A DNA stretch of 53,346 nucleotides from a virus (Duplodnaviria > Caudoviricetes): positions 1 through 53,346 of the IMG/VR virus record IMGVR_UViG_3300037187_000021, one strand, 5' to 3'. The notes beneath the pieces are model-generated. The model ran no database searches, was not told the DNA's origin, and was given only the letters and a program-made list of their open reading frames with translations. This document shows positions 1-53,346 of this stretch, in pieces (position 1 is the first letter of the stretch; each line of letters opens with the position of its first letter). Both the position numbers and the translations under genes were made by a program.

Positions 1-1
1 A

Positions 2-307
2 ACGAGCGGTTATCTTAACAGTGCAGGCGGAGTTACCACCGCCATTGATGTTCTTGGCACGACTATTGGGGGAAGCTCAGACGCAGTTTATGTGCAGGGG
101 ACGGTTAAATTCGCTTCGCCATCCGCATCAAGTTACACTCCCTTTATATCTGACACTGCGTGGGTCTTCACTGGAGGGGTGACTACTGGTCGCACCGCTA
201 TGGGGGGCGTTTGGAATGGAACAACAGCCATAACGGCTATAAAGATTTTCCTTTCAAGCGGAAATATCACCGGCAACTTCCATCTCTACGGCGTGCAAGG
301 AAATTAG
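2..307 (+). CDS. C-terminal part of a tail fibre (5'-truncated), probably the end of the ORF starting at 51741
   Basis: Frame open from base 2 (TSGYLNSAGG...); ends TAITAIKIFLSSGNITGNFHLYGVQGN, a typical fibre-tip beta-domain ending. Confidence 0.75.
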   Translation, partial: TSGYLNSAGGVTTAIDVLGTTIGGSSDAVYVQGTVKFASPSASSYTPFISDTAWVFTGGVTTGRTAMGGVWNGTTAITAIKIFLSSGNITGNFHLYGVQGN

Positions 308-340
308 CAGTGCAGTCTCTCTAACCAAAAGGAGCCTAAC

Positions 341-652
341 ATGAAGAAACTCTCTCTTTTGATCCTCGCTATGATGTTTGCGTTCATGAAGCCGGTGCAT
401 GCGCAGGTTGTTGTTGCCGGAAGCGCAGCGCCGATCACCGCAGCCTTCATCGGCGGCATGGCGGCATTCGCCCTTATGCCTGCCGTGATCGTCGAGTTGC
501 AACCCTATCACGTATGGAACCATGTATTTCCGGTTGTGGAAGAAAGCTACCCCGGTGATAAGCATGTGCCGGTGCAGAATGTTTCGTATCAGGTGCCGAA
601 TTCCGCGAAGTACACCTACGAAGATGAAACTGGCGTGCATTACGTTCACTAA
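341..652 (+). CDS. Hypothetical exported protein
   Basis: Strong RBS AAAAGGAG; signal peptide MKKLSLLILAMMFAFMKPVHA|Q followed by a second hydrophobic stretch. Confidence 0.75.
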   Translation: MKKLSLLILAMMFAFMKPVHAQVVVAGSAAPITAAFIGGMAAFALMPAVIVELQPYHVWNHVFPVVEESYPGDKHVPVQNVSYQVPNSAKYTYEDETGVHYVH

Positions 653-660
653 GCCTTGAG

Positions 661-692
661 AGAAAGGCGGTCGTGTGATCGCCTTTCTTTTT
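661..692 (+). terminator. Intrinsic terminator-like hairpin
   Basis: AGAAAGGCG...CGCCTTTCT stem followed by a T-tract, just after the stop at 652. Confidence 0.6.
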
Positions 693-709
693 CCCGCAGG
701 AGATAATCG

Positions 710-895
710 ATGAAAAAACTTTTTGCTCTTTTCGTCATCATGTTGGTGCTGCTATCGACGCCAGCATGGGCGCAATGGTTTACCGGCTTAAGCCCCTTCG
801 GGAATAACGCCGCGCCGAATCTCAATTTCGCGAATGCAATGGCGGCGGTCGCCAGTATGCAGAAACTCAAGACGGACCTTGGAGGTGCATTGTGA
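710..895 (+). CDS. Small exported protein with a fibre-like C-terminal motif
   Basis: RBS AGGAG; signal peptide ending PAWA|Q; C-terminus NLNF...TDLGGAL; overlaps the start of the next gene. Confidence 0.75.
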   Translation: MKKLFALFVIMLVLLSTPAWAQWFTGLSPFGNNAAPNLNFANAMAAVASMQKLKTDLGGAL

Positions 896-1386
896 TAAAA
901 AGACTTCTCCCTTTCCTGCTGACCCTGCTGTTAGCCTTACCGGCCTTTGGGCAAGCCGTACCGGGAACACCTAACAGCCCTGTCTTCGCGCAAACGCCAA
1001 ACCGCGGCGTGCTGCAATTCACGCATTCGAGCACCGCGACGACCTATGCCACGGCCTACACGGCCGGCGCAAAAGGCTCAAAGATCATGGGCATTTCCAT
1101 GAACAATAATGATGGGTCGGCAACGCATCTTGTCACCTGTCAAATCTTCAACGCTACGGTCGCCTATGGCGGCGTGGCTCTGACGAGCACGGAAAGTGCC
1201 GGTTTCGCGTCGGGCACGAACGGCCAGAGCCTTCTTTCAGCGACGCTCTTCCCCGGCGGCTTTACGGACGCGAACGGCAATTATGCACTGCTGCTTGTCA
1301 ATGGCGATACGCTGCAATGCACGTTTGCCACAACCATCACGTCATCCGACGTGCTGAATATCCTCGTTACCGCCGTCGACTTCTAA
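892..1386 (+). CDS. Exported fibre-associated beta protein (paralog of 4369..4872)
   Basis: Signal peptide ending PAFG|Q; QTPNRGV, ATHLVTCQ, GDTLQCTFAT and terminal DF shared with 4369..4872. Confidence 0.85.
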   Translation: MIKRLLPFLLTLLLALPAFGQAVPGTPNSPVFAQTPNRGVLQFTHSSTATTYATAYTAGAKGSKIMGISMNNNDGSATHLVTCQIFNATVAYGGVALTSTESAGFASGTNGQSLLSATLFPGGFTDANGNYALLLVNGDTLQCTFATTITSSDVLNILVTAVDF

Positions 1387-1401
1387 CCAAAAGGAGCAAC
1401 C

Positions 1402-2016
1402 ATGTTTCAGCACAGCGTACACCACAATCCTATCGACACCGAGGAAGGCCAGATCAAGGCGCTTTCGTTGCAGGCTCACGCCGCGCAGCATCTCCGCAAG
1501 GTGATCGAGAACAAGGACGAGCTCGACAAGCTCACGACAATGCTGGACAATTTCAGCGTCAAGCACGCCGAGACGCTCAAGGCTCTTGAAACGCAAAAAG
1601 AGCAATTGAAGCTGCTGACGGAAACCGGCAAGCAACTGGAAGAGCGCCGCTTGGAAATCCAGAATACGCATGACGAAAATCTGGCTTTCGTCGCCAAGGA
1701 ACACGAAAATCGCATGGCGGAATTCAACGCGCATGTCGAAGAAAAGTATAAGGAAATAAAGGGGTCGGAAGATGCCCTTCGCCGTCACAAGGAAAAATTC
1801 GATGTCGAGATGACGGAGCGGAACGCTGATGCTCTCCGAATCGAAACGGGCCTCAGCGAGCGCGCCGGTTCGCTTGAAACACGCGAAGAAGAGCATCAAA
1901 AGAATGTTGCGAAACTTGCGGAAGATCGCGAGAAGCTTCAGGCCTTCGCTGGCGAATTGTCCGTCCGTCACGAAAAGGTCGCGCATCTTGAAAAGGAATC
2001 TCTTGCCAAGGTGTAA
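1402..2016 (+). CDS. Coiled-coil protein in the tail cluster
   Basis: RBS AAAAGGAG; E/K/L/A-rich heptad character; no signal peptide. Confidence 0.8.
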   Translation: MFQHSVHHNPIDTEEGQIKALSLQAHAAQHLRKVIENKDELDKLTTMLDNFSVKHAETLKALETQKEQLKLLTETGKQLEERRLEIQNTHDENLAFVAKEHENRMAEFNAHVEEKYKEIKGSEDALRRHKEKFDVEMTERNADALRIETGLSERAGSLETREEEHQKNVAKLAEDREKLQAFAGELSVRHEKVAHLEKESLAKV

Positions 2017-2019
2017 TCG

Positions 2020-2361
2020 ATGGGAGCGCCGTTTAACAACAATACCTTCTCGCTCGCGTTCGCCGTTTCGAGCATCAACGGTGCTTTCAGCGTGCGGACG
2101 GTTAATGGCACTGGCAATCTGACGGCGCAGGATAATATCGTTTATGTCGATAATACGTCGGGGGCTGCAATGACGCTTACGCCGCCTGCATCCCCAGCCG
2201 TTGATCAGGTGTTGATCATCAAGGACATCGCGGGAAATGCCGCGACGTACAATATCACTTTCGAAGGCACCGTTGACGGCGTAACCGATCCGGTCATCGG
2301 CTCGAATTATGGCGGCGTGTTCTTGACGTGGAATGGAGTAACTTGGTCGCAGCATGCATAA
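2020..2361 (+). CDS. Small tail-fibre-associated beta-domain protein
   Basis: Pattern VDNTSGAAMTLTPP...IIKDIAGNAATYNIT...TVDG...NYGG...W seen in phage fibre modules; no signal peptide. Confidence 0.75.
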   Translation: MGAPFNNNTFSLAFAVSSINGAFSVRTVNGTGNLTAQDNIVYVDNTSGAAMTLTPPASPAVDQVLIIKDIAGNAATYNITFEGTVDGVTDPVIGSNYGGVFLTWNGVTWSQHA

Positions 2362-4369
2362 AATCATTGCCACCATTGTCCTCTTTCTCGCGCTGATCTG
2401 GTGCCAGACGGCGCATGCCTACGTCAATCCGTATGCTGGATGCGCAACCGATGGATCGCAGGCGCAGATTTATCTTTCGACCAATGTGTGGGAATGCGTC
2501 AATGTTTCGGGAGGAAGTGGTGGAACGATTGATCTCGGCACAGCGGCATCGGCGACGAACCCGCAACGGACAGGCGATGCCAAAACCGGAATCTACTCAG
2601 CGACCGCCGGACATGTGACCGCAGGCGTGAATGTGACAGGCACCGGCACGCTTGCGCTGGATATTTTCAACGGCGGCATCAACATACCGAGCGGATCGGT
2701 TTATGAAATTGCCGGTTCGCAAATCGCGGCGGCGAATCTTTCGAACGGCACAAGCGGAAGTGGCGCGGTCGTTCTGGTGACATCGTCGACGCTTGTTACG
2801 CCCACGCTCGGCGCGGCTACGGCGACCAGCATCAACGGCAACACCTTCACGACCGGCACCTATACGCTGACAGGAACCGCTGCTAAGACGCTCGATTTCA
2901 CCAATACGCTGACACTATCCGGCACCGACAGCACCACGATGACTTTCCCGGCTTCGTCGGCGACCGTCGCGGGCTTGGCGATAGCGGAAACATGGTCTGC
3001 TTTACAAAAATTCACCAATGCGGATTTTGGGCTTTTGGGATCATCGACCGGCTATACGCTGCTCGAAAGCGGCTTGGGAAGCACGAGCAATAATACTTTG
3101 ACGCTCCCGACGACAGCGACAGACACGCTTGCCGCGCTCGGCACGGCGGAGACATGGACAGCCGTTCAATCGATCCACAGCGGCGATCTGGCCCTGAAAG
3201 GCTCATCGAGCGGCGTCACGACGTTGAACGCCAATTCTGCAAGCGGCACCGTGACGGCCACGCTCCCGGCGAATACGGGCATCATATCCGAACTGAATTA
3301 CGCGCAGACGTGGAGCGCGGCGCAGACACACAATAACGGAGATCTTCTCTTGGCCGGTTCGTCGTCCGGCGCGATGACGCTTGAAGCACCTGCGGCGGCA
3401 TCGACCTACGTTATGACCTTCCCGGCTGCGACGGACACTGTTGCCACGCTTGGCTTGGCGCAGACTTTCTCTAATACAATTACGCTCAGCGGCAACGTCA
3501 ATATGTCGGGCCTGACGACAGGCACACAAGTGTCCTGCCTTGGCCTGACAAGCGGGAATGCCGTTGTCGGCTCAGGTTCGGCCTGCGGCTCTGGTAGCGG
3601 CACCATCACCCTCGGCACCAGCGCCGCCGCGACCAACCCCCAGCGCTCCAGCGAGGCGGGGACGGGGTTTTATTCAGCAGCTGACCAGACCGTCAGCGTG
3701 GCGGCGAACGGTATTCAAGCAATGCTGTGGAATACCGTGGGGAGTGGTGTGGACTATGCAACTGTTACTCCTTCTGCTTCAGGAAACCCGGGCAATGTAA
3801 TCATTGGTGCATCTGGCTCTGACTCTAATGTTAATCTTCAGTTGACTACAAAAGGAACAAGCTATGTGATTGTTCCCGGTCCTTTAGTTATTGGCACAAC
3901 TACGCCACAAACCGCGCAGATTACCATCCAAGATAATTCCGGCAATGTCGGGTTTCAGGTGGAGGGAGGGTCTATATACGGGGAGGCTGTTGCTATAAAT
4001 GCTACCGGCGCGTCTGGGGGTAAAAATTGGCAGATGGCGTCATACACTAATAATGCTGGCGAAGGTGGTGGCACATTTTGTATTTCTGTTGCTGGGGGTG
4101 GAAATGATGCGGTTTGCTGGAACTCATCGGGCGTTCAAATGTCGATATCTACTGGACTCATTGGTTGGGGGAGTAGCAGTAGTCAGGTATCTAGTGATGA
4201 CACCGGTCTCTCCCGCGACAGCGCTGGTGTGGTGGACGTAGGAACCGGCGCGCAGGGCAGCAAGGCTGGTAAAATACAGGCCACGGCTTATCAAATCACC
4301 GCATCCGGCAAAGCCAACGTCAACTTCTCAGTTGCAGAATTTATCATGGACAACCTCGGAGGATTATAA
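2354..4369 (+). CDS. Tail fibre-like protein with signal peptide and internal repeats
   Basis: 671 aa, G/S/T/A-rich; signal peptide ending TAHA|Y; about four ~48-aa repeats (T.P..T.T.A.L..A.TW.A.Q...D..L.GSS.G) and two LGT.A.ATNPQR..TG.YSA modules. Confidence 0.85.
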   Translation: MHKIIATIVLFLALIWCQTAHAYVNPYAGCATDGSQAQIYLSTNVWECVNVSGGSGGTIDLGTAASATNPQRTGDAKTGIYSATAGHVTAGVNVTGTGTLALDIFNGGINIPSGSVYEIAGSQIAAANLSNGTSGSGAVVLVTSSTLVTPTLGAATATSINGNTFTTGTYTLTGTAAKTLDFTNTLTLSGTDSTTMTFPASSATVAGLAIAETWSALQKFTNADFGLLGSSTGYTLLESGLGSTSNNTLTLPTTATDTLAALGTAETWTAVQSIHSGDLALKGSSSGVTTLNANSASGTVTATLPANTGIISELNYAQTWSAAQTHNNGDLLLAGSSSGAMTLEAPAAASTYVMTFPAATDTVATLGLAQTFSNTITLSGNVNMSGLTTGTQVSCLGLTSGNAVVGSGSACGSGSGTITLGTSAAATNPQRSSEAGTGFYSAADQTVSVAANGIQAMLWNTVGSGVDYATVTPSASGNPGNVIIGASGSDSNVNLQLTTKGTSYVIVPGPLVIGTTTPQTAQITIQDNSGNVGFQVEGGSIYGEAVAINATGASGGKNWQMASYTNNAGEGGGTFCISVAGGGNDAVCWNSSGVQMSISTGLIGWGSSSSQVSSDDTGLSRDSAGVVDVGTGAQGSKAGKIQATAYQITASGKANVNFSVAEFIMDNLGGL

Positions 4370-4872
4370 TGCGCAGTCTCTTCAAAAAACTCGGCCTACT
4401 CGCGTTCATTTTGTGCCTGATGTTCGCGCCGCCTCTTTACGCAGCGGTCACGGCCAACAGCGCCATAGTGCCACAGACGCCCAATCGCGGTGTGGTGCAA
4501 TTTCTTCAAGGCACCGACAGCGCCGGGACGTACAAAACGCTTTATACGGCGGGTTCGAGCGGAAGTATTATCACGGGCATTTATCTAACGACGAGCGACG
4601 CAACGGCAACGCACCTCGTTACCTGTCAAGTTGTGAATAATGCCGTGAAATATGGGGGCAATGCGGTTACCACCGTGCTTGGAGCAGGATTTACGACTAA
4701 TGTTCCTGCACAAAATTTCATATCGCCGAACGTCTGGCCCGGGTTGCCAATTGATCAAAATGGCAATCCCTATTTATTGCTTATTTCTGGCGATACGCTT
4801 CAGTGCACGTTCGCGACGAACCTGACATCTGCGACCGTGATTAACCTTGTTGCGGTAGCGGCGGACTTCTAA
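4369..4872 (+). CDS. Exported fibre-associated beta protein (paralog of 892..1386)
   Basis: Signal peptide ending PLYA|A; TAATG coupling to the upstream fibre gene. Confidence 0.85.
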   Translation: MRSLFKKLGLLAFILCLMFAPPLYAAVTANSAIVPQTPNRGVVQFLQGTDSAGTYKTLYTAGSSGSIITGIYLTTSDATATHLVTCQVVNNAVKYGGNAVTTVLGAGFTTNVPAQNFISPNVWPGLPIDQNGNPYLLLISGDTLQCTFATNLTSATVINLVAVAADF

Positions 4873-6290
4873 TGAGAAAACTTCCCATCATTTTTCTGTT
4901 GCTGTGCGGGACTGCGCAGGCGCAAAATTTCATTTCTCCCGGCATGAGCGCGCATCATGGTGCGGTTGGGCAAGTGAGCAGCAAGGGCGATAACCTGATC
5001 TGGCAGGATAACTCTCTTTCCCCCGAGGTGGCTTCGGGGCCAAGCCTTGGAGTTGTTGGCAATCTGATCATTGGGGCATCGAATTTTAGGTGGAGCAAGA
5101 ACCTTGACGGTTCAATAGCCGATTTCCCTGACGGGAGCACAAATTTAGCGATTGGCTGGCACGCGCTTAACGCCAACACGCTGGGGGCGGCGAATTTGGG
5201 AATTGGACTGCTTGCGCTTGCGAATAATACCACCGGACAAGATAATGTGGCTCTTGGCGCTATCACGCAAGAATGGAACACGGTTGGCATCAATAATACG
5301 GGCATCGGAACCGGCGCTTTGTGGAATAACGGAACAGGTTCCCATAACGTCGGTGTCGGAAATTACTCCATATCCGGCCCCGGCAGCACGGGTGGCGCTT
5401 CGCCGAGCTACAATGCTGCGCTTGGCGAAAACACCATGCGGGATGCGACCACAGGGGCTGATAACGTAGCGATCGGCTACTCCACGCTTTATACCAGCGG
5501 CACGGGCCAATATAATACCGCCGTAGGTTTTGAGGCTCTGACGGCGGCCACTATTCCATATGAAACTACCGCTCTCGGCTCGCAGACCCTCGCGCAACAA
5601 ACGACAGGCGAATACAATGTTGCCGTCGGCGATGGCGCTGGCTACGCCATGACGACAGGAACGAATAATACTATTTTCGGCCACGGCGTTGGCTCAAGCA
5701 CGCTGGCAACGGGCACTGGCAATATTCTGATCGGGGTTTCGAGCGCCATCGACACGGCGTCCGGCAGCACCGCCAACACGATCAACATCGGGGGCACCGG
5801 AGGTTCGTGGTTTCTTGTTACTGGCACAAACGTGGTCGGCACCGAAGTGGGGACTATGAATGGAAAACTTGTCGAAATCACAACAGCCGCCGGAGTTTCA
5901 CTCTCACTGACGAATAACGCCGAGACATGCACGTTGACGCCCGCCGCCGCCGCCGTGTTCTCATGCGCCTCGGATATTCGCTTAAAACATGACGTTAAGC
6001 CGACGGTCGAGGGTCTGGCTACGTTGCTGGATATTCCGATTATGGATTTCAGACTCAACTCCGATGGTCAACTCTATACCGGCGTTATCGCGCAGGATTT
6101 ACAGAAAGATCATTCTGATATGGTGCATGTGGGTGCTGACGGTTATCTTTCCGCCGATGAGCCGAATCCATGGGTAGTGGTTCGTGCTATTCAGGAATTG
6201 AATGCCAAAATCGAAATGCTGAAATCAGGCAACATGGAATGCGTCGGCTATGCATGGGGCTTCTATCAAAAATGTCACCAGACTCAATAA
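4872..6290 (+). CDS. Trimeric tail fibre/spike with beta-roll repeats and C-terminal peptidase S74 intramolecular chaperone
   Basis: 14-aa N.A.G..AL..NTTG repeats; autocleavage motif S|DIRLKHDV, GVIAQDL and terminal AIQELNAKIEML coil; signal peptide ending TAQA|Q. Confidence 0.88.
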   Translation: MRKLPIIFLLLCGTAQAQNFISPGMSAHHGAVGQVSSKGDNLIWQDNSLSPEVASGPSLGVVGNLIIGASNFRWSKNLDGSIADFPDGSTNLAIGWHALNANTLGAANLGIGLLALANNTTGQDNVALGAITQEWNTVGINNTGIGTGALWNNGTGSHNVGVGNYSISGPGSTGGASPSYNAALGENTMRDATTGADNVAIGYSTLYTSGTGQYNTAVGFEALTAATIPYETTALGSQTLAQQTTGEYNVAVGDGAGYAMTTGTNNTIFGHGVGSSTLATGTGNILIGVSSAIDTASGSTANTINIGGTGGSWFLVTGTNVVGTEVGTMNGKLVEITTAAGVSLSLTNNAETCTLTPAAAAVFSCASDIRLKHDVKPTVEGLATLLDIPIMDFRLNSDGQLYTGVIAQDLQKDHSDMVHVGADGYLSADEPNPWVVVRAIQELNAKIEMLKSGNMECVGYAWGFYQKCHQTQ

Positions 6291-6299
6291 GGAGAAACC

Positions 6300-6620
6300 A
6301 TGGCTATTCAGGTTAATATCAATCAAACGGACGGCGTTGTTGCAACCTATCATGTGATTGCGAATATAAACATTGCGCCTAATAATCCGGTAATGGCGGC
6401 GGGATCGACTGCAAGTTTTTTCTTAAGCAGTTATCTTTCTTCAGCGGCCTATCAAGCCGGAGATGCGCCGATAACACAGATGCAGGTTAATGTTTCGGGC
6501 CTTTTGGCCTCGACATGGCCGACGCCGTCCGGCTCGTTTATCTCGCAACTTATCCCTATTCTGGAAAACTACGCCATCAACAATGTCGCGGGCTTTAGCG
6601 GCGGAACGATTGTGAGTTAA
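6300..6620 (+). CDS. Hypothetical protein, possible fibre assembly factor
   Basis: RBS AAGGAG; directly follows the S74 fibre; no signal peptide. Confidence 0.7.
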   Translation: MAIQVNINQTDGVVATYHVIANINIAPNNPVMAAGSTASFFLSSYLSSAAYQAGDAPITQMQVNVSGLLASTWPTPSGSFISQLIPILENYAINNVAGFSGGTIVS

Positions 6621-6621
6621 A

Positions 6622-6891
6622 ATGAAATATCTTGCCCTCTTGCTTGTGCTTTTCCCCGTTGCCGCTTATGCCGCGCCGTGGCGCGAATGCCCACGCGAGG
6701 CAAAGGACTATGCCGCCTGTGACGCGCAGCGCGAAGTAGATAACAAGACTATTGAATATAGCCGGAGCGCACTGGACTACCTGTCGGCGCAGAAGAACGG
6801 TGCGAGTAATCTTCCGCGCCTGAAAAGCCAGATGCAACATCGCAAAAAAGAACTAGATGATGCCGTAGCGCATCAGAAGCAGGTTAAATGA
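6622..6891 (+). CDS. Small exported helical protein
   Basis: Signal peptide MKYLALLLVLFPVAAYA|A; one Cys pair. Confidence 0.7.
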   Translation: MKYLALLLVLFPVAAYAAPWRECPREAKDYAACDAQREVDNKTIEYSRSALDYLSAQKNGASNLPRLKSQMQHRKKELDDAVAHQKQVK

Positions 6892-7118
6892 CCGAAGACG
6901 AGCACTATATCCGCGATATCGTTATCCGAACGGAAACGAAAATCGACAATCACATTACGGAAGACATGCGTATACACGAGGCCATTTTCAGGGCCTTTGA
7001 AGTCATACGCGCCGACCTAAAAAAACAGAACTGGATTCTGGCGCTCATCATCGGGGGCTTTATAGCCCTTAGCAAACTGCCTGATTTGCTATCGGTTGTT
7101 CACGCGGCAACGAGATGA
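6888..7118 (+). CDS. Membrane protein, holin/antiholin candidate
   Basis: Coiled N-terminus plus one C-terminal TM segment (WILALIIGGFIAL); lies between tail and lysis genes. Confidence 0.6.
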   Translation: MTEDEHYIRDIVIRTETKIDNHITEDMRIHEAIFRAFEVIRADLKKQNWILALIIGGFIALSKLPDLLSVVHAATR

Positions 7119-7158
7119 AGCATGCTTTCCGCCGTTTGGCTGAAATCTGCAAAAGGAA

Positions 7159-7187
7159 TTGCAAAAACCTGTGTTTTAATGTACAAT
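7159..7187 (+). promoter_or_regulatory. Sigma70-type promoter
   Basis: TTGCAA-17 bp-TACAAT upstream of 7225. Confidence 0.65.
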
Positions 7188-7224
7188 TGATGCACGCCTC
7201 TCGGTTGCCAAGGTTAAACTTCCC

Positions 7225-7425
7225 ATGAGCGAGAAACTGACCCAACAGGAATTACACGAATGGGAGCGGGACTGGAATTTCCGCAGATGGGAAGATGATT
7301 TATTCAAAAAAGAAGTTATATTCGTTGAGGATCAGAAAGCCAAAACCACCGCGAAAATCAAGATAAAAGAGCTTATCGACGGCCCCTGTCCCGGTCGTAA
7401 ACTGTTAGCGGCGCCACGGCCATGA
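7225..7425 (+). CDS. Hypothetical protein
   Basis: Downstream of the promoter; ATGA coupling to the next ORF. Confidence 0.55.
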   Translation: MSEKLTQQELHEWERDWNFRRWEDDLFKKEVIFVEDQKAKTTAKIKIKELIDGPCPGRKLLAAPRP

Positions 7426-7697
7426 GCGCTCACACCCTCTCCCGCGAGGATCACTACCGCTCCGTCATCCGCGAACTGTGCCGTCATCTCCGCGCCGTGA
7501 TCGCTATGAACGCAACGTATCATGAAAAGGATTTGATACAGGAGAAAGTAGCCGTCGCCCGCGCCGAGAAGCTGCTCGGCCCGGTTCAATCCTTCCCGTT
7601 CAACACGCATTCTACGGTACCGGTCAAGCCGATCCCGATTGACCTGATTAAACGCATGAAAGCGCATCCCGCGATGCGCTGGGAGCAACCGGAATGA
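7422..7697 (+). CDS. Hypothetical protein
   Basis: ATGA overlaps on both sides. Confidence 0.6.
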   Translation: MSAHTLSREDHYRSVIRELCRHLRAVIAMNATYHEKDLIQEKVAVARAEKLLGPVQSFPFNTHSTVPVKPIPIDLIKRMKAHPAMRWEQPE

Positions 7698-8176
7698 AAC
7701 CCGAATGGAAATCCTCGCTTGCCTTTTCTGCGGCCATCGTCTCGCTTGCCAGCTTCGGCTTTGCCGGACGGCACGCCATCGCCCCGAAGACAATCGTGTC
7801 TCCCTGCGCCTATCTTATCCAGTCGTGGCCCGTGGTCTTGCAAGACGACGTGCTGGGGAAGTATCCGGTCGAAGTCGGCAGCTCGACGCTGGTGTTTAAC
7901 TATCCCCGCCAGCAAGCCTGTTTTTACTTCCATGGCAACGCGGGGATCGGCGTTACCATGAACCCGGAGAAAAAATGCGTCGATATGCTCAAGCCCACGA
8001 CAAAGACTTTTTACGTCAGAATCACCTACGCGGACGGCCAGAAACGCATCATGGACATCAACCGGGAAGACCTCGCGGAGCGCTGGAAAGCCGCCCGGAG
8101 AGACTGCGAATCCCCCGGCATCATCCCGCCGCCCGTCAAAAGGCCCTACAATATGACAAGGCTTGAACTCCAATGA
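7694..8176 (+). CDS. Hypothetical exported or membrane-anchored protein
   Basis: N-terminal hydrophobic segment, four Cys; coupled to both neighbours. Confidence 0.65.
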   Translation: MKPEWKSSLAFSAAIVSLASFGFAGRHAIAPKTIVSPCAYLIQSWPVVLQDDVLGKYPVEVGSSTLVFNYPRQQACFYFHGNAGIGVTMNPEKKCVDMLKPTTKTFYVRITYADGQKRIMDINREDLAERWKAARRDCESPGIIPPPVKRPYNMTRLELQ

Positions 8177-8370
8177 TGGATAAAACCCCCGGAAATAATA
8201 AGGCTATGGCCGCCGGGATGGTGGGTTCTTTCGCGTTGATATTGAGCTGGGCATGGGATATCCTCGTTCCCGCCCACCCCATGCCCGCCGAGGTGGGTAT
8301 AGCCATCAGCAGCCTTCTATCGACGCTCGCTGTGTATGTCGTTCCTCACGGCGGAAACCCTTCAACCTAG
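8173..8370 (+). CDS. Putative holin
   Basis: 65 aa with two TM segments and a dual Met start, upstream of the endolysin. Confidence 0.65.
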   Translation: MMDKTPGNNKAMAAGMVGSFALILSWAWDILVPAHPMPAEVGIAISSLLSTLAVYVVPHGGNPST

Positions 8371-8379
8371 GAGTTTAAA

Positions 8380-8712
8380 ATGAGCACAAGCCCTCCCACA
8401 GTATCCGCGCCGACAGCTTCATCTGTCCTGCAATCCGCCGAGGCGATTGCGATCAATGCTTTCCTGCCTACCCTCGCTAATATCAATGCTGCCGTACAGG
8501 CTAACCCGGCGAATGCGTCATGGGAAAACATCATCGGCGGCGAAGGCGTCTCTTGGCTTGCACAGCTTCAAGCTGATGTTCCAAACCTTCAGGAAGCTGA
8601 AGCCCAATTCCTGCTTCAGCAAGGTTTTACTTTTGTGCAGGGCGTTGCCGCAGCGCAGTTAAATCCTGCGCCTACCCCTTCAACTCCGGCCACGCCGCTT
8701 GTCGCTGGGTAA
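8380..8712 (+). CDS. Hypothetical protein in the lysis cassette
   Basis: RBS AGGAG; A/Q/P-rich, no basic residues. Confidence 0.65.
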   Translation: MSTSPPTVSAPTASSVLQSAEAIAINAFLPTLANINAAVQANPANASWENIIGGEGVSWLAQLQADVPNLQEAEAQFLLQQGFTFVQGVAAAQLNPAPTPSTPATPLVAG

Positions 8713-8713
8713 G

Positions 8714-9337
8714 ATGAATGATTCAGATATCGTCCGGCTATGCGCCGCAATCTATCAGGCGCAGCCGGGCGGTTTTTGGGACCATTACTGGGATGGCTCA
8801 GATCCCGATGGCATCTGCGCTGGGATTAAAGACAACACCCTGATCTGCCGTGGATCCTATGATCTTGAGGACTGGGAGCGTGATTTCGAGGTTATCCGGT
8901 TTGGGCAACCTTTCTATCACCCGCAATTCGGCCCCGTTCATGCCGGAATGGATTTAGGACTTGACCAGTTTTTTCAAAAAGCTTCCCAGTTTCTCGGTGC
9001 AGGTGCCGCTTTCGGCGGTCACAGCCTTGGCGCAGCGCGCGCGGCAGCTTTGGCAGGGCGATATATCCTTGCGGGAGGCACTCCGGGGCGGACTTCGCTC
9101 TATGGCTGCCCAAGATACGGAACCGCCCAATTCGCCGGAATCCTGAAACCATTTCCCGGCGCCTCATTCCGCAACGGGGCTGACCCGGTGCCAGAGGTTC
9201 CACTGCTGATCGGCATCCATGTAGCTGCCGATCCGATACCACTTCAGGCGGTCAGAATTGAGCCCACAGACTGGACAGAAGGGCTTATGGCTTTCCACAA
9301 CATTAACCTTTATATCGAAGGGGTTGCCAATGGCTGA
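8714..9337 (+). CDS. Class 3 lipase (alpha/beta hydrolase)
   Basis: RGS lid region, VHAG, nucleophile elbow GHSLG, YGCPR.G, DPVP.VP and C-terminal His. Confidence 0.88.
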   Translation: MNDSDIVRLCAAIYQAQPGGFWDHYWDGSDPDGICAGIKDNTLICRGSYDLEDWERDFEVIRFGQPFYHPQFGPVHAGMDLGLDQFFQKASQFLGAGAAFGGHSLGAARAAALAGRYILAGGTPGRTSLYGCPRYGTAQFAGILKPFPGASFRNGADPVPEVPLLIGIHVAADPIPLQAVRIEPTDWTEGLMAFHNINLYIEGVANG

Positions 9338-9770
9338 CACAAATCAATTCTCCGATCAGGACATTCTCGCCATGACCGCCATCGGGGAATCCGAAAGCCG
9401 CGGCGAAGCCGGCATGACGCAAACCGTCTGCACGGTGATGAACCGCGTGAAGGCCAATCTGTTATGGATGGGAGGCGACAATGCGCGAAGCGTCTGTCTT
9501 GCTCGAAATCAATACGACTGCTGGTGGCCGCAGACAGGTAACCCGGACCGGCAACGTATTCTCGATATCGCCCTTAATGATCGAGCCTATGATGCCTTTG
9601 TGGTGGCTCTCGGCATCGCTGCAAGCGCCTTAGCTGGCGACCTGGTGGACATTACAAATGGGGCTGTCAGCTATGGCGATGATGGAGAGCGTCCAGAAGT
9701 GCATCCGGGATCAGAGCCATGTCTAGCGGATGGTGACAGAGTGTTTTTTGGGTTAGAGGCGGTCGCCTGA
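9330..9770 (+). CDS. Endolysin, SleB/Hydrolase_2 cell-wall hydrolase
   Basis: LAMTAIGE..RGEAGM...VMNRV...VC....QYDCW and DITNGA..Y motifs. Confidence 0.85.
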   Translation: MADTNQFSDQDILAMTAIGESESRGEAGMTQTVCTVMNRVKANLLWMGGDNARSVCLARNQYDCWWPQTGNPDRQRILDIALNDRAYDAFVVALGIAASALAGDLVDITNGAVSYGDDGERPEVHPGSEPCLADGDRVFFGLEAVA

Positions 9771-9932
9771 TTATTTCCTCGACGGCAAATTCAACCGGCG
9801 CGCCTTACCGAGCACAGAGCATCGGGTAAACGGCTTGCCAAGTTCCTTGGCGATCTCACTGGCGGGTTGCCCCGCGCGCCAGCACGCGCGTAGCACCTTT
9901 TCCTTTTCGGGAGTCCACGGATTTGCGTGCAT
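9771..9932 (-). CDS. gcrA: GcrA-like N-terminal DNA-binding domain protein (53 aa, absent from ORF track)
   Basis: MHANPWTPEKEKVLRACWRAGQPASEIAKELGKPFTRCSVLGKARRLNL matches the GcrA pattern WT.E....L..LW..G.SAS.IA..LG..TRN.V.GK..RL.L; TGATG coupling to csp. Confidence 0.85.
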   Translation of the reverse strand: MHANPWTPEKEKVLRACWRAGQPASEIAKELGKPFTRCSVLGKARRLNLPSRK

Positions 9933-10132
9933 CACAAGAGCCTTATATTGGCGGCTTCTTTTCCTTTTTTGCCTTCGATCAGATCGAATTCAATCTTCTG
10001 ACGATCCGCCAGTTCAAAAATCCCCGATTTATCGAGCTGAGATTTATGAACGAAGACGTCTTTCTCTCCACCATCAGGCGCGATAAAACCAAAGCCCTTT
10101 GTGGCGTTAAACCATTTCACCGTACCGCGCAT
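9932..10132 (-). CDS. cspA: Cold-shock domain protein
   Basis: GTVKWFN..KGFGFI (RNP1) and DVFVH (RNP2); RBS AAGGAG. Confidence 0.95.
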   Translation of the reverse strand: MRGTVKWFNATKGFGFIAPDGGEKDVFVHKSQLDKSGIFELADRQKIEFDLIEGKKGKEAANIRLL

Positions 10133-10155
10133 CCTACTCACTCCTTTGATGGTTG

Positions 10156-10203
10156 TTAAAAAGCAGCGACCGGCCACGAGAGGGAATCTCAAAACCGGTC
10201 GCT
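10156..10203 (-). terminator. Hairpin plus U-tract in the csp leader
   Basis: AGCGACCGG/CCGGTCGCT 9-bp stem followed by GCTTTTT on the minus strand. Confidence 0.5.
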
Positions 10204-10231
10204 ACCTATCCGTCGCTTGAGGACAACGGAA

Positions 10232-10693
10232 TTACTTTTTGTCGATCGGCAATGTAGGCTCATCGACATCGATTTCAGGCTCAGACCGCTGCGACATGAA
10301 GGGCGCGATGTCGGACAGAACGATTGTCACTCCGCCACCTTGTGAGTCCATCAGATCATGACGATGCGGCGATTGACCGCTGGCCTCGATCACGATTTTC
10401 AATCCGTCTTTCACGGCAACCTGTTTGACGGTTCCGTTGACGGATTTAAAGCCGCGCCCCGCGATAATCTTCGCGCTGCGCCGAACAACATCCTTGGCGG
10501 TGTACTCGGCAGCTTCGGCGATGTCGCGTTGCTTGGCTTCCGGAATCTTTTTCCAGTCGGCGTGGTTCTTGAAGATGGTCAAAATCTGATCGCGGATTCC
10601 GCCGACCAGCGTTGCTGCCTGAACATCGATCACGGCGTTTTCTTCCTTGTGATTCGGTTCGGCCTTCTTGGAGGCTGCTTTCTTTTTCGACAT
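10232..10693 (-). CDS. Phage hypothetical protein
   Basis: 153-aa ORF with RBS and normal composition. Confidence 0.8.
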   Translation of the reverse strand: MSKKKAASKKAEPNHKEENAVIDVQAATLVGGIRDQILTIFKNHADWKKIPEAKQRDIAEAAEYTAKDVVRRSAKIIAGRGFKSVNGTVKQVAVKDGLKIVIEASGQSPHRHDLMDSQGGGVTIVLSDIAPFMSQRSEPEIDVDEPTLPIDKK

Positions 10694-10731
10694 GAGATTT
10701 TCCTTGAGAAAGAGAGTTGCGAGGACTTAAA

Positions 10732-10762
10732 TCTTGACACACCCGAATCACCTGTGTCAAGA
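10732..10762. promoter_or_regulatory. Palindromic pair of -35 boxes between divergent genes
   Basis: TCTTGACACA-11 bp-TGTGTCAAGA perfect inverted repeat, TTGACA on each strand. Confidence 0.55.
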
Positions 10763-10769
10763 ATCGTAG

Positions 10770-11036
10770 ATGATGAAGCCGCGCCAAAATCAGAAAATCC
10801 GCCGTCGCTCTCACCGGGAGGTGGGCATCTTCTCAAAAAGAGGGGTCCTCCGAGTCGTTGAATTGCATCCGACAAAGGGCTTTCGTGAGCAGAACGGAGA
10901 AAACTGGCGCGGTGATTTTGAGAAAGCGGCCGCCACGAATTCGCCCATCAAACTGGCGCGCGGCAAGACAAGGCAGGTTCTCGTGTCGCCGGTTCAAACC
11001 AACAAGCCGAAGATCATGCACAGGAAGACGGGATGA
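10770..11036 (+). CDS. Small basic hypothetical protein
   Basis: Follows a TTGACA box; contains LHPTKGFR, a motif I recall from small phage proteins. Confidence 0.5.
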   Translation: MMKPRQNQKIRRRSHREVGIFSKRGVLRVVELHPTKGFREQNGENWRGDFEKAAATNSPIKLARGKTRQVLVSPVQTNKPKIMHRKTG

Positions 11037-11306
11037 GGGAACTCTACTGCACAAAATGTCGCATGTCTTTTACGGCACTCCGCACGCAGTGCGATTATGG
11101 TGTCCTAGAGTATTGCAAAGGCGGTGGCGCGCATCACTTCACGGAAGAAAAACTCCCGGAATTAATTCCGGCTAATCACGAAGGAATAGAGAAGGTGCAA
11201 TAATGCCGCCGCCTAAAATGAAAAATAACGGCATGAATGCTTGCCCCATTGCACCTGATAAACTCCCAAGCTTCATCGGATAGCGTAGGGGCCGTGGTTT
11301 CTGTTG

Positions 11307-11468
11307 TCATAGCAAAACTCCATGTACTGTATTTGCAGAAAGATTAAAGCCGCGAACCCACGCCGCTTTCTCTTCATTGTTTTCCATCGGACAGTCCTTT
11401 AATCCTCTTCCATTGATGAATGCGGCATATCCTCTGCGCTCAGCTTCTTGTATTTCTGGGTCGGTCAT
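11307..11468 (-). CDS. Ribosome modulation factor (Rmf)-like protein (53 aa, absent from ORF track)
   Basis: EAERRGYAAFINGRGLKDCPMENNEEKAAWVRGF parallels the Rmf pattern A..RGY.AG..GR....CPY......WL.GW; RBS GGAGG. Confidence 0.75.
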   Translation of the reverse strand: MTDPEIQEAERRGYAAFINGRGLKDCPMENNEEKAAWVRGFNLSANTVHGVLL

Positions 11469-11487
11469 GCTGTAGCCTCCAATTCGA

Positions 11488-11832
11488 CTAACATATCTGG
11501 TTGACGATAGGCTTCCTCAATGTGCGCAATGGACGCCCCAGTTTCACAACTCCGGTTCTGGTTTCGAATGGCGTGCCCGGGATTTTGGAAAGTGTTTTGT
11601 AGAATTTCGGCGCGGCCAAACCGATGCGAGGTTTTTTAGGCTTTCCATTTTCGAGTTGATGCGCGAGGTATAGAACGCCGTCGAAGATTTTTGATCCTTT
11701 CGGTCTACCCCATTGCGCTCCGACGTAGACCCTGATTTTTTTACCGTCGGCGTTTTCGGTCGGATAGTCCTTGCCGTCCCGCCGCATCGCCAAGCTCTCG
11801 TGATGCGATCCGGGTTTAGGGCCGCGTTTCAT
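11488..11832 (-). CDS. Basic protein with AT-hook-like motifs
   Basis: RGPKPGS, GRPKGSK, KLGRP; ATGA overlap with the primase stop. Confidence 0.7.
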   Translation of the reverse strand: MKRGPKPGSHHESLAMRRDGKDYPTENADGKKIRVYVGAQWGRPKGSKIFDGVLYLAHQLENGKPKKPRIGLAAPKFYKTLSKIPGTPFETRTGVVKLGRPLRTLRKPIVNQIC

Positions 11833-14084
11833 GTCGCCCTGTACCGGAACGTCGGCCTCCCTGCACCCACCGCAACCTTTTCTTCCTTGATCTCGCACCG
11901 CTCGACGAGGCTGCCCAATATCTCCATGCGCGTGCGGGTTTGAATGCCCTGGAAGGATCGCGTGAGATCGGCGCGCGTAACCCAGCCGTCGTTTATGGAT
12001 CCTTTATCCCTAATACAGCGCAAAATACGCTTCGTCTGTGATTCCAACTCCGTTGAAGAAACATAATCGCTGATCGCGGAGGCCATATAGGTGCAGCAAA
12101 ACTTCGCCATCGCTACGGCCCATTCCGCGACCTTCAATTCGATCTGATCGCCTTCATGTGCCACCAGTGCTAGCCGCCGCGCATGTTCTCCCGCGCGCGA
12201 CCATATCGAGCCCGTGTTATCGCCCCGCAATTCGCCCATGATGGCTGTCTTGCGCATGTCGGTCGCGAAAGATTTGAGGCACGCATTCGCGGCCCCAGAG
12301 GCTTTGATAAGCCGGGGAACGACACGCACGGCATCAGCGAGATTGCCTTGGTTCGGCTCTGAATTGAAAGATTGCTCTTTCCAGAATTTGCAAATATCGA
12401 CAAGGCTTTGCGGCACTTCGGCGAAAGTCTGTTCGTGATCCTCTTCTTCCATCGTGTAATCCTTGCTCTCGAATATCAGCCAGCGCGAAAGAAACCCGTC
12501 GATTGCCTCTGACCCGGATAACGCTTCGTAAAAATGGGATGGCACACTGGTGGCGTAAATCGAAAGACACGGCTGATCGATCGGCTTCATGGGATTGCGG
12601 CCATCGTGATTCGCGTATGACTTACCCATATAGACGGATTGCGCCGAAGAGAATAATTCGATCAGCGCCGTGACGGTATCGCGTTCATGGCTACCGGCTT
12701 TCCAGCCGGAAATCTGTTTTAGAATCCGGCCAAACTCGTCCCACAAAATAAGTCCACGGCCTTCGCCCCGATCCCGCAAGCCGCTAACAAGACCGGCGCT
12801 GCTGGCAGGGACTCCGAGTTCTGTATGACCAAGGCCGCTATCATGCAACATGCGCTTGACAATTGTTCGCGCGTGATCCTTGCCCGAGCCGGAAGGCGCA
12901 AGGCCGATGATGTAGAAATTCGTTCGAAGATTCGTCTCACTTCTTACCTTCCTTCCCATGAGGTTGCCGGCCAAAGACAAAGCCGCTCCCAATGCCAGGA
13001 CCGGTTGCGGCATCAGGGAAGTGCGGTTTATAAATGACTCTATTTTACCGGGCAATCCAGGTGCGTCGAGGAGTTCCGAAGGAAAAATAATACTGTCGGT
13101 TTTGCGTGATGAAGATGGCGTATCGCTTTGTGCAATTTCGATCATCTCGGATTTCGGAACCACATAAAGGCCGGTCTTTTTGCCGTTAAGTTCGAAATCT
13201 TCCTCGACCCCATCGAGATAATCAATTGGCGCGCAGGAATATCCGTTATCCATGCTGTGATAGAAAAGCGAAGCTATAGTTAGACCCTGACCGTGAAAAC
13301 TTTTCCATTTGGCTTGCATCTCGCGCTGGTTATATTTACTGGACGTCGACGACCATTTGTCCCACATGCCGAAAGCGGCTTCGCCGAATTTGTCCTTAAG
13401 ACACATACCTATCCTGATCCACAGATCGTAATCTTCGGCGGGAATGTAATCGAGCGCATCGGCGACTTCACTTTTTTTAGTGTCATCGTACACCATGATA
13501 TGCCGCGCTTCATTGATGATGCGTGGCTCCGGCGTAAAAATCTTTCCTATCTCATGAATGGCCGTGATCGGAATATGCGGCAAAGCGGATGTCGGCGTGT
13601 TTTCTAGGGTTGATTCTGACAACCATTTATAGGGAAACCCGTCCGGATGGATCGATGGCGGCAATACGCATTGCCGACCTTGTGAAAGAATATCCAATAC
13701 TCGCTGTCCGTCCTTACTGTAACCCTGACTCTTCTGCCCGTTATAGGCGTAAAACATTGTCTTGCCCTTTGCGCCGACCTTGCCAACCGGAGAAGGAGGA
13801 AGCAGAGACTCGATTTTTTCATGTAGTCCTCCGATATCGTGATCGTAATCGACTGCAACAAGATTGGAGGCAACGCCGAGGCAGACCCCGATATTACAGT
13901 CCTTCCACTTCAACCAGCGTTCGAAAGTTTTATCATCGGCGGCTTGCACGCCATAGTCGCTCCACTTTTCTATGGCGGGTCTTTTGGAATGCGGCAAAAG
14001 AGGAATGACGCTTAGGCCATTCGTGCGGAGGGGATTTGCAGCGATGAGAAAGGGAGATGGCATGAACTGACTCGGCAATGTCAA
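11829..14084 (-). CDS. Bifunctional primase-polymerase with PriCT-2 and DUF3987-type helicase domains
   Basis: NIG...VAVDYD, VLPPSIHPDG..Y.W; YDLWIRIGM.LK...WDKWS (PriCT-2); P-loop APSGSGKD and ILWDE. Confidence 0.92.
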   Translation of the reverse strand: MTLPSQFMPSPFLIAANPLRTNGLSVIPLLPHSKRPAIEKWSDYGVQAADDKTFERWLKWKDCNIGVCLGVASNLVAVDYDHDIGGLHEKIESLLPPSPVGKVGAKGKTMFYAYNGQKSQGYSKDGQRVLDILSQGRQCVLPPSIHPDGFPYKWLSESTLENTPTSALPHIPITAIHEIGKIFTPEPRIINEARHIMVYDDTKKSEVADALDYIPAEDYDLWIRIGMCLKDKFGEAAFGMWDKWSSTSSKYNQREMQAKWKSFHGQGLTIASLFYHSMDNGYSCAPIDYLDGVEEDFELNGKKTGLYVVPKSEMIEIAQSDTPSSSRKTDSIIFPSELLDAPGLPGKIESFINRTSLMPQPVLALGAALSLAGNLMGRKVRSETNLRTNFYIIGLAPSGSGKDHARTIVKRMLHDSGLGHTELGVPASSAGLVSGLRDRGEGRGLILWDEFGRILKQISGWKAGSHERDTVTALIELFSSAQSVYMGKSYANHDGRNPMKPIDQPCLSIYATSVPSHFYEALSGSEAIDGFLSRWLIFESKDYTMEEEDHEQTFAEVPQSLVDICKFWKEQSFNSEPNQGNLADAVRVVPRLIKASGAANACLKSFATDMRKTAIMGELRGDNTGSIWSRAGEHARRLALVAHEGDQIELKVAEWAVAMAKFCCTYMASAISDYVSSTELESQTKRILRCIRDKGSINDGWVTRADLTRSFQGIQTRTRMEILGSLVERCEIKEEKVAVGAGRPTFRYRAT

Positions 14085-14101
14085 GGACGGGAATCAAACG
14101 C

Positions 14102-14260
14102 TTATTTTGCTTCCTGTTCAAGTCCAATGTCGATCAGCCGCCGGGTAGTTTCTGCTGGTCTTTCGTCGCGGTTAAATGCGAGACGTCGGATTTTCTGTTT
14201 TGCCTTCTTTGATATATTAACTGAAAATTTTTCGGTAGCTTTCTCCGCCGATTTCGCCAT
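14102..14260 (-). CDS. Ribbon-helix-helix transcriptional regulator (52 aa, absent from ORF track)
   Basis: EKFSVNISKKAKQKIRRLAFNRDERPAETTRRLIDIGLEQE: alternating beta strand plus two helices; first gene of the leftward operon. Confidence 0.72.
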   Translation of the reverse strand: MAKSAEKATEKFSVNISKKAKQKIRRLAFNRDERPAETTRRLIDIGLEQEAK

Positions 14261-14295
14261 GATTTTTTCTCCGGGGTGCTAAGAACCTTTTCCGC

Positions 14296-14324
14296 TTGAC
14301 AGTCAGGAAACTATCAAATAGGTT
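14296..14324 (+). promoter_or_regulatory. Promoter in divergent intergenic region
   Basis: TTGACA-17 bp-TAGGTT upstream of 14359. Confidence 0.5.
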
Positions 14325-14358
14325 GATTCGCGTCCACTAAAAAACGGAGATCCTCAAA

Positions 14359-14760
14359 ATGTCCAAGCAAGTCACGCCAATCGACCCTTCGCTTTCGCTC
14401 CGCTGGAAGGAAGCGAAGGCTAGGTTATCAGAAGCACAAGCCGCTTTATTGAAAATCGAAAGCGATATTTACGAGGCGACGCAAGAAGCTCTCGGCAAAA
14501 TGCCCGAAAAAGGTACGCTTCATGTCACCGGCATGGTGATCGACCTTGGTTTCACGGAGAAATGGGACGATCAAAAGCTGCATGAGATAGCGCAAAACTG
14601 GTCAAAGATTTCCAACAATCCATTTCCGTTTAAGCCCGTGTGGAAAGCGGATGGCAAATCCGTTTCCTACCTTCGCGACAACGCAAAAGAGGCTTATGAT
14701 AAGCTTGCGGAAGCGTTGACGCTAACGCCGAGGAAGCCTTCGTTTAAGGCGGAAGAATAA
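14359..14760 (+). CDS. Hypothetical protein of the recombination/replication module
   Basis: RBS GGAG; terminal T..KPSF motif; precedes Sak4. Confidence 0.8.
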   Translation: MSKQVTPIDPSLSLRWKEAKARLSEAQAALLKIESDIYEATQEALGKMPEKGTLHVTGMVIDLGFTEKWDDQKLHEIAQNWSKISNNPFPFKPVWKADGKSVSYLRDNAKEAYDKLAEALTLTPRKPSFKAEE

Positions 14761-14762
14761 TC

Positions 14763-15023
14763 ATGATGGCACTTATGGATTTTAATCTGGGAAAGTCCTT
14801 TCCGCCTACTTCGTATGACGAAGCACTCGAACAATCCGTTGCAGAAGCGATGAGATTGATTCCAGATTATGATCTCTCATTTCAATGTTTTTCAGAGAAA
14901 GATTTTGAAGAATTTTATCAATTAATTGTGGAGTTAAGAAATCCACTAATGGGGAATCTATTGTGTGTAAAGTATTTAAAGATGCTGGAACGCGCCTATC
15001 TGCAACTCAAGAATTGGGAGTAA
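14763..15023 (+). CDS. Hypothetical protein
   Basis: AT-rich ORF packed between neighbours. Confidence 0.6.
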   Translation: MMALMDFNLGKSFPPTSYDEALEQSVAEAMRLIPDYDLSFQCFSEKDFEEFYQLIVELRNPLMGNLLCVKYLKMLERAYLQLKNWE

Positions 15024-15026
15024 GTC

Positions 15027-15833
15027 ATGTCACTAAATCTCGCCGACCGGAAGCCGACACAAAATCTTCTGCCGCCGCGACTGGTCATCTATGGCCCACC
15101 GAAGATCGGAAAGACGAGTCTTGCGGCTAGCATTCCCGACAATATCCTTCTCGATTATGAAGGAGGTTCAGGTTTTACGAAGGTTTCGCGCGTCGAAAAG
15201 GGCGAACTGGATTCCTATGATAAGACGATTTCCGCTCTCACTCAGCTTTGCAACGATAAGCATTCCTTCCAATGCGTCACCATCGATACGGTCGACTGGA
15301 TGCAATCATATGTCGGCGAGGAAGCCGCCAAGGAATACAGTACGCATGACAAGACCTATTCGACTGCCGAGGAAGTGCCGTATGGCGCCGGAACCGTGAC
15401 TATGCAGAATATCTTTAAGACGCAGATCCTGGATGCGCTTGATTATCTGCGCATGGAAAAAAACATGATGATTATTTTGTTGGCGCATGAATGCATCCGG
15501 CGCTACGACAACCCCACAACGCAGTCGTATGATCGCTACACGCTAAAGCTTCAAGAAAATACGAAAGGCATCGGTGTATGCTCGCTCATAAAGGAATGGG
15601 CCGATGCTATCCTGTTCGCGAATCTCGAAACATTTGTGAACCTCGAACAGATCGGGCAGGATAAAAACAAGAAGCTTAAGAAGGCAAAGACGTCGCAAAA
15701 TATCATATTGCACACGCAGGAAAGCCCGGCCTTCCTCGCTGGCAACAGGTATGGTTTCCCAGCGACGTTGCCGTTCTCATGGCAAGCGATTGAGCAAGCT
15801 TTAGCAAACGCCTTTAACCAGAAGGCCGCATAA
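15027..15833 (+). CDS. Sak4-like AAA_24 ATPase (ssDNA annealing)
   Basis: YGPPKIGKTS Walker A, VTIDTVDW, YG.G, ILLAH, EWAD.ILFA, A.NRY. Confidence 0.9.
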   Translation: MSLNLADRKPTQNLLPPRLVIYGPPKIGKTSLAASIPDNILLDYEGGSGFTKVSRVEKGELDSYDKTISALTQLCNDKHSFQCVTIDTVDWMQSYVGEEAAKEYSTHDKTYSTAEEVPYGAGTVTMQNIFKTQILDALDYLRMEKNMMIILLAHECIRRYDNPTTQSYDRYTLKLQENTKGIGVCSLIKEWADAILFANLETFVNLEQIGQDKNKKLKKAKTSQNIILHTQESPAFLAGNRYGFPATLPFSWQAIEQALANAFNQKAA

Positions 15834-15874
15834 CGCGCGCGTGACGGCAACAGGCAAAACACAGGAGAGTAAAA

Positions 15875-16471
15875 ATGAGCATGGGAAATATGTCAGACCT
15901 CGATATGTCGGACGCCGAAGATTTACGCGAAGGCTTTAAAGCCGTACCGCCTGGCGACTATCAGCTTTATATGGAGAGCTCCGAACGCAAAACGAACAAA
16001 AAAGAGACGGGCGAATATCTCGCTTGCGTTTTTGTCGTCGCGGGCGGTGAGTACGAAAATTCCAAGATATTCTGCAATTTCAATTTGTGGAATACGAACA
16101 CCGAAGCCGTGCGTATAGCCAAAGCACAATGGCGCGCGCTTTGCGAGGCTGTTTTAGGTCAACCGAACGCCATCAATAACGACTCGGCAAGCCTTCATGA
16201 CAATCTCTTTGTGGCTCAGGTCGACAACAAGCCCGCGTACAATAAGGAGAGCGGCAAAAACGATCATCTGACGTTGCGCACCAACGAGTTGGTCTTCCGC
16301 AAGGGCACCCTCATGTCGATCAAGCAATACGATACGTTGATGGCGAATGTGAAGGATACGCCGAAGGTGGAACCAGCAACGCAAGTACCACAGCAAGGGC
16401 AAGGTATTCAGGTTGCGCCAACGGTTCAGCCGGGCCAAGGCAGCGTGCCCTGGAACCGCAGCAAGAAATAG
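15875..16471 (+). CDS. DUF669-type ssDNA-binding protein
   Basis: F..VPPGDY, GEYL...F.V..GEY...KIF..FNL.N; Q/P-rich tail ending PW; follows Sak4. Confidence 0.85.
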   Translation: MSMGNMSDLDMSDAEDLREGFKAVPPGDYQLYMESSERKTNKKETGEYLACVFVVAGGEYENSKIFCNFNLWNTNTEAVRIAKAQWRALCEAVLGQPNAINNDSASLHDNLFVAQVDNKPAYNKESGKNDHLTLRTNELVFRKGTLMSIKQYDTLMANVKDTPKVEPATQVPQQGQGIQVAPTVQPGQGSVPWNRSKK

Positions 16472-16604
16472 GAATTTTCGTCCATGTCCTGAAACGGCAC
16501 AGACGAGAATGGAGGCAGCGGTTCGGCAAGGGCTTACCGAAGTCCTCCCGAGGCAACGAAAGGACCCGCCGCTGCATTTCCATCATCCATAAGGATTATC
16601 CGGC

Positions 16605-17375
16605 ATGGTAGCCTTACCGAATTTCGACATTGACCCCACACTCGAAGCCATCAACGCCGCCATTGAGAAGCGCGAAGCCGAAAGGCCCGTCTACAAGCGC
16701 AATCTTGGGGTTGGTAAGCTTGGCGACGAATGTGAGCGGAAAGTCTATTACCATATAAACGACTTCCCAGCAGCACCGGCTGAAGCGTCCTTGATTTACG
16801 CGGGTCAGGATGGGCACGTCTGCGAAGCTGTCATGGCCGATCGTTTGCGGCTCGTGCCCGGCATCGATCTCTGGACACATACGGACGCCGGCAAGCAATT
16901 CGGTTTCAAGGATATGGATGGGAGGCTCAAGGGATATGCGGACGGCGTTATCTTGGGATTGCTGCAAGCGCCGGCGAGTTTGCATGTATGGGAAAACAAG
17001 GCGAAGTCCGTCAAACTTTTCAACGAATTCCAAAAGATAAAAGAAAAGCACGGCGAAAAAAATACACTTAAGGAATGGAATTTTGAGTACTTCGTGCAAG
17101 CGCAAATGCTCATGGGCTATTCGAAGTTTTTGGGATCGCCCGATGGTGACGGTCCGTTTATCGACCGGCACTATATGACTGTGACACAGCAGGGTGCGCG
17201 CGCAATGGATTCCTGCCGAACGGAATTCGACCGACCATTTTTCGAGGCGCAGAAAAAGAAGGCCGCCCGCTTGATCGCCGCAAAATCGGCGCCGGTCAGG
17301 ATCTCCGAATTCCGCTCTTTCTGGAAATGCAAGACGTGCGAGTTTGCGGATATTTGCTGGGGAAAACAGAAATGA
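16605..17375 (+). CDS. Cas4-like PD-(D/E)XK exonuclease
   Basis: N-terminal CER..Y, G.ADG, WENK, Y..Q.Q, C-terminal C..C.F...C. Confidence 0.85.
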   Translation: MVALPNFDIDPTLEAINAAIEKREAERPVYKRNLGVGKLGDECERKVYYHINDFPAAPAEASLIYAGQDGHVCEAVMADRLRLVPGIDLWTHTDAGKQFGFKDMDGRLKGYADGVILGLLQAPASLHVWENKAKSVKLFNEFQKIKEKHGEKNTLKEWNFEYFVQAQMLMGYSKFLGSPDGDGPFIDRHYMTVTQQGARAMDSCRTEFDRPFFEAQKKKAARLIAAKSAPVRISEFRSFWKCKTCEFADICWGKQK

Positions 17376-17496
17376 AAACAGAAATGACGCCCTATATCCC
17401 TAACTTATGCTTCCACGATGTTTCAATGGAGGAGATTGTCCTAACGTTTATCTTTTCCCTGGGGGGCTTTGCTCTTGTCTTAATTGAGGTGCTGAT

Positions 17497-17808
17497 GTGA
17501 CACAAATGCCAATCCGTATCCAGCGTAAAAGAACAAAAGGATGGCGTCTTCCAGCAAACACTGTCTGTGTTGATCGTTCTACGAAGTGGGGGAATCCTAT
17601 TATTTTACAATGCAAAATAAAGAAACCATCGCCGAGAATAAGACGGTGGCTTTCAGAATGTGCGGCTCAAATTTATAATAGGTTAGTAAAGAATGGACAA
17701 ATTCACATTCCAGATATTGATAAATTAAAAGGAAAAAATTTAGCATGTTGGTGTCCACTTTCTCAAAAATGCCACGCCGATGTGCTACTGGAAATTGCAA
17801 ATGCTTGA
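17497..17808 (+). CDS. DUF4326 family protein
   Basis: RIQRKRTKGWR.P..TV.V.R..KWGNP; L.GKNLACWC.L...CHADVLLE.AN. Confidence 0.88.
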   Translation: MTQMPIRIQRKRTKGWRLPANTVCVDRSTKWGNPIILQCKIKKPSPRIRRWLSECAAQIYNRLVKNGQIHIPDIDKLKGKNLACWCPLSQKCHADVLLEIANA

Positions 17809-19489
17809 ATTACGCCCTTACCAGAAAGAAGCTGTGCAAGCGCTCTACAACTGGTTCCAGCAAAACGATCATGGCAATCCATTGATTGTCTTGCCGACCG
17901 GCTCAGGAAAAAGTTTAGTGGCCGCCAAGATATTCGAGGATGCCCTAAAATGGCCGAACCAGCGCGTCTTGAACATCACTCATGTCAGGGAATTAATATC
18001 GCAGAACTATCAGGCGCTGATAAAACTCTGGCCCGAAGCGCCAGCGGGAATCTATTCGGCTGGCCTCGATAAGCGCCAGCACCAAAAGAAAATCGTCTTC
18101 GCCGGGATTCAATCGATCTACAAAAAAGCCGAATTGATCGGGTGGCGCGATCTGATTATCATCGATGAGGCGCACCTGATTTCGGATTCCGATAGCGGGA
18201 TGTACCGGCTGTTTATTCAGGGCATGAAACGAATCAATCCGGACATGAAGATCATCGGCCTTTCGGCAACGCCATGGCGCCTGAAATCAGGGCTGCTGCA
18301 CAAAGGAACAAATGCTCTTTTTAACGCGATTGCCTATGAGCTCCCCCTCACCCGGCTTGTTAAGGAAGGTTACTTGTCTCCATTGGTTAACAAAGCCGCC
18401 ATGGTGCAGGGCGATACATCGAGCATTTCTCTTAAGGGCGGCGAATTCGCCATCCGGGAAGCCGCCAATGCGTTTGATCGGCAAACCCTCACGACCGCCG
18501 CCGTGGACGAAATGCTCGCCCTGGGGGCTGACAGGAAGTCATGGCTCGTCTTCTGCATCCTCAAGGAGCACGCAGAGCATGTTAAGGACTGCCTGTTGGA
18601 AAAAGGGATTTCAGCGGCATGCGTGACGGATGATACCCCTTCGGCGGAACGCGCAAGAATATTACAGGATTTCAAAGCTGGCAGGATACGCGCCCTCACG
18701 AATGTCGGAATCGCCACCACCGGTTTCGATGCGCCAGCCGTTGATCTTATCGCCATGTTGCGCCCCACCATGTCCGCCGGCCTTTTGGTCCAAATGCTCG
18801 GTCGGGGCATGCGGATTGCGGAAGGCAAAAAGGATTGTCTCGTGCTCGATTTTGCGGGGAATCTGGAAATGCACGGACCCGTAACGCATATAAGCCCTCC
18901 CGAAGGCGTCCGCAAAAAGACAGATCGGGATGGAAAGATGTGCCAGAGCTGCCGTACCATCAATCCTTTTGCGGCCACTGAATGCATTGACTGCGGCGCC
19001 CCATTTGCGCGCGAAAGCGGTCCACGCAAAATCAAGCATTCGACACGCGCATCCCATGCCGAAGTTATGAGCGATGCGCCCCAAATTACCGATGTGCCGA
19101 TATGGCTCGATGTCAATCATTGCAGTTACGAAATCCACAATAAACCGGGCTCTCCCCCTTCCCTCAAGGTCGCCTATAACTGCAAGCCGCATTATGTGCT
19201 GGAATGGGTCGCCTTCGCGCGTAGTGGTTATCCGGGCGAGAAGGCCAAAGAGTGGTGGGTAAAACATGGCGGACAGATGCCGGTGCCCGGAACGACAGCG
19301 GACGCCATGGCGCGGCTGCCTGAAATTGCGGGGATGAAGGCGCAGCGAATCAAGGTGAAAAAAGATGGAGCATGGACGCGAATCGTCGGCTATGATTTGG
19401 TTCCAGCGGTGACGCGCCTGATCAACACAGGCGGCAATCTGGGGGGCCGCATAACGCAGGTGGAACATGCAGAAAATACCGCCGCATAG
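17801..19489 (+). CDS. SF2 DEAH helicase (RadD-like) with zinc ribbon
   Basis: LRPYQ, PTGSGKS, IIDEAH, SATP, TGFDAP, QMLGRGMR, C..C...C..CG. Confidence 0.93.
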   Translation: MLELRPYQKEAVQALYNWFQQNDHGNPLIVLPTGSGKSLVAAKIFEDALKWPNQRVLNITHVRELISQNYQALIKLWPEAPAGIYSAGLDKRQHQKKIVFAGIQSIYKKAELIGWRDLIIIDEAHLISDSDSGMYRLFIQGMKRINPDMKIIGLSATPWRLKSGLLHKGTNALFNAIAYELPLTRLVKEGYLSPLVNKAAMVQGDTSSISLKGGEFAIREAANAFDRQTLTTAAVDEMLALGADRKSWLVFCILKEHAEHVKDCLLEKGISAACVTDDTPSAERARILQDFKAGRIRALTNVGIATTGFDAPAVDLIAMLRPTMSAGLLVQMLGRGMRIAEGKKDCLVLDFAGNLEMHGPVTHISPPEGVRKKTDRDGKMCQSCRTINPFAATECIDCGAPFARESGPRKIKHSTRASHAEVMSDAPQITDVPIWLDVNHCSYEIHNKPGSPPSLKVAYNCKPHYVLEWVAFARSGYPGEKAKEWWVKHGGQMPVPGTTADAMARLPEIAGMKAQRIKVKKDGAWTRIVGYDLVPAVTRLINTGGNLGGRITQVEHAENTAA

Positions 19490-19688
19490 AAAAGCATCCA
19501 TCCTCACCATGCTCGAAGAGCTGTGGAAGATCGTCGACGGTATGACGCCGGAAACGCGATGCCGCGATTGCCAGTATTTCGGAAACGGCGGTGTGTGCCG
19601 GATGGCCGACAATCAAATGATACCAAAAGACGTTCTGGCGACTGGGTGCCCCGAGTGGAAGTTTAATCAGAAGAGCGCCCCTTTCTAG
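19467..19688 (+). CDS. Small Cys-containing protein
   Basis: C..C.YF...C...GC..W pattern after the helicase. Confidence 0.7.
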   Translation: MQKIPPHRKASILTMLEELWKIVDGMTPETRCRDCQYFGNGGVCRMADNQMIPKDVLATGCPEWKFNQKSAPF

Positions 19689-19699
19689 GAGGAAAAACG

Positions 19700-20104
19700 A
19701 TGGATGAAAAATGCCCACGCTGCAACTGGCCTATCGTCTCACGCGGCGAAGCTGGCTGCACCAACGGGAATTGCGCTTGTCTCTGCCAATCGTATCCGGC
19801 GTGTAAATGCGGAGCGTTCGACAAGGAAAGCCCCGAGATAGCTATCTCAGTGCCCGCCGGAACAAAAGCGCCGCTCGTTGAAACGCCTGCGCCGGTCTAT
19901 CGGGAGGCGCAAGACGTTCCTTTTGTGCCGATTCGGGAGCCACTCAATTCGGGCCAGACTTTCGTCATGCTGCATCAGCCGGATGGAAAAAAGGCGACCG
20001 TGGTTTATATCGGCCGCGACAAAGGGAAGGCTTTTGACGCACTGATCGAAATGGGTAAAAGCGGCGATGCGCTGCTTTCCGAGATAACAGTGGTTGAAGA
20101 ATGA
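19700..20104 (+). CDS. Hypothetical protein with Cys-rich N-terminus
   Basis: RBS AGGAGG; coupled to the next gene. Confidence 0.7.
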   Translation: MDEKCPRCNWPIVSRGEAGCTNGNCACLCQSYPACKCGAFDKESPEIAISVPAGTKAPLVETPAPVYREAQDVPFVPIREPLNSGQTFVMLHQPDGKKATVVYIGRDKGKAFDALIEMGKSGDALLSEITVVEE

Positions 20105-20442
20105 TCCGTCTGATCCTTCCTTTTCCGCCTCCCGAACTGAATCCTAATAAGCGCCTCCATTGGGCAGCAAAGACAAAAATAAAGAATGCAGAAAAGGAAA
20201 TGGGCTATGCGCTTTCCTTGCCGCATCGCGGCCAGATTAAAGGCAACGTAGCGCTTGAGCTGATTTTCCACGCGTCTTCCAACCGGGCATACGATCTCGA
20301 TAACGCCTTGGCAAGCTGCAAGGCCGCCATCGATGGCATAGCAACCGGATTGGGCATTAACGACAAACAGTTTCAGCCGATCACGATTGACCGCGGCACA
20401 GTAGATAAAGAAAATCCACGTGTAGAAATTAAAATAGGGTAA
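20101..20442 (+). CDS. rusA: RusA-like Holliday junction resolvase
   Basis: LP.PP...N; R..DLDN....K...DG....LG.ND..F; PRVEI.I. Confidence 0.85.
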   Translation: MIRLILPFPPPELNPNKRLHWAAKTKIKNAEKEMGYALSLPHRGQIKGNVALELIFHASSNRAYDLDNALASCKAAIDGIATGLGINDKQFQPITIDRGTVDKENPRVEIKIG

Positions 20443-20721
20443 TCACGGCTGAATCTCTTCAACTTTGGTTTGCACAATCTTGAATGCCTCGGCCTCGCGC
20501 TGCTCCTTGAGATGACGCTGGAGCACTTCGATAACCTTCTCCAGGCTGTCCTCGCTGAAAATCATAAAGGCCGCGTCGTCGCTTTTATGGCGTGCGACAA
20601 GCGTGAGCTGGATGGCAGGCGTGAACATGCGGGCGAGGTTGACCAGCGTGATAATCACGCTTTCACGCACGGTGTCAGTGATAGGGACTACAATCTTGCC
20701 GTTTTTTTTATAGTGGGTCAT
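20443..20721 (-). CDS. Hypothetical protein
   Basis: RBS AAGGAG; last gene of the leftward accessory array. Confidence 0.7.
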   Translation of the reverse strand: MTHYKKNGKIVVPITDTVRESVIITLVNLARMFTPAIQLTLVARHKSDDAAFMIFSEDSLEKVIEVLQRHLKEQREAEAFKIVQTKVEEIQP

Positions 20722-20724
20722 GAT

Positions 20725-20826
20725 TTACTCCTTATCTTGATGAGAACGCCACGCCGCCCACAGGACAACGAGCAGATTACCGCCGAGCCAGACGATCAGG
20801 AGAATGAGCGCGGTGTTTTCGGTCAT
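20725..20826 (-). CDS. 33-aa single-TM protein
   Basis: MTENTALILLIVWLGGNLLVVLWAAWRSHQDKE; TAATG coupling. Confidence 0.55.
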   Translation of the reverse strand: MTENTALILLIVWLGGNLLVVLWAAWRSHQDKE

Positions 20827-21029
20827 TATGGCCCAATCTCCCTTTCGTCTTGTCTGGCTGAATCATAAATGCGTTCCGAATAGCGAACGATGTCGGCAAT
20901 CAATGACATGCGTAACTTGCCACCGTGAACCGTCAAATGATCTTCGATATGATTGAGCAGCCCTTCGGCGGCGGCGAATTTATGTTCCCGTATCTTGTCG
21001 GCTTTACTTCTCGCTCCAATTTCTACCAT
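20826..21029 (-). CDS. Hypothetical protein
   Basis: RBS GAAAGGA; packed array. Confidence 0.6.
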   Translation of the reverse strand: MVEIGARSKADKIREHKFAAAEGLLNHIEDHLTVHGGKLRMSLIADIVRYSERIYDSARQDEREIGP

Positions 21030-21062
21030 GCATATAAATCGTCCTTTCTTGTCTGCGACATG

Positions 21063-21272
21063 TTATCCTCCTCTGGTTAATCGTCTGCGTTGTAATTCGT
21101 ATGGCACACACTCGTCACAATACCATTGCTTGCCGATCTTTTCCCAACCTTCGCCCATTAAAAATTCATCTGATAGACGGCCCTTGGATTGCAAACTTTT
21201 GCCACATGGGCAAAATACCATGATAAGATGCCAAGATACCTTGATAAGATGCGGCGAAGTGGACTTAGTCAT
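21063..21272 (-). CDS. Hypothetical zinc-binding protein
   Basis: C.CG and GW......WYC..C. Confidence 0.6.
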   Translation of the reverse strand: MTKSTSPHLIKVSWHLIMVFCPCGKSLQSKGRLSDEFLMGEGWEKIGKQWYCDECVPYELQRRRLTRGG

Positions 21273-21427
21273 AGTGTCCCACCTTTAAGGGTAATCTTTC
21301 GCTTTGGTGAGCACCTTGTTGAAAAACTCAATCATAGCTCTTCTGTATCGCGCATACCTCGAACGCTTCGATGTTCGGGGAAAACTCAGTCTGGCCGCAG
21401 CGATGGCATCCCGTGGTTACTGTTTCT

Positions 21428-21772
21428 TTAGCCATTTGCCATCTCCAATAAAACATCAGCGTGACACGGTTGATCGAGTGAACACCAACAAGACAGATTT
21501 TTTCCGCGCAGCTCACTAACTTTAGGAACGCCAAGCTGCTCTATAAGGTTTACAATTCGCTCCCGATAGAGCACACAAGCAAGCTCCGGCGTTACGATCA
21601 TTATCTGTTCTTGCGAAGGGCGAAGTTTATTTCGTTTGTTCTTCACGACGATATGCGCTTCTGAACCAACCTCAAACGGGTTGCCCCATTTACTGCCGCG
21701 CCCGACATAGACAGACTCGCAACCAGCTTTGTATCCTTTAGCGCGACTACGTTTTATGCGGATAGGATTCAT
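21428..21772 (-). CDS. DUF4326 family protein (second copy)
   Basis: VYVGR.SKWGNPF; ELRGKNL.CWC.LDQPCHADVLLE.AN. Confidence 0.88.
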   Translation of the reverse strand: MNPIRIKRSRAKGYKAGCESVYVGRGSKWGNPFEVGSEAHIVVKNKRNKLRPSQEQIMIVTPELACVLYRERIVNLIEQLGVPKVSELRGKNLSCWCSLDQPCHADVLLEMANG

Positions 21773-21927
21773 GGCGTTATTTCCTTACATTCGATGTTGC
21801 GGCCCACCCACACCGGCATCATGTGGGCATCGGTGCACTTGTCGTTCGCGGCCCGGAGTTCGGTGGCGCTCATTTCGCAGGAGGTTAGAAGCAGAAGCGC
21901 AAACAAAAGTGTGGTTTTAGTTATCAT
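21769..21927 (-). CDS. Small lipoprotein (52 aa, absent from ORF track)
   Basis: MITKTTLLFALLLLTS|C lipobox; two further Cys. Confidence 0.7.
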   Translation of the reverse strand: MITKTTLLFALLLLTSCEMSATELRAANDKCTDAHMMPVWVGRNIECKEITP

Positions 21928-22096
21928 GTCGCATATCTCTTTTCAGTGCTCGAATGTTTTTCCATTTCACTTCGTCGAACTTCTTCTCGATCAGGCGCTC
22001 GTCTTCTTTAGTTCCGATGCCTCCACGAATACGTCGCGCCGCCAATTCAAGGCGTATCTGTTCCGCATCGAGCGTGGTTTGTGGATCATTCGGCAT
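21917..22096 (-). CDS. Small hypothetical protein (PQTT start)
   Basis: MPNDPQTTLDAEQ...; RBS GGAGGT. Confidence 0.6.
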   Translation of the reverse strand: MPNDPQTTLDAEQIRLELAARRIRGGIGTKEDERLIEKKFDEVKWKNIRALKRDMRHDN

Positions 22097-22253
22097 CTAG
22101 CACCTCCCCTATTTCTCTTGACCAATATGACAATTCCTCACTGACAAACCACCCGCTAAGAACACCCGGATGTTCAGCGAAACGGTTCGCAGACGCCACC
22201 ATCTCCTCCTGAAGTTTCCTCAAGCGTTCTTTCGTGGTTTGTGGCTTAATCAT
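22086..22253 (-). CDS. Small hypothetical protein (PQTT start)
   Basis: MIKPQTTKERLRK...; overlaps both neighbours. Confidence 0.55.
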   Translation of the reverse strand: MIKPQTTKERLRKLQEEMVASANRFAEHPGVLSGWFVSEELSYWSREIGEVLDAE

Positions 22254-22434
22254 GTTCGTCATCCCAAGTCAGGCGTTGACCGTTCTTCTGCACGACATAA
22301 CCACAAGCTGTAAGAGCGCGGATTATATTTTTTACTTCCATAATTCCATAGTGAGGATGCTTGCTTTTCGGATGGGCGGCTTTGGCAATCTCCTCAAACA
22401 CGGAGCGCGGGGTCGTGGTTTGTGGATCAGGCAT
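22246..22434 (-). CDS. Small hypothetical protein (PQTT start)
   Basis: MPDPQTTTPRSVF...; RBS GAGGG. Confidence 0.6.
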   Translation of the reverse strand: MPDPQTTTPRSVFEEIAKAAHPKSKHPHYGIMEVKNIIRALTACGYVVQKNGQRLTWDDEHD

Positions 22435-22726
22435 TATGTCCCTCTTTCTGGTCGATGTAATCACGGGCCATGCGGAGAATATCTCTCGTTAGATATGCTC
22501 CATCGACGTTTGACATTTTAGCCATAGTGTCTAGCCAGTCAGACAATTGTAACGGCGTTTTAGGCATGACGCCAAACACCTTCGGGCGGCGAAGGATTTT
22601 GGGTGTTCTGTCCGTGGTCTTAGTCATTATTCCCTCCAGTAAAGATAAGTGAACGTCATCCATGCGATGAAGACACCGAGTCCGGCGAGGATATGCTCAA
22701 TATGCGTCCAGTCGCTTTCTGACATT

Positions 22727-23032
22727 TCATTCCCCCTTGATTTTGGCGAGGACGGCGTCTGCTTTGTTGACTACATCCTGATAGCCATCGTCTTTTTCTA
22801 TGTAGTCGCGACATGCGATTAAAGCCTCCACCAGCTCGGCATGGTGGTTAACGCATTTCACGATGAGCGCGGCGTTGTCCTTCGCTTCCTGATTTATTTC
22901 GTCCGCATGAGGCATTGTCTTTGGCACAACCGCCATATCACAAATAAACTGTCCGTCTGCCGCCACAACCGGAAGCCCGCAGATTGAGGATATTTCAGTG
23001 GCGCAATGCCAAGGTAATTTCGCTGTTGTCAT
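22727..23032 (-). CDS. Phage accessory protein
   Basis: PW...NA.LI...N.H.ELVEAL...A..LAK..GE pattern; RBS within the 47-bp repeat. Confidence 0.75.
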   Translation of the reverse strand: MTTAKLPWHCATEISSICGLPVVAADGQFICDMAVVPKTMPHADEINQEAKDNAALIVKCVNHHAELVEALIACRDYIEKDDGYQDVVNKADAVLAKIKGE

Positions 23033-23317
23033 CTCGCGTTCCTTTCGTTACCGGGCGGCATTGCTGCCGGGGTGGGTTAGTCCAACTTTGCTTGTGGGTA
23101 TCGAATTTTTGCTTCATCCAGCAGAAACTTTTCCGCGCATTCGAGCGTGTCGAAGGTTCCCTCGGCAGTGACACCGCTCATTTCTTCACCGAGCTTGGCC
23201 GTAAAGCCGCCGTCCCAAAATGTAGAGATGCTGGCATTGATTTCATTGTTGTAAAGTTTTTGTAAGGCCTTTGTCATCTCGCGTTCCTTTCGTTACCGGG
23301 CGGCATTGCTGCCGGGG
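23026..23317. repeat. Perfect 47-bp direct repeat (23026-23072, 23271-23317)
   Basis: TTGTCATCTCGCGTTCCTTTCGTTACCGGGCGGCATTGCTGCCGGGG present twice. Confidence 0.95.
23077..23277 (-). CDS. Hypothetical protein
   Basis: Bounded by the 47-bp repeats. Confidence 0.75.
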   Translation of the reverse strand: MTKALQKLYNNEINASISTFWDGGFTAKLGEEMSGVTAEGTFDTLECAEKFLLDEAKIRYPQAKLD

Positions 23318-23318
23318 G

Positions 23319-23504
23319 TTAGGCGACTTTTTTGAAAAAATCTTTCAGTCCTTGCGAAACGCAAAATGCCACGAAAGATTTAATCGCCGGAGCTTCCAAA
23401 AAAACTTCATGGTCGCCGTTCTCACGAGGTGCGCGAAGTTTTATCTGATAGCCATCGAATGAGGCATAGAGGCCATCCCCTAGGTAAGTTTCTTTCTGGT
23501 TCAT
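23319..23504 (-). CDS. Hypothetical phage protein
   Basis: YLGDGLYASFDG motif; RBS GAGGTGG. Confidence 0.75.
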   Translation of the reverse strand: MNQKETYLGDGLYASFDGYQIKLRAPRENGDHEVFLEAPAIKSFVAFCVSQGLKDFFKKVA

Positions 23505-23629
23505 CTTCCACCTCTTCCGGTTAGGGGTTGAAATAAAACACTTTGTTGCCGTAAGGGATCAAACGTCCGCATGTCTCGGCCTGTGTTCTGCGAAAAGTCC
23601 ATTCAAGAGGCGGCATCTCACTTCACGGG

Positions 23630-23920
23630 TTAGGGGTTGCGCATGATTGGCTTGATAGAAACATTGAAGTGGTGTCCCTCCAGAATGATGTCTATGTCAG
23701 CTTGACCCATTCCACAGCCGCCTCCTGTGAACTTTGCTCCTTTCGCCTCACAAGCTTCTTGAAGCCATTTGCGGCTATTCCACAATGAAGGAGCGTCACC
23801 AAAATCAGGATGCAGTTTCACCCCCTCGTCTGGCAAATTAACTGCTATCTGTTCACCGGGATTAACCGGCTTTTTAAATTGAACTATTGTATGTTGAACT
23901 AGTGTATCGTCTTCGCACAT
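23630..23920 (-). CDS. Hypothetical protein
   Basis: ORF bounded by CCCTAACCCGTGA junction motifs; start uncertain. Confidence 0.6.
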   Translation of the reverse strand: MCEDDTLVQHTIVQFKKPVNPGEQIAVNLPDEGVKLHPDFGDAPSLWNSRKWLQEACEAKGAKFTGGGCGMGQADIDIILEGHHFNVSIKPIMRNP

Positions 23921-23958
23921 TTTTTTTCTCACGGGTTAGGGTTGATTGCGCGGCGGGG

Positions 23959-24138
23959 TTAGGGCCTACTTTTGATATTGCAAATTAACTCAGTTGGCGC
24001 ATGTTGAAATTCAACATCCACCCATCCATTGCAAGTATCGGGCAATTCGCAGGAGCCGCCCAGCCATTCGCACCATTCTTGCAAGATACATTTGCCGAAC
24101 ATTCCTTTGCGAATGCGATAGCGTCCTGATCTCCCCAT
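23959..24138 (-). CDS. Hypothetical protein
   Basis: MGRSGRYRIRKGMFGKCILQE...; RBS AGGAGG. Confidence 0.65.
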   Translation of the reverse strand: MGRSGRYRIRKGMFGKCILQEWCEWLGGSCELPDTCNGWVDVEFQHAPTELICNIKSRP

Positions 24139-24167
24139 CTTCCCTCCTGTCTGGTTGACTGTGTTTT

Positions 24168-24377
24168 CTACGACCCCGACCCCGACGCCGACCGCGACCG
24201 CGACCCCGACCCCGACGCCGACCACGACCACGACCCCGACCGCGACCGCGACCACGACCGCGACCCCGACCACGACCCCGACGCCGACCCCGACCCCGAC
24301 CCCGACCACGACCCCGACCACGACCACGACCCCGACCACGACCCCGACCAGTATTTTTTCTTTTTTACCGCGATCAT
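24168..24377 (-). CDS. Ser-X (X = Gly/Trp/Arg/Ala) dipeptide-repeat protein
   Basis: MIAVKKKKYW followed by about 30 Ser-X units; ATGA coupling to the upstream gene. Confidence 0.72.
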   Translation of the reverse strand: MIAVKKKKYWSGSWSGSWSWSGSWSGSGSGSASGSWSGSRSWSRSRSGSWSWSASGSGSRSRSASGSGS

Positions 24378-24631
24378 TTTAAAAGCCCGAAGCTCTCGAT
24401 CATTCCAAGCTGGACGTACCAGGAGCCGGGAAGCGATTGAGCGTCTTTCCAGGCCTTCTCGTTGAACGCGCCGGTTTCGTAAACTATTTTTGCATCATCC
24501 AGAAGAACGCAGGTATCATTCACCCCGACAAGTTTGCCGGTGTAGATGTATGACGCACAGAATATCGTCACTGTTTCGCCGAGCAGATTCACAAGGCCTT
24601 CGCCCTCAACTTCTGTAACTATCTTCTTCAT
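24374..24631 (-). CDS. Predicted Sm/LSm-like beta-barrel protein
   Basis: LLGETVTIF...YIYTGKLVGVNDTCVLLDDA resembles the Sm1 motif; terminal WYV....IESF resembles Sm2; RBS GGAGG. Confidence 0.75.
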   Translation of the reverse strand: MKKIVTEVEGEGLVNLLGETVTIFCASYIYTGKLVGVNDTCVLLDDAKIVYETGAFNEKAWKDAQSLPGSWYVQLGMIESFGLLK

Positions 24632-24895
24632 ATTTTCCTCCATGTTTGTGGTTGACTGCACTGAAACAGAAACTTAGTGAAGCTGTCTGGGCGTTTGATT
24701 ATGGCGTCAGAGTTGCAGCCAAGGCCATAAACGATACCCAAAAACAATCTGCCTATTGTCGCCGGAGAAACTGTCAAGAAACTCGGCCAGCTTCACTAAA
24801 TTTCCCTTCATTGTTGACGGCACTCTCCGGGGAAGGTGGCGACGTTCCCGTAATCTCAATGGAGCGTTACGGCCCCGCCGCCCCATCCCGAGGGA

Positions 24896-25690
24896 TTAGG
24901 CTACCGCTGCTTTCTCAAGCTCGGCTAGGCGTTTCATATCGGCCAGCGCATCCTCATTGTTAGCGTAAAAATCCGGGATACGCTCAATTTTAGGATCGCT
25001 CTTGAGATAGATCATAGCTGCGGCTGCTGCCGTACCCATAGCCCATTCCAAGGCCTTTCCGCCTTCACCGGCCAGTGTAACCACCCATCCGGCGCGGCAA
25101 TGCGTTGTCTCGCATTTGTGCCATTTTGACATATCCAAAGCTTCAGGAGGAACGGAAGCGGCTTGATAAACGGTCTGGTGGATGTCCTTGATGAAAGGAA
25201 CGCCGCGCAGGTTGCTGCCGCTCAAATCGCTGCCGCGCAAATCGCTGTCGCTCAAATCGCTGTCGCTCAAATTGCTGCCGCTCAAATCGCTGCCGCTCAA
25301 ATCGCTGCCGCTCAAATCGCTGCCGCGCAAATCGCTGTCGCTCAAATTGCTGCCGCTCAAATCGCTGTCGCTCAAATCGCTGCCGCGCAAATCGCTGTCG
25401 CGCAAATCGCTGCCGCGCAAATCGCTGCCGCTCAAATCGCTGTCGCGCAAATCGCTGCCGCGCAAATCGCTGCCGCTCAAATCGCTGCCGCTCAAATCGC
25501 TGCCGCGCAAATAGCTGCCGCGCAAATTGCTGCCGCTCAAATCGCTGTCGCTCAGGTCTTTCTTTTCTGCAAGCGCCTTTTTAATCGCCTCCCCGCGTTG
25601 CGTGCGAAGCGAATCATTTTTGTGCTTGTCGTCGATCTCGACTTCAAAGGCTGTTTCCGACGACCAGCGGCGTTCAAACGTGATTTTCAT
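24896..25690 (-). CDS. Pentapeptide-repeat protein with C-terminal C.TTHCRAGW domain
   Basis: About 24 S(D/N)L(S/R)(G/D) units encoded by a 15-bp tandem repeat; RBS AAAAGGA. Confidence 0.9.
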   Translation of the reverse strand: MKITFERRWSSETAFEVEIDDKHKNDSLRTQRGEAIKKALAEKKDLSDSDLSGSNLRGSYLRGSDLSGSDLSGSDLRGSDLRDSDLSGSDLRGSDLRDSDLRGSDLSDSDLSGSNLSDSDLRGSDLSGSDLSGSDLSGSNLSDSDLSDSDLRGSDLSGSNLRGVPFIKDIHQTVYQAASVPPEALDMSKWHKCETTHCRAGWVVTLAGEGGKALEWAMGTAAAAAMIYLKSDPKIERIPDFYANNEDALADMKRLAELEKAAVA

Positions 25691-25757
25691 CTGATGTTCC
25701 TTTTGGTTAGAGCCGGAAAGGATGGGCAGTTTCCTGCCCATCCCTCACCCAGCAGGG

Positions 25758-25976
25758 TTACTTCACTCTGCGCACGCGTCCGAATTTCTTGAGCCAGCTT
25801 GTCGTGATCTTCCATCCCTTGCGTGTGGCGAGAAGGTGGGCATAGGCTTGAGCACGTTCCCATTGCGCCCGATCGGTAACTTCCACGCAGTCGCCGACCG
25901 CCATATTCCGAAACGGCCATACCTCGCGGGTTTCGCCAGCGGACACGGGAACATTCTTTTTGATTTTCAAAGCCAT
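25758..25976 (-). CDS. Small putative DNA-binding protein (paralog of 27418..27663)
   Basis: I.KNVP...WPF..M.VGDC...R.V; RBS AGGAGG. Confidence 0.8.
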   Translation of the reverse strand: MALKIKKNVPVSAGETREVWPFRNMAVGDCVEVTDRAQWERAQAYAHLLATRKGWKITTSWLKKFGRVRRVK

Positions 25977-25995
25977 GATTTTTCCTCCTTTCACC

Positions 25996-26023
25996 ATTCT
26001 ATACAGTTACGACTTTTAGTCAA
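25996..26023 (-). promoter_or_regulatory. Sigma70-type promoter
   Basis: TTGACT-16 bp-TAGAAT. Confidence 0.6.
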
Positions 26024-26250
26024 CCACGAATTTATGCCAGCGTAGCCATTGCCGCAAAGCCTTGTGGCGCAACAGAAAACGATGGAACCAGCCGGTATCG
26101 GGATAGCGTTTGATGCTTCCCCCGGCAGCCAGAAGGGGACAATTAAGGGGGAAAAGAATCCAGATGGTCAAGAGCTTAAGAAGCTTTATATCTGCAATCC
26201 CTTGGGCATATGCGGGGGAGCGTCCATAAGTAACGTTATATGTAGCAAGG

Positions 26251-26439
26251 TTATATGTCATGCTTTTCCCTTTCCACCAGAAAGCTCGGTTGATTGGCGG
26301 CCCGGCGCGCGGCTTCCGAAATGAACATGTTGCAGGTGATCAACGCGGCGTCGCGGCCAGCCGTTCCTTCGGGCATGCGCTCGATATCGTACCTGGCGAG
26401 CGTGACGGCGCTCAGGTCGCTAATGGCGTCTTTGCTCAT
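26251..26439 (-). CDS. Hypothetical protein
   Basis: ATGA-coupled in the early array. Confidence 0.55.
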   Translation of the reverse strand: MSKDAISDLSAVTLARYDIERMPEGTAGRDAALITCNMFISEAARRAANQPSFLVEREKHDI

Positions 26440-26603
26440 GGTGTTAACCTTTCATCAGGGATAAGGGATAGCTGGTCGCGTTCATTCGAGAATAAACCCT
26501 CGTTTGCCGGGCGCTGGATAGCCCTGCCACGCAGCCGGCCTTCGGAGACGGCCTCGCGGGCCTTGGCGGCCTGTGAAGCGCTGGAGGGGGCTGGGAGGAG
26601 CAT
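26436..26603 (-). CDS. Small hypothetical protein
   Basis: MLLPAPSSASQ...GLFSNERDQLSLI; RBS GGAGGG, TGATG coupling. Confidence 0.55.
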   Translation of the reverse strand: MLLPAPSSASQAAKAREAVSEGRLRGRAIQRPANEGLFSNERDQLSLIPDERLTP

Positions 26604-26785
26604 CAGGCCGCCCTCCACGGCGTTATCTCGTAAAACCGTCCTGTTTCGAAGGAGAAGGAATAGATGCGCTCGGCATATTTCACGTTGCCCTTGCGGTCGA
26701 TGGTGAAATCGCTTGTGCCGAAAGCCCGCACGGCGGCGCGGTGGATGCGGCCGCGTTCGGAGGCGGAAAGGAGGGTCATGAGCAT
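26603..26785 (-). CDS. Hypothetical protein
   Basis: RBS GGAGGT. Confidence 0.6.
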   Translation of the reverse strand: MLMTLLSASERGRIHRAAVRAFGTSDFTIDRKGNVKYAERIYSFSFETGRFYEITPWRAA

Positions 26786-26787
26786 GA

Positions 26788-27009
26788 TTATACCTCCAGC
26801 TTGCAGGCTGGCAGGTACATGCGCGTAAGGCTGTGCTTGAACATCGCTCCGCCTTCATGGCAATCGCCCATGTACATGTAATTTCCCGCGAAGTTATCGG
26901 CGCTTTCATCCGCCGATAAAACGCCGCGTTTGATGGCGGCCTCGAATATCGCTTGCGGATCGCGGTAGCCAAGAAATTCGACGGCCTGTGTGTGTTGTGC
27001 GTGTGACAT
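26788..27009 (-). CDS. Hypothetical early protein
   Basis: First gene after a consensus promoter; RBS GAGGGG. Confidence 0.75.
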   Translation of the reverse strand: MSHAQHTQAVEFLGYRDPQAIFEAAIKRGVLSADESADNFAGNYMYMGDCHEGGAMFKHSLTRMYLPACKLEV

Positions 27010-27041
27010 CTTCTTCCCCCTCGTTTGATTGACGATAAGGC

Positions 27042-27070
27042 ATTATCTCATAAATGAGGGAATGTGTCAA
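27042..27070 (-). promoter_or_regulatory. Near-consensus sigma70 early promoter
   Basis: TTGACA-17 bp-GATAAT. Confidence 0.8.
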
Positions 27071-27082
27071 GTGTTATAAAAG

Positions 27083-27250
27083 TTAGTTACCACGGCAGCG
27101 CAAATCCCAACGGGGATCGCAAAGGCCGTTCGGGTTGTACGGCCCGGGCGAGGATGGCTTATCGAGGGACGTATAATCCGGCATGATATCCGCCCTGGCT
27201 GTCATCGGCATGGCGGCAATCAAGAGCAAAATCAGCAAGGCGTATTTCAT
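27083..27250 (-). CDS. Small secreted peptide (55 aa, absent from ORF track)
   Basis: MKYALLILLLIAAMPMTARA|DIMPDY...LCDPRWDLRCRGN; RBS GAAGGGA. Confidence 0.7.
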   Translation of the reverse strand: MKYALLILLLIAAMPMTARADIMPDYTSLDKPSSPGPYNPNGLCDPRWDLRCRGN

Positions 27251-27417
27251 GGCATGTTCCCTTCATGGTGGTGTTGATGGTTGATCGGCACGGCGTCTTC
27301 AGGTTTACGATATATCAGCCGCTGACGGCCATCTGTGCTTATTCGAAGCGGCTCATATTCAAGCGGCTTCATCTTCATCAAAATAAGGTTCCAGCCATTG
27401 CCGGTATGGCGATCTCA

Positions 27418-27663
27418 TCACTCCACCCGCCAGATTTTGCCATGCGCCCAAGGCTCGCCATCCGGTCGAATGCCCTTCTTTTCCCACCGGCACTTGAAAC
27501 GCCAGCCGCGTCTGTGCCCCACCATATGCGCCGCCTGACGCGCAGGAAACCAATCGCGCTCATATTCAACGATAAGGCAGTTTCCAACCTTCATGCGGTC
27601 AAATGGCCACTTGTGGCGGTCATTCTGAATCGGCATTGGGATGTCGGTGCGTATCATGTTCAT
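27418..27663 (-). CDS. Small putative DNA-binding protein (paralog of 25758..25976)
   Basis: I..DIP.P...KWPF..MKVGNC...IWRVE. Confidence 0.8.
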   Translation of the reverse strand: MNMIRTDIPMPIQNDRHKWPFDRMKVGNCLIVEYERDWFPARQAAHMVGHRRGWRFKCRWEKKGIRPDGEPWAHGKIWRVE

Positions 27664-27671
27664 GGTGTAAT

Positions 27672-27700
27672 AAGTTATAGTGTGTGTGGTTAAATGTCAA
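27672..27700 (-). promoter_or_regulatory. Sigma70-type promoter, possibly giving a leaderless mRNA
   Basis: TTGACA-17 bp-TAACTT, ATG 8 nt downstream, no RBS. Confidence 0.55.
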
Positions 27701-28102
27701 CGTGTAAGCGGTAATAGTTATAACTCTTTTTGTTTATTTGAAAATCGATTCTAACCCATTGACCGGACTGGCCCTTCTCTTATTTCAATATAATATATAT
27801 ATATGTTTAATATATAAAGAGAGAGAGTGGAGAGAGGGTCTCTACGCGCATAATTGAAATTCGAAGCGTTCTTTGTTTGATAGGCTAACTAAAATAATTA
27901 GCCGACTTATTTCTATTACTTATCACCTATCACCGTTCACGCAGTCATCAGCGCCGAATCAATCCTGATGCATAAACCTCTCGAAAACTTCGTGCATCCC
28001 TTCAAAAACTTCATCCTTCACGCAAAATCTTGAGCCTCGCCCCGTTCGTGTGTTATGTTTTTCAATCACTTAACCAAAATTGTTTTGTCGGGGGTGCCTT
28101 AA

Positions 28103-28621
28103 ATGCTCGAAGAAGTTCAACAAATACGGCCAAAAAATAAGGGCGGTCGCCCGAAAGGCGTCAAAGACAAGCCGGATTACTACGTTCGCGGTCCATCGCT
28201 TGCGATCCCGTTTGAAACGCTGAAAGCGCGGCTGATTCATTGGGCTGAAACAAAAACCGTTGAGCAAATTCAAAAGCTGGTCGAGAATCCGAAGCTCTGG
28301 AAGCCGTTGCCGATGATCGACGCGCTATGTGCAAAGCAGCTCTGGCGCGCATGGGATGGCACAGGAGAAGATTTCAATCGCGTGCTGGATCGAATGATCG
28401 GCAAGCCGGTTCAAGCAATCACCGGCGAAGATGGCAAGCCGTTGCTGCCGCCGTCTGACATCAACGAAATCGCCCGGCGCACGGCGTTCTTGCTATCGAT
28501 GGCGATCAGCAATCCCGAAAAGGCGAATGCGCCAGTGCTCGAGCATCAGCCTGCATCGGAGGGGGTAACATTGGGGGTAACTGAAAAAGAAATAAATAGA
28601 AATGTTATTGATAACAAGTAG
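28103..28621 (+). CDS. terS: Terminase small subunit
   Basis: GGRPKG N-terminus, LDR..GKP.Q.ITG.DG.PL; upstream of TerL. Confidence 0.72.
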   Translation: MLEEVQQIRPKNKGGRPKGVKDKPDYYVRGPSLAIPFETLKARLIHWAETKTVEQIQKLVENPKLWKPLPMIDALCAKQLWRAWDGTGEDFNRVLDRMIGKPVQAITGEDGKPLLPPSDINEIARRTAFLLSMAISNPEKANAPVLEHQPASEGVTLGVTEKEINRNVIDNK

Positions 28622-28864
28622 TTATCGCTTGAGTTCGATGCCTCAATCAGCACTGTATAGCGTTTTCATTGGGAAAAAGTCCTATTAGATCGACACCCCC
28701 TTTTTGAGAATCCGAATTGTCTACTTGCACCAACCCCCACAAAATTTAATTTTTGAAATTTTTCATTTTTTTCTAAAATCTGCTCATGGCATCGACGCTA
28801 CGCCATGAAATTAATTCACTGGTTTACTTTCGCGAGCGATACGTCTTTGGATGCCAAAAAAAAA

Positions 28865-29038
28865 TCAAAACGCATCCCTGGGCATTTTTGTGATGCCTAG
28901 GGCTTGCATGATGCGGAAGTCTTTTTGGCGGCAGGCGTTGGAGCAGAAGCGCTGGTTTTCATTTTTTGGATAAAATTTTTCCTTGCAATTTTCGCAAGTT
29001 TTTTCGAGTGGCTGATTGCAATGGGGGCAGATGATCAT
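28865..29038 (-). CDS. Zinc-finger protein (57 aa, absent from ORF track)
   Basis: CPHC, CENC..KF, RFCSNACRQK; ATGA coupling. Confidence 0.7.
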   Translation of the reverse strand: MIICPHCNQPLEKTCENCKEKFYPKNENQRFCSNACRQKDFRIMQALGITKMPRDAF

Positions 29039-29280
29039 GCTGCGGCGAAAGCGGCTGCGACTTCTGGCAGGCGATCTTTGAAAATGGTAGCGAGCGCGGC
29101 GGGGTTATTTTTGTATTCCTGGTAGATGGACATTTCGAGGGCGTGGGCTTCGGCGTAGACCATTTGGGGCCAGCGGGTATGCCAGAATGTTTCGTCGTGC
29201 CAGAGTTTGTCATCGCCTGGTGTTTGCAGGACGGCTGTTATTTTTTGGAATAGTTGCTGGTGTTTGCGTTGCCAGTTCAT
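29035..29280 (-). CDS. Hypothetical protein
   Basis: Non-overlapping 3' part of the 29035..30327 ORF (MNWQRKHQ...); start uncertain. Confidence 0.5.
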   Translation of the reverse strand: MNWQRKHQQLFQKITAVLQTPGDDKLWHDETFWHTRWPQMVYAEAHALEMSIYQEYKNNPAALATIFKDRLPEVAAAFAAA

Positions 29281-29385
29281 GGGGACAGGGTGGCAAAAAC
29301 GCGCGCGTAACGCAACCTTGTTGCCGTTCCCTGCGGATTGGGACATTTTTGCTGGCATTGATTCGTTTTCACCCTGGAGGATCCT

Positions 29386-30303
29386 ATGGCTGGCACGCTG
29401 GAAATCGTAAAGTCTGAAATCGGGCGGTTGCTTGGTTTGGACGGGCATAATGATCCGGCGGAGACGAATGGCGAGTATGCGCCGTTTTTGACGGGATTTA
29501 ATCTGCGCGGGTTTCGGATTTATCCGATCAACAAGTTTGCGAATGACGGGTCGGATTACAAGGTTTCGCATCCGGTATTTTATTCGGAATTCTGGGATGA
29601 TTTTCTTGGCCATTCGATTGATTTGACCAAGTGGACGGAGCTGAAGGGTTCCGATGGGAGCACGGCATATCCGACGGTTGTGGCCACGCAGCCTTGCGGG
29701 GCAATCAATTTGACGACGGGTGCGGGGAGCACCCACACGATGGCGGTGAATGGATCGCAGATCGTTGGTGGCCGGAATTACCTGATTTCGAATGGCGCGA
29801 CACGGTATGAGGCTGCCGTCGGCGTAATTTCGGCGAATACCAGTCAGGCCTACAATATGGGCCTGACGGATGCGATTACGCTGCAAATGCCGTTTGCTTT
29901 GAGTGGCACGACCTTGACGGCGAATGCGACGAATGCGGTGGCGTTTGTGTGGGATGCGGCAGGCACCGGCGTGGATGCGACGCTGATTGCTGCGGCCGTG
30001 AATGCTGGTGGGGCGACGCAGAAGGTGGTTTGCGCGCAGCAGTATCTTGACCAGGCAGCGCCAGCGGCGGCGGCCTTGGCGATGAGCGATGCAACGCTTT
30101 ATCACAAATACCGGATCGATGTTGATCCGCTGGGTAACGCCAAGTTTTATGTTGACGACTGCTTGGTGGCTTCGATCGCTCTGGCGGTTGCGACCACGGC
30201 TGTTCTGGCACCTACGGTTGCGACATATTCCGAAGCAACCAGCGGCAGTCAGACGGTTCAGATCGATTACATCCTCACGGAACAACTGCGGCTCGTGGCG
30301 TAA
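29386..30303 (+). CDS. Putative virion accessory protein, lectin-like beta sandwich
   Basis: RBS GGAGG; FWDDF.G..ID..KW, YHKYRI, FYVD, .IDYI; A/T/G-rich. Confidence 0.75.
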   Translation: MAGTLEIVKSEIGRLLGLDGHNDPAETNGEYAPFLTGFNLRGFRIYPINKFANDGSDYKVSHPVFYSEFWDDFLGHSIDLTKWTELKGSDGSTAYPTVVATQPCGAINLTTGAGSTHTMAVNGSQIVGGRNYLISNGATRYEAAVGVISANTSQAYNMGLTDAITLQMPFALSGTTLTANATNAVAFVWDAAGTGVDATLIAAAVNAGGATQKVVCAQQYLDQAAPAAAALAMSDATLYHKYRIDVDPLGNAKFYVDDCLVASIALAVATTAVLAPTVATYSEATSGSQTVQIDYILTEQLRLVA

Positions 30304-30325
30304 GTCGGCCGCGTAGGAGAATCGC

Positions 30326-30694
30326 ATGAGCTTTACGCCAGAAATGGCCGCGATGAATGTGCTGTCGCAGGGGCATTATGCCTTCCCGTGGTGTTCGCAG
30401 TGGGTCGATAGCGTTCAGGTAACGGGTAGCGGGAATGTGCAGACGTACAACGTGGCGGCGTTGCGGACGGCGTTGGGGCTTCCGGCGCAAGCGGCGTTTT
30501 TCCTGATTTTCGGTTCCGACCAGCCGTTTTATTTCAACCCATATGCTGCGGCGGCGCTTCCAAGCGGCAATACGACGAACGGGGAAGCGTCGACCTATTC
30601 GCCGAACCAGCGGTATATCGATAAGTCGATCACGTCGTTGAGCTTTACGGCGGCGCAGCTTACGAATATTTCCCTGCAATTTTACCGGCCCTGA
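30326..30694 (+). CDS. Hypothetical, possibly structural protein
   Basis: RBS AGGAG; beta-rich. Confidence 0.75.
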   Translation: MSFTPEMAAMNVLSQGHYAFPWCSQWVDSVQVTGSGNVQTYNVAALRTALGLPAQAAFFLIFGSDQPFYFNPYAAAALPSGNTTNGEASTYSPNQRYIDKSITSLSFTAAQLTNISLQFYRP

Positions 30695-30716
30695 GACTGG
30701 CCGAGAAGGCCGTCCT

Positions 30717-32396
30717 ATGGAGCAGGTTGCCGTTCAGCCTCAATCCCAGCTTCTGGATCAGATCGTGGCGCGCATCGCCGCGATGACGCCGGAGCAGCGC
30801 AAGGAGCACGAGGCGAACGTGCTGGCGGCGACGGCCGGCATGAAATTCATTCCCTCGCCGGGCCCGCAGACGGACGCCTACCATTGCAAGGCGGATATCC
30901 TGCTTTATGGGGGGGAGGCGGGCGGCGGAAAATCCAGCCTTATCCTTGGGTTAGCATTGACGCAGCATAAGCGTTCGTTAATCATGCGGCGCCAGTATAC
31001 CGATTTGTCGGGCCTCACCGAGGAAATCCTTAAAATCAACGGCACGCGGCAGGGGTATAACGGCTCGATCCCGCCGACCTTGCGCACGGCGGACAACCGC
31101 ATGGTCGAGTTCGGCGCCGCCCAGCGCGCGGGGGATGAAGAGGCCTGGATGGGCCGGCCGCACGACCTGATCGGGATCGACGAGGCGTGGCAGATGTTGC
31201 AGAGCCAGATACGGTTTCTGATCGGGTGGCTGCGGACGACCGATGAGAAGCAGCGCACGCGCGTGGTGCTGGCGACGAACCCGCCTTTGTCGGCGGATGG
31301 CGAATGGCTGATATCGATGTTCGCGCCGTGGCTCGATCCCGGCTATCACCGGCCCGCGAAGCTTGGCGAGTTGCGCTGGTTCGTCACCGATGACGACGAC
31401 CGGGATATCGAGGTCGATAATGGCAAGCCCCATATTTTCGATACGGCAACGGCTGTTTGGCGGATTGCGACCGAGGATGAGTTGGCGCGGCACAAGCAAA
31501 AGGCATGCGGCGTTTTGAAGCCGATGAGCCGGACATTCATTCGCGCGTCGGTGAACGACAACCCTTTCCTCTCGAAAACCGATTATGCGTCGAAATTGGA
31601 CAGTCTGCCGCCAGCCATCCGCGCATCGCTGCGCGACGGCAATTTCATGGCGGGCCGGAAAGACGACCCCATGCAGGTCATACCGACCGATTGGCTGCGC
31701 CTGGCGCAGGGCCGCTGGTCGCCGAAACTGCCGGAAGGCGTCCCGATGTGCGCGGTGGGCGTCGACTGCTCGGGCGGTGGCGCCGATCCCACGGTTATCG
31801 CGCCGCGTTACGACGGCTATTTCCCGGCGCTGACGGAGATCCCCGGCCGCGAGACGCCGAACGGCGACGGCATCAGCGGCCATGTGATCAAGATCAGGCG
31901 CGATGGCGCGAAGGTCGGCATGGACATGGGCGGCGGCTATGGCAATTTGCCGTACAAGGAATTGAGAAATAACGATATTGAGGTCGCAGCCCACAAGGGA
32001 ACCGAGGGTTCGAACGGGCGCACACGAGACGCGGTGTATGGTTTTTACAACAAGCGCAGCGAGGTCATCTGGCGCTTCATGGAGGCGCTCGATCCGAATC
32101 AACCCGGCGGCTCCGTGGTGGCTTTGCCGCACGATCCCATTCTGATTGCCGATCTGGCGGCGGCGCGTTATGATGTGGTTCCTTACAAGGGCCGTTCGTG
32201 CATCCGCGTGGAATCAAAAGAAAAAATCAAGGAAAGGCTTGCCCGGTCGCCGAATCGCGGCGATGCCGTGCAGATCGCTCTGAGCGTCGGTACGCGCGCG
32301 TCGAATTATCAGGGCGGCTTTCAGGGCAAGTCGCGCGGAGAGAATATCAGGGTAAATCGCGGCCATGACCGGCAGCGGCAGATACTGAGAAACTAG
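30717..32396 (+). CDS. terL: Terminase large subunit
   Basis: YGGEAGGGKS Walker A, IGIDEA Walker B, ATNPP, nuclease VGVD...G.D and SPNRGDA. Confidence 0.95.
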   Translation: MEQVAVQPQSQLLDQIVARIAAMTPEQRKEHEANVLAATAGMKFIPSPGPQTDAYHCKADILLYGGEAGGGKSSLILGLALTQHKRSLIMRRQYTDLSGLTEEILKINGTRQGYNGSIPPTLRTADNRMVEFGAAQRAGDEEAWMGRPHDLIGIDEAWQMLQSQIRFLIGWLRTTDEKQRTRVVLATNPPLSADGEWLISMFAPWLDPGYHRPAKLGELRWFVTDDDDRDIEVDNGKPHIFDTATAVWRIATEDELARHKQKACGVLKPMSRTFIRASVNDNPFLSKTDYASKLDSLPPAIRASLRDGNFMAGRKDDPMQVIPTDWLRLAQGRWSPKLPEGVPMCAVGVDCSGGGADPTVIAPRYDGYFPALTEIPGRETPNGDGISGHVIKIRRDGAKVGMDMGGGYGNLPYKELRNNDIEVAAHKGTEGSNGRTRDAVYGFYNKRSEVIWRFMEALDPNQPGGSVVALPHDPILIADLAAARYDVVPYKGRSCIRVESKEKIKERLARSPNRGDAVQIALSVGTRASNYQGGFQGKSRGENIRVNRGHDRQRQILRN

Positions 32397-32407
32397 AGGA
32401 GAAAAAA

Positions 32408-32593
32408 ATGCCATCTCTTTTCAGCACACCCAAGGCGCCGTCCCTTCCCGCGCCGGTGCCGCAACCAGTTCCGACCGGTCCTAATCAGGCCCAGCAGGCG
32501 GCGCAGGCGGCCCAGACCATCGCCATGACGCAATCGCAAAGCGGGCGCGCGAGCACAAACCTTGTGCCGGGGACAACGCTGGGGCCGAGTTGA
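32408..32593 (+). CDS. Small virion protein preceding the portal
   Basis: P/Q-rich, GRAST.L...LG ending; position typical of podoviruses. Confidence 0.75.
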   Translation: MPSLFSTPKAPSLPAPVPQPVPTGPNQAQQAAQAAQTIAMTQSQSGRASTNLVPGTTLGPS

Positions 32594-32686
32594 TGTCGAT
32601 GCCAAACTTCAAAGACATCACTAGAGGTTGGCCTATTGAGGAAGCTTTATCTCGTCCGCAATCTACTGGTACAAGGGAGTTTGCCC

Positions 32687-34369
32687 GTGGAAAGTAGCGC
32701 GCGCGATTTGATCCAGCAAGGCGACGATTTATTTTCAAAGCGCATAGCTTTGATGAGCCTTTGGCAAGAGCAAGCAGATAATTTTTACGCAGAACGCGCT
32801 GATTTCACTGTTACCCGGAGTCTGGGCATGGACTTCGCGTCGATCCTGACGACGTCATATCCGCTGCTCGTGCGCCGCGATCTTTCGAATATCTTTTCGA
32901 CCATGCTGCGCCCGAAGGACAAGGAATGGTTCGATGTCTCGGTCATGCGCGAGGACAAGGTCGATTTGCAGGGCAAACGCTGGCTTGAATGGTCGACCGG
33001 CATCCAGCGCAAGGCCATGTACGATCCCGTCGCCAAGCTTGAGCGCGCGACGAACGAAGGCGACAACGATTACATCACGTTCGGGCAGGCGGTCCTCAGC
33101 AGCGAGCTGAACCGCGACGGCAATGCCCTGCTTCACCGCTGCTGGCATATCCGCGATTGCGCGTGGGCGGAAGATTACAAGGGCGAAGTCAACGAAATCC
33201 ACCGCAAGTGGAAGCCGACCGTCAAGCAGTTTTGCCAGACATTCCCGAATTATAAGGATCCCGAAGGCAAGATCGCCGACCGTCTTGAGAAAGACCCGTT
33301 TGGCCTTATCGAGTGCCGCCATATCGTGCTGCCCGCAGACCGGTGGCGGTCGCTGCCCGGCACCGAGAAATGGCGTACGCCGTATGTTTCGATTTACATC
33401 TGCGTCGATTATCAGGACGTGATCGAGGAAGTCGGCATCTGGAACAAGCGGTATATCATCCCCCGGTGGCAGACGGTTTCCGGCTCGCAGTATGCGTATT
33501 CGCCCGCCACGGTCTGCGCTCTGCCCGATGCGCGCCTTATTCAGGCGTTCACTCTCATTCTGCTGGAGGCCGGCGAGAAGGCCGTCACGCCGCCGATGGT
33601 CACGCCCGGCGGCGTTATCCGCGGCGACGTTAACCTGTTCCCGGGCGGCGTCACGGCTTATGACGCCGAATACGACGAAAAGACCGGCGAAGTGCTGCGC
33701 GCCATACCGGTAGATTTCAAGGGCGGCCTGTCGATCGGCGGTCAGATGCGCACCGATGTCCAGCAAATGATTTCGCGCGCGTTTTATCTCGACAAGATCA
33801 CGCTGCCGAAACTCGACAAGGAAATGACGGCTTTCGAGGTCAGCCAGCGCGTGACGGAATATGTGCGCAACGCGCTGCCGATTTTCGCTCCGACCGAGGT
33901 CGAATACAACGGCGCGCTTTGCGAAATCGATTTCGATCTTCTCAACCGCGGCGGCGCGTTCGGCGCTTTCCGCGACATGCCACAGTCCCTGCGTGGACAG
34001 GATATTCAGTTCAAATTCCAGAGCCCGCTGCACGCCGCCATCGAAATGCAGAAGGGCGCCGAGTTCACGAATGCCAAGGCGATGCTGGCCGAAGCCGCCG
34101 CGCTCGATCCCGGCTCCGTCAACATGGTCGATGTCCGGATTGCCTTGCGTGACGCGCTCGAGGGCATCGGCACGCCGATCAAGTGGATGCGCAGTGATAG
34201 CCAGATGGCCGACATGGATCAGGAAATGCAGAAGCAGCAGCAGACGCAGCAGCTTCTCGATACGATGCAAAAAGGAGCGGATGTTGCCAAGACAATCGGC
34301 GATGCTAATCAGGGGCTCGCCGGTGTGCAGCCCGCTCAGGTTCAACAGCGTTCGACGGGGCCGATGTAA
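32687..34369 (+). CDS. Portal (head-tail connector, T7 gp8-like)
   Basis: PRW....G..Y..SP, PP., I.RAFY.D, MTA.EV..R..E, F.SPL; GTG start with RBS. Confidence 0.93.
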   Translation: MESSARDLIQQGDDLFSKRIALMSLWQEQADNFYAERADFTVTRSLGMDFASILTTSYPLLVRRDLSNIFSTMLRPKDKEWFDVSVMREDKVDLQGKRWLEWSTGIQRKAMYDPVAKLERATNEGDNDYITFGQAVLSSELNRDGNALLHRCWHIRDCAWAEDYKGEVNEIHRKWKPTVKQFCQTFPNYKDPEGKIADRLEKDPFGLIECRHIVLPADRWRSLPGTEKWRTPYVSIYICVDYQDVIEEVGIWNKRYIIPRWQTVSGSQYAYSPATVCALPDARLIQAFTLILLEAGEKAVTPPMVTPGGVIRGDVNLFPGGVTAYDAEYDEKTGEVLRAIPVDFKGGLSIGGQMRTDVQQMISRAFYLDKITLPKLDKEMTAFEVSQRVTEYVRNALPIFAPTEVEYNGALCEIDFDLLNRGGAFGAFRDMPQSLRGQDIQFKFQSPLHAAIEMQKGAEFTNAKAMLAEAAALDPGSVNMVDVRIALRDALEGIGTPIKWMRSDSQMADMDQEMQKQQQTQQLLDTMQKGADVAKTIGDANQGLAGVQPAQVQQRSTGPM

Positions 34370-34542
34370 TGCCTTCTAAAACGATAGCACAGGCAAAACT
34401 TATGAACATCGCAGCGCACACGAAGGGCGGTTACGGAGGGGTTCCGCAATCTGTGGGGGAAGAATTCCATGCCGCCGACAAACGCAGCGGAAAGTTTCGC
34501 AAGAAAAAACCTTCAACCATCGCGAACGTCAAGGGAGGCTGA
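34369..34542 (+). CDS. Small basic head-region protein
   Basis: MPSKTIAQAKLMNIAAH...VPQSVGEEFHAAD; TAATG coupling to portal. Confidence 0.7.
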   Translation: MPSKTIAQAKLMNIAAHTKGGYGGVPQSVGEEFHAADKRSGKFRKKKPSTIANVKGG

Positions 34543-34543
34543 C

Positions 34544-34723
34544 ATGGGAATGGCAGAACACTGGATCGCCAATGCCACGAAAAAGCACAAAGGCAAGTTT
34601 TCCGCGAAAGCGAAACGCGCCGGGATGTCGACATCGGCCTATGCGCGGAAGGAAGCGCATGCAGGCGGCACGCTCGGGAAAGAGGCAAATCTGGCGGAAA
34701 CTCTTGCGAGGGTCAGGAAATAA
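34544..34723 (+). CDS. Small basic head-region protein
   Basis: HWIANA.K..GKF..KAK...A.LA.TL; RBS GGGAGG. Confidence 0.7.
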   Translation: MGMAEHWIANATKKHKGKFSAKAKRAGMSTSAYARKEAHAGGTLGKEANLAETLARVRK

Positions 34724-34731
34724 GGGGCAAC

Positions 34732-34890
34732 ATGCCGGAAGAATTCAAACCCGTCGGCGTGATCGATTGCCGTTATTGCAAATGGCCCTCCCTATCGTGG
34801 GATTTTATCTGTGTGCGTTGCGGGGAAGACCTTTTTCCAGATGAGCATGAAGATCCAGCGGAACGGCACAGGCAGGAGAATGCGGCTTAA
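34732..34890 (+). CDS. Small zinc-ribbon protein
   Basis: C..C...C..CG; RBS AAGGGG. Confidence 0.55.
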   Translation: MPEEFKPVGVIDCRYCKWPSLSWDFICVRCGEDLFPDEHEDPAERHRQENAA

Positions 34891-35078
34891 TGATCGTCGA
34901 TTTCAAGTTTTCGCCAAAGCAGCGCGTGAAAATAATCGCATACGGATTGAATTGCGAAGGCCGCATTCATCGTTGCTATGTCAATTGCAGTGGCCATATT
35001 TTCTACGATGTCGAATATGCCCTTGATGGCGAAATTAAAGGTAAAGACTTTTTTGAAGACGATTTGGAGGCGCTGTGA
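34890..35078 (+). CDS. Hypothetical protein
   Basis: Coupled on both sides; KF...Q.V...G.I...Y.V.Y. Confidence 0.65.
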   Translation: MIVDFKFSPKQRVKIIAYGLNCEGRIHRCYVNCSGHIFYDVEYALDGEIKGKDFFEDDLEAL

Positions 35079-35374
35079 CCATCAAAAAAGCCCCCGTGCC
35101 TGTGCCCGAGTGGGAAATTGCGGATGCGTATGCTTTGCAGGCCGTGTCGCGCGGCGAAGCGACTCCCGAACAGCAGAAGCGCGCCATCACATGGATTGTC
35201 AATAATGCCTGTGTGACATATGATTTTTGCACGACGCCTGACATTGAAAGGCTATGTGCTATATTCGATGGCCGTCGATTCGCGGGCACCCAGATTGTTA
35301 AGCTCGTAAATTTGAATATATCGAAATTCAAGGATGCGCAGGAAAAACTGAAACTCACTCGAAAGGAGAAGTAA
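35075..35374 (+). CDS. Bbp19-like protein between portal and scaffold
   Basis: F.GRRF.G.QI..L motif and position. Confidence 0.7.
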   Translation: MTIKKAPVPVPEWEIADAYALQAVSRGEATPEQQKRAITWIVNNACVTYDFCTTPDIERLCAIFDGRRFAGTQIVKLVNLNISKFKDAQEKLKLTRKEK

Positions 35375-35375
35375 C

Positions 35376-36425
35376 ATGCCGGAAGATCAAAACAACGCAG
35401 GAGGAAACAATGCAGGTGGTCAGCCTCCAGCAGGAACGGGTACTCCGCCTGCTGGTTCAACTCAAACCCCGCCTCCGGCGAATCCGCCGTCTGGTGCGGG
35501 AGGCGCGGGAACTCAAACTCCTGCCACCGGCGGAACACAAACCGGTGACCAGAGCACGGGCACGATAGCCGGTGCGCCGGGCGCGAAAGATGCCGGAACG
35601 ACTCAAACCCCTCCGCCTACCGGCGAATGGGCCGCAGATTGGCGCCAGAAGGCTTCAGGCAACAATGCCGATCTTTTGAAGCTGGCCGAGCGCTACTCGA
35701 CGCCGGGCGATCTTTTGAATGCGCTGAACAACGCGCAGAAGAAAATCGACTCTGGCGCGATCAAGCAGCCTCTGCCAAAAGATGCAACGCCGGAGCAGCT
35801 CGCCGCTTATCGCAAGGAAAACGGCGTTCCCGAAGCAGCCGAAAAATACGATCTGGCGCTTCCGGATGGCCTGGTGATCGGAGAATCCGATAAGCCGATC
35901 ATTGACGGCATTCTCTCCGCCATGCATGGCAAGAATGCTTCGCAGGAGATGGTGACGGGCTTTCTCACCGAATATTACAAGCAGGAGAAGGTTTTTCAGG
36001 CAAAGCGGGAAACCGATATTGCCGATAACAAGCGCTCGACCGACGATCAGCTTCACCGCGAATGGGGAGATGAATATCGCGGCGAGATCAATCGCATCGA
36101 GAATCTTCTCAGCACGTTCTCGCCAGAGACGCAGGCCGTTATCCAATATGGCGTCGATGACAAGGGAATGCCGCTCTTGAATAATCCGCATTTCCTGAAA
36201 GACCTCGCGGTCAATGCGCGCATGGTCAATCCGGTAAGCACTATCCTGCCTGGCGCCGGTGCCGGGACGGCGACATCGGTCGATACCGAGATTGCGACCA
36301 TCGAAAAACGCATGGCCGAGGATCGCGACGGGTATTTCAAGGACAATGCCATGCAGGCGCGGTATCGCGATTTGCTTACATGGAAGGAAAATCAGAAGAC
36401 GCGCGCCGGTCAAAGAGCGGCTTAG
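35376..36425 (+). CDS. Capsid scaffolding protein
   Basis: G/P/T-rich N-terminus, G.PE..E.Y, L..EWG.EY, charged helical C-terminus; upstream of the capsid gene. Confidence 0.85.
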   Translation: MPEDQNNAGGNNAGGQPPAGTGTPPAGSTQTPPPANPPSGAGGAGTQTPATGGTQTGDQSTGTIAGAPGAKDAGTTQTPPPTGEWAADWRQKASGNNADLLKLAERYSTPGDLLNALNNAQKKIDSGAIKQPLPKDATPEQLAAYRKENGVPEAAEKYDLALPDGLVIGESDKPIIDGILSAMHGKNASQEMVTGFLTEYYKQEKVFQAKRETDIADNKRSTDDQLHREWGDEYRGEINRIENLLSTFSPETQAVIQYGVDDKGMPLLNNPHFLKDLAVNARMVNPVSTILPGAGAGTATSVDTEIATIEKRMAEDRDGYFKDNAMQARYRDLLTWKENQKTRAGQRAA

Positions 36426-36446
36426 TCTTTGATTTTATTTTATAAT

Positions 36447-36496
36447 AAACCCTCCCCGCCTCTCAACGATGCGCCTATGGGAGGGTTTTTCTTTTT
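36447..36496 (+). terminator. Intrinsic terminator
   Basis: AAACCCTCCC/GGGAGGGTTT stem then T-tract. Confidence 0.65.
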
Positions 36497-36718
36497 CTAT
36501 TGACGCAAGATGTTGATTTGATTTATGATGATGCCGTCTTTCAATAAACGTCACCCTCATTCGTGAGCGCGTTTTTTAAAGACGGCCGGCGGTTATGGCG
36601 CCTGGCAAGGATCGAATGGCCCCGCGAGGGACACCCCGGACGACCTTGTTTTGGACACCCCTGATACTGCGGATCAAAACGAAAATACCCGTTTTTTCCG
36701 TAACCCAGGGAGAGTCCT

Positions 36719-37552
36719 ATGGCTAATAACGCCCCACAAATTCAATACCGACAGGAATATATCAAAATGTTCGAGCAGCGCCAGTCGTTGCTCCGCAAAA
36801 CTGTCACGACCGAAGCCGTCGTCAAGGGCAACCAGGCCGTGTTTCTGGTCGCCGGTTCCAATCACGCCACCGCGACGACCCGCGGCACGAATGGCCTGAT
36901 TCCCGCGCGCGCCGATGACAACATCCAGAACACCGCGACGTTGCAGGAGTGGCACGATCTCGTGCGTAAGACCGGTTTCAACGTGTTCGAGTCGCAGGGC
37001 GACCAGCGCAAGATCATGCAGGAAAGCTCGCTCGGAGTCCTTAATCGTAAGATCGATCAGGATATTCTGGCGTCGCTGGCCTCGGCGACCCTCAGCACGG
37101 CACCGGCGCAGACTGCGTCTTTGGCGCTTGTTATGAAGGCTTACACCATCCTCGGCAACAACGAAGTGCCCATGGATGGCAACGTGAACGCCGTCATCAG
37201 CCCCGGATTCCACGCCTATCTCATGCAGGCGAAGGAATTCACGAACGTCAACTACATCAACGACAAGCCGTTCAGCAATCAGCCGACGATGTACCGGTGG
37301 GCGAACACGAACTTTATCGTTCATCCGAACATCGTCAACAAGGGCTTGAGCACTGAGCAGTGCTTTATGTACCACAAGGATTCGATTGGTCAGGCCGCGA
37401 ATGTCGGCGAGATCGACACGAAGATCGGGTACGATGATGAGCAGGACTACAGTTTCGCCCGCGCCACCATGTTCATGGGATCGAAGCAGTTGCAAAACAA
37501 CGGCCAGGTTTTAATGAATCACGATGGGTCGGCTTACGCCAGCTCCACGTAA
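36719..37552 (+). CDS. Major capsid protein
   Basis: QY..E....FEQ..S.LR.TV, .NRKIDQ.I, position after scaffold, strongly biased codons. Confidence 0.9.
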   Translation: MANNAPQIQYRQEYIKMFEQRQSLLRKTVTTEAVVKGNQAVFLVAGSNHATATTRGTNGLIPARADDNIQNTATLQEWHDLVRKTGFNVFESQGDQRKIMQESSLGVLNRKIDQDILASLASATLSTAPAQTASLALVMKAYTILGNNEVPMDGNVNAVISPGFHAYLMQAKEFTNVNYINDKPFSNQPTMYRWANTNFIVHPNIVNKGLSTEQCFMYHKDSIGQAANVGEIDTKIGYDDEQDYSFARATMFMGSKQLQNNGQVLMNHDGSAYASST

Positions 37553-37576
37553 TCAACTGAAACAGGAGAATGTAAA

Positions 37577-37855
37577 ATGGCATACGCAACCTCTAATCCG
37601 CCCCGCAAGATTGTCGGCGGCGGTATCGACAACAGCCAGGTGCCCAGCAATCTTTGGGTCTACGCTTCCACCGACAGTGATTCCACCGTCAAGGCTGAGG
37701 GTTATTTCAGCAACGGCATCGAGCTCGGTATGGCGGTTGGTGATCTCGTGTGGGTGTACGTCAGCGGAACGCCTGCATGGTATCTTCACTTTGTTGTCAG
37801 CGGCACGACCGATACGACAATCGAGCTCAATCAGACGCCGACCGAGTTGTCCTAA
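37577..37855 (+). CDS. Putative capsid decoration protein
   Basis: Y.STD...TV...GYF.N....M.VGD.V; co-transcribed with the capsid gene. Confidence 0.7.
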   Translation: MAYATSNPPRKIVGGGIDNSQVPSNLWVYASTDSDSTVKAEGYFSNGIELGMAVGDLVWVYVSGTPAWYLHFVVSGTTDTTIELNQTPTELS

Positions 37856-37885
37856 GATCAAGACCTCTATCTGCGAGAGAGAGTG

Positions 37886-37920
37886 AAGGGCACCAATCCG
37901 GCAGTTGGTGCCCTTTTTCT
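37886..37920 (+). terminator. Intrinsic terminator
   Basis: AAGGGCACCAA/TTGGTGCCCTT stem plus T-tract. Confidence 0.8.
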
Positions 37921-38015
37921 CAGGAAAAACCACCATCTATGGTAGGTGTTTCCAAATTTAACCTTCATGTGGTATGTTTTCGGCCTCGCCGTAACAACTC
38001 TCTCAGGAGAATCGC

Positions 38016-38534
38016 ATGACACAAGTTGCCGTAAAAGACGAAACAAAAGTCCCCGTTCAAGCCCCGCGTGCCGCCCCGCCGCCAGTGCCGGAAAAAAAGG
38101 TAATCCCGCTTAACCAGACACGCATGAAGGAAGCCGATTATGCGTGCGAACGCTGGTTCGTCAGCGTGCCGTCGGGAACAGCCGCCAAGGATCTTCTCGA
38201 TCCGACATACTGGCGCAACCTCGGCGATAAACTGAAGCCGCTTGCCCATGTCACCGCCGTCACCGAGGATTCCACGTGGCACGCCACATTCCTTGTCGTC
38301 GCCGCGCAACGGCTATGGGCGAAGCTGCACATGCTTTCGTACACTGATCTTTCGGCGACGAAAGCCGATACTCCTCTGACGGACGACCAGAATTATTCCG
38401 TCGAGTGGAAAGGGCCGCTTGGAAAATTCGCCGTTATCCGGAAAAGCGATGCTGCTACCCTGAAAGACGGCTTCACGACCATGCTTGAGGGACATCAGTG
38501 GCTGGACGGTCACCTTAAGGCAATGGGACGATAG
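38016..38534 (+). CDS. Hypothetical protein
   Basis: RBS AGGAG; 172 aa. Confidence 0.8.
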   Translation: MTQVAVKDETKVPVQAPRAAPPPVPEKKVIPLNQTRMKEADYACERWFVSVPSGTAAKDLLDPTYWRNLGDKLKPLAHVTAVTEDSTWHATFLVVAAQRLWAKLHMLSYTDLSATKADTPLTDDQNYSVEWKGPLGKFAVIRKSDAATLKDGFTTMLEGHQWLDGHLKAMGR

Positions 38535-38542
38535 GAAGAGAT

Positions 38543-39253
38543 ATGAGTCGCGCACGCATCATACAGGCGACAGAGATACTGCCGGCCCCCATCCCGAAAG
38601 CTAAGAATTTTAAAAATCTTAGCGGACAATTTTTCGGCGGTGTTTCTGTCGTTTGTTATGCTGGCTCTCAAAATCAGACTAGCATGTGGTACTGCCGTTG
38701 TGTGTGTGGTAATTTCTTTATTGCAATGTCTTCCAATTTGCAGCGCGGTAACACAACTAGTTGCGGATGCTTTCATTCTCAGCGTTGCTCTGAAGCCCAT
38801 AAGACACATGGTTTTACCAATAAACAGCGCGAAAGCGGCTACGGTTGTTGGGCCTCAATGAAGCAACGTTGTCTTGATCCGAATTCGATTTCATATCCTC
38901 ATTATGGAGCGCGCGGTATAAAGATTTGTGATCGTTGGTTAGAAAGCTTTAAAAATTTCTATGCCGACATGGGTCCGCGTCCTTCCCTTAAACATTCGAT
39001 TGAGCGTAAAAATAATGACGGAAATTATGAGCCTCAAAATTGTGTTTGGGCTACGGGACTTGAGCAGGCATTTACAAAATCAAATGTTATTCATGTCATG
39101 TTTGAAGGGAAAAAGGTTGTTCTCGCAGAAGCAATTCGTAAATCGGGGCTAACCAATGGTTGTGTTTATGCTCGTGTAGAACGCGGATGGAATCCGCAAG
39201 ACGCGATTGATACTCCTTTGATGCGGAGGAAAAGAAATGGCAACAATTTCTGA
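38543..39253 (+). CDS. HNH-type homing endonuclease
   Basis: W.C.C.CGN, SCGC, W..MK.RC, YG.RGIK.C.RW, SIER..NDGNYEP.NC.WAT; AT-richer than neighbours. Confidence 0.88.
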   Translation: MSRARIIQATEILPAPIPKAKNFKNLSGQFFGGVSVVCYAGSQNQTSMWYCRCVCGNFFIAMSSNLQRGNTTSCGCFHSQRCSEAHKTHGFTNKQRESGYGCWASMKQRCLDPNSISYPHYGARGIKICDRWLESFKNFYADMGPRPSLKHSIERKNNDGNYEPQNCVWATGLEQAFTKSNVIHVMFEGKKVVLAEAIRKSGLTNGCVYARVERGWNPQDAIDTPLMRRKRNGNNF

Positions 39254-39887
39254 AACGCAACTCGATATCTACAATCAAAGTCTTTTCATTTGTGAGGAAA
39301 GGGCGCTTGCGTCGACCATCGAAAATAGAAAGCCTCGCTACCTGCTTGATCAAATCTGGAACAACGGCGGCGTCGATGCCTGTCTTGAGGAATCGGACTG
39401 GCTCTTCGCGCGCCGCACCGAGCAGATCGTTTACGATCCCAGCATTCAACCCAGCTTCGGTTACATTCATGCTTTCAAAAAACCGGCGGACTGGCTGAGG
39501 ACATCGGCGGTCGCTTCCGATCCCTATTTTCAATCGCCGCTTGTCCAGTATTCAGATGAAGGCGGTTATTGGTGGGGCGACCTCGATCAGATTTTCGTCA
39601 AATACGTATCGAACGATCCGGCCTATGGCGGCAATTTCAGCATGTGGCCGGAGTCGTTCAAGCAATTCGTCGCGGCGCATTTCGCGTCAAAGATCATCGG
39701 GTCGCTGACGCATTCGAAAAGCAAGATCGACGACGTGAAAGAAGAGCGCCGCAAGCTCGTGACGGCCGCGCGCGGCAAGGACGCCATGGGCGATCCGCCG
39801 GGCTTCTTCGGGCGCGGACAGCTTTCGCGCGCGCGTCAGGGCTTGTATTTCGGTCGACCGGGCAGAGTAGACGCTGGATGGTACTGA
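39237..39887 (+). CDS. Tail adaptor (tail tubular protein A, gp11-like)
   Basis: I.N..L, L....W.FA, .P.D.LR, .Y....D...P..F. Confidence 0.82.
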   Translation: MATISETQLDIYNQSLFICEERALASTIENRKPRYLLDQIWNNGGVDACLEESDWLFARRTEQIVYDPSIQPSFGYIHAFKKPADWLRTSAVASDPYFQSPLVQYSDEGGYWWGDLDQIFVKYVSNDPAYGGNFSMWPESFKQFVAAHFASKIIGSLTHSKSKIDDVKEERRKLVTAARGKDAMGDPPGFFGRGQLSRARQGLYFGRPGRVDAGWY

Positions 39888-39888
39888 T

Positions 39889-42800
39889 ATGGGTCAGGCA
39901 AATGCCCTTCTCTATGCCTTTAACCGAGGAGTTATTAGCCCCTTAGCCTTGTCGCGCACCGATCTCAAGGTGCAGGCGCTTTCCGCTGAAATTCAAACAA
40001 ACTGGATGCTGCGCGAATTGGGCAGCATGATGCTGCGGCCCGGCACGCAGTATGTGGACGGCATTTACGACAACAATCAGGCCGTGCATGTGCCTTTCAT
40101 CAAAGCCCTGACGGACACGGCGGTTATCGAGTTGACGAACGGGCTTATGCGCGTGCGCGTCGGCGAAGCGATCATCACGCGACCAACGGTGGCGACGACG
40201 GTCACGAACGGCAATTTTACCAGCAACCTGAATAATTGGGTCAGTTCGGACGAAAGTGGTGCTCTTTCCCAATGGGCCGCCGGGCCGTATATGTCGTTGA
40301 CGGGAACGGAGGGTGGAAGCCGCGCTATTCGAAGTCAGGCGGTCGCGCTTGACGCGGGAGATTCCGGCGTTCAGCACGCGTTGCGCATCGTTATATCCAA
40401 GGGATATGTCACCTTGCGCGTTGGTACCGCGCTTGGCGATGACAGCTATATCAATGAAGTGTTGCTGGCGCCGGGTATATATTCGCTGGCCTTCACGCCG
40501 ACCGGTACTTTCTATATTCAGCTCACGGCCAACACGACATACGCCAGTTGGGTTTCTTCGGTGAATGTCGAGGCCGCCGGCGCGATGACGATTCCGGTAC
40601 CGTGGCTTCTGGCCGATTTATCGAATGTCAGGTCGGATCAATCGGAAGACGAAGTGTATGTCGCCTGCGCGGGTTATCAGCAGTACAAAATCATGCGTAT
40701 CGGCAATCCACAATCATGGGGGATTGCGACGTATCGCGCCAATGATGGGCCTTTCAATCTCATCAACACCGATTTATCGACGACGATGTATGCCGGTGCG
40801 CTGACGGGCGACACGACGCTTAACAGTTCGATTCCGTATTTTAAGCCGGACCATGTTGGCTGTCTTTTCCGTCTTACATCGACATCGCAAAATACGAACG
40901 ACACTATCGGCGGAAATAATCAGGCGACAAATTATATCGAAATCAGCGGTGTCGGCAGTACGCGGCAGTTTGCTTTTCAGATAACCGGCACATGGGTCGG
41001 AACGATTTATCTTGAACAGTCGGTTGGCGCGCCCGGCACATGGACTCCCGTTGCAAATTATACATCAAACCAAAATACGACATATAACGACGGCCTCGAT
41101 AATCAGATTATTTACTACCGCTTTAATTTTGAAAGCTCATATACGTCCGGTTCGGCGATGGTCGCCATGCAGTTTTCCAGCGGCGGTATCACCGGCATAT
41201 GCCGCGTGACGGGCTATGTCAGCAATAAGCAGGTTAATGTAGAGGTTCTCAAAGCATTTGGCGCTGTGGGCGCGGGGAATGTCGAGGCGACCGGCTATGT
41301 CACATTCTCAGTTAACCCGAGCAACAATGACACCGTTACGCTCAATGGCGTGGCATGGAAATTTGTGACGAGCGGTGCATCCGGCGCTGAAACTAATATT
41401 CAGGGTTCGCTTGTCGCAACGCTGGCGCAGCTTGCCAGCGATCTGAATGCGTCCGGAAACAGCAGCCTGAATGTCGCTTCATATTCGGCATCGCCGACGA
41501 TTCTTTATATCACATATAAGACCGCTGGAACCGCCGGGAACGCTTATACGCTTGCGGCAAGCGCGGCCACGCCAAGCGGCGCCACTCTAACTGGCGGATC
41601 GGCGACGGGGGGCACGAGCAGCACGACGAGCCTTTGGGCACAAGGCCAATGGTCGCTGATCGATGGCTATCCGACGGCGGACTGCTTTTACGAAGGACGC
41701 CTATGGTTCTTCGGCAATGATAATATCGACGGTTCCGTCTCCGATGCATTCCAGAGTTTCGATGACACCGTGACAGGCGATAGCGGCCCTATCCTGCGCT
41801 CGATCGGTTCCGGCCCCGTCGAGAATATCTGCTGGGCGCTTGCTCTCCAGCATCTTCTCATGGGCGGCGAAATGAAGGAATTTTCGGTTACGTCCTCCTA
41901 CCTAAACGAAGCGCTGACGCCTACCGATAACAACATCAAGTCGCCGTCGACGCGGGGCTCGGCGCGGGTTGCCGGAGTGCAGATCGACACCAACGGCATT
42001 TTCGTGCAGCGCGGCGATCCCGATAATGGCAATGTCGCGGGCGTGCGCCTTATCCAGATGTCGTATCAAGGCAATTATACGCCGGTCGATTACAGCAGCG
42101 AAGATTTAAGCATTCTGTCCCCTGAAATCATTTCCGCCGGTATCGTGCGCCTCGCGGTGCAACGCAAGATCGACACGCGCATCCATTGTCTTCTGGCCAA
42201 TGGCAATGTCGCTGTTTGCGTCTATGATCCTATCGAAAAACTCAAGGCATTCGTTCTTGTCGAAATGACGAACGGTTTTGTCGAGGATATTTTCATCATG
42301 CCAGGTTTTATCGAGGACAAAGTCTACTATGCGGTGCGCCGGACGATCAACAATGAGACGGTGCGCTATCTGGAACGGTGGGCGCTCGAAAGTGAATGTC
42401 AGGGGGGGGCTGTCAATAAAAATGTCGATAGCCATGTGATTTTCAATAATGGCTCTCCAACTGCGACAATCACTGGCTTGAAATCGCTTATAGGTCAAAA
42501 CGTCGTCGCGTGGGCCGACGGCATTGCATATGATGGCCCCTTTAATGTTGCACAGATAAATTCAGGAACATTTGAAACTACCTTGACCAACGGTGGTAGT
42601 GGATCGGCAAATGCAGCTTATATCGATGAACCATTAAGCGGCGGCAGCGGGACAGGAGCAACTGCTAATCTTTATACGAATGCTAGTGGCGCTGTTTATA
42701 AATATCAGATTACAAATTATGGCACTGGCTATCAGGTCAATGATGTTCTTGGGCAGGGATTTATATCTGGGTTGCAAATTACGATCAGTTCGCTTGATGT

Positions 42801-43197
42801 CGACGGTGAAATTACGTTGCCGGTCGCCGTATCTCAGGGAGCGGTCGGCCTTCCCTATACGGCGCAATTCCAGAGCGCGAAGCTGGCCTATGCCGCGCAG
42901 GCCGGAACGGCGATCAACATGGTGAAGAGCGTCGATCATCTCGGCCTTGTACTGGCGAATACGCATTATCAGGGCCTGCAATACGGCCCGAATTTCAACG
43001 ACCTGGATAATCTGCCCCTGGTGGAAAGAGGGGCCGTGACGCCGGCAAATACGGTGTGGGAAGCTTATGACGAGGACACGTTTGAATTTATGGGCGATTG
43101 GAACCCTGATTCTCGCATATGCTTGCAGGCACAGGCGCCGCGGCCCTGCACGATTTTGTCGGCGGTGATCGGTTTGGAAACGGTGGAGCGTGTATGA
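39889..43197 (+). CDS. Tail nozzle (tail tubular protein B, gp12-like) with inserted domains
   Basis: F..G.ISP....R.DL, G....RPGT, YP....FYEGRL.F, V.R.IN....RYLE, VGLPY, P.P.TIL. Confidence 0.88.
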   Translation: MGQANALLYAFNRGVISPLALSRTDLKVQALSAEIQTNWMLRELGSMMLRPGTQYVDGIYDNNQAVHVPFIKALTDTAVIELTNGLMRVRVGEAIITRPTVATTVTNGNFTSNLNNWVSSDESGALSQWAAGPYMSLTGTEGGSRAIRSQAVALDAGDSGVQHALRIVISKGYVTLRVGTALGDDSYINEVLLAPGIYSLAFTPTGTFYIQLTANTTYASWVSSVNVEAAGAMTIPVPWLLADLSNVRSDQSEDEVYVACAGYQQYKIMRIGNPQSWGIATYRANDGPFNLINTDLSTTMYAGALTGDTTLNSSIPYFKPDHVGCLFRLTSTSQNTNDTIGGNNQATNYIEISGVGSTRQFAFQITGTWVGTIYLEQSVGAPGTWTPVANYTSNQNTTYNDGLDNQIIYYRFNFESSYTSGSAMVAMQFSSGGITGICRVTGYVSNKQVNVEVLKAFGAVGAGNVEATGYVTFSVNPSNNDTVTLNGVAWKFVTSGASGAETNIQGSLVATLAQLASDLNASGNSSLNVASYSASPTILYITYKTAGTAGNAYTLAASAATPSGATLTGGSATGGTSSTTSLWAQGQWSLIDGYPTADCFYEGRLWFFGNDNIDGSVSDAFQSFDDTVTGDSGPILRSIGSGPVENICWALALQHLLMGGEMKEFSVTSSYLNEALTPTDNNIKSPSTRGSARVAGVQIDTNGIFVQRGDPDNGNVAGVRLIQMSYQGNYTPVDYSSEDLSILSPEIISAGIVRLAVQRKIDTRIHCLLANGNVAVCVYDPIEKLKAFVLVEMTNGFVEDIFIMPGFIEDKVYYAVRRTINNETVRYLERWALESECQGGAVNKNVDSHVIFNNGSPTATITGLKSLIGQNVVAWADGIAYDGPFNVAQINSGTFETTLTNGGSGSANAAYIDEPLSGGSGTGATANLYTNASGAVYKYQITNYGTGYQVNDVLGQGFISGLQITISSLDVDGEITLPVAVSQGAVGLPYTAQFQSAKLAYAAQAGTAINMVKSVDHLGLVLANTHYQGLQYGPNFNDLDNLPLVERGAVTPANTVWEAYDEDTFEFMGDWNPDSRICLQAQAPRPCTILSAVIGLETVERV

Positions 43198-43562
43198 TCA
43201 AAGACGTCGAAATCAGAAGGGCGACTGCGGACGATATCCGGCTCTTTTATCCGGAAGGATCGCCGCTGACATGCTACGCATGGATAGCCCTTTACAAAGG
43301 TCAACCCGCATGTCTGGCGGGCGTGACGTTGCAAAAAAGAGCCATGTGCGTGGCGTTTTGCGATATGAAACCAGATATTAACGCTCCCAAGATAACCATC
43401 TGGCGCGCGGCGAAGGTCATGTTCGGCGAGATGAAAAAGCTGGGTTTGCCGATGGTCGCGGTTTATTGTGAGCCGAGTCCAGCAGGACAGGCTTTCGTGA
43501 AGCGGCTGGGGTTTGAGTATCTTTACACGCGCGATGGGCAAGAGGTGTTCAAGTGTCATTGA
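43194..43562 (+). CDS. GNAT-like protein (T7 gp13 position)
   Basis: IRRAT..D start and F...LGF end; follows the nozzle. Confidence 0.7.
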   Translation: MIKDVEIRRATADDIRLFYPEGSPLTCYAWIALYKGQPACLAGVTLQKRAMCVAFCDMKPDINAPKITIWRAAKVMFGEMKKLGLPMVAVYCEPSPAGQAFVKRLGFEYLYTRDGQEVFKCH

Positions 43563-44017
43563 TTATCAAAAAATGCAGCGTTGCCCTTGTCGAGGAGCAA
43601 TCTAATTTTTCAGATATGCTTAAAGAGTATGAGGAAGAAAGTGTCATCGAGGGTGCACCGCCAATACAAGCAAAGATGGAAATGTATCATGAACTTGAAA
43701 AGAGCGGCAATTTTCAAGTCTTTGGAGCTTTTGTGTATGACCAACTGGTCGGGTTCGTTACGGTCTTGGTGGCTGTACTCCCCAAGCGCGGCGTCCTCAT
43801 GGGCATCATTGAAAGTTATTTCGTCATTTCAGCATTTAGGGGCGGCACAAATGCCGGGAAAAAACTTCTGGATGAAGCAAAAAAATATGCCAAGGAAAGG
43901 GGCGCATCCTGTGTTTTGGTGACAGCTATCACAGGTAGCGATTTGGAAAAAGTTATGCCTCATTGGGGAGGGAAAGAAGTAAACAAGGTTTTTTTGGTGA
44001 GCTTGAAAGATGTCTGA
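43553..44017 (+). CDS. GNAT acetyltransferase
   Basis: LVGF, YFV...FRG...G..LL..A...AK..GA acetyl-CoA motif. Confidence 0.82.
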   Translation: MSLIIKKCSVALVEEQSNFSDMLKEYEEESVIEGAPPIQAKMEMYHELEKSGNFQVFGAFVYDQLVGFVTVLVAVLPKRGVLMGIIESYFVISAFRGGTNAGKKLLDEAKKYAKERGASCVLVTAITGSDLEKVMPHWGGKEVNKVFLVSLKDV

Positions 44018-44471
44018 ATTATCTGTCATCGAAAAACCGATTACCTCCATGACGGAAGTGGAGATTGACAAAGTGCGTCAACTCGAAAATGAACTTCTGA
44101 AAATGCCGCAAGTCAAAATCGCAACGCAGCATATCATTCATGCGGGGATGTACGCGCGAACGATCATTGTTCCGAAGGGAGTCGTTTTGACTGGTGCGCT
44201 GATGAAAATTCCGACGCTCCTTATCATACAGGGCGACTTTCTTCTTTTCGCCGGAGATAAAACGATTACATTAAACGGTTATCATATATTTACAGGAGCG
44301 GCCATGCGTAAGCAGGCTGGCGTTGCTTTGAGCGATACCTTCGTCACGATGATATTTCCGACCAAGGTAAAAACGGTCAAGGAGGCTGAGGAAGAATTTA
44401 CCGATGAAGCTGCGGGACTTTTTTCGCGCTACGATGACGCGATAAACCACGTCAAGATAACGGAGGAATAA
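44010..44471 (+). CDS. Cupin-like protein
   Basis: H....GMYAR.I..PKG....G...K......I..G. Confidence 0.72.
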   Translation: MSELSVIEKPITSMTEVEIDKVRQLENELLKMPQVKIATQHIIHAGMYARTIIVPKGVVLTGALMKIPTLLIIQGDFLLFAGDKTITLNGYHIFTGAAMRKQAGVALSDTFVTMIFPTKVKTVKEAEEEFTDEAAGLFSRYDDAINHVKITEE

Positions 44472-45017
44472 ATGTCCGGCGGCATGAGCACTGCAACAAT
44501 GGTTGGAATCGGCATGACGATTGCCAGTACGGCAGTTACGGCGCTGGCTAGCGCGCAACAGGGGCGCGCTCAACAAGTAGCAATGAATTATCAGGCCGCG
44601 CAGGAAGACCAAAACGCCAATAATGCGACTGCCAGCGGCCAGCGCGCCATGATCGAGGCAAACAAAAAAACAGCGCTTGTCGAATCAAATGCAGTGGCAG
44701 CAGGCGCAGGGTCAGGGGGCACATCAACCGATCCTACGGTTTCTGCCGATCTGGATCTGATCGGCGCCGAGGGCAATTACCGGGCGCAGACGGCGCTTTA
44801 TGATGGCAACGCCAAGGCTCAGGCGCTCCGCAATCAAGCGTCTGCCGATGTCTTTCAGGGCAATATAGATAATCAGGCGGGACAGATAAAGGCCGGTACA
44901 TCGATGCTTGCCGGTGCGACGTCGCTATTCAATAAATATGGGACGTCGTTCAATTCTGATGATCCCTCTTTTGCAGATTCAATGGGCGGTAATATGGCCA
45001 TTGCTGCATTGCAATGA
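44472..45017 (+). CDS. Internal virion/ejection protein (gp14-like)
   Basis: Hydrophobic N-terminus, A/Q/G/N-rich helices. Confidence 0.75.
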   Translation: MSGGMSTATMVGIGMTIASTAVTALASAQQGRAQQVAMNYQAAQEDQNANNATASGQRAMIEANKKTALVESNAVAAGAGSGGTSTDPTVSADLDLIGAEGNYRAQTALYDGNAKAQALRNQASADVFQGNIDNQAGQIKAGTSMLAGATSLFNKYGTSFNSDDPSFADSMGGNMAIAALQ

Positions 45018-45028
45018 GAAGGTGATTT

Positions 45029-47200
45029 ATGGCTGGCGTTAAACTCCCCGATTATACCGCGTTAGGCCCGGCTCCCACGCCCGAGGCTCCGGATTCCGTT
45101 GCCCGTTACGATCCGAGCGCGCCGTATCAGGCAATGGCGGGACTTGGGGATCAGGCTCAGAAAAGCGTTAGCGATATTACCGACCTGTATAACAAGTCAC
45201 AGATAAACGATGTTTTCGCCAATCAATATGCGCCAGCCGTTCGGCAAGCCGCGACCGATTTTTACAGCCTTCAAGGCAAAGCGGCAATGGATGCTTTCCC
45301 CGCGTTTCAGCAAAAACTGGCTTCGCTGAGAGACCAATCTGCCAGTCAGTTTAACGGCGAATATCAGCTTCAGTTTAACGAGATGGCGAACAGCAAAGCC
45401 GAGAATGAATTGTGGCGCGCTGGAATGCACGCCGGGGAGCAGGGCAGGCAGTACATAGCTGCGACACAGGACGCTGTTGTCTCAAACCATCTTACGAATA
45501 TACAAAATGATCCGAGTACCTACGACACTGAATTGCAACATGGGAAAGTTGCCATTCAGAGTTATGGCGAACAGCCGTCCGTTTCTCAATCGCCGGATGA
45601 GATTCAAAAACATCTTAGTGATTTTGAACAAAGAGCGGCAGACGCAAAGTACACCACATGGATGCAGACTGATCCAATGGCCGCCTATGCCGACTATCAA
45701 AAAAACAAAGATACGCTTCCCGGCTACTCTCAGGTTAAGCTCGATGCGCAGTTCAAGCCATTGATCCGTGAAAATGCGGCTGACACGTTTACGAATAACC
45801 TGATGACCCAGATCAGCCAGAATTATGCGGCGAATGTTTCGCCGAACAGCGGAAAGCCCTTTCAGTTTACGATGGATCACGAAGGGGGATATGTCTCGAA
45901 CGATAGCGGCAAAGGGCCGACTAATTTCGGCATCAATCAGGAGGCGAACCCTGATGTCGATGTTCAAAATCTTACGCAGGATCAGGCGCGCAGCATTATT
46001 CAGACGAAGTACGCCAATGCGGTAGGCGCGGATAAAATGTCTCCCGCAATGGCCGAGGTCGCGGTCGATAGCGCCGTTAATATGGGTGTCGCAAAAACAC
46101 AAACTTTGCTTGCGCAAGCAAATAACGATCCTCAAAAACTGATCGATCTTCGCCGTCAGGAATATCAAAGGCTGGCGACCGCCGATCCTGCGAAATATGG
46201 GCCTTCGCTTGCCGGATGGAATGCGCGGCTTGACGATCTGCAAAACACGCTGCCGTCCCTTACGACAAACACGGCTCCGACTTCCGGCTATCAGACGCCG
46301 ACCGATTACATGGCGGCGCACAGAGAAGACTTATTGAATCAGGCGACGACATGGGCGCAGACAAATTTTCCGGACGATCCGCATATGGCGACCACCATGC
46401 GTGAGCGCGTCAACAATATGATAACCGGAAACGTACAGGCACAGACCGCGCAATATAAGCAGGATAACCAAACCGTTATGCGCGCCATCAATGGCGAAAT
46501 GTCGAACGGACAACCGCCGATGACCTTTCAGCAGCTTCGTGCCGTTCCGGGTGTCGCGCCTGTACTTGATCGTGTCGCCGTGCAGGATTCGAAATTCTAT
46601 GACGGTGTTGACAGGATGATCGGGCAAGTGCAGGCGCGGAACGTAACGACGAATAGCCCCAATGGATTCGATACGATCATGAGGGCGACGGAGCCGGACG
46701 ATGGTGCGCATCCGAATGCGATAGTCACTCAGGATCATCTTGATAAATTGCTCGGTAAAAGCGATGGCACCGGCATCAACATGAAGGACTATAACGACAC
46801 GAAACCCCTTATAGAATCATCGCAACCTTGGAAAGATTTTGTCGCGCAAGGCATGAACAATGTCGCGACGGCAAACGGCAATCTCGACGGCCAAGGGCAG
46901 CAGCGCGCGGTGGCGTGGTACAATCAGGCTTCGCAAGCGTATTCCAAAAACAAGGCTCTTGGCGATAAGGCTCTTCCGGATGCCGATCTTATTCAGAACA
47001 TAACCGATTCCGCTTTACCTCATCAGCCATCGCGCATGGAGCAGATTTCAAATTGGGCGAAGTCGTTAGGAGGTGGAGCACAAAATACCGCTACACCGCA
47101 GATTCCTGTTTTCTCCAATCCGACGGACCCGGAGTTTACAAAACTGCCTACCGGTTCGCAGTTCAAAACTTCTGACGGACAATTGAGGATCAAACAATAA
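45029..47200 (+). CDS. Internal virion protein with GH108-like lysozyme domain
   Basis: HEGGYV.D...PTNFGI.Q, LT...A..I....Y, D.AVN.G, GW..R. Confidence 0.85.
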   Translation: MAGVKLPDYTALGPAPTPEAPDSVARYDPSAPYQAMAGLGDQAQKSVSDITDLYNKSQINDVFANQYAPAVRQAATDFYSLQGKAAMDAFPAFQQKLASLRDQSASQFNGEYQLQFNEMANSKAENELWRAGMHAGEQGRQYIAATQDAVVSNHLTNIQNDPSTYDTELQHGKVAIQSYGEQPSVSQSPDEIQKHLSDFEQRAADAKYTTWMQTDPMAAYADYQKNKDTLPGYSQVKLDAQFKPLIRENAADTFTNNLMTQISQNYAANVSPNSGKPFQFTMDHEGGYVSNDSGKGPTNFGINQEANPDVDVQNLTQDQARSIIQTKYANAVGADKMSPAMAEVAVDSAVNMGVAKTQTLLAQANNDPQKLIDLRRQEYQRLATADPAKYGPSLAGWNARLDDLQNTLPSLTTNTAPTSGYQTPTDYMAAHREDLLNQATTWAQTNFPDDPHMATTMRERVNNMITGNVQAQTAQYKQDNQTVMRAINGEMSNGQPPMTFQQLRAVPGVAPVLDRVAVQDSKFYDGVDRMIGQVQARNVTTNSPNGFDTIMRATEPDDGAHPNAIVTQDHLDKLLGKSDGTGINMKDYNDTKPLIESSQPWKDFVAQGMNNVATANGNLDGQGQQRAVAWYNQASQAYSKNKALGDKALPDADLIQNITDSALPHQPSRMEQISNWAKSLGGGAQNTATPQIPVFSNPTDPEFTKLPTGSQFKTSDGQLRIKQ

Positions 47201-50200
47201 TGGACGGATGGGATGCAGTTTCGGCACCGGCTCCCGCACCAACCCCGGCTCCTCAACCCGGCAATTCATGGGATGCCGTTTCTGCGCCTGTAAAACCACC
47301 AGCTTTGCCGGACACGGCGCCTGTCACGGCTATGGTGCAACAGAATCTCGCCGCTCAACCCGCGCCCACTGATAATGCGCAGCCGCAAACCGATGCGCAG
47401 AAAATAGATACTGGTTTAGGTTTTCCAGCTACCACCGCATTAAAAGGCGGCGATGGTACATTGCCTCCCGATCAACGCACCGGACTTGTGCAAGCCTATA
47501 AGAATGGCACGGCGTCAACGGCTGGCGATTATATGCAGAGCGTGTTGCCTGCGGCGGCTCATGCGGCAGTAAGTCCGTGGCTCAATGTGGAAGAGCGCAC
47601 AGGGCGTGGTATTGTTAACACCGCAGGCTTGGCTGTCGGGTTTATACCGGATTCGATAGCGAGGTTGATGTATACGGGAGCGCAAGCTACGGGGATTATT
47701 TCAAAGGATATTTCAGTCGATGAGATGCCGACCGTAAGCGACGCATTCAAAAAAATTGGTGAGGCTGTTTTCCCAGAAGGTTCCCCTCAAAATCAAGTTG
47801 CGGCAAAGGTAGATCAGCTTGCTCCTATGGTTGGTTCAGTCGCTTTAGGGGGAGGAGCAACGCTCCCGGTCGCGGCATGGCGCTCTATGTATATGGGGGT
47901 CGCAGGACTGCTTGGCGGCGAAGCGCAGCAAAAAGCAATCGAATGGACAAAAGAGAATTTCCCTAATCAACCGTTCATTCAAGAAAGCGTATCTCAGCTT
48001 GTAAATTTCAGCGCCATGCTCGGCGTCGGAGTAGCGGGGCACGCATTAGAACCAGCAATTCCCGGCCATGCGGCATTGGCGCCCACCGTTGGCGAGGCAA
48101 TCGGCAAGCCAGATGACGCCGTGACGCCGCAGGATATTAATCAGCAGATCGCCAAGGGATTTGATGCGGCGAATCCGAAAGCGCAGGATTTTCAGGATGT
48201 TGCGAAAGTGATGGATTCTCACCCATTACCGGAAACAGGATTCACACGCTTTTATCACGGCGGCTCTCCATATGAAGGAGGTGAGCGTTGGTTAACTCCT
48301 GATCTTGAATATGCAAAAGGATACGCAGAAAAAAATAATAATGAAGATGCTTTCGTTCATTATGTCGATATATCAAATGACTCGCCATATCTAACTAAAA
48401 TTTTTGATGATACTGGTACTAATGTTAAATCGCCTTTTGCTCATTTTAATGCACCAGAAGAGATAGCTAAAAATTTAAAACCTTATACTGCTATTGATAC
48501 GGCCAACACTCTTCACCAAACCTATGCCGAAACCGGCGTGCATCCAGATCAGGTTTTCGAGGATGCGAAAGAAAATCCGAATATCGCGGCGGATATTCAG
48601 GCTGGAAAAGTGCCGGATGCTTATGCGGATTTAAAAGCGAATGCGGCTGGCGAAGTTCCTATTCCTAAAGGCGAGGGACCGCTTCAGTGGGATGAGCATG
48701 GCGTTCCGTTCCGTGAACCTATACCGGATCAACCGTTGCAGGCGAAGATTCCACCTGAACCGACGCGGCTTCTGACATGGATAAAACAGCAGGGCGGCAT
48801 CAATGACGAAACCGGCGATGTCGCGGCGAGTATCGGTGCCGCTAAAGAACGTCCCGGACTTATCAGCAAAAACGGCATGGCACCTGATGATCTGGCCTTG
48901 CGTGCGCAGGAAGCCAGATTTTTGCCTGAAGGCGAGAGGCCGGACACAAATGCGCTCTATGACGCGATTCGTGAAGATCATAACGGCACACCACAGTATT
49001 CAGAACGCGACACCAATGCCGCGCTCGATTATCAAACCGCATTAAATCGCAATGCGGAAATTGACAGGATTTCAAACGAGACAGGTATCGACACGAAAGG
49101 CGAAACGCATAATTCGTTTTGGGATAAAGTTGCCGATCATATGTCGCAGGAAAAGCAAGCTGAAGAAGTGCAGAGTATGACAGAGGCGCATGTCTCTGCG
49201 CTAAAAGAGGCTGAAGATGCTGCTAAGGCATATATGGAAAGCCGTGGCGAAGCATGGGAACCGAACGCCGAAAATCGAGGTCAACCCGCAACATTGGAGG
49301 AATTGGAAAATGAACGCGCAAAGGAAAATGCTGTTAGAGGGACTGAAACGCTCCCGCCAAGGGATGAGGGATCAAGACCTGCCGCCGGAGATCAGGGCGA
49401 AGTACAAGACGGCAGCGGACAAGGCGGACGCGGCTCTGAGCCTCCAGGAGGCGGTGAACCGCCGGAAAGCGCAGGATTCGGGGAACCAAAAGAAGGCCCG
49501 TTAAGCCGTCCTCCGGCCTTAAAAGACCCGCGCATGTTTGAAGATCAGCTTCATCAGCTTTCTACAAACATGACGGCTGATAAACTTGACATCATGAAGC
49601 GCGCCGAAGCGATGCCTGACCTTCCAAGCGAAGTTTGGGAGAAGCTGTACGCCTATGATGAAAACGATCCAAATGCGAAACTCACGCCTAAAGAAAAAGA
49701 CATATACGATGAGCATATAAAACCACTGGTAGAGTTGGACGATAAGCTCTATCAGCGACTTGAGGGTCTAGTAGGGTCGGTAGAACTCGGGGAAGACGAA
49801 GGGTTTTTTCAACGGGGTTACACGCCGCGTTATGCCAAAGGCCGCACACGTTCCTTCGGCGAAATGCTGGAGCAAGCAAAGAATGGCATTGTGGCGAGAT
49901 TCGGTGGCGCTGCTGGCCGTTCTATGCGCAAGACGGTCGATGCGCAAAAATCACGTCGCTATTATAACGCGGTCGATCCCGCGACTGGCGAAAAGAAACT
50001 TATCTATATCGACAAAGAGCATAACGTCGTTGCCTTTGATAAAGACGGGAAGGGATCGAAGATCGGGACGTTTCGCGCGGGTCAGAAGCTTGCGCCCGGT
50101 TCGGAAGTCGAAATTAAAGCTCCCGACCTTCTTGGCAAACTTCGCGGCAAGAGTTCGACATGGACGCTTGAAACGGCTCTGACAAGAGAAATCGAGGAAA

Positions 50201-51672
50201 ATACCAATCAGCGTTATCTAAAAAATGTTGCGGCAAACAGGCTCGATCTGACAGCAAAGCTCCAAGCCGCCGTCCGCAATGCCGAGTTTATCGAAGCGAT
50301 GAAATCATCGCCTGAATTTGACGATGTTGCGGTTCCTGTCGGGGGTCACAATAGCGTGATACCTGAAACCGACGGTCGCGCGTGGCGCACACCGAAGATA
50401 TTGCAATTCCGCAATTATTATATGGAGCCGAAACTCGCGGACGCTCTTGATGACTATGCGAGAAATACGCAACTGGACGGCGTTGGAGAATTTCTCAATA
50501 AGGTCGGTCGCCGGATGATGAACGTCATGTTTCTTAACCCGTTGCCACATATCGACAACATCTTCAATCACATGATTGTGCAGGGCGGCCTTGTCGGCAA
50601 TCTGTATCATCTGCCGTCAACGGCAATGAGTCTGCTGAAATCATTTAAGGATGTGTACAACGTCTCCGACGATTATATGGATAATCTGCGCGCCGGGGCT
50701 TCCCTTAAACATGCCGAGATGCTCACCAGCGATTTACACGCGAAGCTGATAGAAAAACTTGGGATCGACGCGCAGAAAGACCCTAAATCTTGGGACGCAA
50801 TCGCGCGCGCCTTCGGATACAATGACACCGGCACCATGCTGGGCCGCTTGGCTGGTGTGGGACAACGCGCCATGTGGTTCGCGTCTGACGTTATGACGAA
50901 TGCGCGCATGGAGCAGCAAAGAGAATTCGGTGAAACGAGGCCGGAGGCTATTGCCAATGTAGAAAAGCATATGCCGAATTATCGCGTTCCCGGACAGGTT
51001 CTCGGCAGTCGCGGACTGGCGCAGTTCTTGAAAAATCCCGTCACCACCATGTTTGGGAAATATGATTTTGGCCGCATAAAAAGTTATGCGTATTTGCTTA
51101 AGGAAGGGTTCGGCAAAGACGCAACCCTTATGGATCGCGCGAAATCTTTTGATCGCATGGCGATGATCGGCATGTACATGTACGTCATCTATCCAGCGTT
51201 GGATAAAGTATGGCAGGAAATTACGGGAAATAAAAACGCCAGCGTTGTGCGCTCAGGCGCAACGACGATTCCGCAGATTGTTTCAGATGTTGCAAGCGGA
51301 AAGAAAAGCGTCGTCGATGCGGTTCAGTCTGCGCTTCCCATCGGGATTCCGTTGCAATTTGCTTCCGACTATCAGACAGGAAGATACGCATGGAATGGAG
51401 AGCCGATCATCAATCAATCGGACGTCAATAATCTCCGGCCTCAAGCGGGTTATGATGCCCTCAATTACCTTGGCAGCAAACTGTCTTATATCGGGCAAGT
51501 CGGAAATGTCGCGCAGGGCAAGATGACCGGAAGCCAGATGGGATACGGGGCGCTTGGTGTCAAAACTCCCACGGACAAGCAAATACAGGAACGTCAGTTC
51601 TATAAGAATCGAGAGGATAAAAAGGCCGCACAAAGAGCCACAAGGCTCGAAAGGCAGCGACAAGGCGAATAG
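47200..51672 (+). CDS. Large internal virion/ejection protein (gp16 position), polyvalent-protein-like
   Basis: 1490 aa, last gene of the ejection block; helical with hydrophobic segments. Confidence 0.82.
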   Translation: MDGWDAVSAPAPAPTPAPQPGNSWDAVSAPVKPPALPDTAPVTAMVQQNLAAQPAPTDNAQPQTDAQKIDTGLGFPATTALKGGDGTLPPDQRTGLVQAYKNGTASTAGDYMQSVLPAAAHAAVSPWLNVEERTGRGIVNTAGLAVGFIPDSIARLMYTGAQATGIISKDISVDEMPTVSDAFKKIGEAVFPEGSPQNQVAAKVDQLAPMVGSVALGGGATLPVAAWRSMYMGVAGLLGGEAQQKAIEWTKENFPNQPFIQESVSQLVNFSAMLGVGVAGHALEPAIPGHAALAPTVGEAIGKPDDAVTPQDINQQIAKGFDAANPKAQDFQDVAKVMDSHPLPETGFTRFYHGGSPYEGGERWLTPDLEYAKGYAEKNNNEDAFVHYVDISNDSPYLTKIFDDTGTNVKSPFAHFNAPEEIAKNLKPYTAIDTANTLHQTYAETGVHPDQVFEDAKENPNIAADIQAGKVPDAYADLKANAAGEVPIPKGEGPLQWDEHGVPFREPIPDQPLQAKIPPEPTRLLTWIKQQGGINDETGDVAASIGAAKERPGLISKNGMAPDDLALRAQEARFLPEGERPDTNALYDAIREDHNGTPQYSERDTNAALDYQTALNRNAEIDRISNETGIDTKGETHNSFWDKVADHMSQEKQAEEVQSMTEAHVSALKEAEDAAKAYMESRGEAWEPNAENRGQPATLEELENERAKENAVRGTETLPPRDEGSRPAAGDQGEVQDGSGQGGRGSEPPGGGEPPESAGFGEPKEGPLSRPPALKDPRMFEDQLHQLSTNMTADKLDIMKRAEAMPDLPSEVWEKLYAYDENDPNAKLTPKEKDIYDEHIKPLVELDDKLYQRLEGLVGSVELGEDEGFFQRGYTPRYAKGRTRSFGEMLEQAKNGIVARFGGAAGRSMRKTVDAQKSRRYYNAVDPATGEKKLIYIDKEHNVVAFDKDGKGSKIGTFRAGQKLAPGSEVEIKAPDLLGKLRGKSSTWTLETALTREIEENTNQRYLKNVAANRLDLTAKLQAAVRNAEFIEAMKSSPEFDDVAVPVGGHNSVIPETDGRAWRTPKILQFRNYYMEPKLADALDDYARNTQLDGVGEFLNKVGRRMMNVMFLNPLPHIDNIFNHMIVQGGLVGNLYHLPSTAMSLLKSFKDVYNVSDDYMDNLRAGASLKHAEMLTSDLHAKLIEKLGIDAQKDPKSWDAIARAFGYNDTGTMLGRLAGVGQRAMWFASDVMTNARMEQQREFGETRPEAIANVEKHMPNYRVPGQVLGSRGLAQFLKNPVTTMFGKYDFGRIKSYAYLLKEGFGKDATLMDRAKSFDRMAMIGMYMYVIYPALDKVWQEITGNKNASVVRSGATTIPQIVSDVASGKKSVVDAVQSALPIGIPLQFASDYQTGRYAWNGEPIINQSDVNNLRPQAGYDALNYLGSKLSYIGQVGNVAQGKMTGSQMGYGALGVKTPTDKQIQERQFYKNREDKKAAQRATRLERQRQGE

Positions 51673-51740
51673 ACATTAACCTTCCTTAACCTACCATCCC
51701 TTGTTGTCTTTACGGCCCTTTAATGGTAAATGGGATTCCC

Positions 51741-53346
51741 ATGAAGCTCTGGCCACGCATAGCCCTTCTTGGGCTCGTTTTCAGCCTCCTTGCGGCGACC
51801 TTTACCGCGTCCGCGCAAACGACCTATACGGACCGTTTTAGCGGTTCCGTCATTGCGACAATCGGCAAGCAGCCCGTCGTCGCGGCGACCACAGCGCCGA
51901 TCTCGCTTGCCTACAGCCAGGTCATCGACGGCGTCACGGTCAGCGACCATACGAACGACGATACCGGCAAAGCGCCCGACCGTGTGCTGGTCAAGAATCA
52001 GGCCGACGAAACCCAGAACGGCATCTACACGGTCAGCAACACCGGGCCATGGACGTACACGCAGGATTTCAGCGGCAACAGTGGCGTCGTCAATGGGCAA
52101 CTTATCATCGTCGCGGGTGGCAACAGCCAGACCGGCCTATGGGAGCTGACAACCGCAGATCCGATATGCGTCGGTAATTCGCCATCGATTGGTCCGGTTT
52201 CCGGCTGCACGCCGAGCGAAATCACTTTTGCGCAATACGAGATTCCTTTCGCGTCAATCGGCCTGACGAACGGCGATATCTTTGTCGGCAATGCCTCGAA
52301 CATGGCTGCCGAAGTCGCTATGTCGGGTGATTGCACCATCGCCAATACGGGCGCCATAACCTGTCTGGATTCGAATGGCTCGCCGATATTGACGGCTGCC
52401 GATACCGCGACCCTGACGAATAAAACCTATGATACCGCCGGGACGGGGAATGTCTTTAAGATCAATGGCCAGCAGGTTTCTTCTGTCAGCGGCAATACCA
52501 ACAAGGTCGCCACGGCGTCAGGCTCGTTTACTTCCGGCGATTGCCTTGAGATAAATTCGAGCGGCAATGTCGTCGATGCTGGAGGCGCATGTACGACCGG
52601 CGGCGGCGGTGGTACCGTAACGTCCTCGACTCAGTATCAGGTAGGTGCCTATCCGTCGACTGGCACCGTCATCACTGGCTTGGCTACCCTCACCACCGAT
52701 GCCCATGGCGTCCTCAATATCGCGGCGGGAACGATCACCAGCAACGACCCGGCCCTTGACGTCACGCAAACATGGAATGCTTCCGGCACGACGTTCAATG
52801 GCATTCTCGAAAACATCACCAACAGCGCCAGCGCCGCGGCATCTCTCCTTCTGAATTTGGAGGTCGGCGGCACGCCTGAATTCAGCATCAGCAAGGCCGG
52901 GGCGGTGACGGTTGGTTCGTGGGCCGGGACTATCATTCCGATTGCCGAAGGTGGAACGGGCGTCAGCCTTGCGGCGACAGGCGGAACGTCCGAAGTCCTG
53001 AAACAGGTCAGCTCTGGCGCGAACGTCACGGTCGGCCAGCTTGCCTGTTCCGATTTATCGAACGCCGCGACAAGCTGCGCGACAGATGCGACGGATGCCT
53101 CGAATCTTTCGAGCGGCACCGTGCCGACCGCGCGGCTTGGTTCGGGGACGGCATCATCGTCGACCGTGCTGTATGGCGATCAGACATATAAGGCCGCGCC
53201 ATCGGGTGCTTTGGTTCTGCTTGATACGATCAATGCGAGTAATGCTTCTCAGGTTACATTCAGTTCAACTTATATCACCAGCGCCTATAACAAATATGTG
53301 ATTGAGTTTGACAGTGTTACGCAAGCTTCTCCGTCTACTGCCATTT
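51741..53346 (+). CDS. Main tail fibre with signal peptide (3'-truncated, absent from ORF track)
   Basis: Open for 535 codons to the window end; MKLWPRIALLGLVFSLLAATFTASA|Q then KQPVVAATTAPISL..Q.IDGV...DRVLVKNQ...QNGIY.V...W fibre N-terminal domain; GGTG fibre motif. Confidence 0.88.
   Translation, partial: MKLWPRIALLGLVFSLLAATFTASAQTTYTDRFSGSVIATIGKQPVVAATTAPISLAYSQVIDGVTVSDHTNDDTGKAPDRVLVKNQADETQNGIYTVSNTGPWTYTQDFSGNSGVVNGQLIIVAGGNSQTGLWELTTADPICVGNSPSIGPVSGCTPSEITFAQYEIPFASIGLTNGDIFVGNASNMAAEVAMSGDCTIANTGAITCLDSNGSPILTAADTATLTNKTYDTAGTGNVFKINGQQVSSVSGNTNKVATASGSFTSGDCLEINSSGNVVDAGGACTTGGGGGTVTSSTQYQVGAYPSTGTVITGLATLTTDAHGVLNIAAGTITSNDPALDVTQTWNASGTTFNGILENITNSASAAASLLLNLEVGGTPEFSISKAGAVTVGSWAGTIIPIAEGGTGVSLAATGGTSEVLKQVSSGANVTVGQLACSDLSNAATSCATDATDASNLSSGTVPTARLGSGTASSSTVLYGDQTYKAAPSGALVLLDTINASNASQVTFSSTYITSAYNKYVIEFDSVTQASPSTAI

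Follow-up and report, generated by a model that had tools for sequence, protein, structure and literature searches.

Eight genes in the tail-fibre region of a virulent, T7-like podovirus carry signal peptides of the Sec/signal peptidase I (SPase I) type. This assignment is strongly supported by their anatomy, starts and evolutionary conservation, and on the same sequence evidence export of the proteins is well supported. Textbook tailed-phage morphogenesis is wholly cytoplasmic; the analysis suggests fibre maturation outside the cytoplasm, which is not described for tailed phages, and no precedent for exported fibres in tailed phages was found in the literature searched. We tentatively favour an explanation in which the receptor-binding module is made as Sec substrates and the fibres join virions at lysis, over roles in the cell envelope that do not involve the virion.

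Organization of the module

The window is the whole stretch of DNA analysed, the 53,346 nucleotides of IMGVR_UViG_3300037187_000021:1-53346, a complete T7-like podovirus record with an HK97-type capsid. The features are itemized in Table 1, and genes are named by their first coordinate. The signal-peptide module comprises about 12 consecutive genes from 51741 to 6891, eight of which have a signal peptide with n-, h- and c-regions. The fragment at 2-307 is probably the C-terminus of the 51741 gene, although the two frames do not match up precisely from one contig end to the other and the ends do not overlap. No integrase was found in the window, which argues against a lysogenic-conversion role for the exported proteins.

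Table 1. Genes of the signal-peptide module and the adjoining probable lysis region. Arrows mark predicted cleavage positions, and Cys are counted in the mature proteins.
Gene	Coordinates	Strand	Cleavage motif	Cys	Description
51741	51741..53345	+	TASA↓Q	8	Main tail-fibre orthologue, N-terminal 535 aa; ORF runs off contig end
2-307	2..307	+			C-terminal part of a fibre, open-ended, 101 aa; phrog_14820
341	341..652	+	VHA↓Q	0	103-aa protein with second hydrophobic helix (translation, heuristic)
710	710..895	+	AWA↓Q	0	61-aa precursor (translation, heuristic)
892	892..1386	+	AFG↓Q	2	Jellyroll paralogue 1, 164 aa; signal-bearing, with a single Cys pair
1402	1402..2016	+		0	204-aa charged helical (coiled-coil-like) protein without signal peptide
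2020	2020..2361	+		0	113-aa beta-rich protein without signal peptide
2354	2354..4369	+	AHA↓Y	6	671-aa repetitive fibre; Cys in 3 local pairs
4369	4369..4872	+	LYA↓A	2	Jellyroll paralogue 2, 167 aa
4872	4872..6290	+	AQA↓Q	4	472-aa fibre/spike; C-terminal Peptidase_S74
6300	6300..6620	+		0	106-aa protein, phrog_5084 (unknown function), without signal peptide
6622	6622..6891	+	AYA↓A	2	Signal-peptide gene
	6888..9770	+			Probable lysis region; adjoins module
	6888-7118 and 8173-8370				Small membrane proteins in probable lysis region
	8699-9337				Class-3 lipase in probable lysis region
	9258-9770				Hydrolase_2 cell-wall hydrolase in probable lysis region

The preliminary description had presented the eight signal-bearing genes as a set of tail-fibre genes. 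Three of them are fibre-like (51741, 2354 and 4872), while 892 and 4369 encode jellyroll proteins and 341, 710 and 6622 encode small proteins.

Signal peptides and translation starts

All eight ORFs and their cleavage motifs, as given in the preliminary description, are confirmed in the translations. Signal peptides were scored with our own heuristic, based upon a positive n-region, an uncharged h-region of 7-16 residues and small residues at -3/-1. Seven of the eight genes (341, 710, 892, 2354, 4369, 4872 and 6622) score at least 5.46; 51741 has no heuristic score of its own (the listed ORF begins at 51723), and its homologues score 5-6.6. In every one of the eight the h-region is short and Leu-rich, followed by small residues at -3/-1. 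The background is 2.5% both for discarded ORFs of the window (7/278) and for ORFs of 80 control phage loci (33/1341), and elsewhere in the genome an equally high score is found for one ORF only, encoding 55 aa at 27083-27250(-). Taking gene counts that are approximate, signal peptides are present in 8 of ~12 module genes compared with 1 of ~70 elsewhere (Fisher p = 1.2e-7). The heuristic found none in the capsid, portal, tubular A/B or internal proteins, nor in the interspersed genes 1402, 2020 and 6300, as had been proposed. A lipobox (SPase II, Cys at +1) is absent from all eight module proteins in both translations and heuristic. A lipobox-like ORF of 52 aa is located at 21769-21927(-).

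A true start downstream of the hydrophobic segment, which the preliminary description had considered, was looked for in each gene; none of the eight has an in-frame ATG, GTG or TTG with a ribosome site within 80 codons, and codons 2-80 of 51741 are devoid of any in-frame start codon. Genes 341, 710, 892 and 4369 have AGGAG/GGAGG 6-7 nt upstream of the start, those of 341 and 710 being strong ribosome sites, and the starts of 892, 2354, 4369, 4872 and 6622 directly adjoin the stop of the gene before or overlap it. The number of Cys in the mature protein is even in all eight cases, with the Cys in local pairs, and the three signal-less module genes have none (Table 1). Selective maintenance of the signal-peptide anatomy is shown from sequence, and we infer export, cleavage and disulfide formation for the module proteins.

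The main fibre

In 51741 the signal peptide occupies codons 1-25. A conserved N-terminal fibre domain comes next (aa 27-150), for which the structure model is poor (pLDDT 49). The shaft is rich in Gly, Thr and Ser, and the Cys form four local pairs. The protein matches PHROG tail fibre and virion structural families, and its N-terminal domain recurs in 31 isolate records, in proteins annotated as tail, tail-fibre or virion structural. This domain is different from that of the T7 gp17 type; Phage_T7_tail (PF03906, the gp17-type tail-binding domain) has no match in the window, and the control genomes are likewise without a match. There is also no match in the window to a P2-type fibre N-domain, and no signal-less fibre candidate was found in the window genome.

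The genes of the internal virion (ejection) proteins immediately precede it, and the lysis genes follow. Signal-less homologues at eight loci directly follow a giant internal virion protein, with lysis genes next. Position and homology thus show from sequence that 51741 corresponds, as an orthologue, to the only fibre that related podoviruses have. Among the best 150 of 6009 matches to the N-terminal domain, 22 have a signal peptide and the motif, and 65 have no signal peptide and the same motif at residue 2-4. The predicted cleavage site of 51741 coincides with the native N-terminus of its signal-less orthologues.

The signal-peptide state is clustered on the fibre tree, requiring 5-6 changes compared with ~24 when shuffled (0/500). 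Nested among 21 signal-bearing proteins, in a clade with support of 95, are nine signal-less ones, indicating that the forms interconvert while keeping the same N-terminal domain. In the wider family the Cys content is alike in signal-bearing and signal-less proteins (0.89% and 0.90%), as is the fraction with an even Cys count (13/22 and 38/65), and only local Cys pairing is higher in the signal-bearing ones (0.55 versus 0.27).

The jellyroll proteins

The products of 892 and 4369 are paralogues within a phage-only family that gave no match in a family search. That of 4369 has a Pro-rich N-terminal arm and an eight-stranded jellyroll with one covarying Cys pair (86/146). The fold was modelled by AF2 with a pLDDT of 88, and the protein is predicted to form a homotrimer. 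The trimer model scores 0.77 compared with 0.04 for the best control, with contact agreement of at least 89% and a partner pLDDT of at least 85; the mark used for this score was reached by 20/30 solved homomers and 1/23 single chains.

The exported family of ~165 aa has at least 422 members and is absent from 50,697 GenBank phage records. A variable signal peptide is kept in 116 of the 120 listed proteins, comprising 119 database homologues and the window's own copy. In a 13-sequence alignment the signal-peptide sequence varies freely, and conservation begins exactly at the cleavage site. The Cys of the family occur as two alternative covarying pairs, where 75 proteins have one pair, 41 the other, two have both and two have none, so that no pair is broken in any of the 120. 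Such covariation is a disulfide signature, pointing to folding outside the cytoplasm.

Around the jellyroll gene at 13 non-redundant loci of other phages, 45 of 90 genes have signal peptides. Conservation of the jellyroll is 50-65%, against hypervariable neighbours and differing phage backbones, a pattern that fits a conserved host-envelope partner better than a virion partner.

The additional fibres and the small genes

The 4872 protein contains repeats of tail-spike type and has its Cys in two pairs. Its Peptidase_S74 intramolecular chaperone scores 34 bits against a Pfam cut-off of 22, and the S-D-x-x-x-K motif is present in the translation. Signal peptides occur in 39/119 listed homologues of 4872 and in 31/119 of those listed for the first 200 residues of 2354, and some 4872 homologues bear prepilin or T9SS sorting signals instead. 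Many of these relatives are thus cell-surface proteins. A chromosomal Bradyrhizobium protein is among the signal-bearing relatives of 2354 and 4872, and some 4872 homologues sit on Mb-sized bacterial contigs.

Signal-less fibre candidates accompany the jellyroll cassette in some other phages. A complete phage genome (G022) encodes a signal-less protein of 701 aa with a weak tail-fibre match, and in one group of loci (L008-type) a signal-less S74 protein of 497 aa lies upstream. This suggests that there the cassette is accessory and not the sole set for host recognition.

Gene 341 probably encodes a small inner-membrane protein. Its second hydrophobic helix spans aa ~24-52, and the first segment is either a signal peptide or transmembrane; family searches with it gave no match. 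A hairpin with a T-run is located 3′ of the gene at about 659-695. The product of 710 is predicted to be an exported peptide of roughly 40 aa, and 2020 weakly matches a portion of a baseplate protein family. Gene 6622 borders the lysis genes and may be one of them instead of part of the fibre set. As in a spanin, it has an N-terminal hydrophobic segment with a helical, charged remainder, but no lipobox ORF that could encode the lipoprotein partner of a spanin is found nearby in the ORF list. It resembles a signal-anchored lysis protein.

A possible pathway of fibre completion

The pathway we favour would begin with late translation, with cleavable signal peptides, of the fibres 51741, 2354 and 4872, the jellyrolls 892 and 4369 and two or three small proteins. 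These would cross the inner membrane and be cut by SPase I, and the periplasm would be the site of their folding, trimerization and disulfide bonding, while fibreless tailed heads build up in the cytoplasm. On opening of the inner membrane by the holin, particles and fibres would mix, and assembly would end with docking of the fibres via the freed N-terminal domain. Phages routinely export proteins through Sec late in infection, as with spanins and SAR endolysins. Incorporation into the virion after mixing of the compartments is, above all, an inference. The two-compartment morphogenesis put forward in the preliminary description is compatible with the data and gains some support from the orthology of 51741, the match of its N-terminus, the interleaved tree and the lack of a signal-less fibre in the window; the signal-less fibre candidates of phage G022 and the L008-type loci speak against it, as do the similar Cys content and parity in the wider fibre family, the conservation pattern of the jellyroll and the cell-surface relatives of 2354 and 4872. 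More broadly, there may, with a probability somewhat below even, be a class of tailed phages with two-compartment virions, in which fibres and a dedicated trimeric jellyroll partner take the periplasmic route and are added at lysis, and whose lineages switch between routes by gain or loss of the signal peptide.

Alternative destinations

That the products are displayed on the infected cell or released from it, as had been mentioned from the outset, is a serious rival. It is possible, if less probable than completion at lysis, that the exported products are non-virion proteins that function within the infected cell's envelope or on it. They might mask or destroy the phage's own receptor, giving superinfection exclusion or keeping progeny from adsorbing to debris, or might serve as surface adhesins in the manner of the Bdellovibrio MAT fibres or help egress through the outer layers. 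Small Sec-exported receptor blockers encoded beside receptor-binding genes are known (T5 Llp and Cor), and count for such a role. So do the signal peptides of the 2354 and 4872 relatives, the prepilin or T9SS signals and bacterial contigs of some 4872 relatives, the conservation of the jellyroll across unrelated backbones, the adjoining lysis genes and the separate signal-less fibre candidates in some cassette-bearing phages. The closest known analogue, the Bdellovibrio MAT fibres, is surface-displayed (PMC10769870), which also counts for this role. However, this role would leave the window virion without a recognizable fibre. Gene 51741 is the orthologue of the sole fibre of related podoviruses and keeps their N-terminal end, and no signal-less fibre domain was found in the window. 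The genes are translationally coupled inside the late structural operon, without an integrase there would be no lysogen to benefit, and the crossing of the outer membrane by periplasmic trimers is left unexplained.

A dual destination is rather improbable. Here export would be partial; a fraction folded in the cytoplasm would build the virion with or without the leader, and the exported fraction would have an envelope function. Fast-folding trimers are poor Sec substrates, and such a division would reconcile the fibre orthology of 51741 with the surface-protein-like relatives of 4872 and 2354. However, a hydrophobic leader of 25 residues would occupy the tail-proximal end, which is a free N-terminus in the signal-less orthologues, there is no internal start for a leaderless form, and the strict covariation of the jellyroll Cys pairs argues for obligatory oxidative folding. 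It is very unlikely that the hydrophobic N-termini stay uncleaved and serve as structural helices or membrane anchors, which might hold the fibres at the inner membrane up to lysis or enter the target membrane when a cell is infected; while 341 and 6622 have features of this kind, the form of all eight h-regions and their small -3/-1 residues, conservation starting exactly at the predicted cut in two families (the jellyroll and the 51741 fibre) and signal-less 51741 orthologues beginning at the cut residue all argue against it.

Implications

If the fibres mature in the periplasm as we favour, infectivity would come to depend on assembly order, lysis timing and the host Sec and Dsb systems, and fibre genes expressed for host-range or diagnostic work would need export in order to fold. 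If the proteins are instead decoys or adhesins acting in the envelope, they would represent a large unrecognized group of surface proteins encoded by phages, from which bacterial fibre adhesins such as MATs could plausibly have evolved. Annotation of receptor-binding proteins should include signal-peptide prediction, and the jellyroll family is a handy marker for finding such phages.

Comparison with known systems

The mosaic adhesive trimer (MAT) fibres of Bdellovibrio bacteriovorus have a signal peptide, a conserved beta-rich N-domain of ~130 aa and a trimeric shaft like that of a phage tail fibre, with either a Peptidase_S74 chaperone (SDxxxK) or an adhesive tip at its end (PMC10769870). 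The architecture is like that of the module, and MATs are also exported. They are, however, encoded by chromosomal genes of a predatory bacterium and located on its surface, whereas the module belongs to a virulent phage and lies in its late structural operon, and one module gene (51741) is by position the orthologue of a podovirus tail fibre. A PDB sequence search made in this comparison gave no match.

The mature jellyroll (142 aa) has the same fold as capsid cement or decoration trimers (KHP40, 7dou; Pam1, 7eel) and Ena spore-appendage subunits. Superposition on 7dou gives VIA Z 9.3 with an rmsd of 3.3 over 110 residues, and Foldseek gives E 5e-4, but there is no sequence similarity to these proteins and the Z scores are near the level that common jellyrolls reach. 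Cement and Ena proteins are not described as exported, whereas the jellyroll family carries signal peptides together with a disulfide signature.

Late signal-peptide genes that lie beside fibre or lysis genes and act in the envelope include T5 Llp, Cor of T1, phi80 and N15, lambda Lom and Bor, spanins and SAR endolysins. None of these is a fibre; they comprise lysis factors, outer-membrane proteins and small lipoproteins, whereas the eight module genes have no lipobox. The pIII and pVIII proteins of filamentous phages are virion proteins that use Sec and are added to the particle outside the cytoplasm, but inoviruses are extruded through membranes without lysis, and the window phage has an HK97-type capsid and a T7-like tail. 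In P22 and T4, addition of the tailspike or fibre is a spontaneous last step. The receptor-binding proteins fold apart and bind finished particles, both partners there being cytoplasmic; such separate folding and late binding indicate that completion of the virion after lysis is physically possible.

Genome organization

The window, 53,346 bp long, takes up an IMG/VR virus record as a whole. Its gene layout is that of a T7-like podovirus, and its features are itemized in the table. The record carries a completeness rating of 100% and has no end repeats. The end of the contig lies inside the main fibre gene, as probably does its start, and the frames of 51741 and of the fragment at 2-307 are offset by one base. 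Given this offset, and ends with no terminal overlap, sequence may be missing at the 53346/1 junction despite the complete rating. Neither tRNA genes nor a tyrosine integrase were found in the window, and from its gene content the phage looks virulent. It has no nucleotide-level relatives among 50,697 GenBank phages; the relatives of the nozzle protein, all below 60% identity, occur in Pelagibacter, Xanthomonas, Rhodobacter and other phages. Promoter and terminator scans of the window performed no better than chance. A GC-rich hairpin followed by a T-run (659-695), directly after 341, resembles an intrinsic terminator within the module and is not listed by the consensus scan.

In the lysis region a class-3 lipase gene (8699-9337; Pfam Lipase_3, PHROG esterase/lipase) overlaps that of a Hydrolase_2 cell-wall hydrolase (9258-9770). 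No spanin pair is recognisable in this region, and the lipase might stand in for spanins in disruption of the outer membrane.

Features of the window; single numbers are gene starts
Position	Feature	Remark
2-307	Open fragment	Probable C-terminus of the 51741 fibre
341	Likely membrane protein	Second hydrophobic helix
710	Putative precursor of exported peptide	61 aa
892, 4369	Paralogues	165-aa jellyroll family
2354	Repetitive fibre	With signal peptide
4872	Tail-spike repeats and Peptidase_S74 chaperone	S-D-x-x-x-K motif
6622		Adjoins lysis genes
30717-32396	Large terminase	
32636-34369	Portal	
36719-37552	Major head protein	
38543-39253	HNH endonuclease gene	Inserted between head genes and tubular tail genes
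39237-43197	Tubular proteins A and B (adaptor/nozzle)	
43553-44017	GNAT acetyltransferase domain	Among internal virion protein genes; similar small gene after the nozzle gene in locus L032
up to 51672	Internal virion proteins	One with GH108 lysozyme domain
51741	Main fibre gene	Directly after internal virion proteins; runs past contig end

Signal peptides of the fibre module

The preliminary description had proposed that eight genes (51741, 341, 710, 892, 2354, 4369, 4872 and 6622) begin with cleavable signal peptides, and all eight reading frames and their cleavage motifs are confirmed in translations of the window. Its title of tail-fibre operon is apt for three of them (51741, 2354 and 4872), but 892, 4369, 341, 710 and 6622 do not encode fibres. 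Signal peptides were called with our own rule-based detector, not with SignalP; the rules are a net positive n-region, an uncharged h-region (7-16 residues, mean hydropathy 1.6 or more) and a small residue at both -3 and -1. The scores are 5.46-6.72 for 341, 710, 892, 2354, 4369, 4872 and 6622, and an equally high score occurs elsewhere in the genome only in a protein of 55 aa (27083-27250, minus strand), whose signal peptide is of the classical type. The background of the detector is 2.5% both in discarded ORFs of the window (7/278) and in ORFs of 80 control phage loci (33/1341). Signal peptides are carried by eight of about 12 consecutive genes, against one of about 70 elsewhere (p = 1.2e-7).

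Four of the eight starts have AGGAG or GGAGG at -6/-7, while the others abut or overlap the preceding stop codon. The same description had named true starts downstream of the hydrophobic segments as a finding that would speak against it; this was checked, and the upstream starts proved to be genuine. Over 80 codons, none of the eight genes has an in-frame start with a ribosome site after its hydrophobic segment, and 51741 has no in-frame start whatever in codons 2-80. The signal peptides are genuine and under selection. That the proteins bearing them are exported via Sec and cleaved is well supported, and on the sequences we consider it very probable.

A 52-aa ORF (21769-21927, minus strand) has a lipobox-like L-T-S-C. 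This and the 55-aa protein carry the only other strong export signals of the genome, and both lie among early genes.

The main fibre and its relatives

The product of 51741 matches tail-fibre and virion-structural PHROGs. A single-sequence scan with the fibre N-domain gave no relatives. With residues 1-190 of 51741 as query there were 6009 representatives, and alignments A3 and A4 gave 80 IMG/VR viral loci and 80 metagenome loci, respectively, with the domain. Among the best 150 of the 6009 a signal peptide is followed by the motif T-Y-x-D-R-F-x-G-S-V in 22, while in 65 the signal peptide is absent and the motif stands at residue 2-4; in the remainder the domain is internal and often repeated. 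The N-terminus predicted for the exported form after cleavage therefore corresponds to the native N-terminus of the cytoplasmic form. The survey of homologous fibres proposed earlier thus yielded signal peptides in these 22 proteins, but in none of the 80 IMG/VR and none of the 80 metagenome loci, so that the signal-bearing fibre belongs to a limited clade around the window.

In eight of these loci (L021, L022, L023, L028, L032, L033, L042 and L053) the domain is N-terminal, and the fibre gene there immediately follows that of a giant internal virion protein and precedes the lysis genes, as does 51741. No run of signal peptides follows it there; they occur in 0-2 of 6-21 genes. Proteins with the domain that are annotated as tail, tail-fibre or virion structural proteins come from phages of Ralstonia, Rhodococcus, Klebsiella and Vibrio and from cyanophages. 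In other phages it is preceded by a P2-type baseplate-binding domain, for which no equivalent was found in the window.

A quick maximum-likelihood tree was made of 93 N-domains, leaving out 58 rows that were too short or had no N-terminal motif. The signal-peptide state is clustered on it, with 5-6 changes against about 24 when shuffled (0/500). A supported clade (95) with 21 signal-bearing fibres encloses nine signal-less ones. The leader was therefore acquired or lost along lineages that retained this N-terminal domain. An AF2 model of the domain (pLDDT 49) was too poor for a structure search. An argument for disulfides from Cys content fails in the wider fibre family, where content and parity are the same with or without a leader.

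The other fibres and their bacterial relatives

PDB sequence searches with the three fibres gave no match. A leader is present in 39 of 119 listed homologues of 4872 and in 31 of 119 listed for the N-terminal 200 residues of 2354. Some homologues of 4872 have a different sorting signal in its place, either the prepilin-type N-terminal methylation motif (PF07963; P0273, P0277, P0280, P0281 and P0337) or the T9SS C-terminal sorting domain (PF18962; P0327 and P0373). Both are additional ways in which bacteria export phage-type fibres. P0404, a 1124-aa chromosomal Bradyrhizobium protein, combines a signal peptide with a fibre segment that shares 77% identity with part of 2354. Taken together, these leaders, sorting signals and the Bradyrhizobium protein indicate that many relatives of 4872 and 2354 are bacterial surface proteins. 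The chromosomal homologue is also weak evidence that the host may be among soil Alphaproteobacteria. Several homologues (see P0404, also P0421 and P0512) have in common a conserved motif right behind the signal peptide.

The jellyroll family and its predicted export

With the 4369 protein as query, 15 IMG/VR loci and at least 422 database proteins were found; these proteins have neither names nor Pfam domains and lie on contigs of up to about 97 kb. The family has no match in 50,697 GenBank phage records. Among 185,579 species, with one genome each, there is a single match, in a MAG titled 'uncultured delta proteobacterium', and the gene is absent from 20 relatives of that MAG. In the ESM Atlas the family and its nearest clusters fall in Uroviricota; some of the clusters, at 135-153 aa, are as long as the mature domain.

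On alignment, residues 1 to 20-25 are variable within the n/h/c pattern, and the predicted cut is exactly where conservation (50-61% identity) sets in. The detector is positive in 116 of 120 listed database proteins. Two of the four negatives are 143 aa long and begin at the mature end, another scores 4.48, and in the last the upstream start is a problem. Cysteines in the 120 form two alternative covarying pairs, 68/164 in 75 and 86/146 in 41, with both in two, neither in two and a broken pair in none. This signature of a structural disulfide points to folding in an oxidising compartment.

The AlphaFold model (pLDDT 88) shows an eight-strand jellyroll together with a leader helix and a Pro-rich arm. 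Its closest structural matches are the trimeric cement proteins of phages KHP40 (VIA Z 9.3; 110 residues at rmsd 3.3) and Pam1 (Foldseek E 5e-4), and next come subunits of Ena spore appendages and domains of fibre tips; such levels are common for jellyrolls, so the likeness to cement proteins is read as fold only. With three mature copies a trimer is predicted, with a score of 0.77 against 0.04 for the best control, a mark met by 20 of 30 solved homomers and one of 23 single chains. Contact agreement between runs is at least 89% and partner pLDDT at least 85, and the modelling supports formation of a homotrimer.

Distribution of the cassette

In each of the 15 IMG/VR loci the jellyroll homologue has a signal peptide and lies inside a run of signal-bearing genes adjoining tail genes, on phage backbones that clearly differ. 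In the 13 loci kept (L009 is identical to L008, and L014 repeats L012/L013), signal peptides occur in 45/90 genes within three of the jellyroll and in 9/168 elsewhere in the same loci (odds ratio 17.7, p = 1.4e-16). A prophage remnant in the MAG has the same pattern, with a J-like tail protein and then five signal-bearing genes. Conservation between loci is limited to the jellyroll. Its neighbours have at most short repeat segments in common, with no conserved segment suggestive of a site where the jellyroll would bind these fibres, and several match tail, tail-fibre or tail-spike PHROGs. The signal peptides mark a conserved, mobile, phage-specific cassette.

Two complete phages, G022 and G024, bear the cassette. 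The structural module of G022 includes a glycosyltransferase-like gene (L181:14758-15597). G024 has a further adjacent pair of signal-bearing genes, of 165/166 aa, beside tail genes (L185:4274-5247), and a 488-aa signal-bearing gene next to a terminase-sized gene (L185:16830-18296).

Proposed fate of the signal-bearing proteins

In this phage the predicted signal peptides mark the entire candidate receptor-binding set, an arrangement not described in the literature searched, where no precedent for exported fibres of tailed phages was found. The fate that we favour, tentatively for the chain as a whole, is that the fibres would be exported by Sec and cleaved, and would join the virion late; a benefit of this route could lie in the oxidative folding of fibres stabilised by disulfides. 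Spanins and SAR endolysins are examples of Sec at work late in infection, and in P22 and T4 fibres can be added to finished particles. Late joining is favoured because every fibre-like gene of the genome has a leader, because 51741 is the orthologue of its relatives' only fibre and would be trimmed to their N-terminus, and because the phage looks virulent. No other fibre domain was found in the window, a search in which the control for the Phage_T7_tail family was also silent, and this argues the same way. So do the cysteines: in the window every signal-bearing protein has an even mature count, arranged in local pairs, and the three leaderless genes of the module (1402, 2020 and 6300) have none. 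It is possible, with similar reserve, that this is a categorically new assembly pathway.

The main rival, somewhat less likely, is that the proteins act outside the virion, in receptor masking, surface adhesion or egress. Against late joining stand the lack of a precedent in the literature searched, the equal Cys content and parity in the wider fibre family and the surface proteins among relatives of 4872 and 2354. Leaderless fibre candidates also occur in phages that carry the cassette, namely a 701-aa protein with a weak tail-fibre match in G022 and an S74 protein upstream in L008-type loci. Moreover, the jellyroll is strongly conserved despite hypervariable neighbours and differing backbones, which suggests a conserved host partner. 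Late joining is further favoured in that a leaderless isoform cannot be made; a dual pool, cytoplasmic and exported, is improbable. Uncleaved anchors, set beside conservation that begins at the cut, are more improbable still. The module as lysogenic-conversion cargo is weakened by the missing integrase.

Comparison with known systems

Llp, Cor and Lom are small Sec-exported phage proteins encoded beside receptor-binding genes; they and the coat proteins of filamentous phages have only single aspects in common with the window proteins. For proteins of huge phages, display on cell walls by sortase is proposed in a 2026 preprint that does not deal with fibres (10.64898/2026.10.24.761521). The nearest described system is that of the mosaic adhesive trimer (MAT) fibres of Bdellovibrio bacteriovorus. 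These combine a signal peptide and a beta-rich, conserved N-domain (~130 aa) with a trimeric phage-like fibre ending in an S74 chaperone or adhesive tip, and are displayed on the predator surface (PMC10769870). The window fibres have the same architecture, and are likened to them by architecture only. In contrast to MAT, the window genes lie in a late operon of an apparently virulent phage and include an orthologue of a podovirus tail fibre. Exported phage-type fibres are already known, and those of the window would be a variant of this kind.

Follow-up and report, generated by a model that had tools for sequence, protein, structure and literature searches.

Assembly of tailed phages is taught as a process of the cytoplasm. 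A fibre gene that begins with a signal peptide raises the question of whether its product belongs to the virion at all and, if it does, by what route it would reach the particle. We know of no tailed phage that completes its virion with a Sec-exported fibre, and literature searches turned up neither such a phage nor any account of a signal-bearing virion fibre in one. Such a gene lies at the end of the viral record IMGVR_UViG_3300037187_000021, all 53 346 bases of which form the window analysed here (classed as linear, CheckV completeness 100%). The window carries a short-tailed phage structural module (Table 1) whose portal is less than 30% identical to those of cultured phages, with Pelagibacter podophages as top matches, and in which the 723-aa internal-type protein matches phrog_315, a lysis-type hydrolase. 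No tRNA genes were found in the window.

The initial annotation of this DNA placed the fibre gene in the slot of T7 gp17, behind the large ejection protein, and described its frame as running off the window. Gene order agrees, since the gene lies 3' of the adaptor, nozzle and large internal-protein genes, with 68 nt between the end of the 1490-aa ORF and the fibre ATG, and the frame (535 codons) contains no stop up to the record end. On the 5' side, an in-frame stop ends at 51689 and an alternative in-frame ATG at 51723, 18 nt upstream, would lengthen the presequence by six residues. The fibre ATG is without a clear Shine–Dalgarno site, unlike many window genes. Within the first 110 codons, ATG, GTG or TTG is found in frame only at codon 1 and, as GTG, at codon 82, which falls within the conserved DRVLVK stretch; codons 2–81 offer only ATA, ATT and ATC as start-like codons. 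Translation therefore cannot start past the hydrophobic stretch, where a start would by the initial annotation's own statement have refuted its reading.

Table 1. Features of the fibre locus and of the structural module in the window.
Feature	Coordinates	Strand	Remarks
Large terminase	30717	+	
Portal	32636	+	
Major head protein	36719	+	
Adaptor	39237..39887	+	phrog_394; presumed fibre docking site with nozzle
Nozzle, 1102 aa	39889..43197	+	phrog_376; presumed fibre docking site with adaptor
Three internal/ejection-type proteins, 181, 723 and 1490 aa	44472..51672	+	by position and size; 1490-aa ORF at 47200..51672, immediately 5' of fibre frame
Fibre frame	51741..53345	+	ATG start
Predicted Sec/signal peptidase I presequence, codons 1–25	51741..51815	+	heuristic and homologue comparison
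Mature N-terminal arm (residues 26–42) and beta-rich conserved fibre domain (to residue 160)	51816..52220	+	
Shaft	52221..53210	+	closely spaced cysteine pairs
C-terminal tip domain, beginning only	53211..53346	+	truncated by record end; weak alignment
Probable fibre C-terminal 101 residues	2..307	+	5'-open frame; phrog_14820
Five further signal-bearing ORFs	341..652, 892..1386, 2354..4369, 4369..4872, 4872..6290	+	
Two signal-free ORFs inside the block	1402..2016, 2020..2361	+	

The first 25 codons have the layout of a Sec signal cut by signal peptidase I: the basic residues K2 and R6, then an apolar stretch too short to span a membrane, and A-S-A immediately ahead of Q26. The residue at +1 is Q and not Cys, as a lipoprotein signal would have, and the n-region holds a single R in place of the twin arginine of a Tat signal. 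Signal-peptide calls throughout are from our own hydropathy and charge heuristic combined with homologue comparison, not from SignalP. The 25-residue signal peptide proposed ahead of the fibre domain in the initial annotation matches this layout and is shared with 26 homologues, in which position −1 is A (16), S (8) or G (2), position −3 is A (18), S (4), T (3) or L (1), position +1 is Q in 16, and the presequences are 22 to 45 residues long; these cleavage sites were placed by a rule of our own, and individual cases may shift by two or three residues. The predicted mature end, Q-T-T-Y-T-D-R-F, lies within one or two residues of the point at which signal-free relatives start. On these features the presequence is very probably a real, cleavable signal.

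To place the signal among relatives, we fetched 211 homologues, a top-scoring and thus non-random set (73 from one search plus the rest of the best 150 of 6819 domain matches). A signal followed directly by the domain was called in 30 of the 211 by the heuristic (29 by eye, P0184 being false) and the domain begins at residue 2–8 with no presequence in 88, the tally of signal-bearing and signal-free forms that the initial annotation had proposed as a check; the domain is internal in a further 92, and in one a signal stands far from it. In the alignment, the initiator Met of the signal-free relatives coincides with the site at which the signal-bearing proteins are predicted to be cut. A quick IQ-TREE tree of the domain, built on 113 rows and 116 columns with the 92 internal-domain proteins and some others omitted, splits with 99% SH-aLRT support into a side of 36 rows, 26 with and 10 without a signal, versus a side of 77 rows with a single signal. 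The signal label requires a minimum of 6 changes on this tree, where starred branches force at least 3; shuffled labels required a mean of 24.4, and none of 500 shuffles was as low as 6. Because every basal line of the 36-row side bears the signal, the signal seems to be an old feature that has been kept, apart from a few losses.

One of these losses was examined on DNA. In relative L003 the fibre in the same slot starts with the ATG at 10001, preceded by an AGGAG site and, at 9971–9973, by an in-frame stop, and the C-terminal 499 residues of the protein upstream are 82% identical to those of its counterpart in the window. Other scans added little around this clade. Scanning viral contigs with P0001 gave one unrelated locus, and with the clade alignment 80 loci, from which 17 N-termini were read, each of them without a signal or with the domain internal; a metagenome scan with nine N-terminal fragments gave no match, and a scan with the internal-protein alignment recovered only the record of L003. 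Most members of the clade sit on Logan contigs.

The initial annotation recognized the region behind the presequence, by a motif that we locate at residues 46–96, as typical of phage fibre N-termini, a description that holds for the fibres of the adaptor-defined family discussed below. In the mature N-terminal arm, D31-R32 is nearly invariant. Six PHROG families (phrog_27782, 16867, 14570, 24595, 17264 and 11518) match residues 25–157 with E-values from 1.8e-13 to 5.5e-06, and two of them bear the annotations virion structural protein and tail fiber protein. Pfam returned no family for the fibre protein at E <= 1, including no T7-type fibre N-terminal domain. A profile search against PDB sequences matched a capsid decoration protein (9nx3_A, E 5.4e-14) and the tail fibre of Legionella phage LME-1 (9efk_AE, E 7.5e-07), in which the domain begins near residue 308, some 300 residues from the N-terminus. 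An AlphaFold2 model of residues 1–300 (113-row alignment) shows the presequence as a helix, low confidence at residues 27–40, and a beta-rich domain with pLDDT 93–98 over residues 41–110. Foldseek found nothing in the PDB at E <= 0.001 for this 300-residue model, and the wide VIA-align search with the fibre model gave a top Z of 3.6 and no clear fold.

The domain is common. A HMMER scan of 1.84 billion cluster representatives matched 6819 at E <= 0.001, many of which carry several copies within very long proteins. Among cultured phages, 57 of 50,697 records match, none of them reaching 60% identity and the 40 listed staying under 40%; the annotations of the matched genes are tail protein, tail fiber, tail spike, head or capsid decoration, and virion structural protein. 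Bacterial genomes hold 55 domain loci in many phyla and in two settings, signal-free N-terminal forms in Alphaproteobacteria and others, and positions deep inside giant secreted proteins in Planctomycetes and one Kaiserbacteria genome; the 15 N-termini read of the 55 loci included no signal-bearing type. From the cultured-phage annotations and these bacterial settings, the sequence matches identify the domain as a common phage structural module and not mainly a domain of cellular secreted proteins, the distribution that the initial annotation had named as fatal to its own reading. Gene position points to the domain as the putative tail-binding part. Since it is internal in LME-1 and part of a decoration protein in 9nx3, a tail-docking role stays tentative. 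Complex prediction of the adaptor with fibre residues 26–175 gave ipSAE 0.00 in two runs made without controls, a result that speaks neither for nor against docking.

The fibre has cysteine pairs at C143/C156, just 5' of the shaft, and at C198/C208, C268/C284 and C436/C446 within it. Residues of about 165–215 form a module that in L003 sits right behind a signal peptide, as a separate 95-aa ORF. Close cysteine pairs (no more than 25 residues apart) occur in 22 of 26 signal-bearing proteins; among proteins without a signal the share is 4 of 10 within the clade and 34 of 82 beyond it. Cysteine counts are even in 17 of the 26 versus 3 of the 10 signal-free clade members. The Fisher p-values for cysteine arrangement (0.014 and 0.0001) overstate significance, because the compared proteins are related and not independent. 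Cysteine density was also considered as a signature and showed no difference between classes (Mann–Whitney p 0.28 and 0.12). The pairing and the even counts are suggestive of disulfide loops made outside the cytoplasm.

Whether this gene supplies the main fibre of the virion or an added function can be approached through the phage family. The adaptor has 89 homologues of near its own length and 192 relatives in IMG/VR, from which ten near-complete, adaptor-defined relatives were chosen, several with terminal repeats. Exactly one copy of the domain is present in all ten, as in the window. Of the nine fibres read at the N-terminus (all but that of G208), one bears a signal (G202) and eight begin with the domain and have none. 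The fibre lies immediately 3' of the large internal protein in 7 of the 9 regions read, with one or two small genes between in the other two. In the signal-free relatives, lysis genes mostly come straight after the fibre; in G202 the fibre is complete (543 aa) and signal-bearing, and behind it come a small membrane protein, a signal-bearing protein of 1015 aa and an endolysin. A single domain copy in ten of ten relatives and in the window argues for a primary, core fibre and against an added moron, which sides with the initial annotation in its case against a host-adhesin moron. By gene content and position, we think it probable that the gene encodes the primary fibre of the virion.

The missing end of this gene is probably present at the other end of the record. 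The first residues of the tip, 491–534, align weakly to residues 278–320 of the homologue P0019, and residues 22–99 of the 5'-open frame at the start of the record align to the C-terminus of the same protein (residues 375–451, E 2e-08). We infer that the record represents a permuted genome whose two ends fall inside the fibre gene and lack about 30 of its codons. Breaks in variable tip regions are a common outcome of assembly. An exact search with the last 43 nt of the record, made to bridge the two ends, gave no match.

Read as a circle, the five further signal-bearing ORFs lie downstream of the fibre, in a block from 341 to 6290. By our heuristic 6 of the 42 window ORFs are signal-like, and all six lie within 51741..6290 (6 of 9 genes there versus 0 of 33 elsewhere). 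The last of them (4872..6290) combines a signal, fibre repeats and a Peptidase_S74 chaperone domain, matches PHROGs of tailspikes and fibres, and is similar to the C-terminal portion of a MAT-like protein from Bacteriovoracaceae (E 5e-24). The ORFs beginning at 892 and 4369 are paralogues from a small-protein family with 94 homologues, in which the 24 rows displayed, out of 48 aligned, each carry a signal. Modelled at pLDDT 90, this small protein forms a jelly-roll sandwich weakly like phage cement proteins (top match 7eel_H, E 5.3e-05, TM 0.40), and the small exported protein has no match in cultured phages. Runs of three to six signal-bearing genes occur in other viral contigs as well, and in four loci (L003, L291, L296 and L299) the first fibre is signal-free and the later genes bear signals.

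Known systems supply parts of this arrangement. T7-like fibres are not known to carry a signal peptide and are assembled in the cytoplasm. The window fibre is of T7 type by position, and by sequence it is without the T7 fibre N-terminal domain of Pfam. It shares the order of adaptor, nozzle, internal proteins and fibre with T7 gp17 and LME-1; in LME-1, trimeric fibres are described as contacting both adaptor and nozzle, as in T7 (PMC12407071). The LME-1 chain carries the conserved domain of the window fibre, but internally and not at the N-terminus. Heads of P22 can be completed in vitro by free tailspike, which speaks for the feasibility of late fibre attachment. Final spike attachment is thus possible outside the living cell in P22, but its tailspike is cytoplasmic and passes through no export step.

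For folding after export, the nearest parallel is bacterial. Bdellovibrio MAT fibres with S74 chaperone domains are reported to fold after Sec export (PMC10769870), which speaks for the feasibility of folding in an exported fibre. The MAT architecture, a signal followed by an N-domain, equals that of the window fibre (signal at 1–25, then a domain at 26–160 that is beta-rich in the model), but MAT fibres are encoded by chromosomal genes and stand on the surface of predatory bacteria, whereas the window gene lies in the phage structural module of a virus record. We considered whether the window domain is itself the MAT N-domain and rejected this: a single-sequence query matched 4 of 201 Bdellovibrionota genomes, once each, and in the Bacteriovoracaceae MAT-like protein at L088 the signal precedes a different domain, the domain of the window fibre coming at about residues 318–400. 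A second case is WceF of Pantoea stewartii, described as a trimeric, tailspike-like glycan hydrolase exported via an N-terminal signal (PMC7949094). WceF is a host enzyme exported folded by a Tat signal, in contrast to the window fibre, which has no twin arginine and is encoded by a phage structural gene.

The reading that we favour, at slightly under an even chance, is that the fibre leaves the cytoplasm by export, loses its presequence, folds in the periplasm and is joined to particles at lysis. The fibre would be made as a secretory precursor, with the presequence directly ahead of the canonical fibre N-terminus. SecYEG would pass the unfolded chain into the periplasm, where signal peptidase I would cut off the presequence and leave that N-terminus exposed, and the chain would trimerise there as its paired cysteines close into disulfide loops. 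Fibreless particles would meanwhile assemble in the cytoplasm and meet the fibres only once the lysis proteins merge the two compartments, upon which the N-terminal arm and domain would dock on the adaptor–nozzle region. The five signal-bearing neighbours would be exported likewise, as accessory fibres or tips. Attachment to particles after the predicted export, taken as a step of its own, is held just as tentatively as the route as a whole. The broader statement, that a short-tailed phage lineage completes its virions outside the cytoplasm with a Sec-exported, oxidatively folded fibre and an accessory fibre or tip set, added to fibreless particles only at lysis, is a shade more doubtful. Such an export route may be widespread and overlooked, to judge by unrelated viral contigs on which tail-like genes with signals stand in runs.

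Two points about fibres in this slot deserve mention beside this scheme. Fibres without a signal work in this slot in relatives, which means that a fibre can function without export. Release at lysis would also dilute the fibres, which speaks against attachment after export.

Among other explanations, the strongest, which we still consider unlikely, is that the fibre is exported and is not a virion protein. Its place of action would then be the envelope of the host cell during infection, where it might mask or cut receptor polysaccharide while this is assembled in the periplasm, exclude superinfecting phages, or form a MAT-like surface fibre. Host binding by the virion would fall to some other component, the nozzle with its unusual length of 1102 aa being one candidate. 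Exported look-alikes of fibres and tailspikes with cellular roles do exist (MAT fibres by Sec, WceF by Tat), and the clustering of six signal-bearing genes in one block, the comparable runs of three to six in other viral contigs and the likeness of 4872..6290 to the C-terminal part of the MAT-like protein all fit such a role. The four loci in which a signal-free first fibre is followed by signal-bearing genes point the same way, since they suggest that the exported set may have a job of its own. Against this, the window and G202 would be left with no signal-free copy of the single-copy fibre of their family. The signal has, moreover, been gained or lost within one orthologous fibre lineage at one genomic slot, which is more easily explained if the mature protein keeps its role.

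A less probable arrangement, to which we give little weight, has the protein in two locations, with export only partial: a cytoplasmic fraction, or an isoform from a non-canonical start, would build the virion, and the exported fraction would have a second role. This would reconcile a single-copy primary fibre with the picture of an exported module, and the weak translation signals ahead of the fibre ATG are compatible with it, yet codons 2–81 are without ATG, GTG or TTG, most signal-bearing homologues (20 proteins seen) have no conserved internal Met past the cleavage site, and a cytoplasmic precursor would bear an apolar extension of 25 residues on its presumed docking end. That the hydrophobic N-terminus is an uncleaved anchor or inert extension, and no export signal in the natural host, is very improbable given that the apolar run is short, that 26 homologues of otherwise diverged sequence retain small residues at −3 and −1, that signal-free relatives begin at the predicted cleavage point, and that the same feature clusters across six neighbouring genes.

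If the favoured reading, export followed by attachment at lysis, is true, part of the virion matures in another compartment. It would bear on how receptor-binding proteins fold, with disulfides and periplasmic chaperones at hand, and engineered production of such fibres would belong in the periplasm and not the cytoplasm. Gene-callers and annotators may be dropping signal-bearing receptor-binding proteins or mislabelling them as host-type secreted proteins. The gene also connects the fibres of phages with fibre adhesins that bacteria secrete, the MAT family among them. Export of the fibre would also bear on when particles become infective during the infection and on how visible the fibre is to intracellular defence sensors.

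Both ends of the record, at window positions 1..307 and 53211..53346, apparently fall inside a single gene, that of the fibre. The genome appears to be circularly permuted and to lack about 30 codons between record end and record start. Read as a circle, the record has the fibre gene closely followed by five ORFs with predicted signal peptides, consecutive or nearly so, the final one of which (472 aa) carries fibre repeats and a Peptidase_S74 domain.

Features of the window by position
Feature	Position	Strand	Remarks
Five predicted signal-bearing ORFs	341..6290		103, 164, 671, 167 and 472 aa, in order
Small jelly-roll proteins, predicted exported	892..1386; 4369..4872		
Signal-free ORF among the five	1402..2016		coiled-coil-like
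Signal-free ORF among the five	2020..2361		
Class 3 lipase/esterase-like ORF	8699..9337		Pfam Lipase_3, phrog_21992
Cell-wall-hydrolase-like ORF	9258..9770		start overlapped by lipase/esterase-like ORF
Pentapeptide-repeat protein	24896..25741	-	Pfam E 4.2e-37
AAQIA-repeat ORF	25163..25792	opposite to pentapeptide-repeat gene	
HNH endonuclease ORF	38543..39253		phrog_374, E 3.9e-59; between head genes and adaptor

The family of small jelly-roll proteins, predicted to be exported, has 94 homologues. In 15-110 kb contigs of viruses belonging to other lineages (loci L282-L306), its members mark stretches where 3-6 genes carry predicted signal peptides. When ten large signal-bearing neighbours were scanned, four matched tail, fibre or spike PHROGs and one a virion structural protein, while the PHROG scan returned no match for the other five.

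Elsewhere in the window, the lipase/esterase-like ORF may be a lysis accessory directed at envelope lipids, and we identified no clear spanin in the window. The AAQIA-repeat ORF is probably a shadow of the pentapeptide-repeat gene on the opposite strand.

The fibre domain also occurs in Planctomycetes genomes (L050, L063, L070, L072 and L079), more than 600 residues into giant proteins with arginine-rich N-termini, indicating that cellular secreted proteins use this module as well. In L003, a relative whose fibre in the same slot is signal-free, a 95-aa ORF (12087..12374) consists of a predicted signal peptide joined to a cysteine-pair module, the same module that occupies residues about 165-215 of the window fibre, behind its N-domain. 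This pairing of a signal with a module of the fibre points to shuffling of modules among exported fibre genes.
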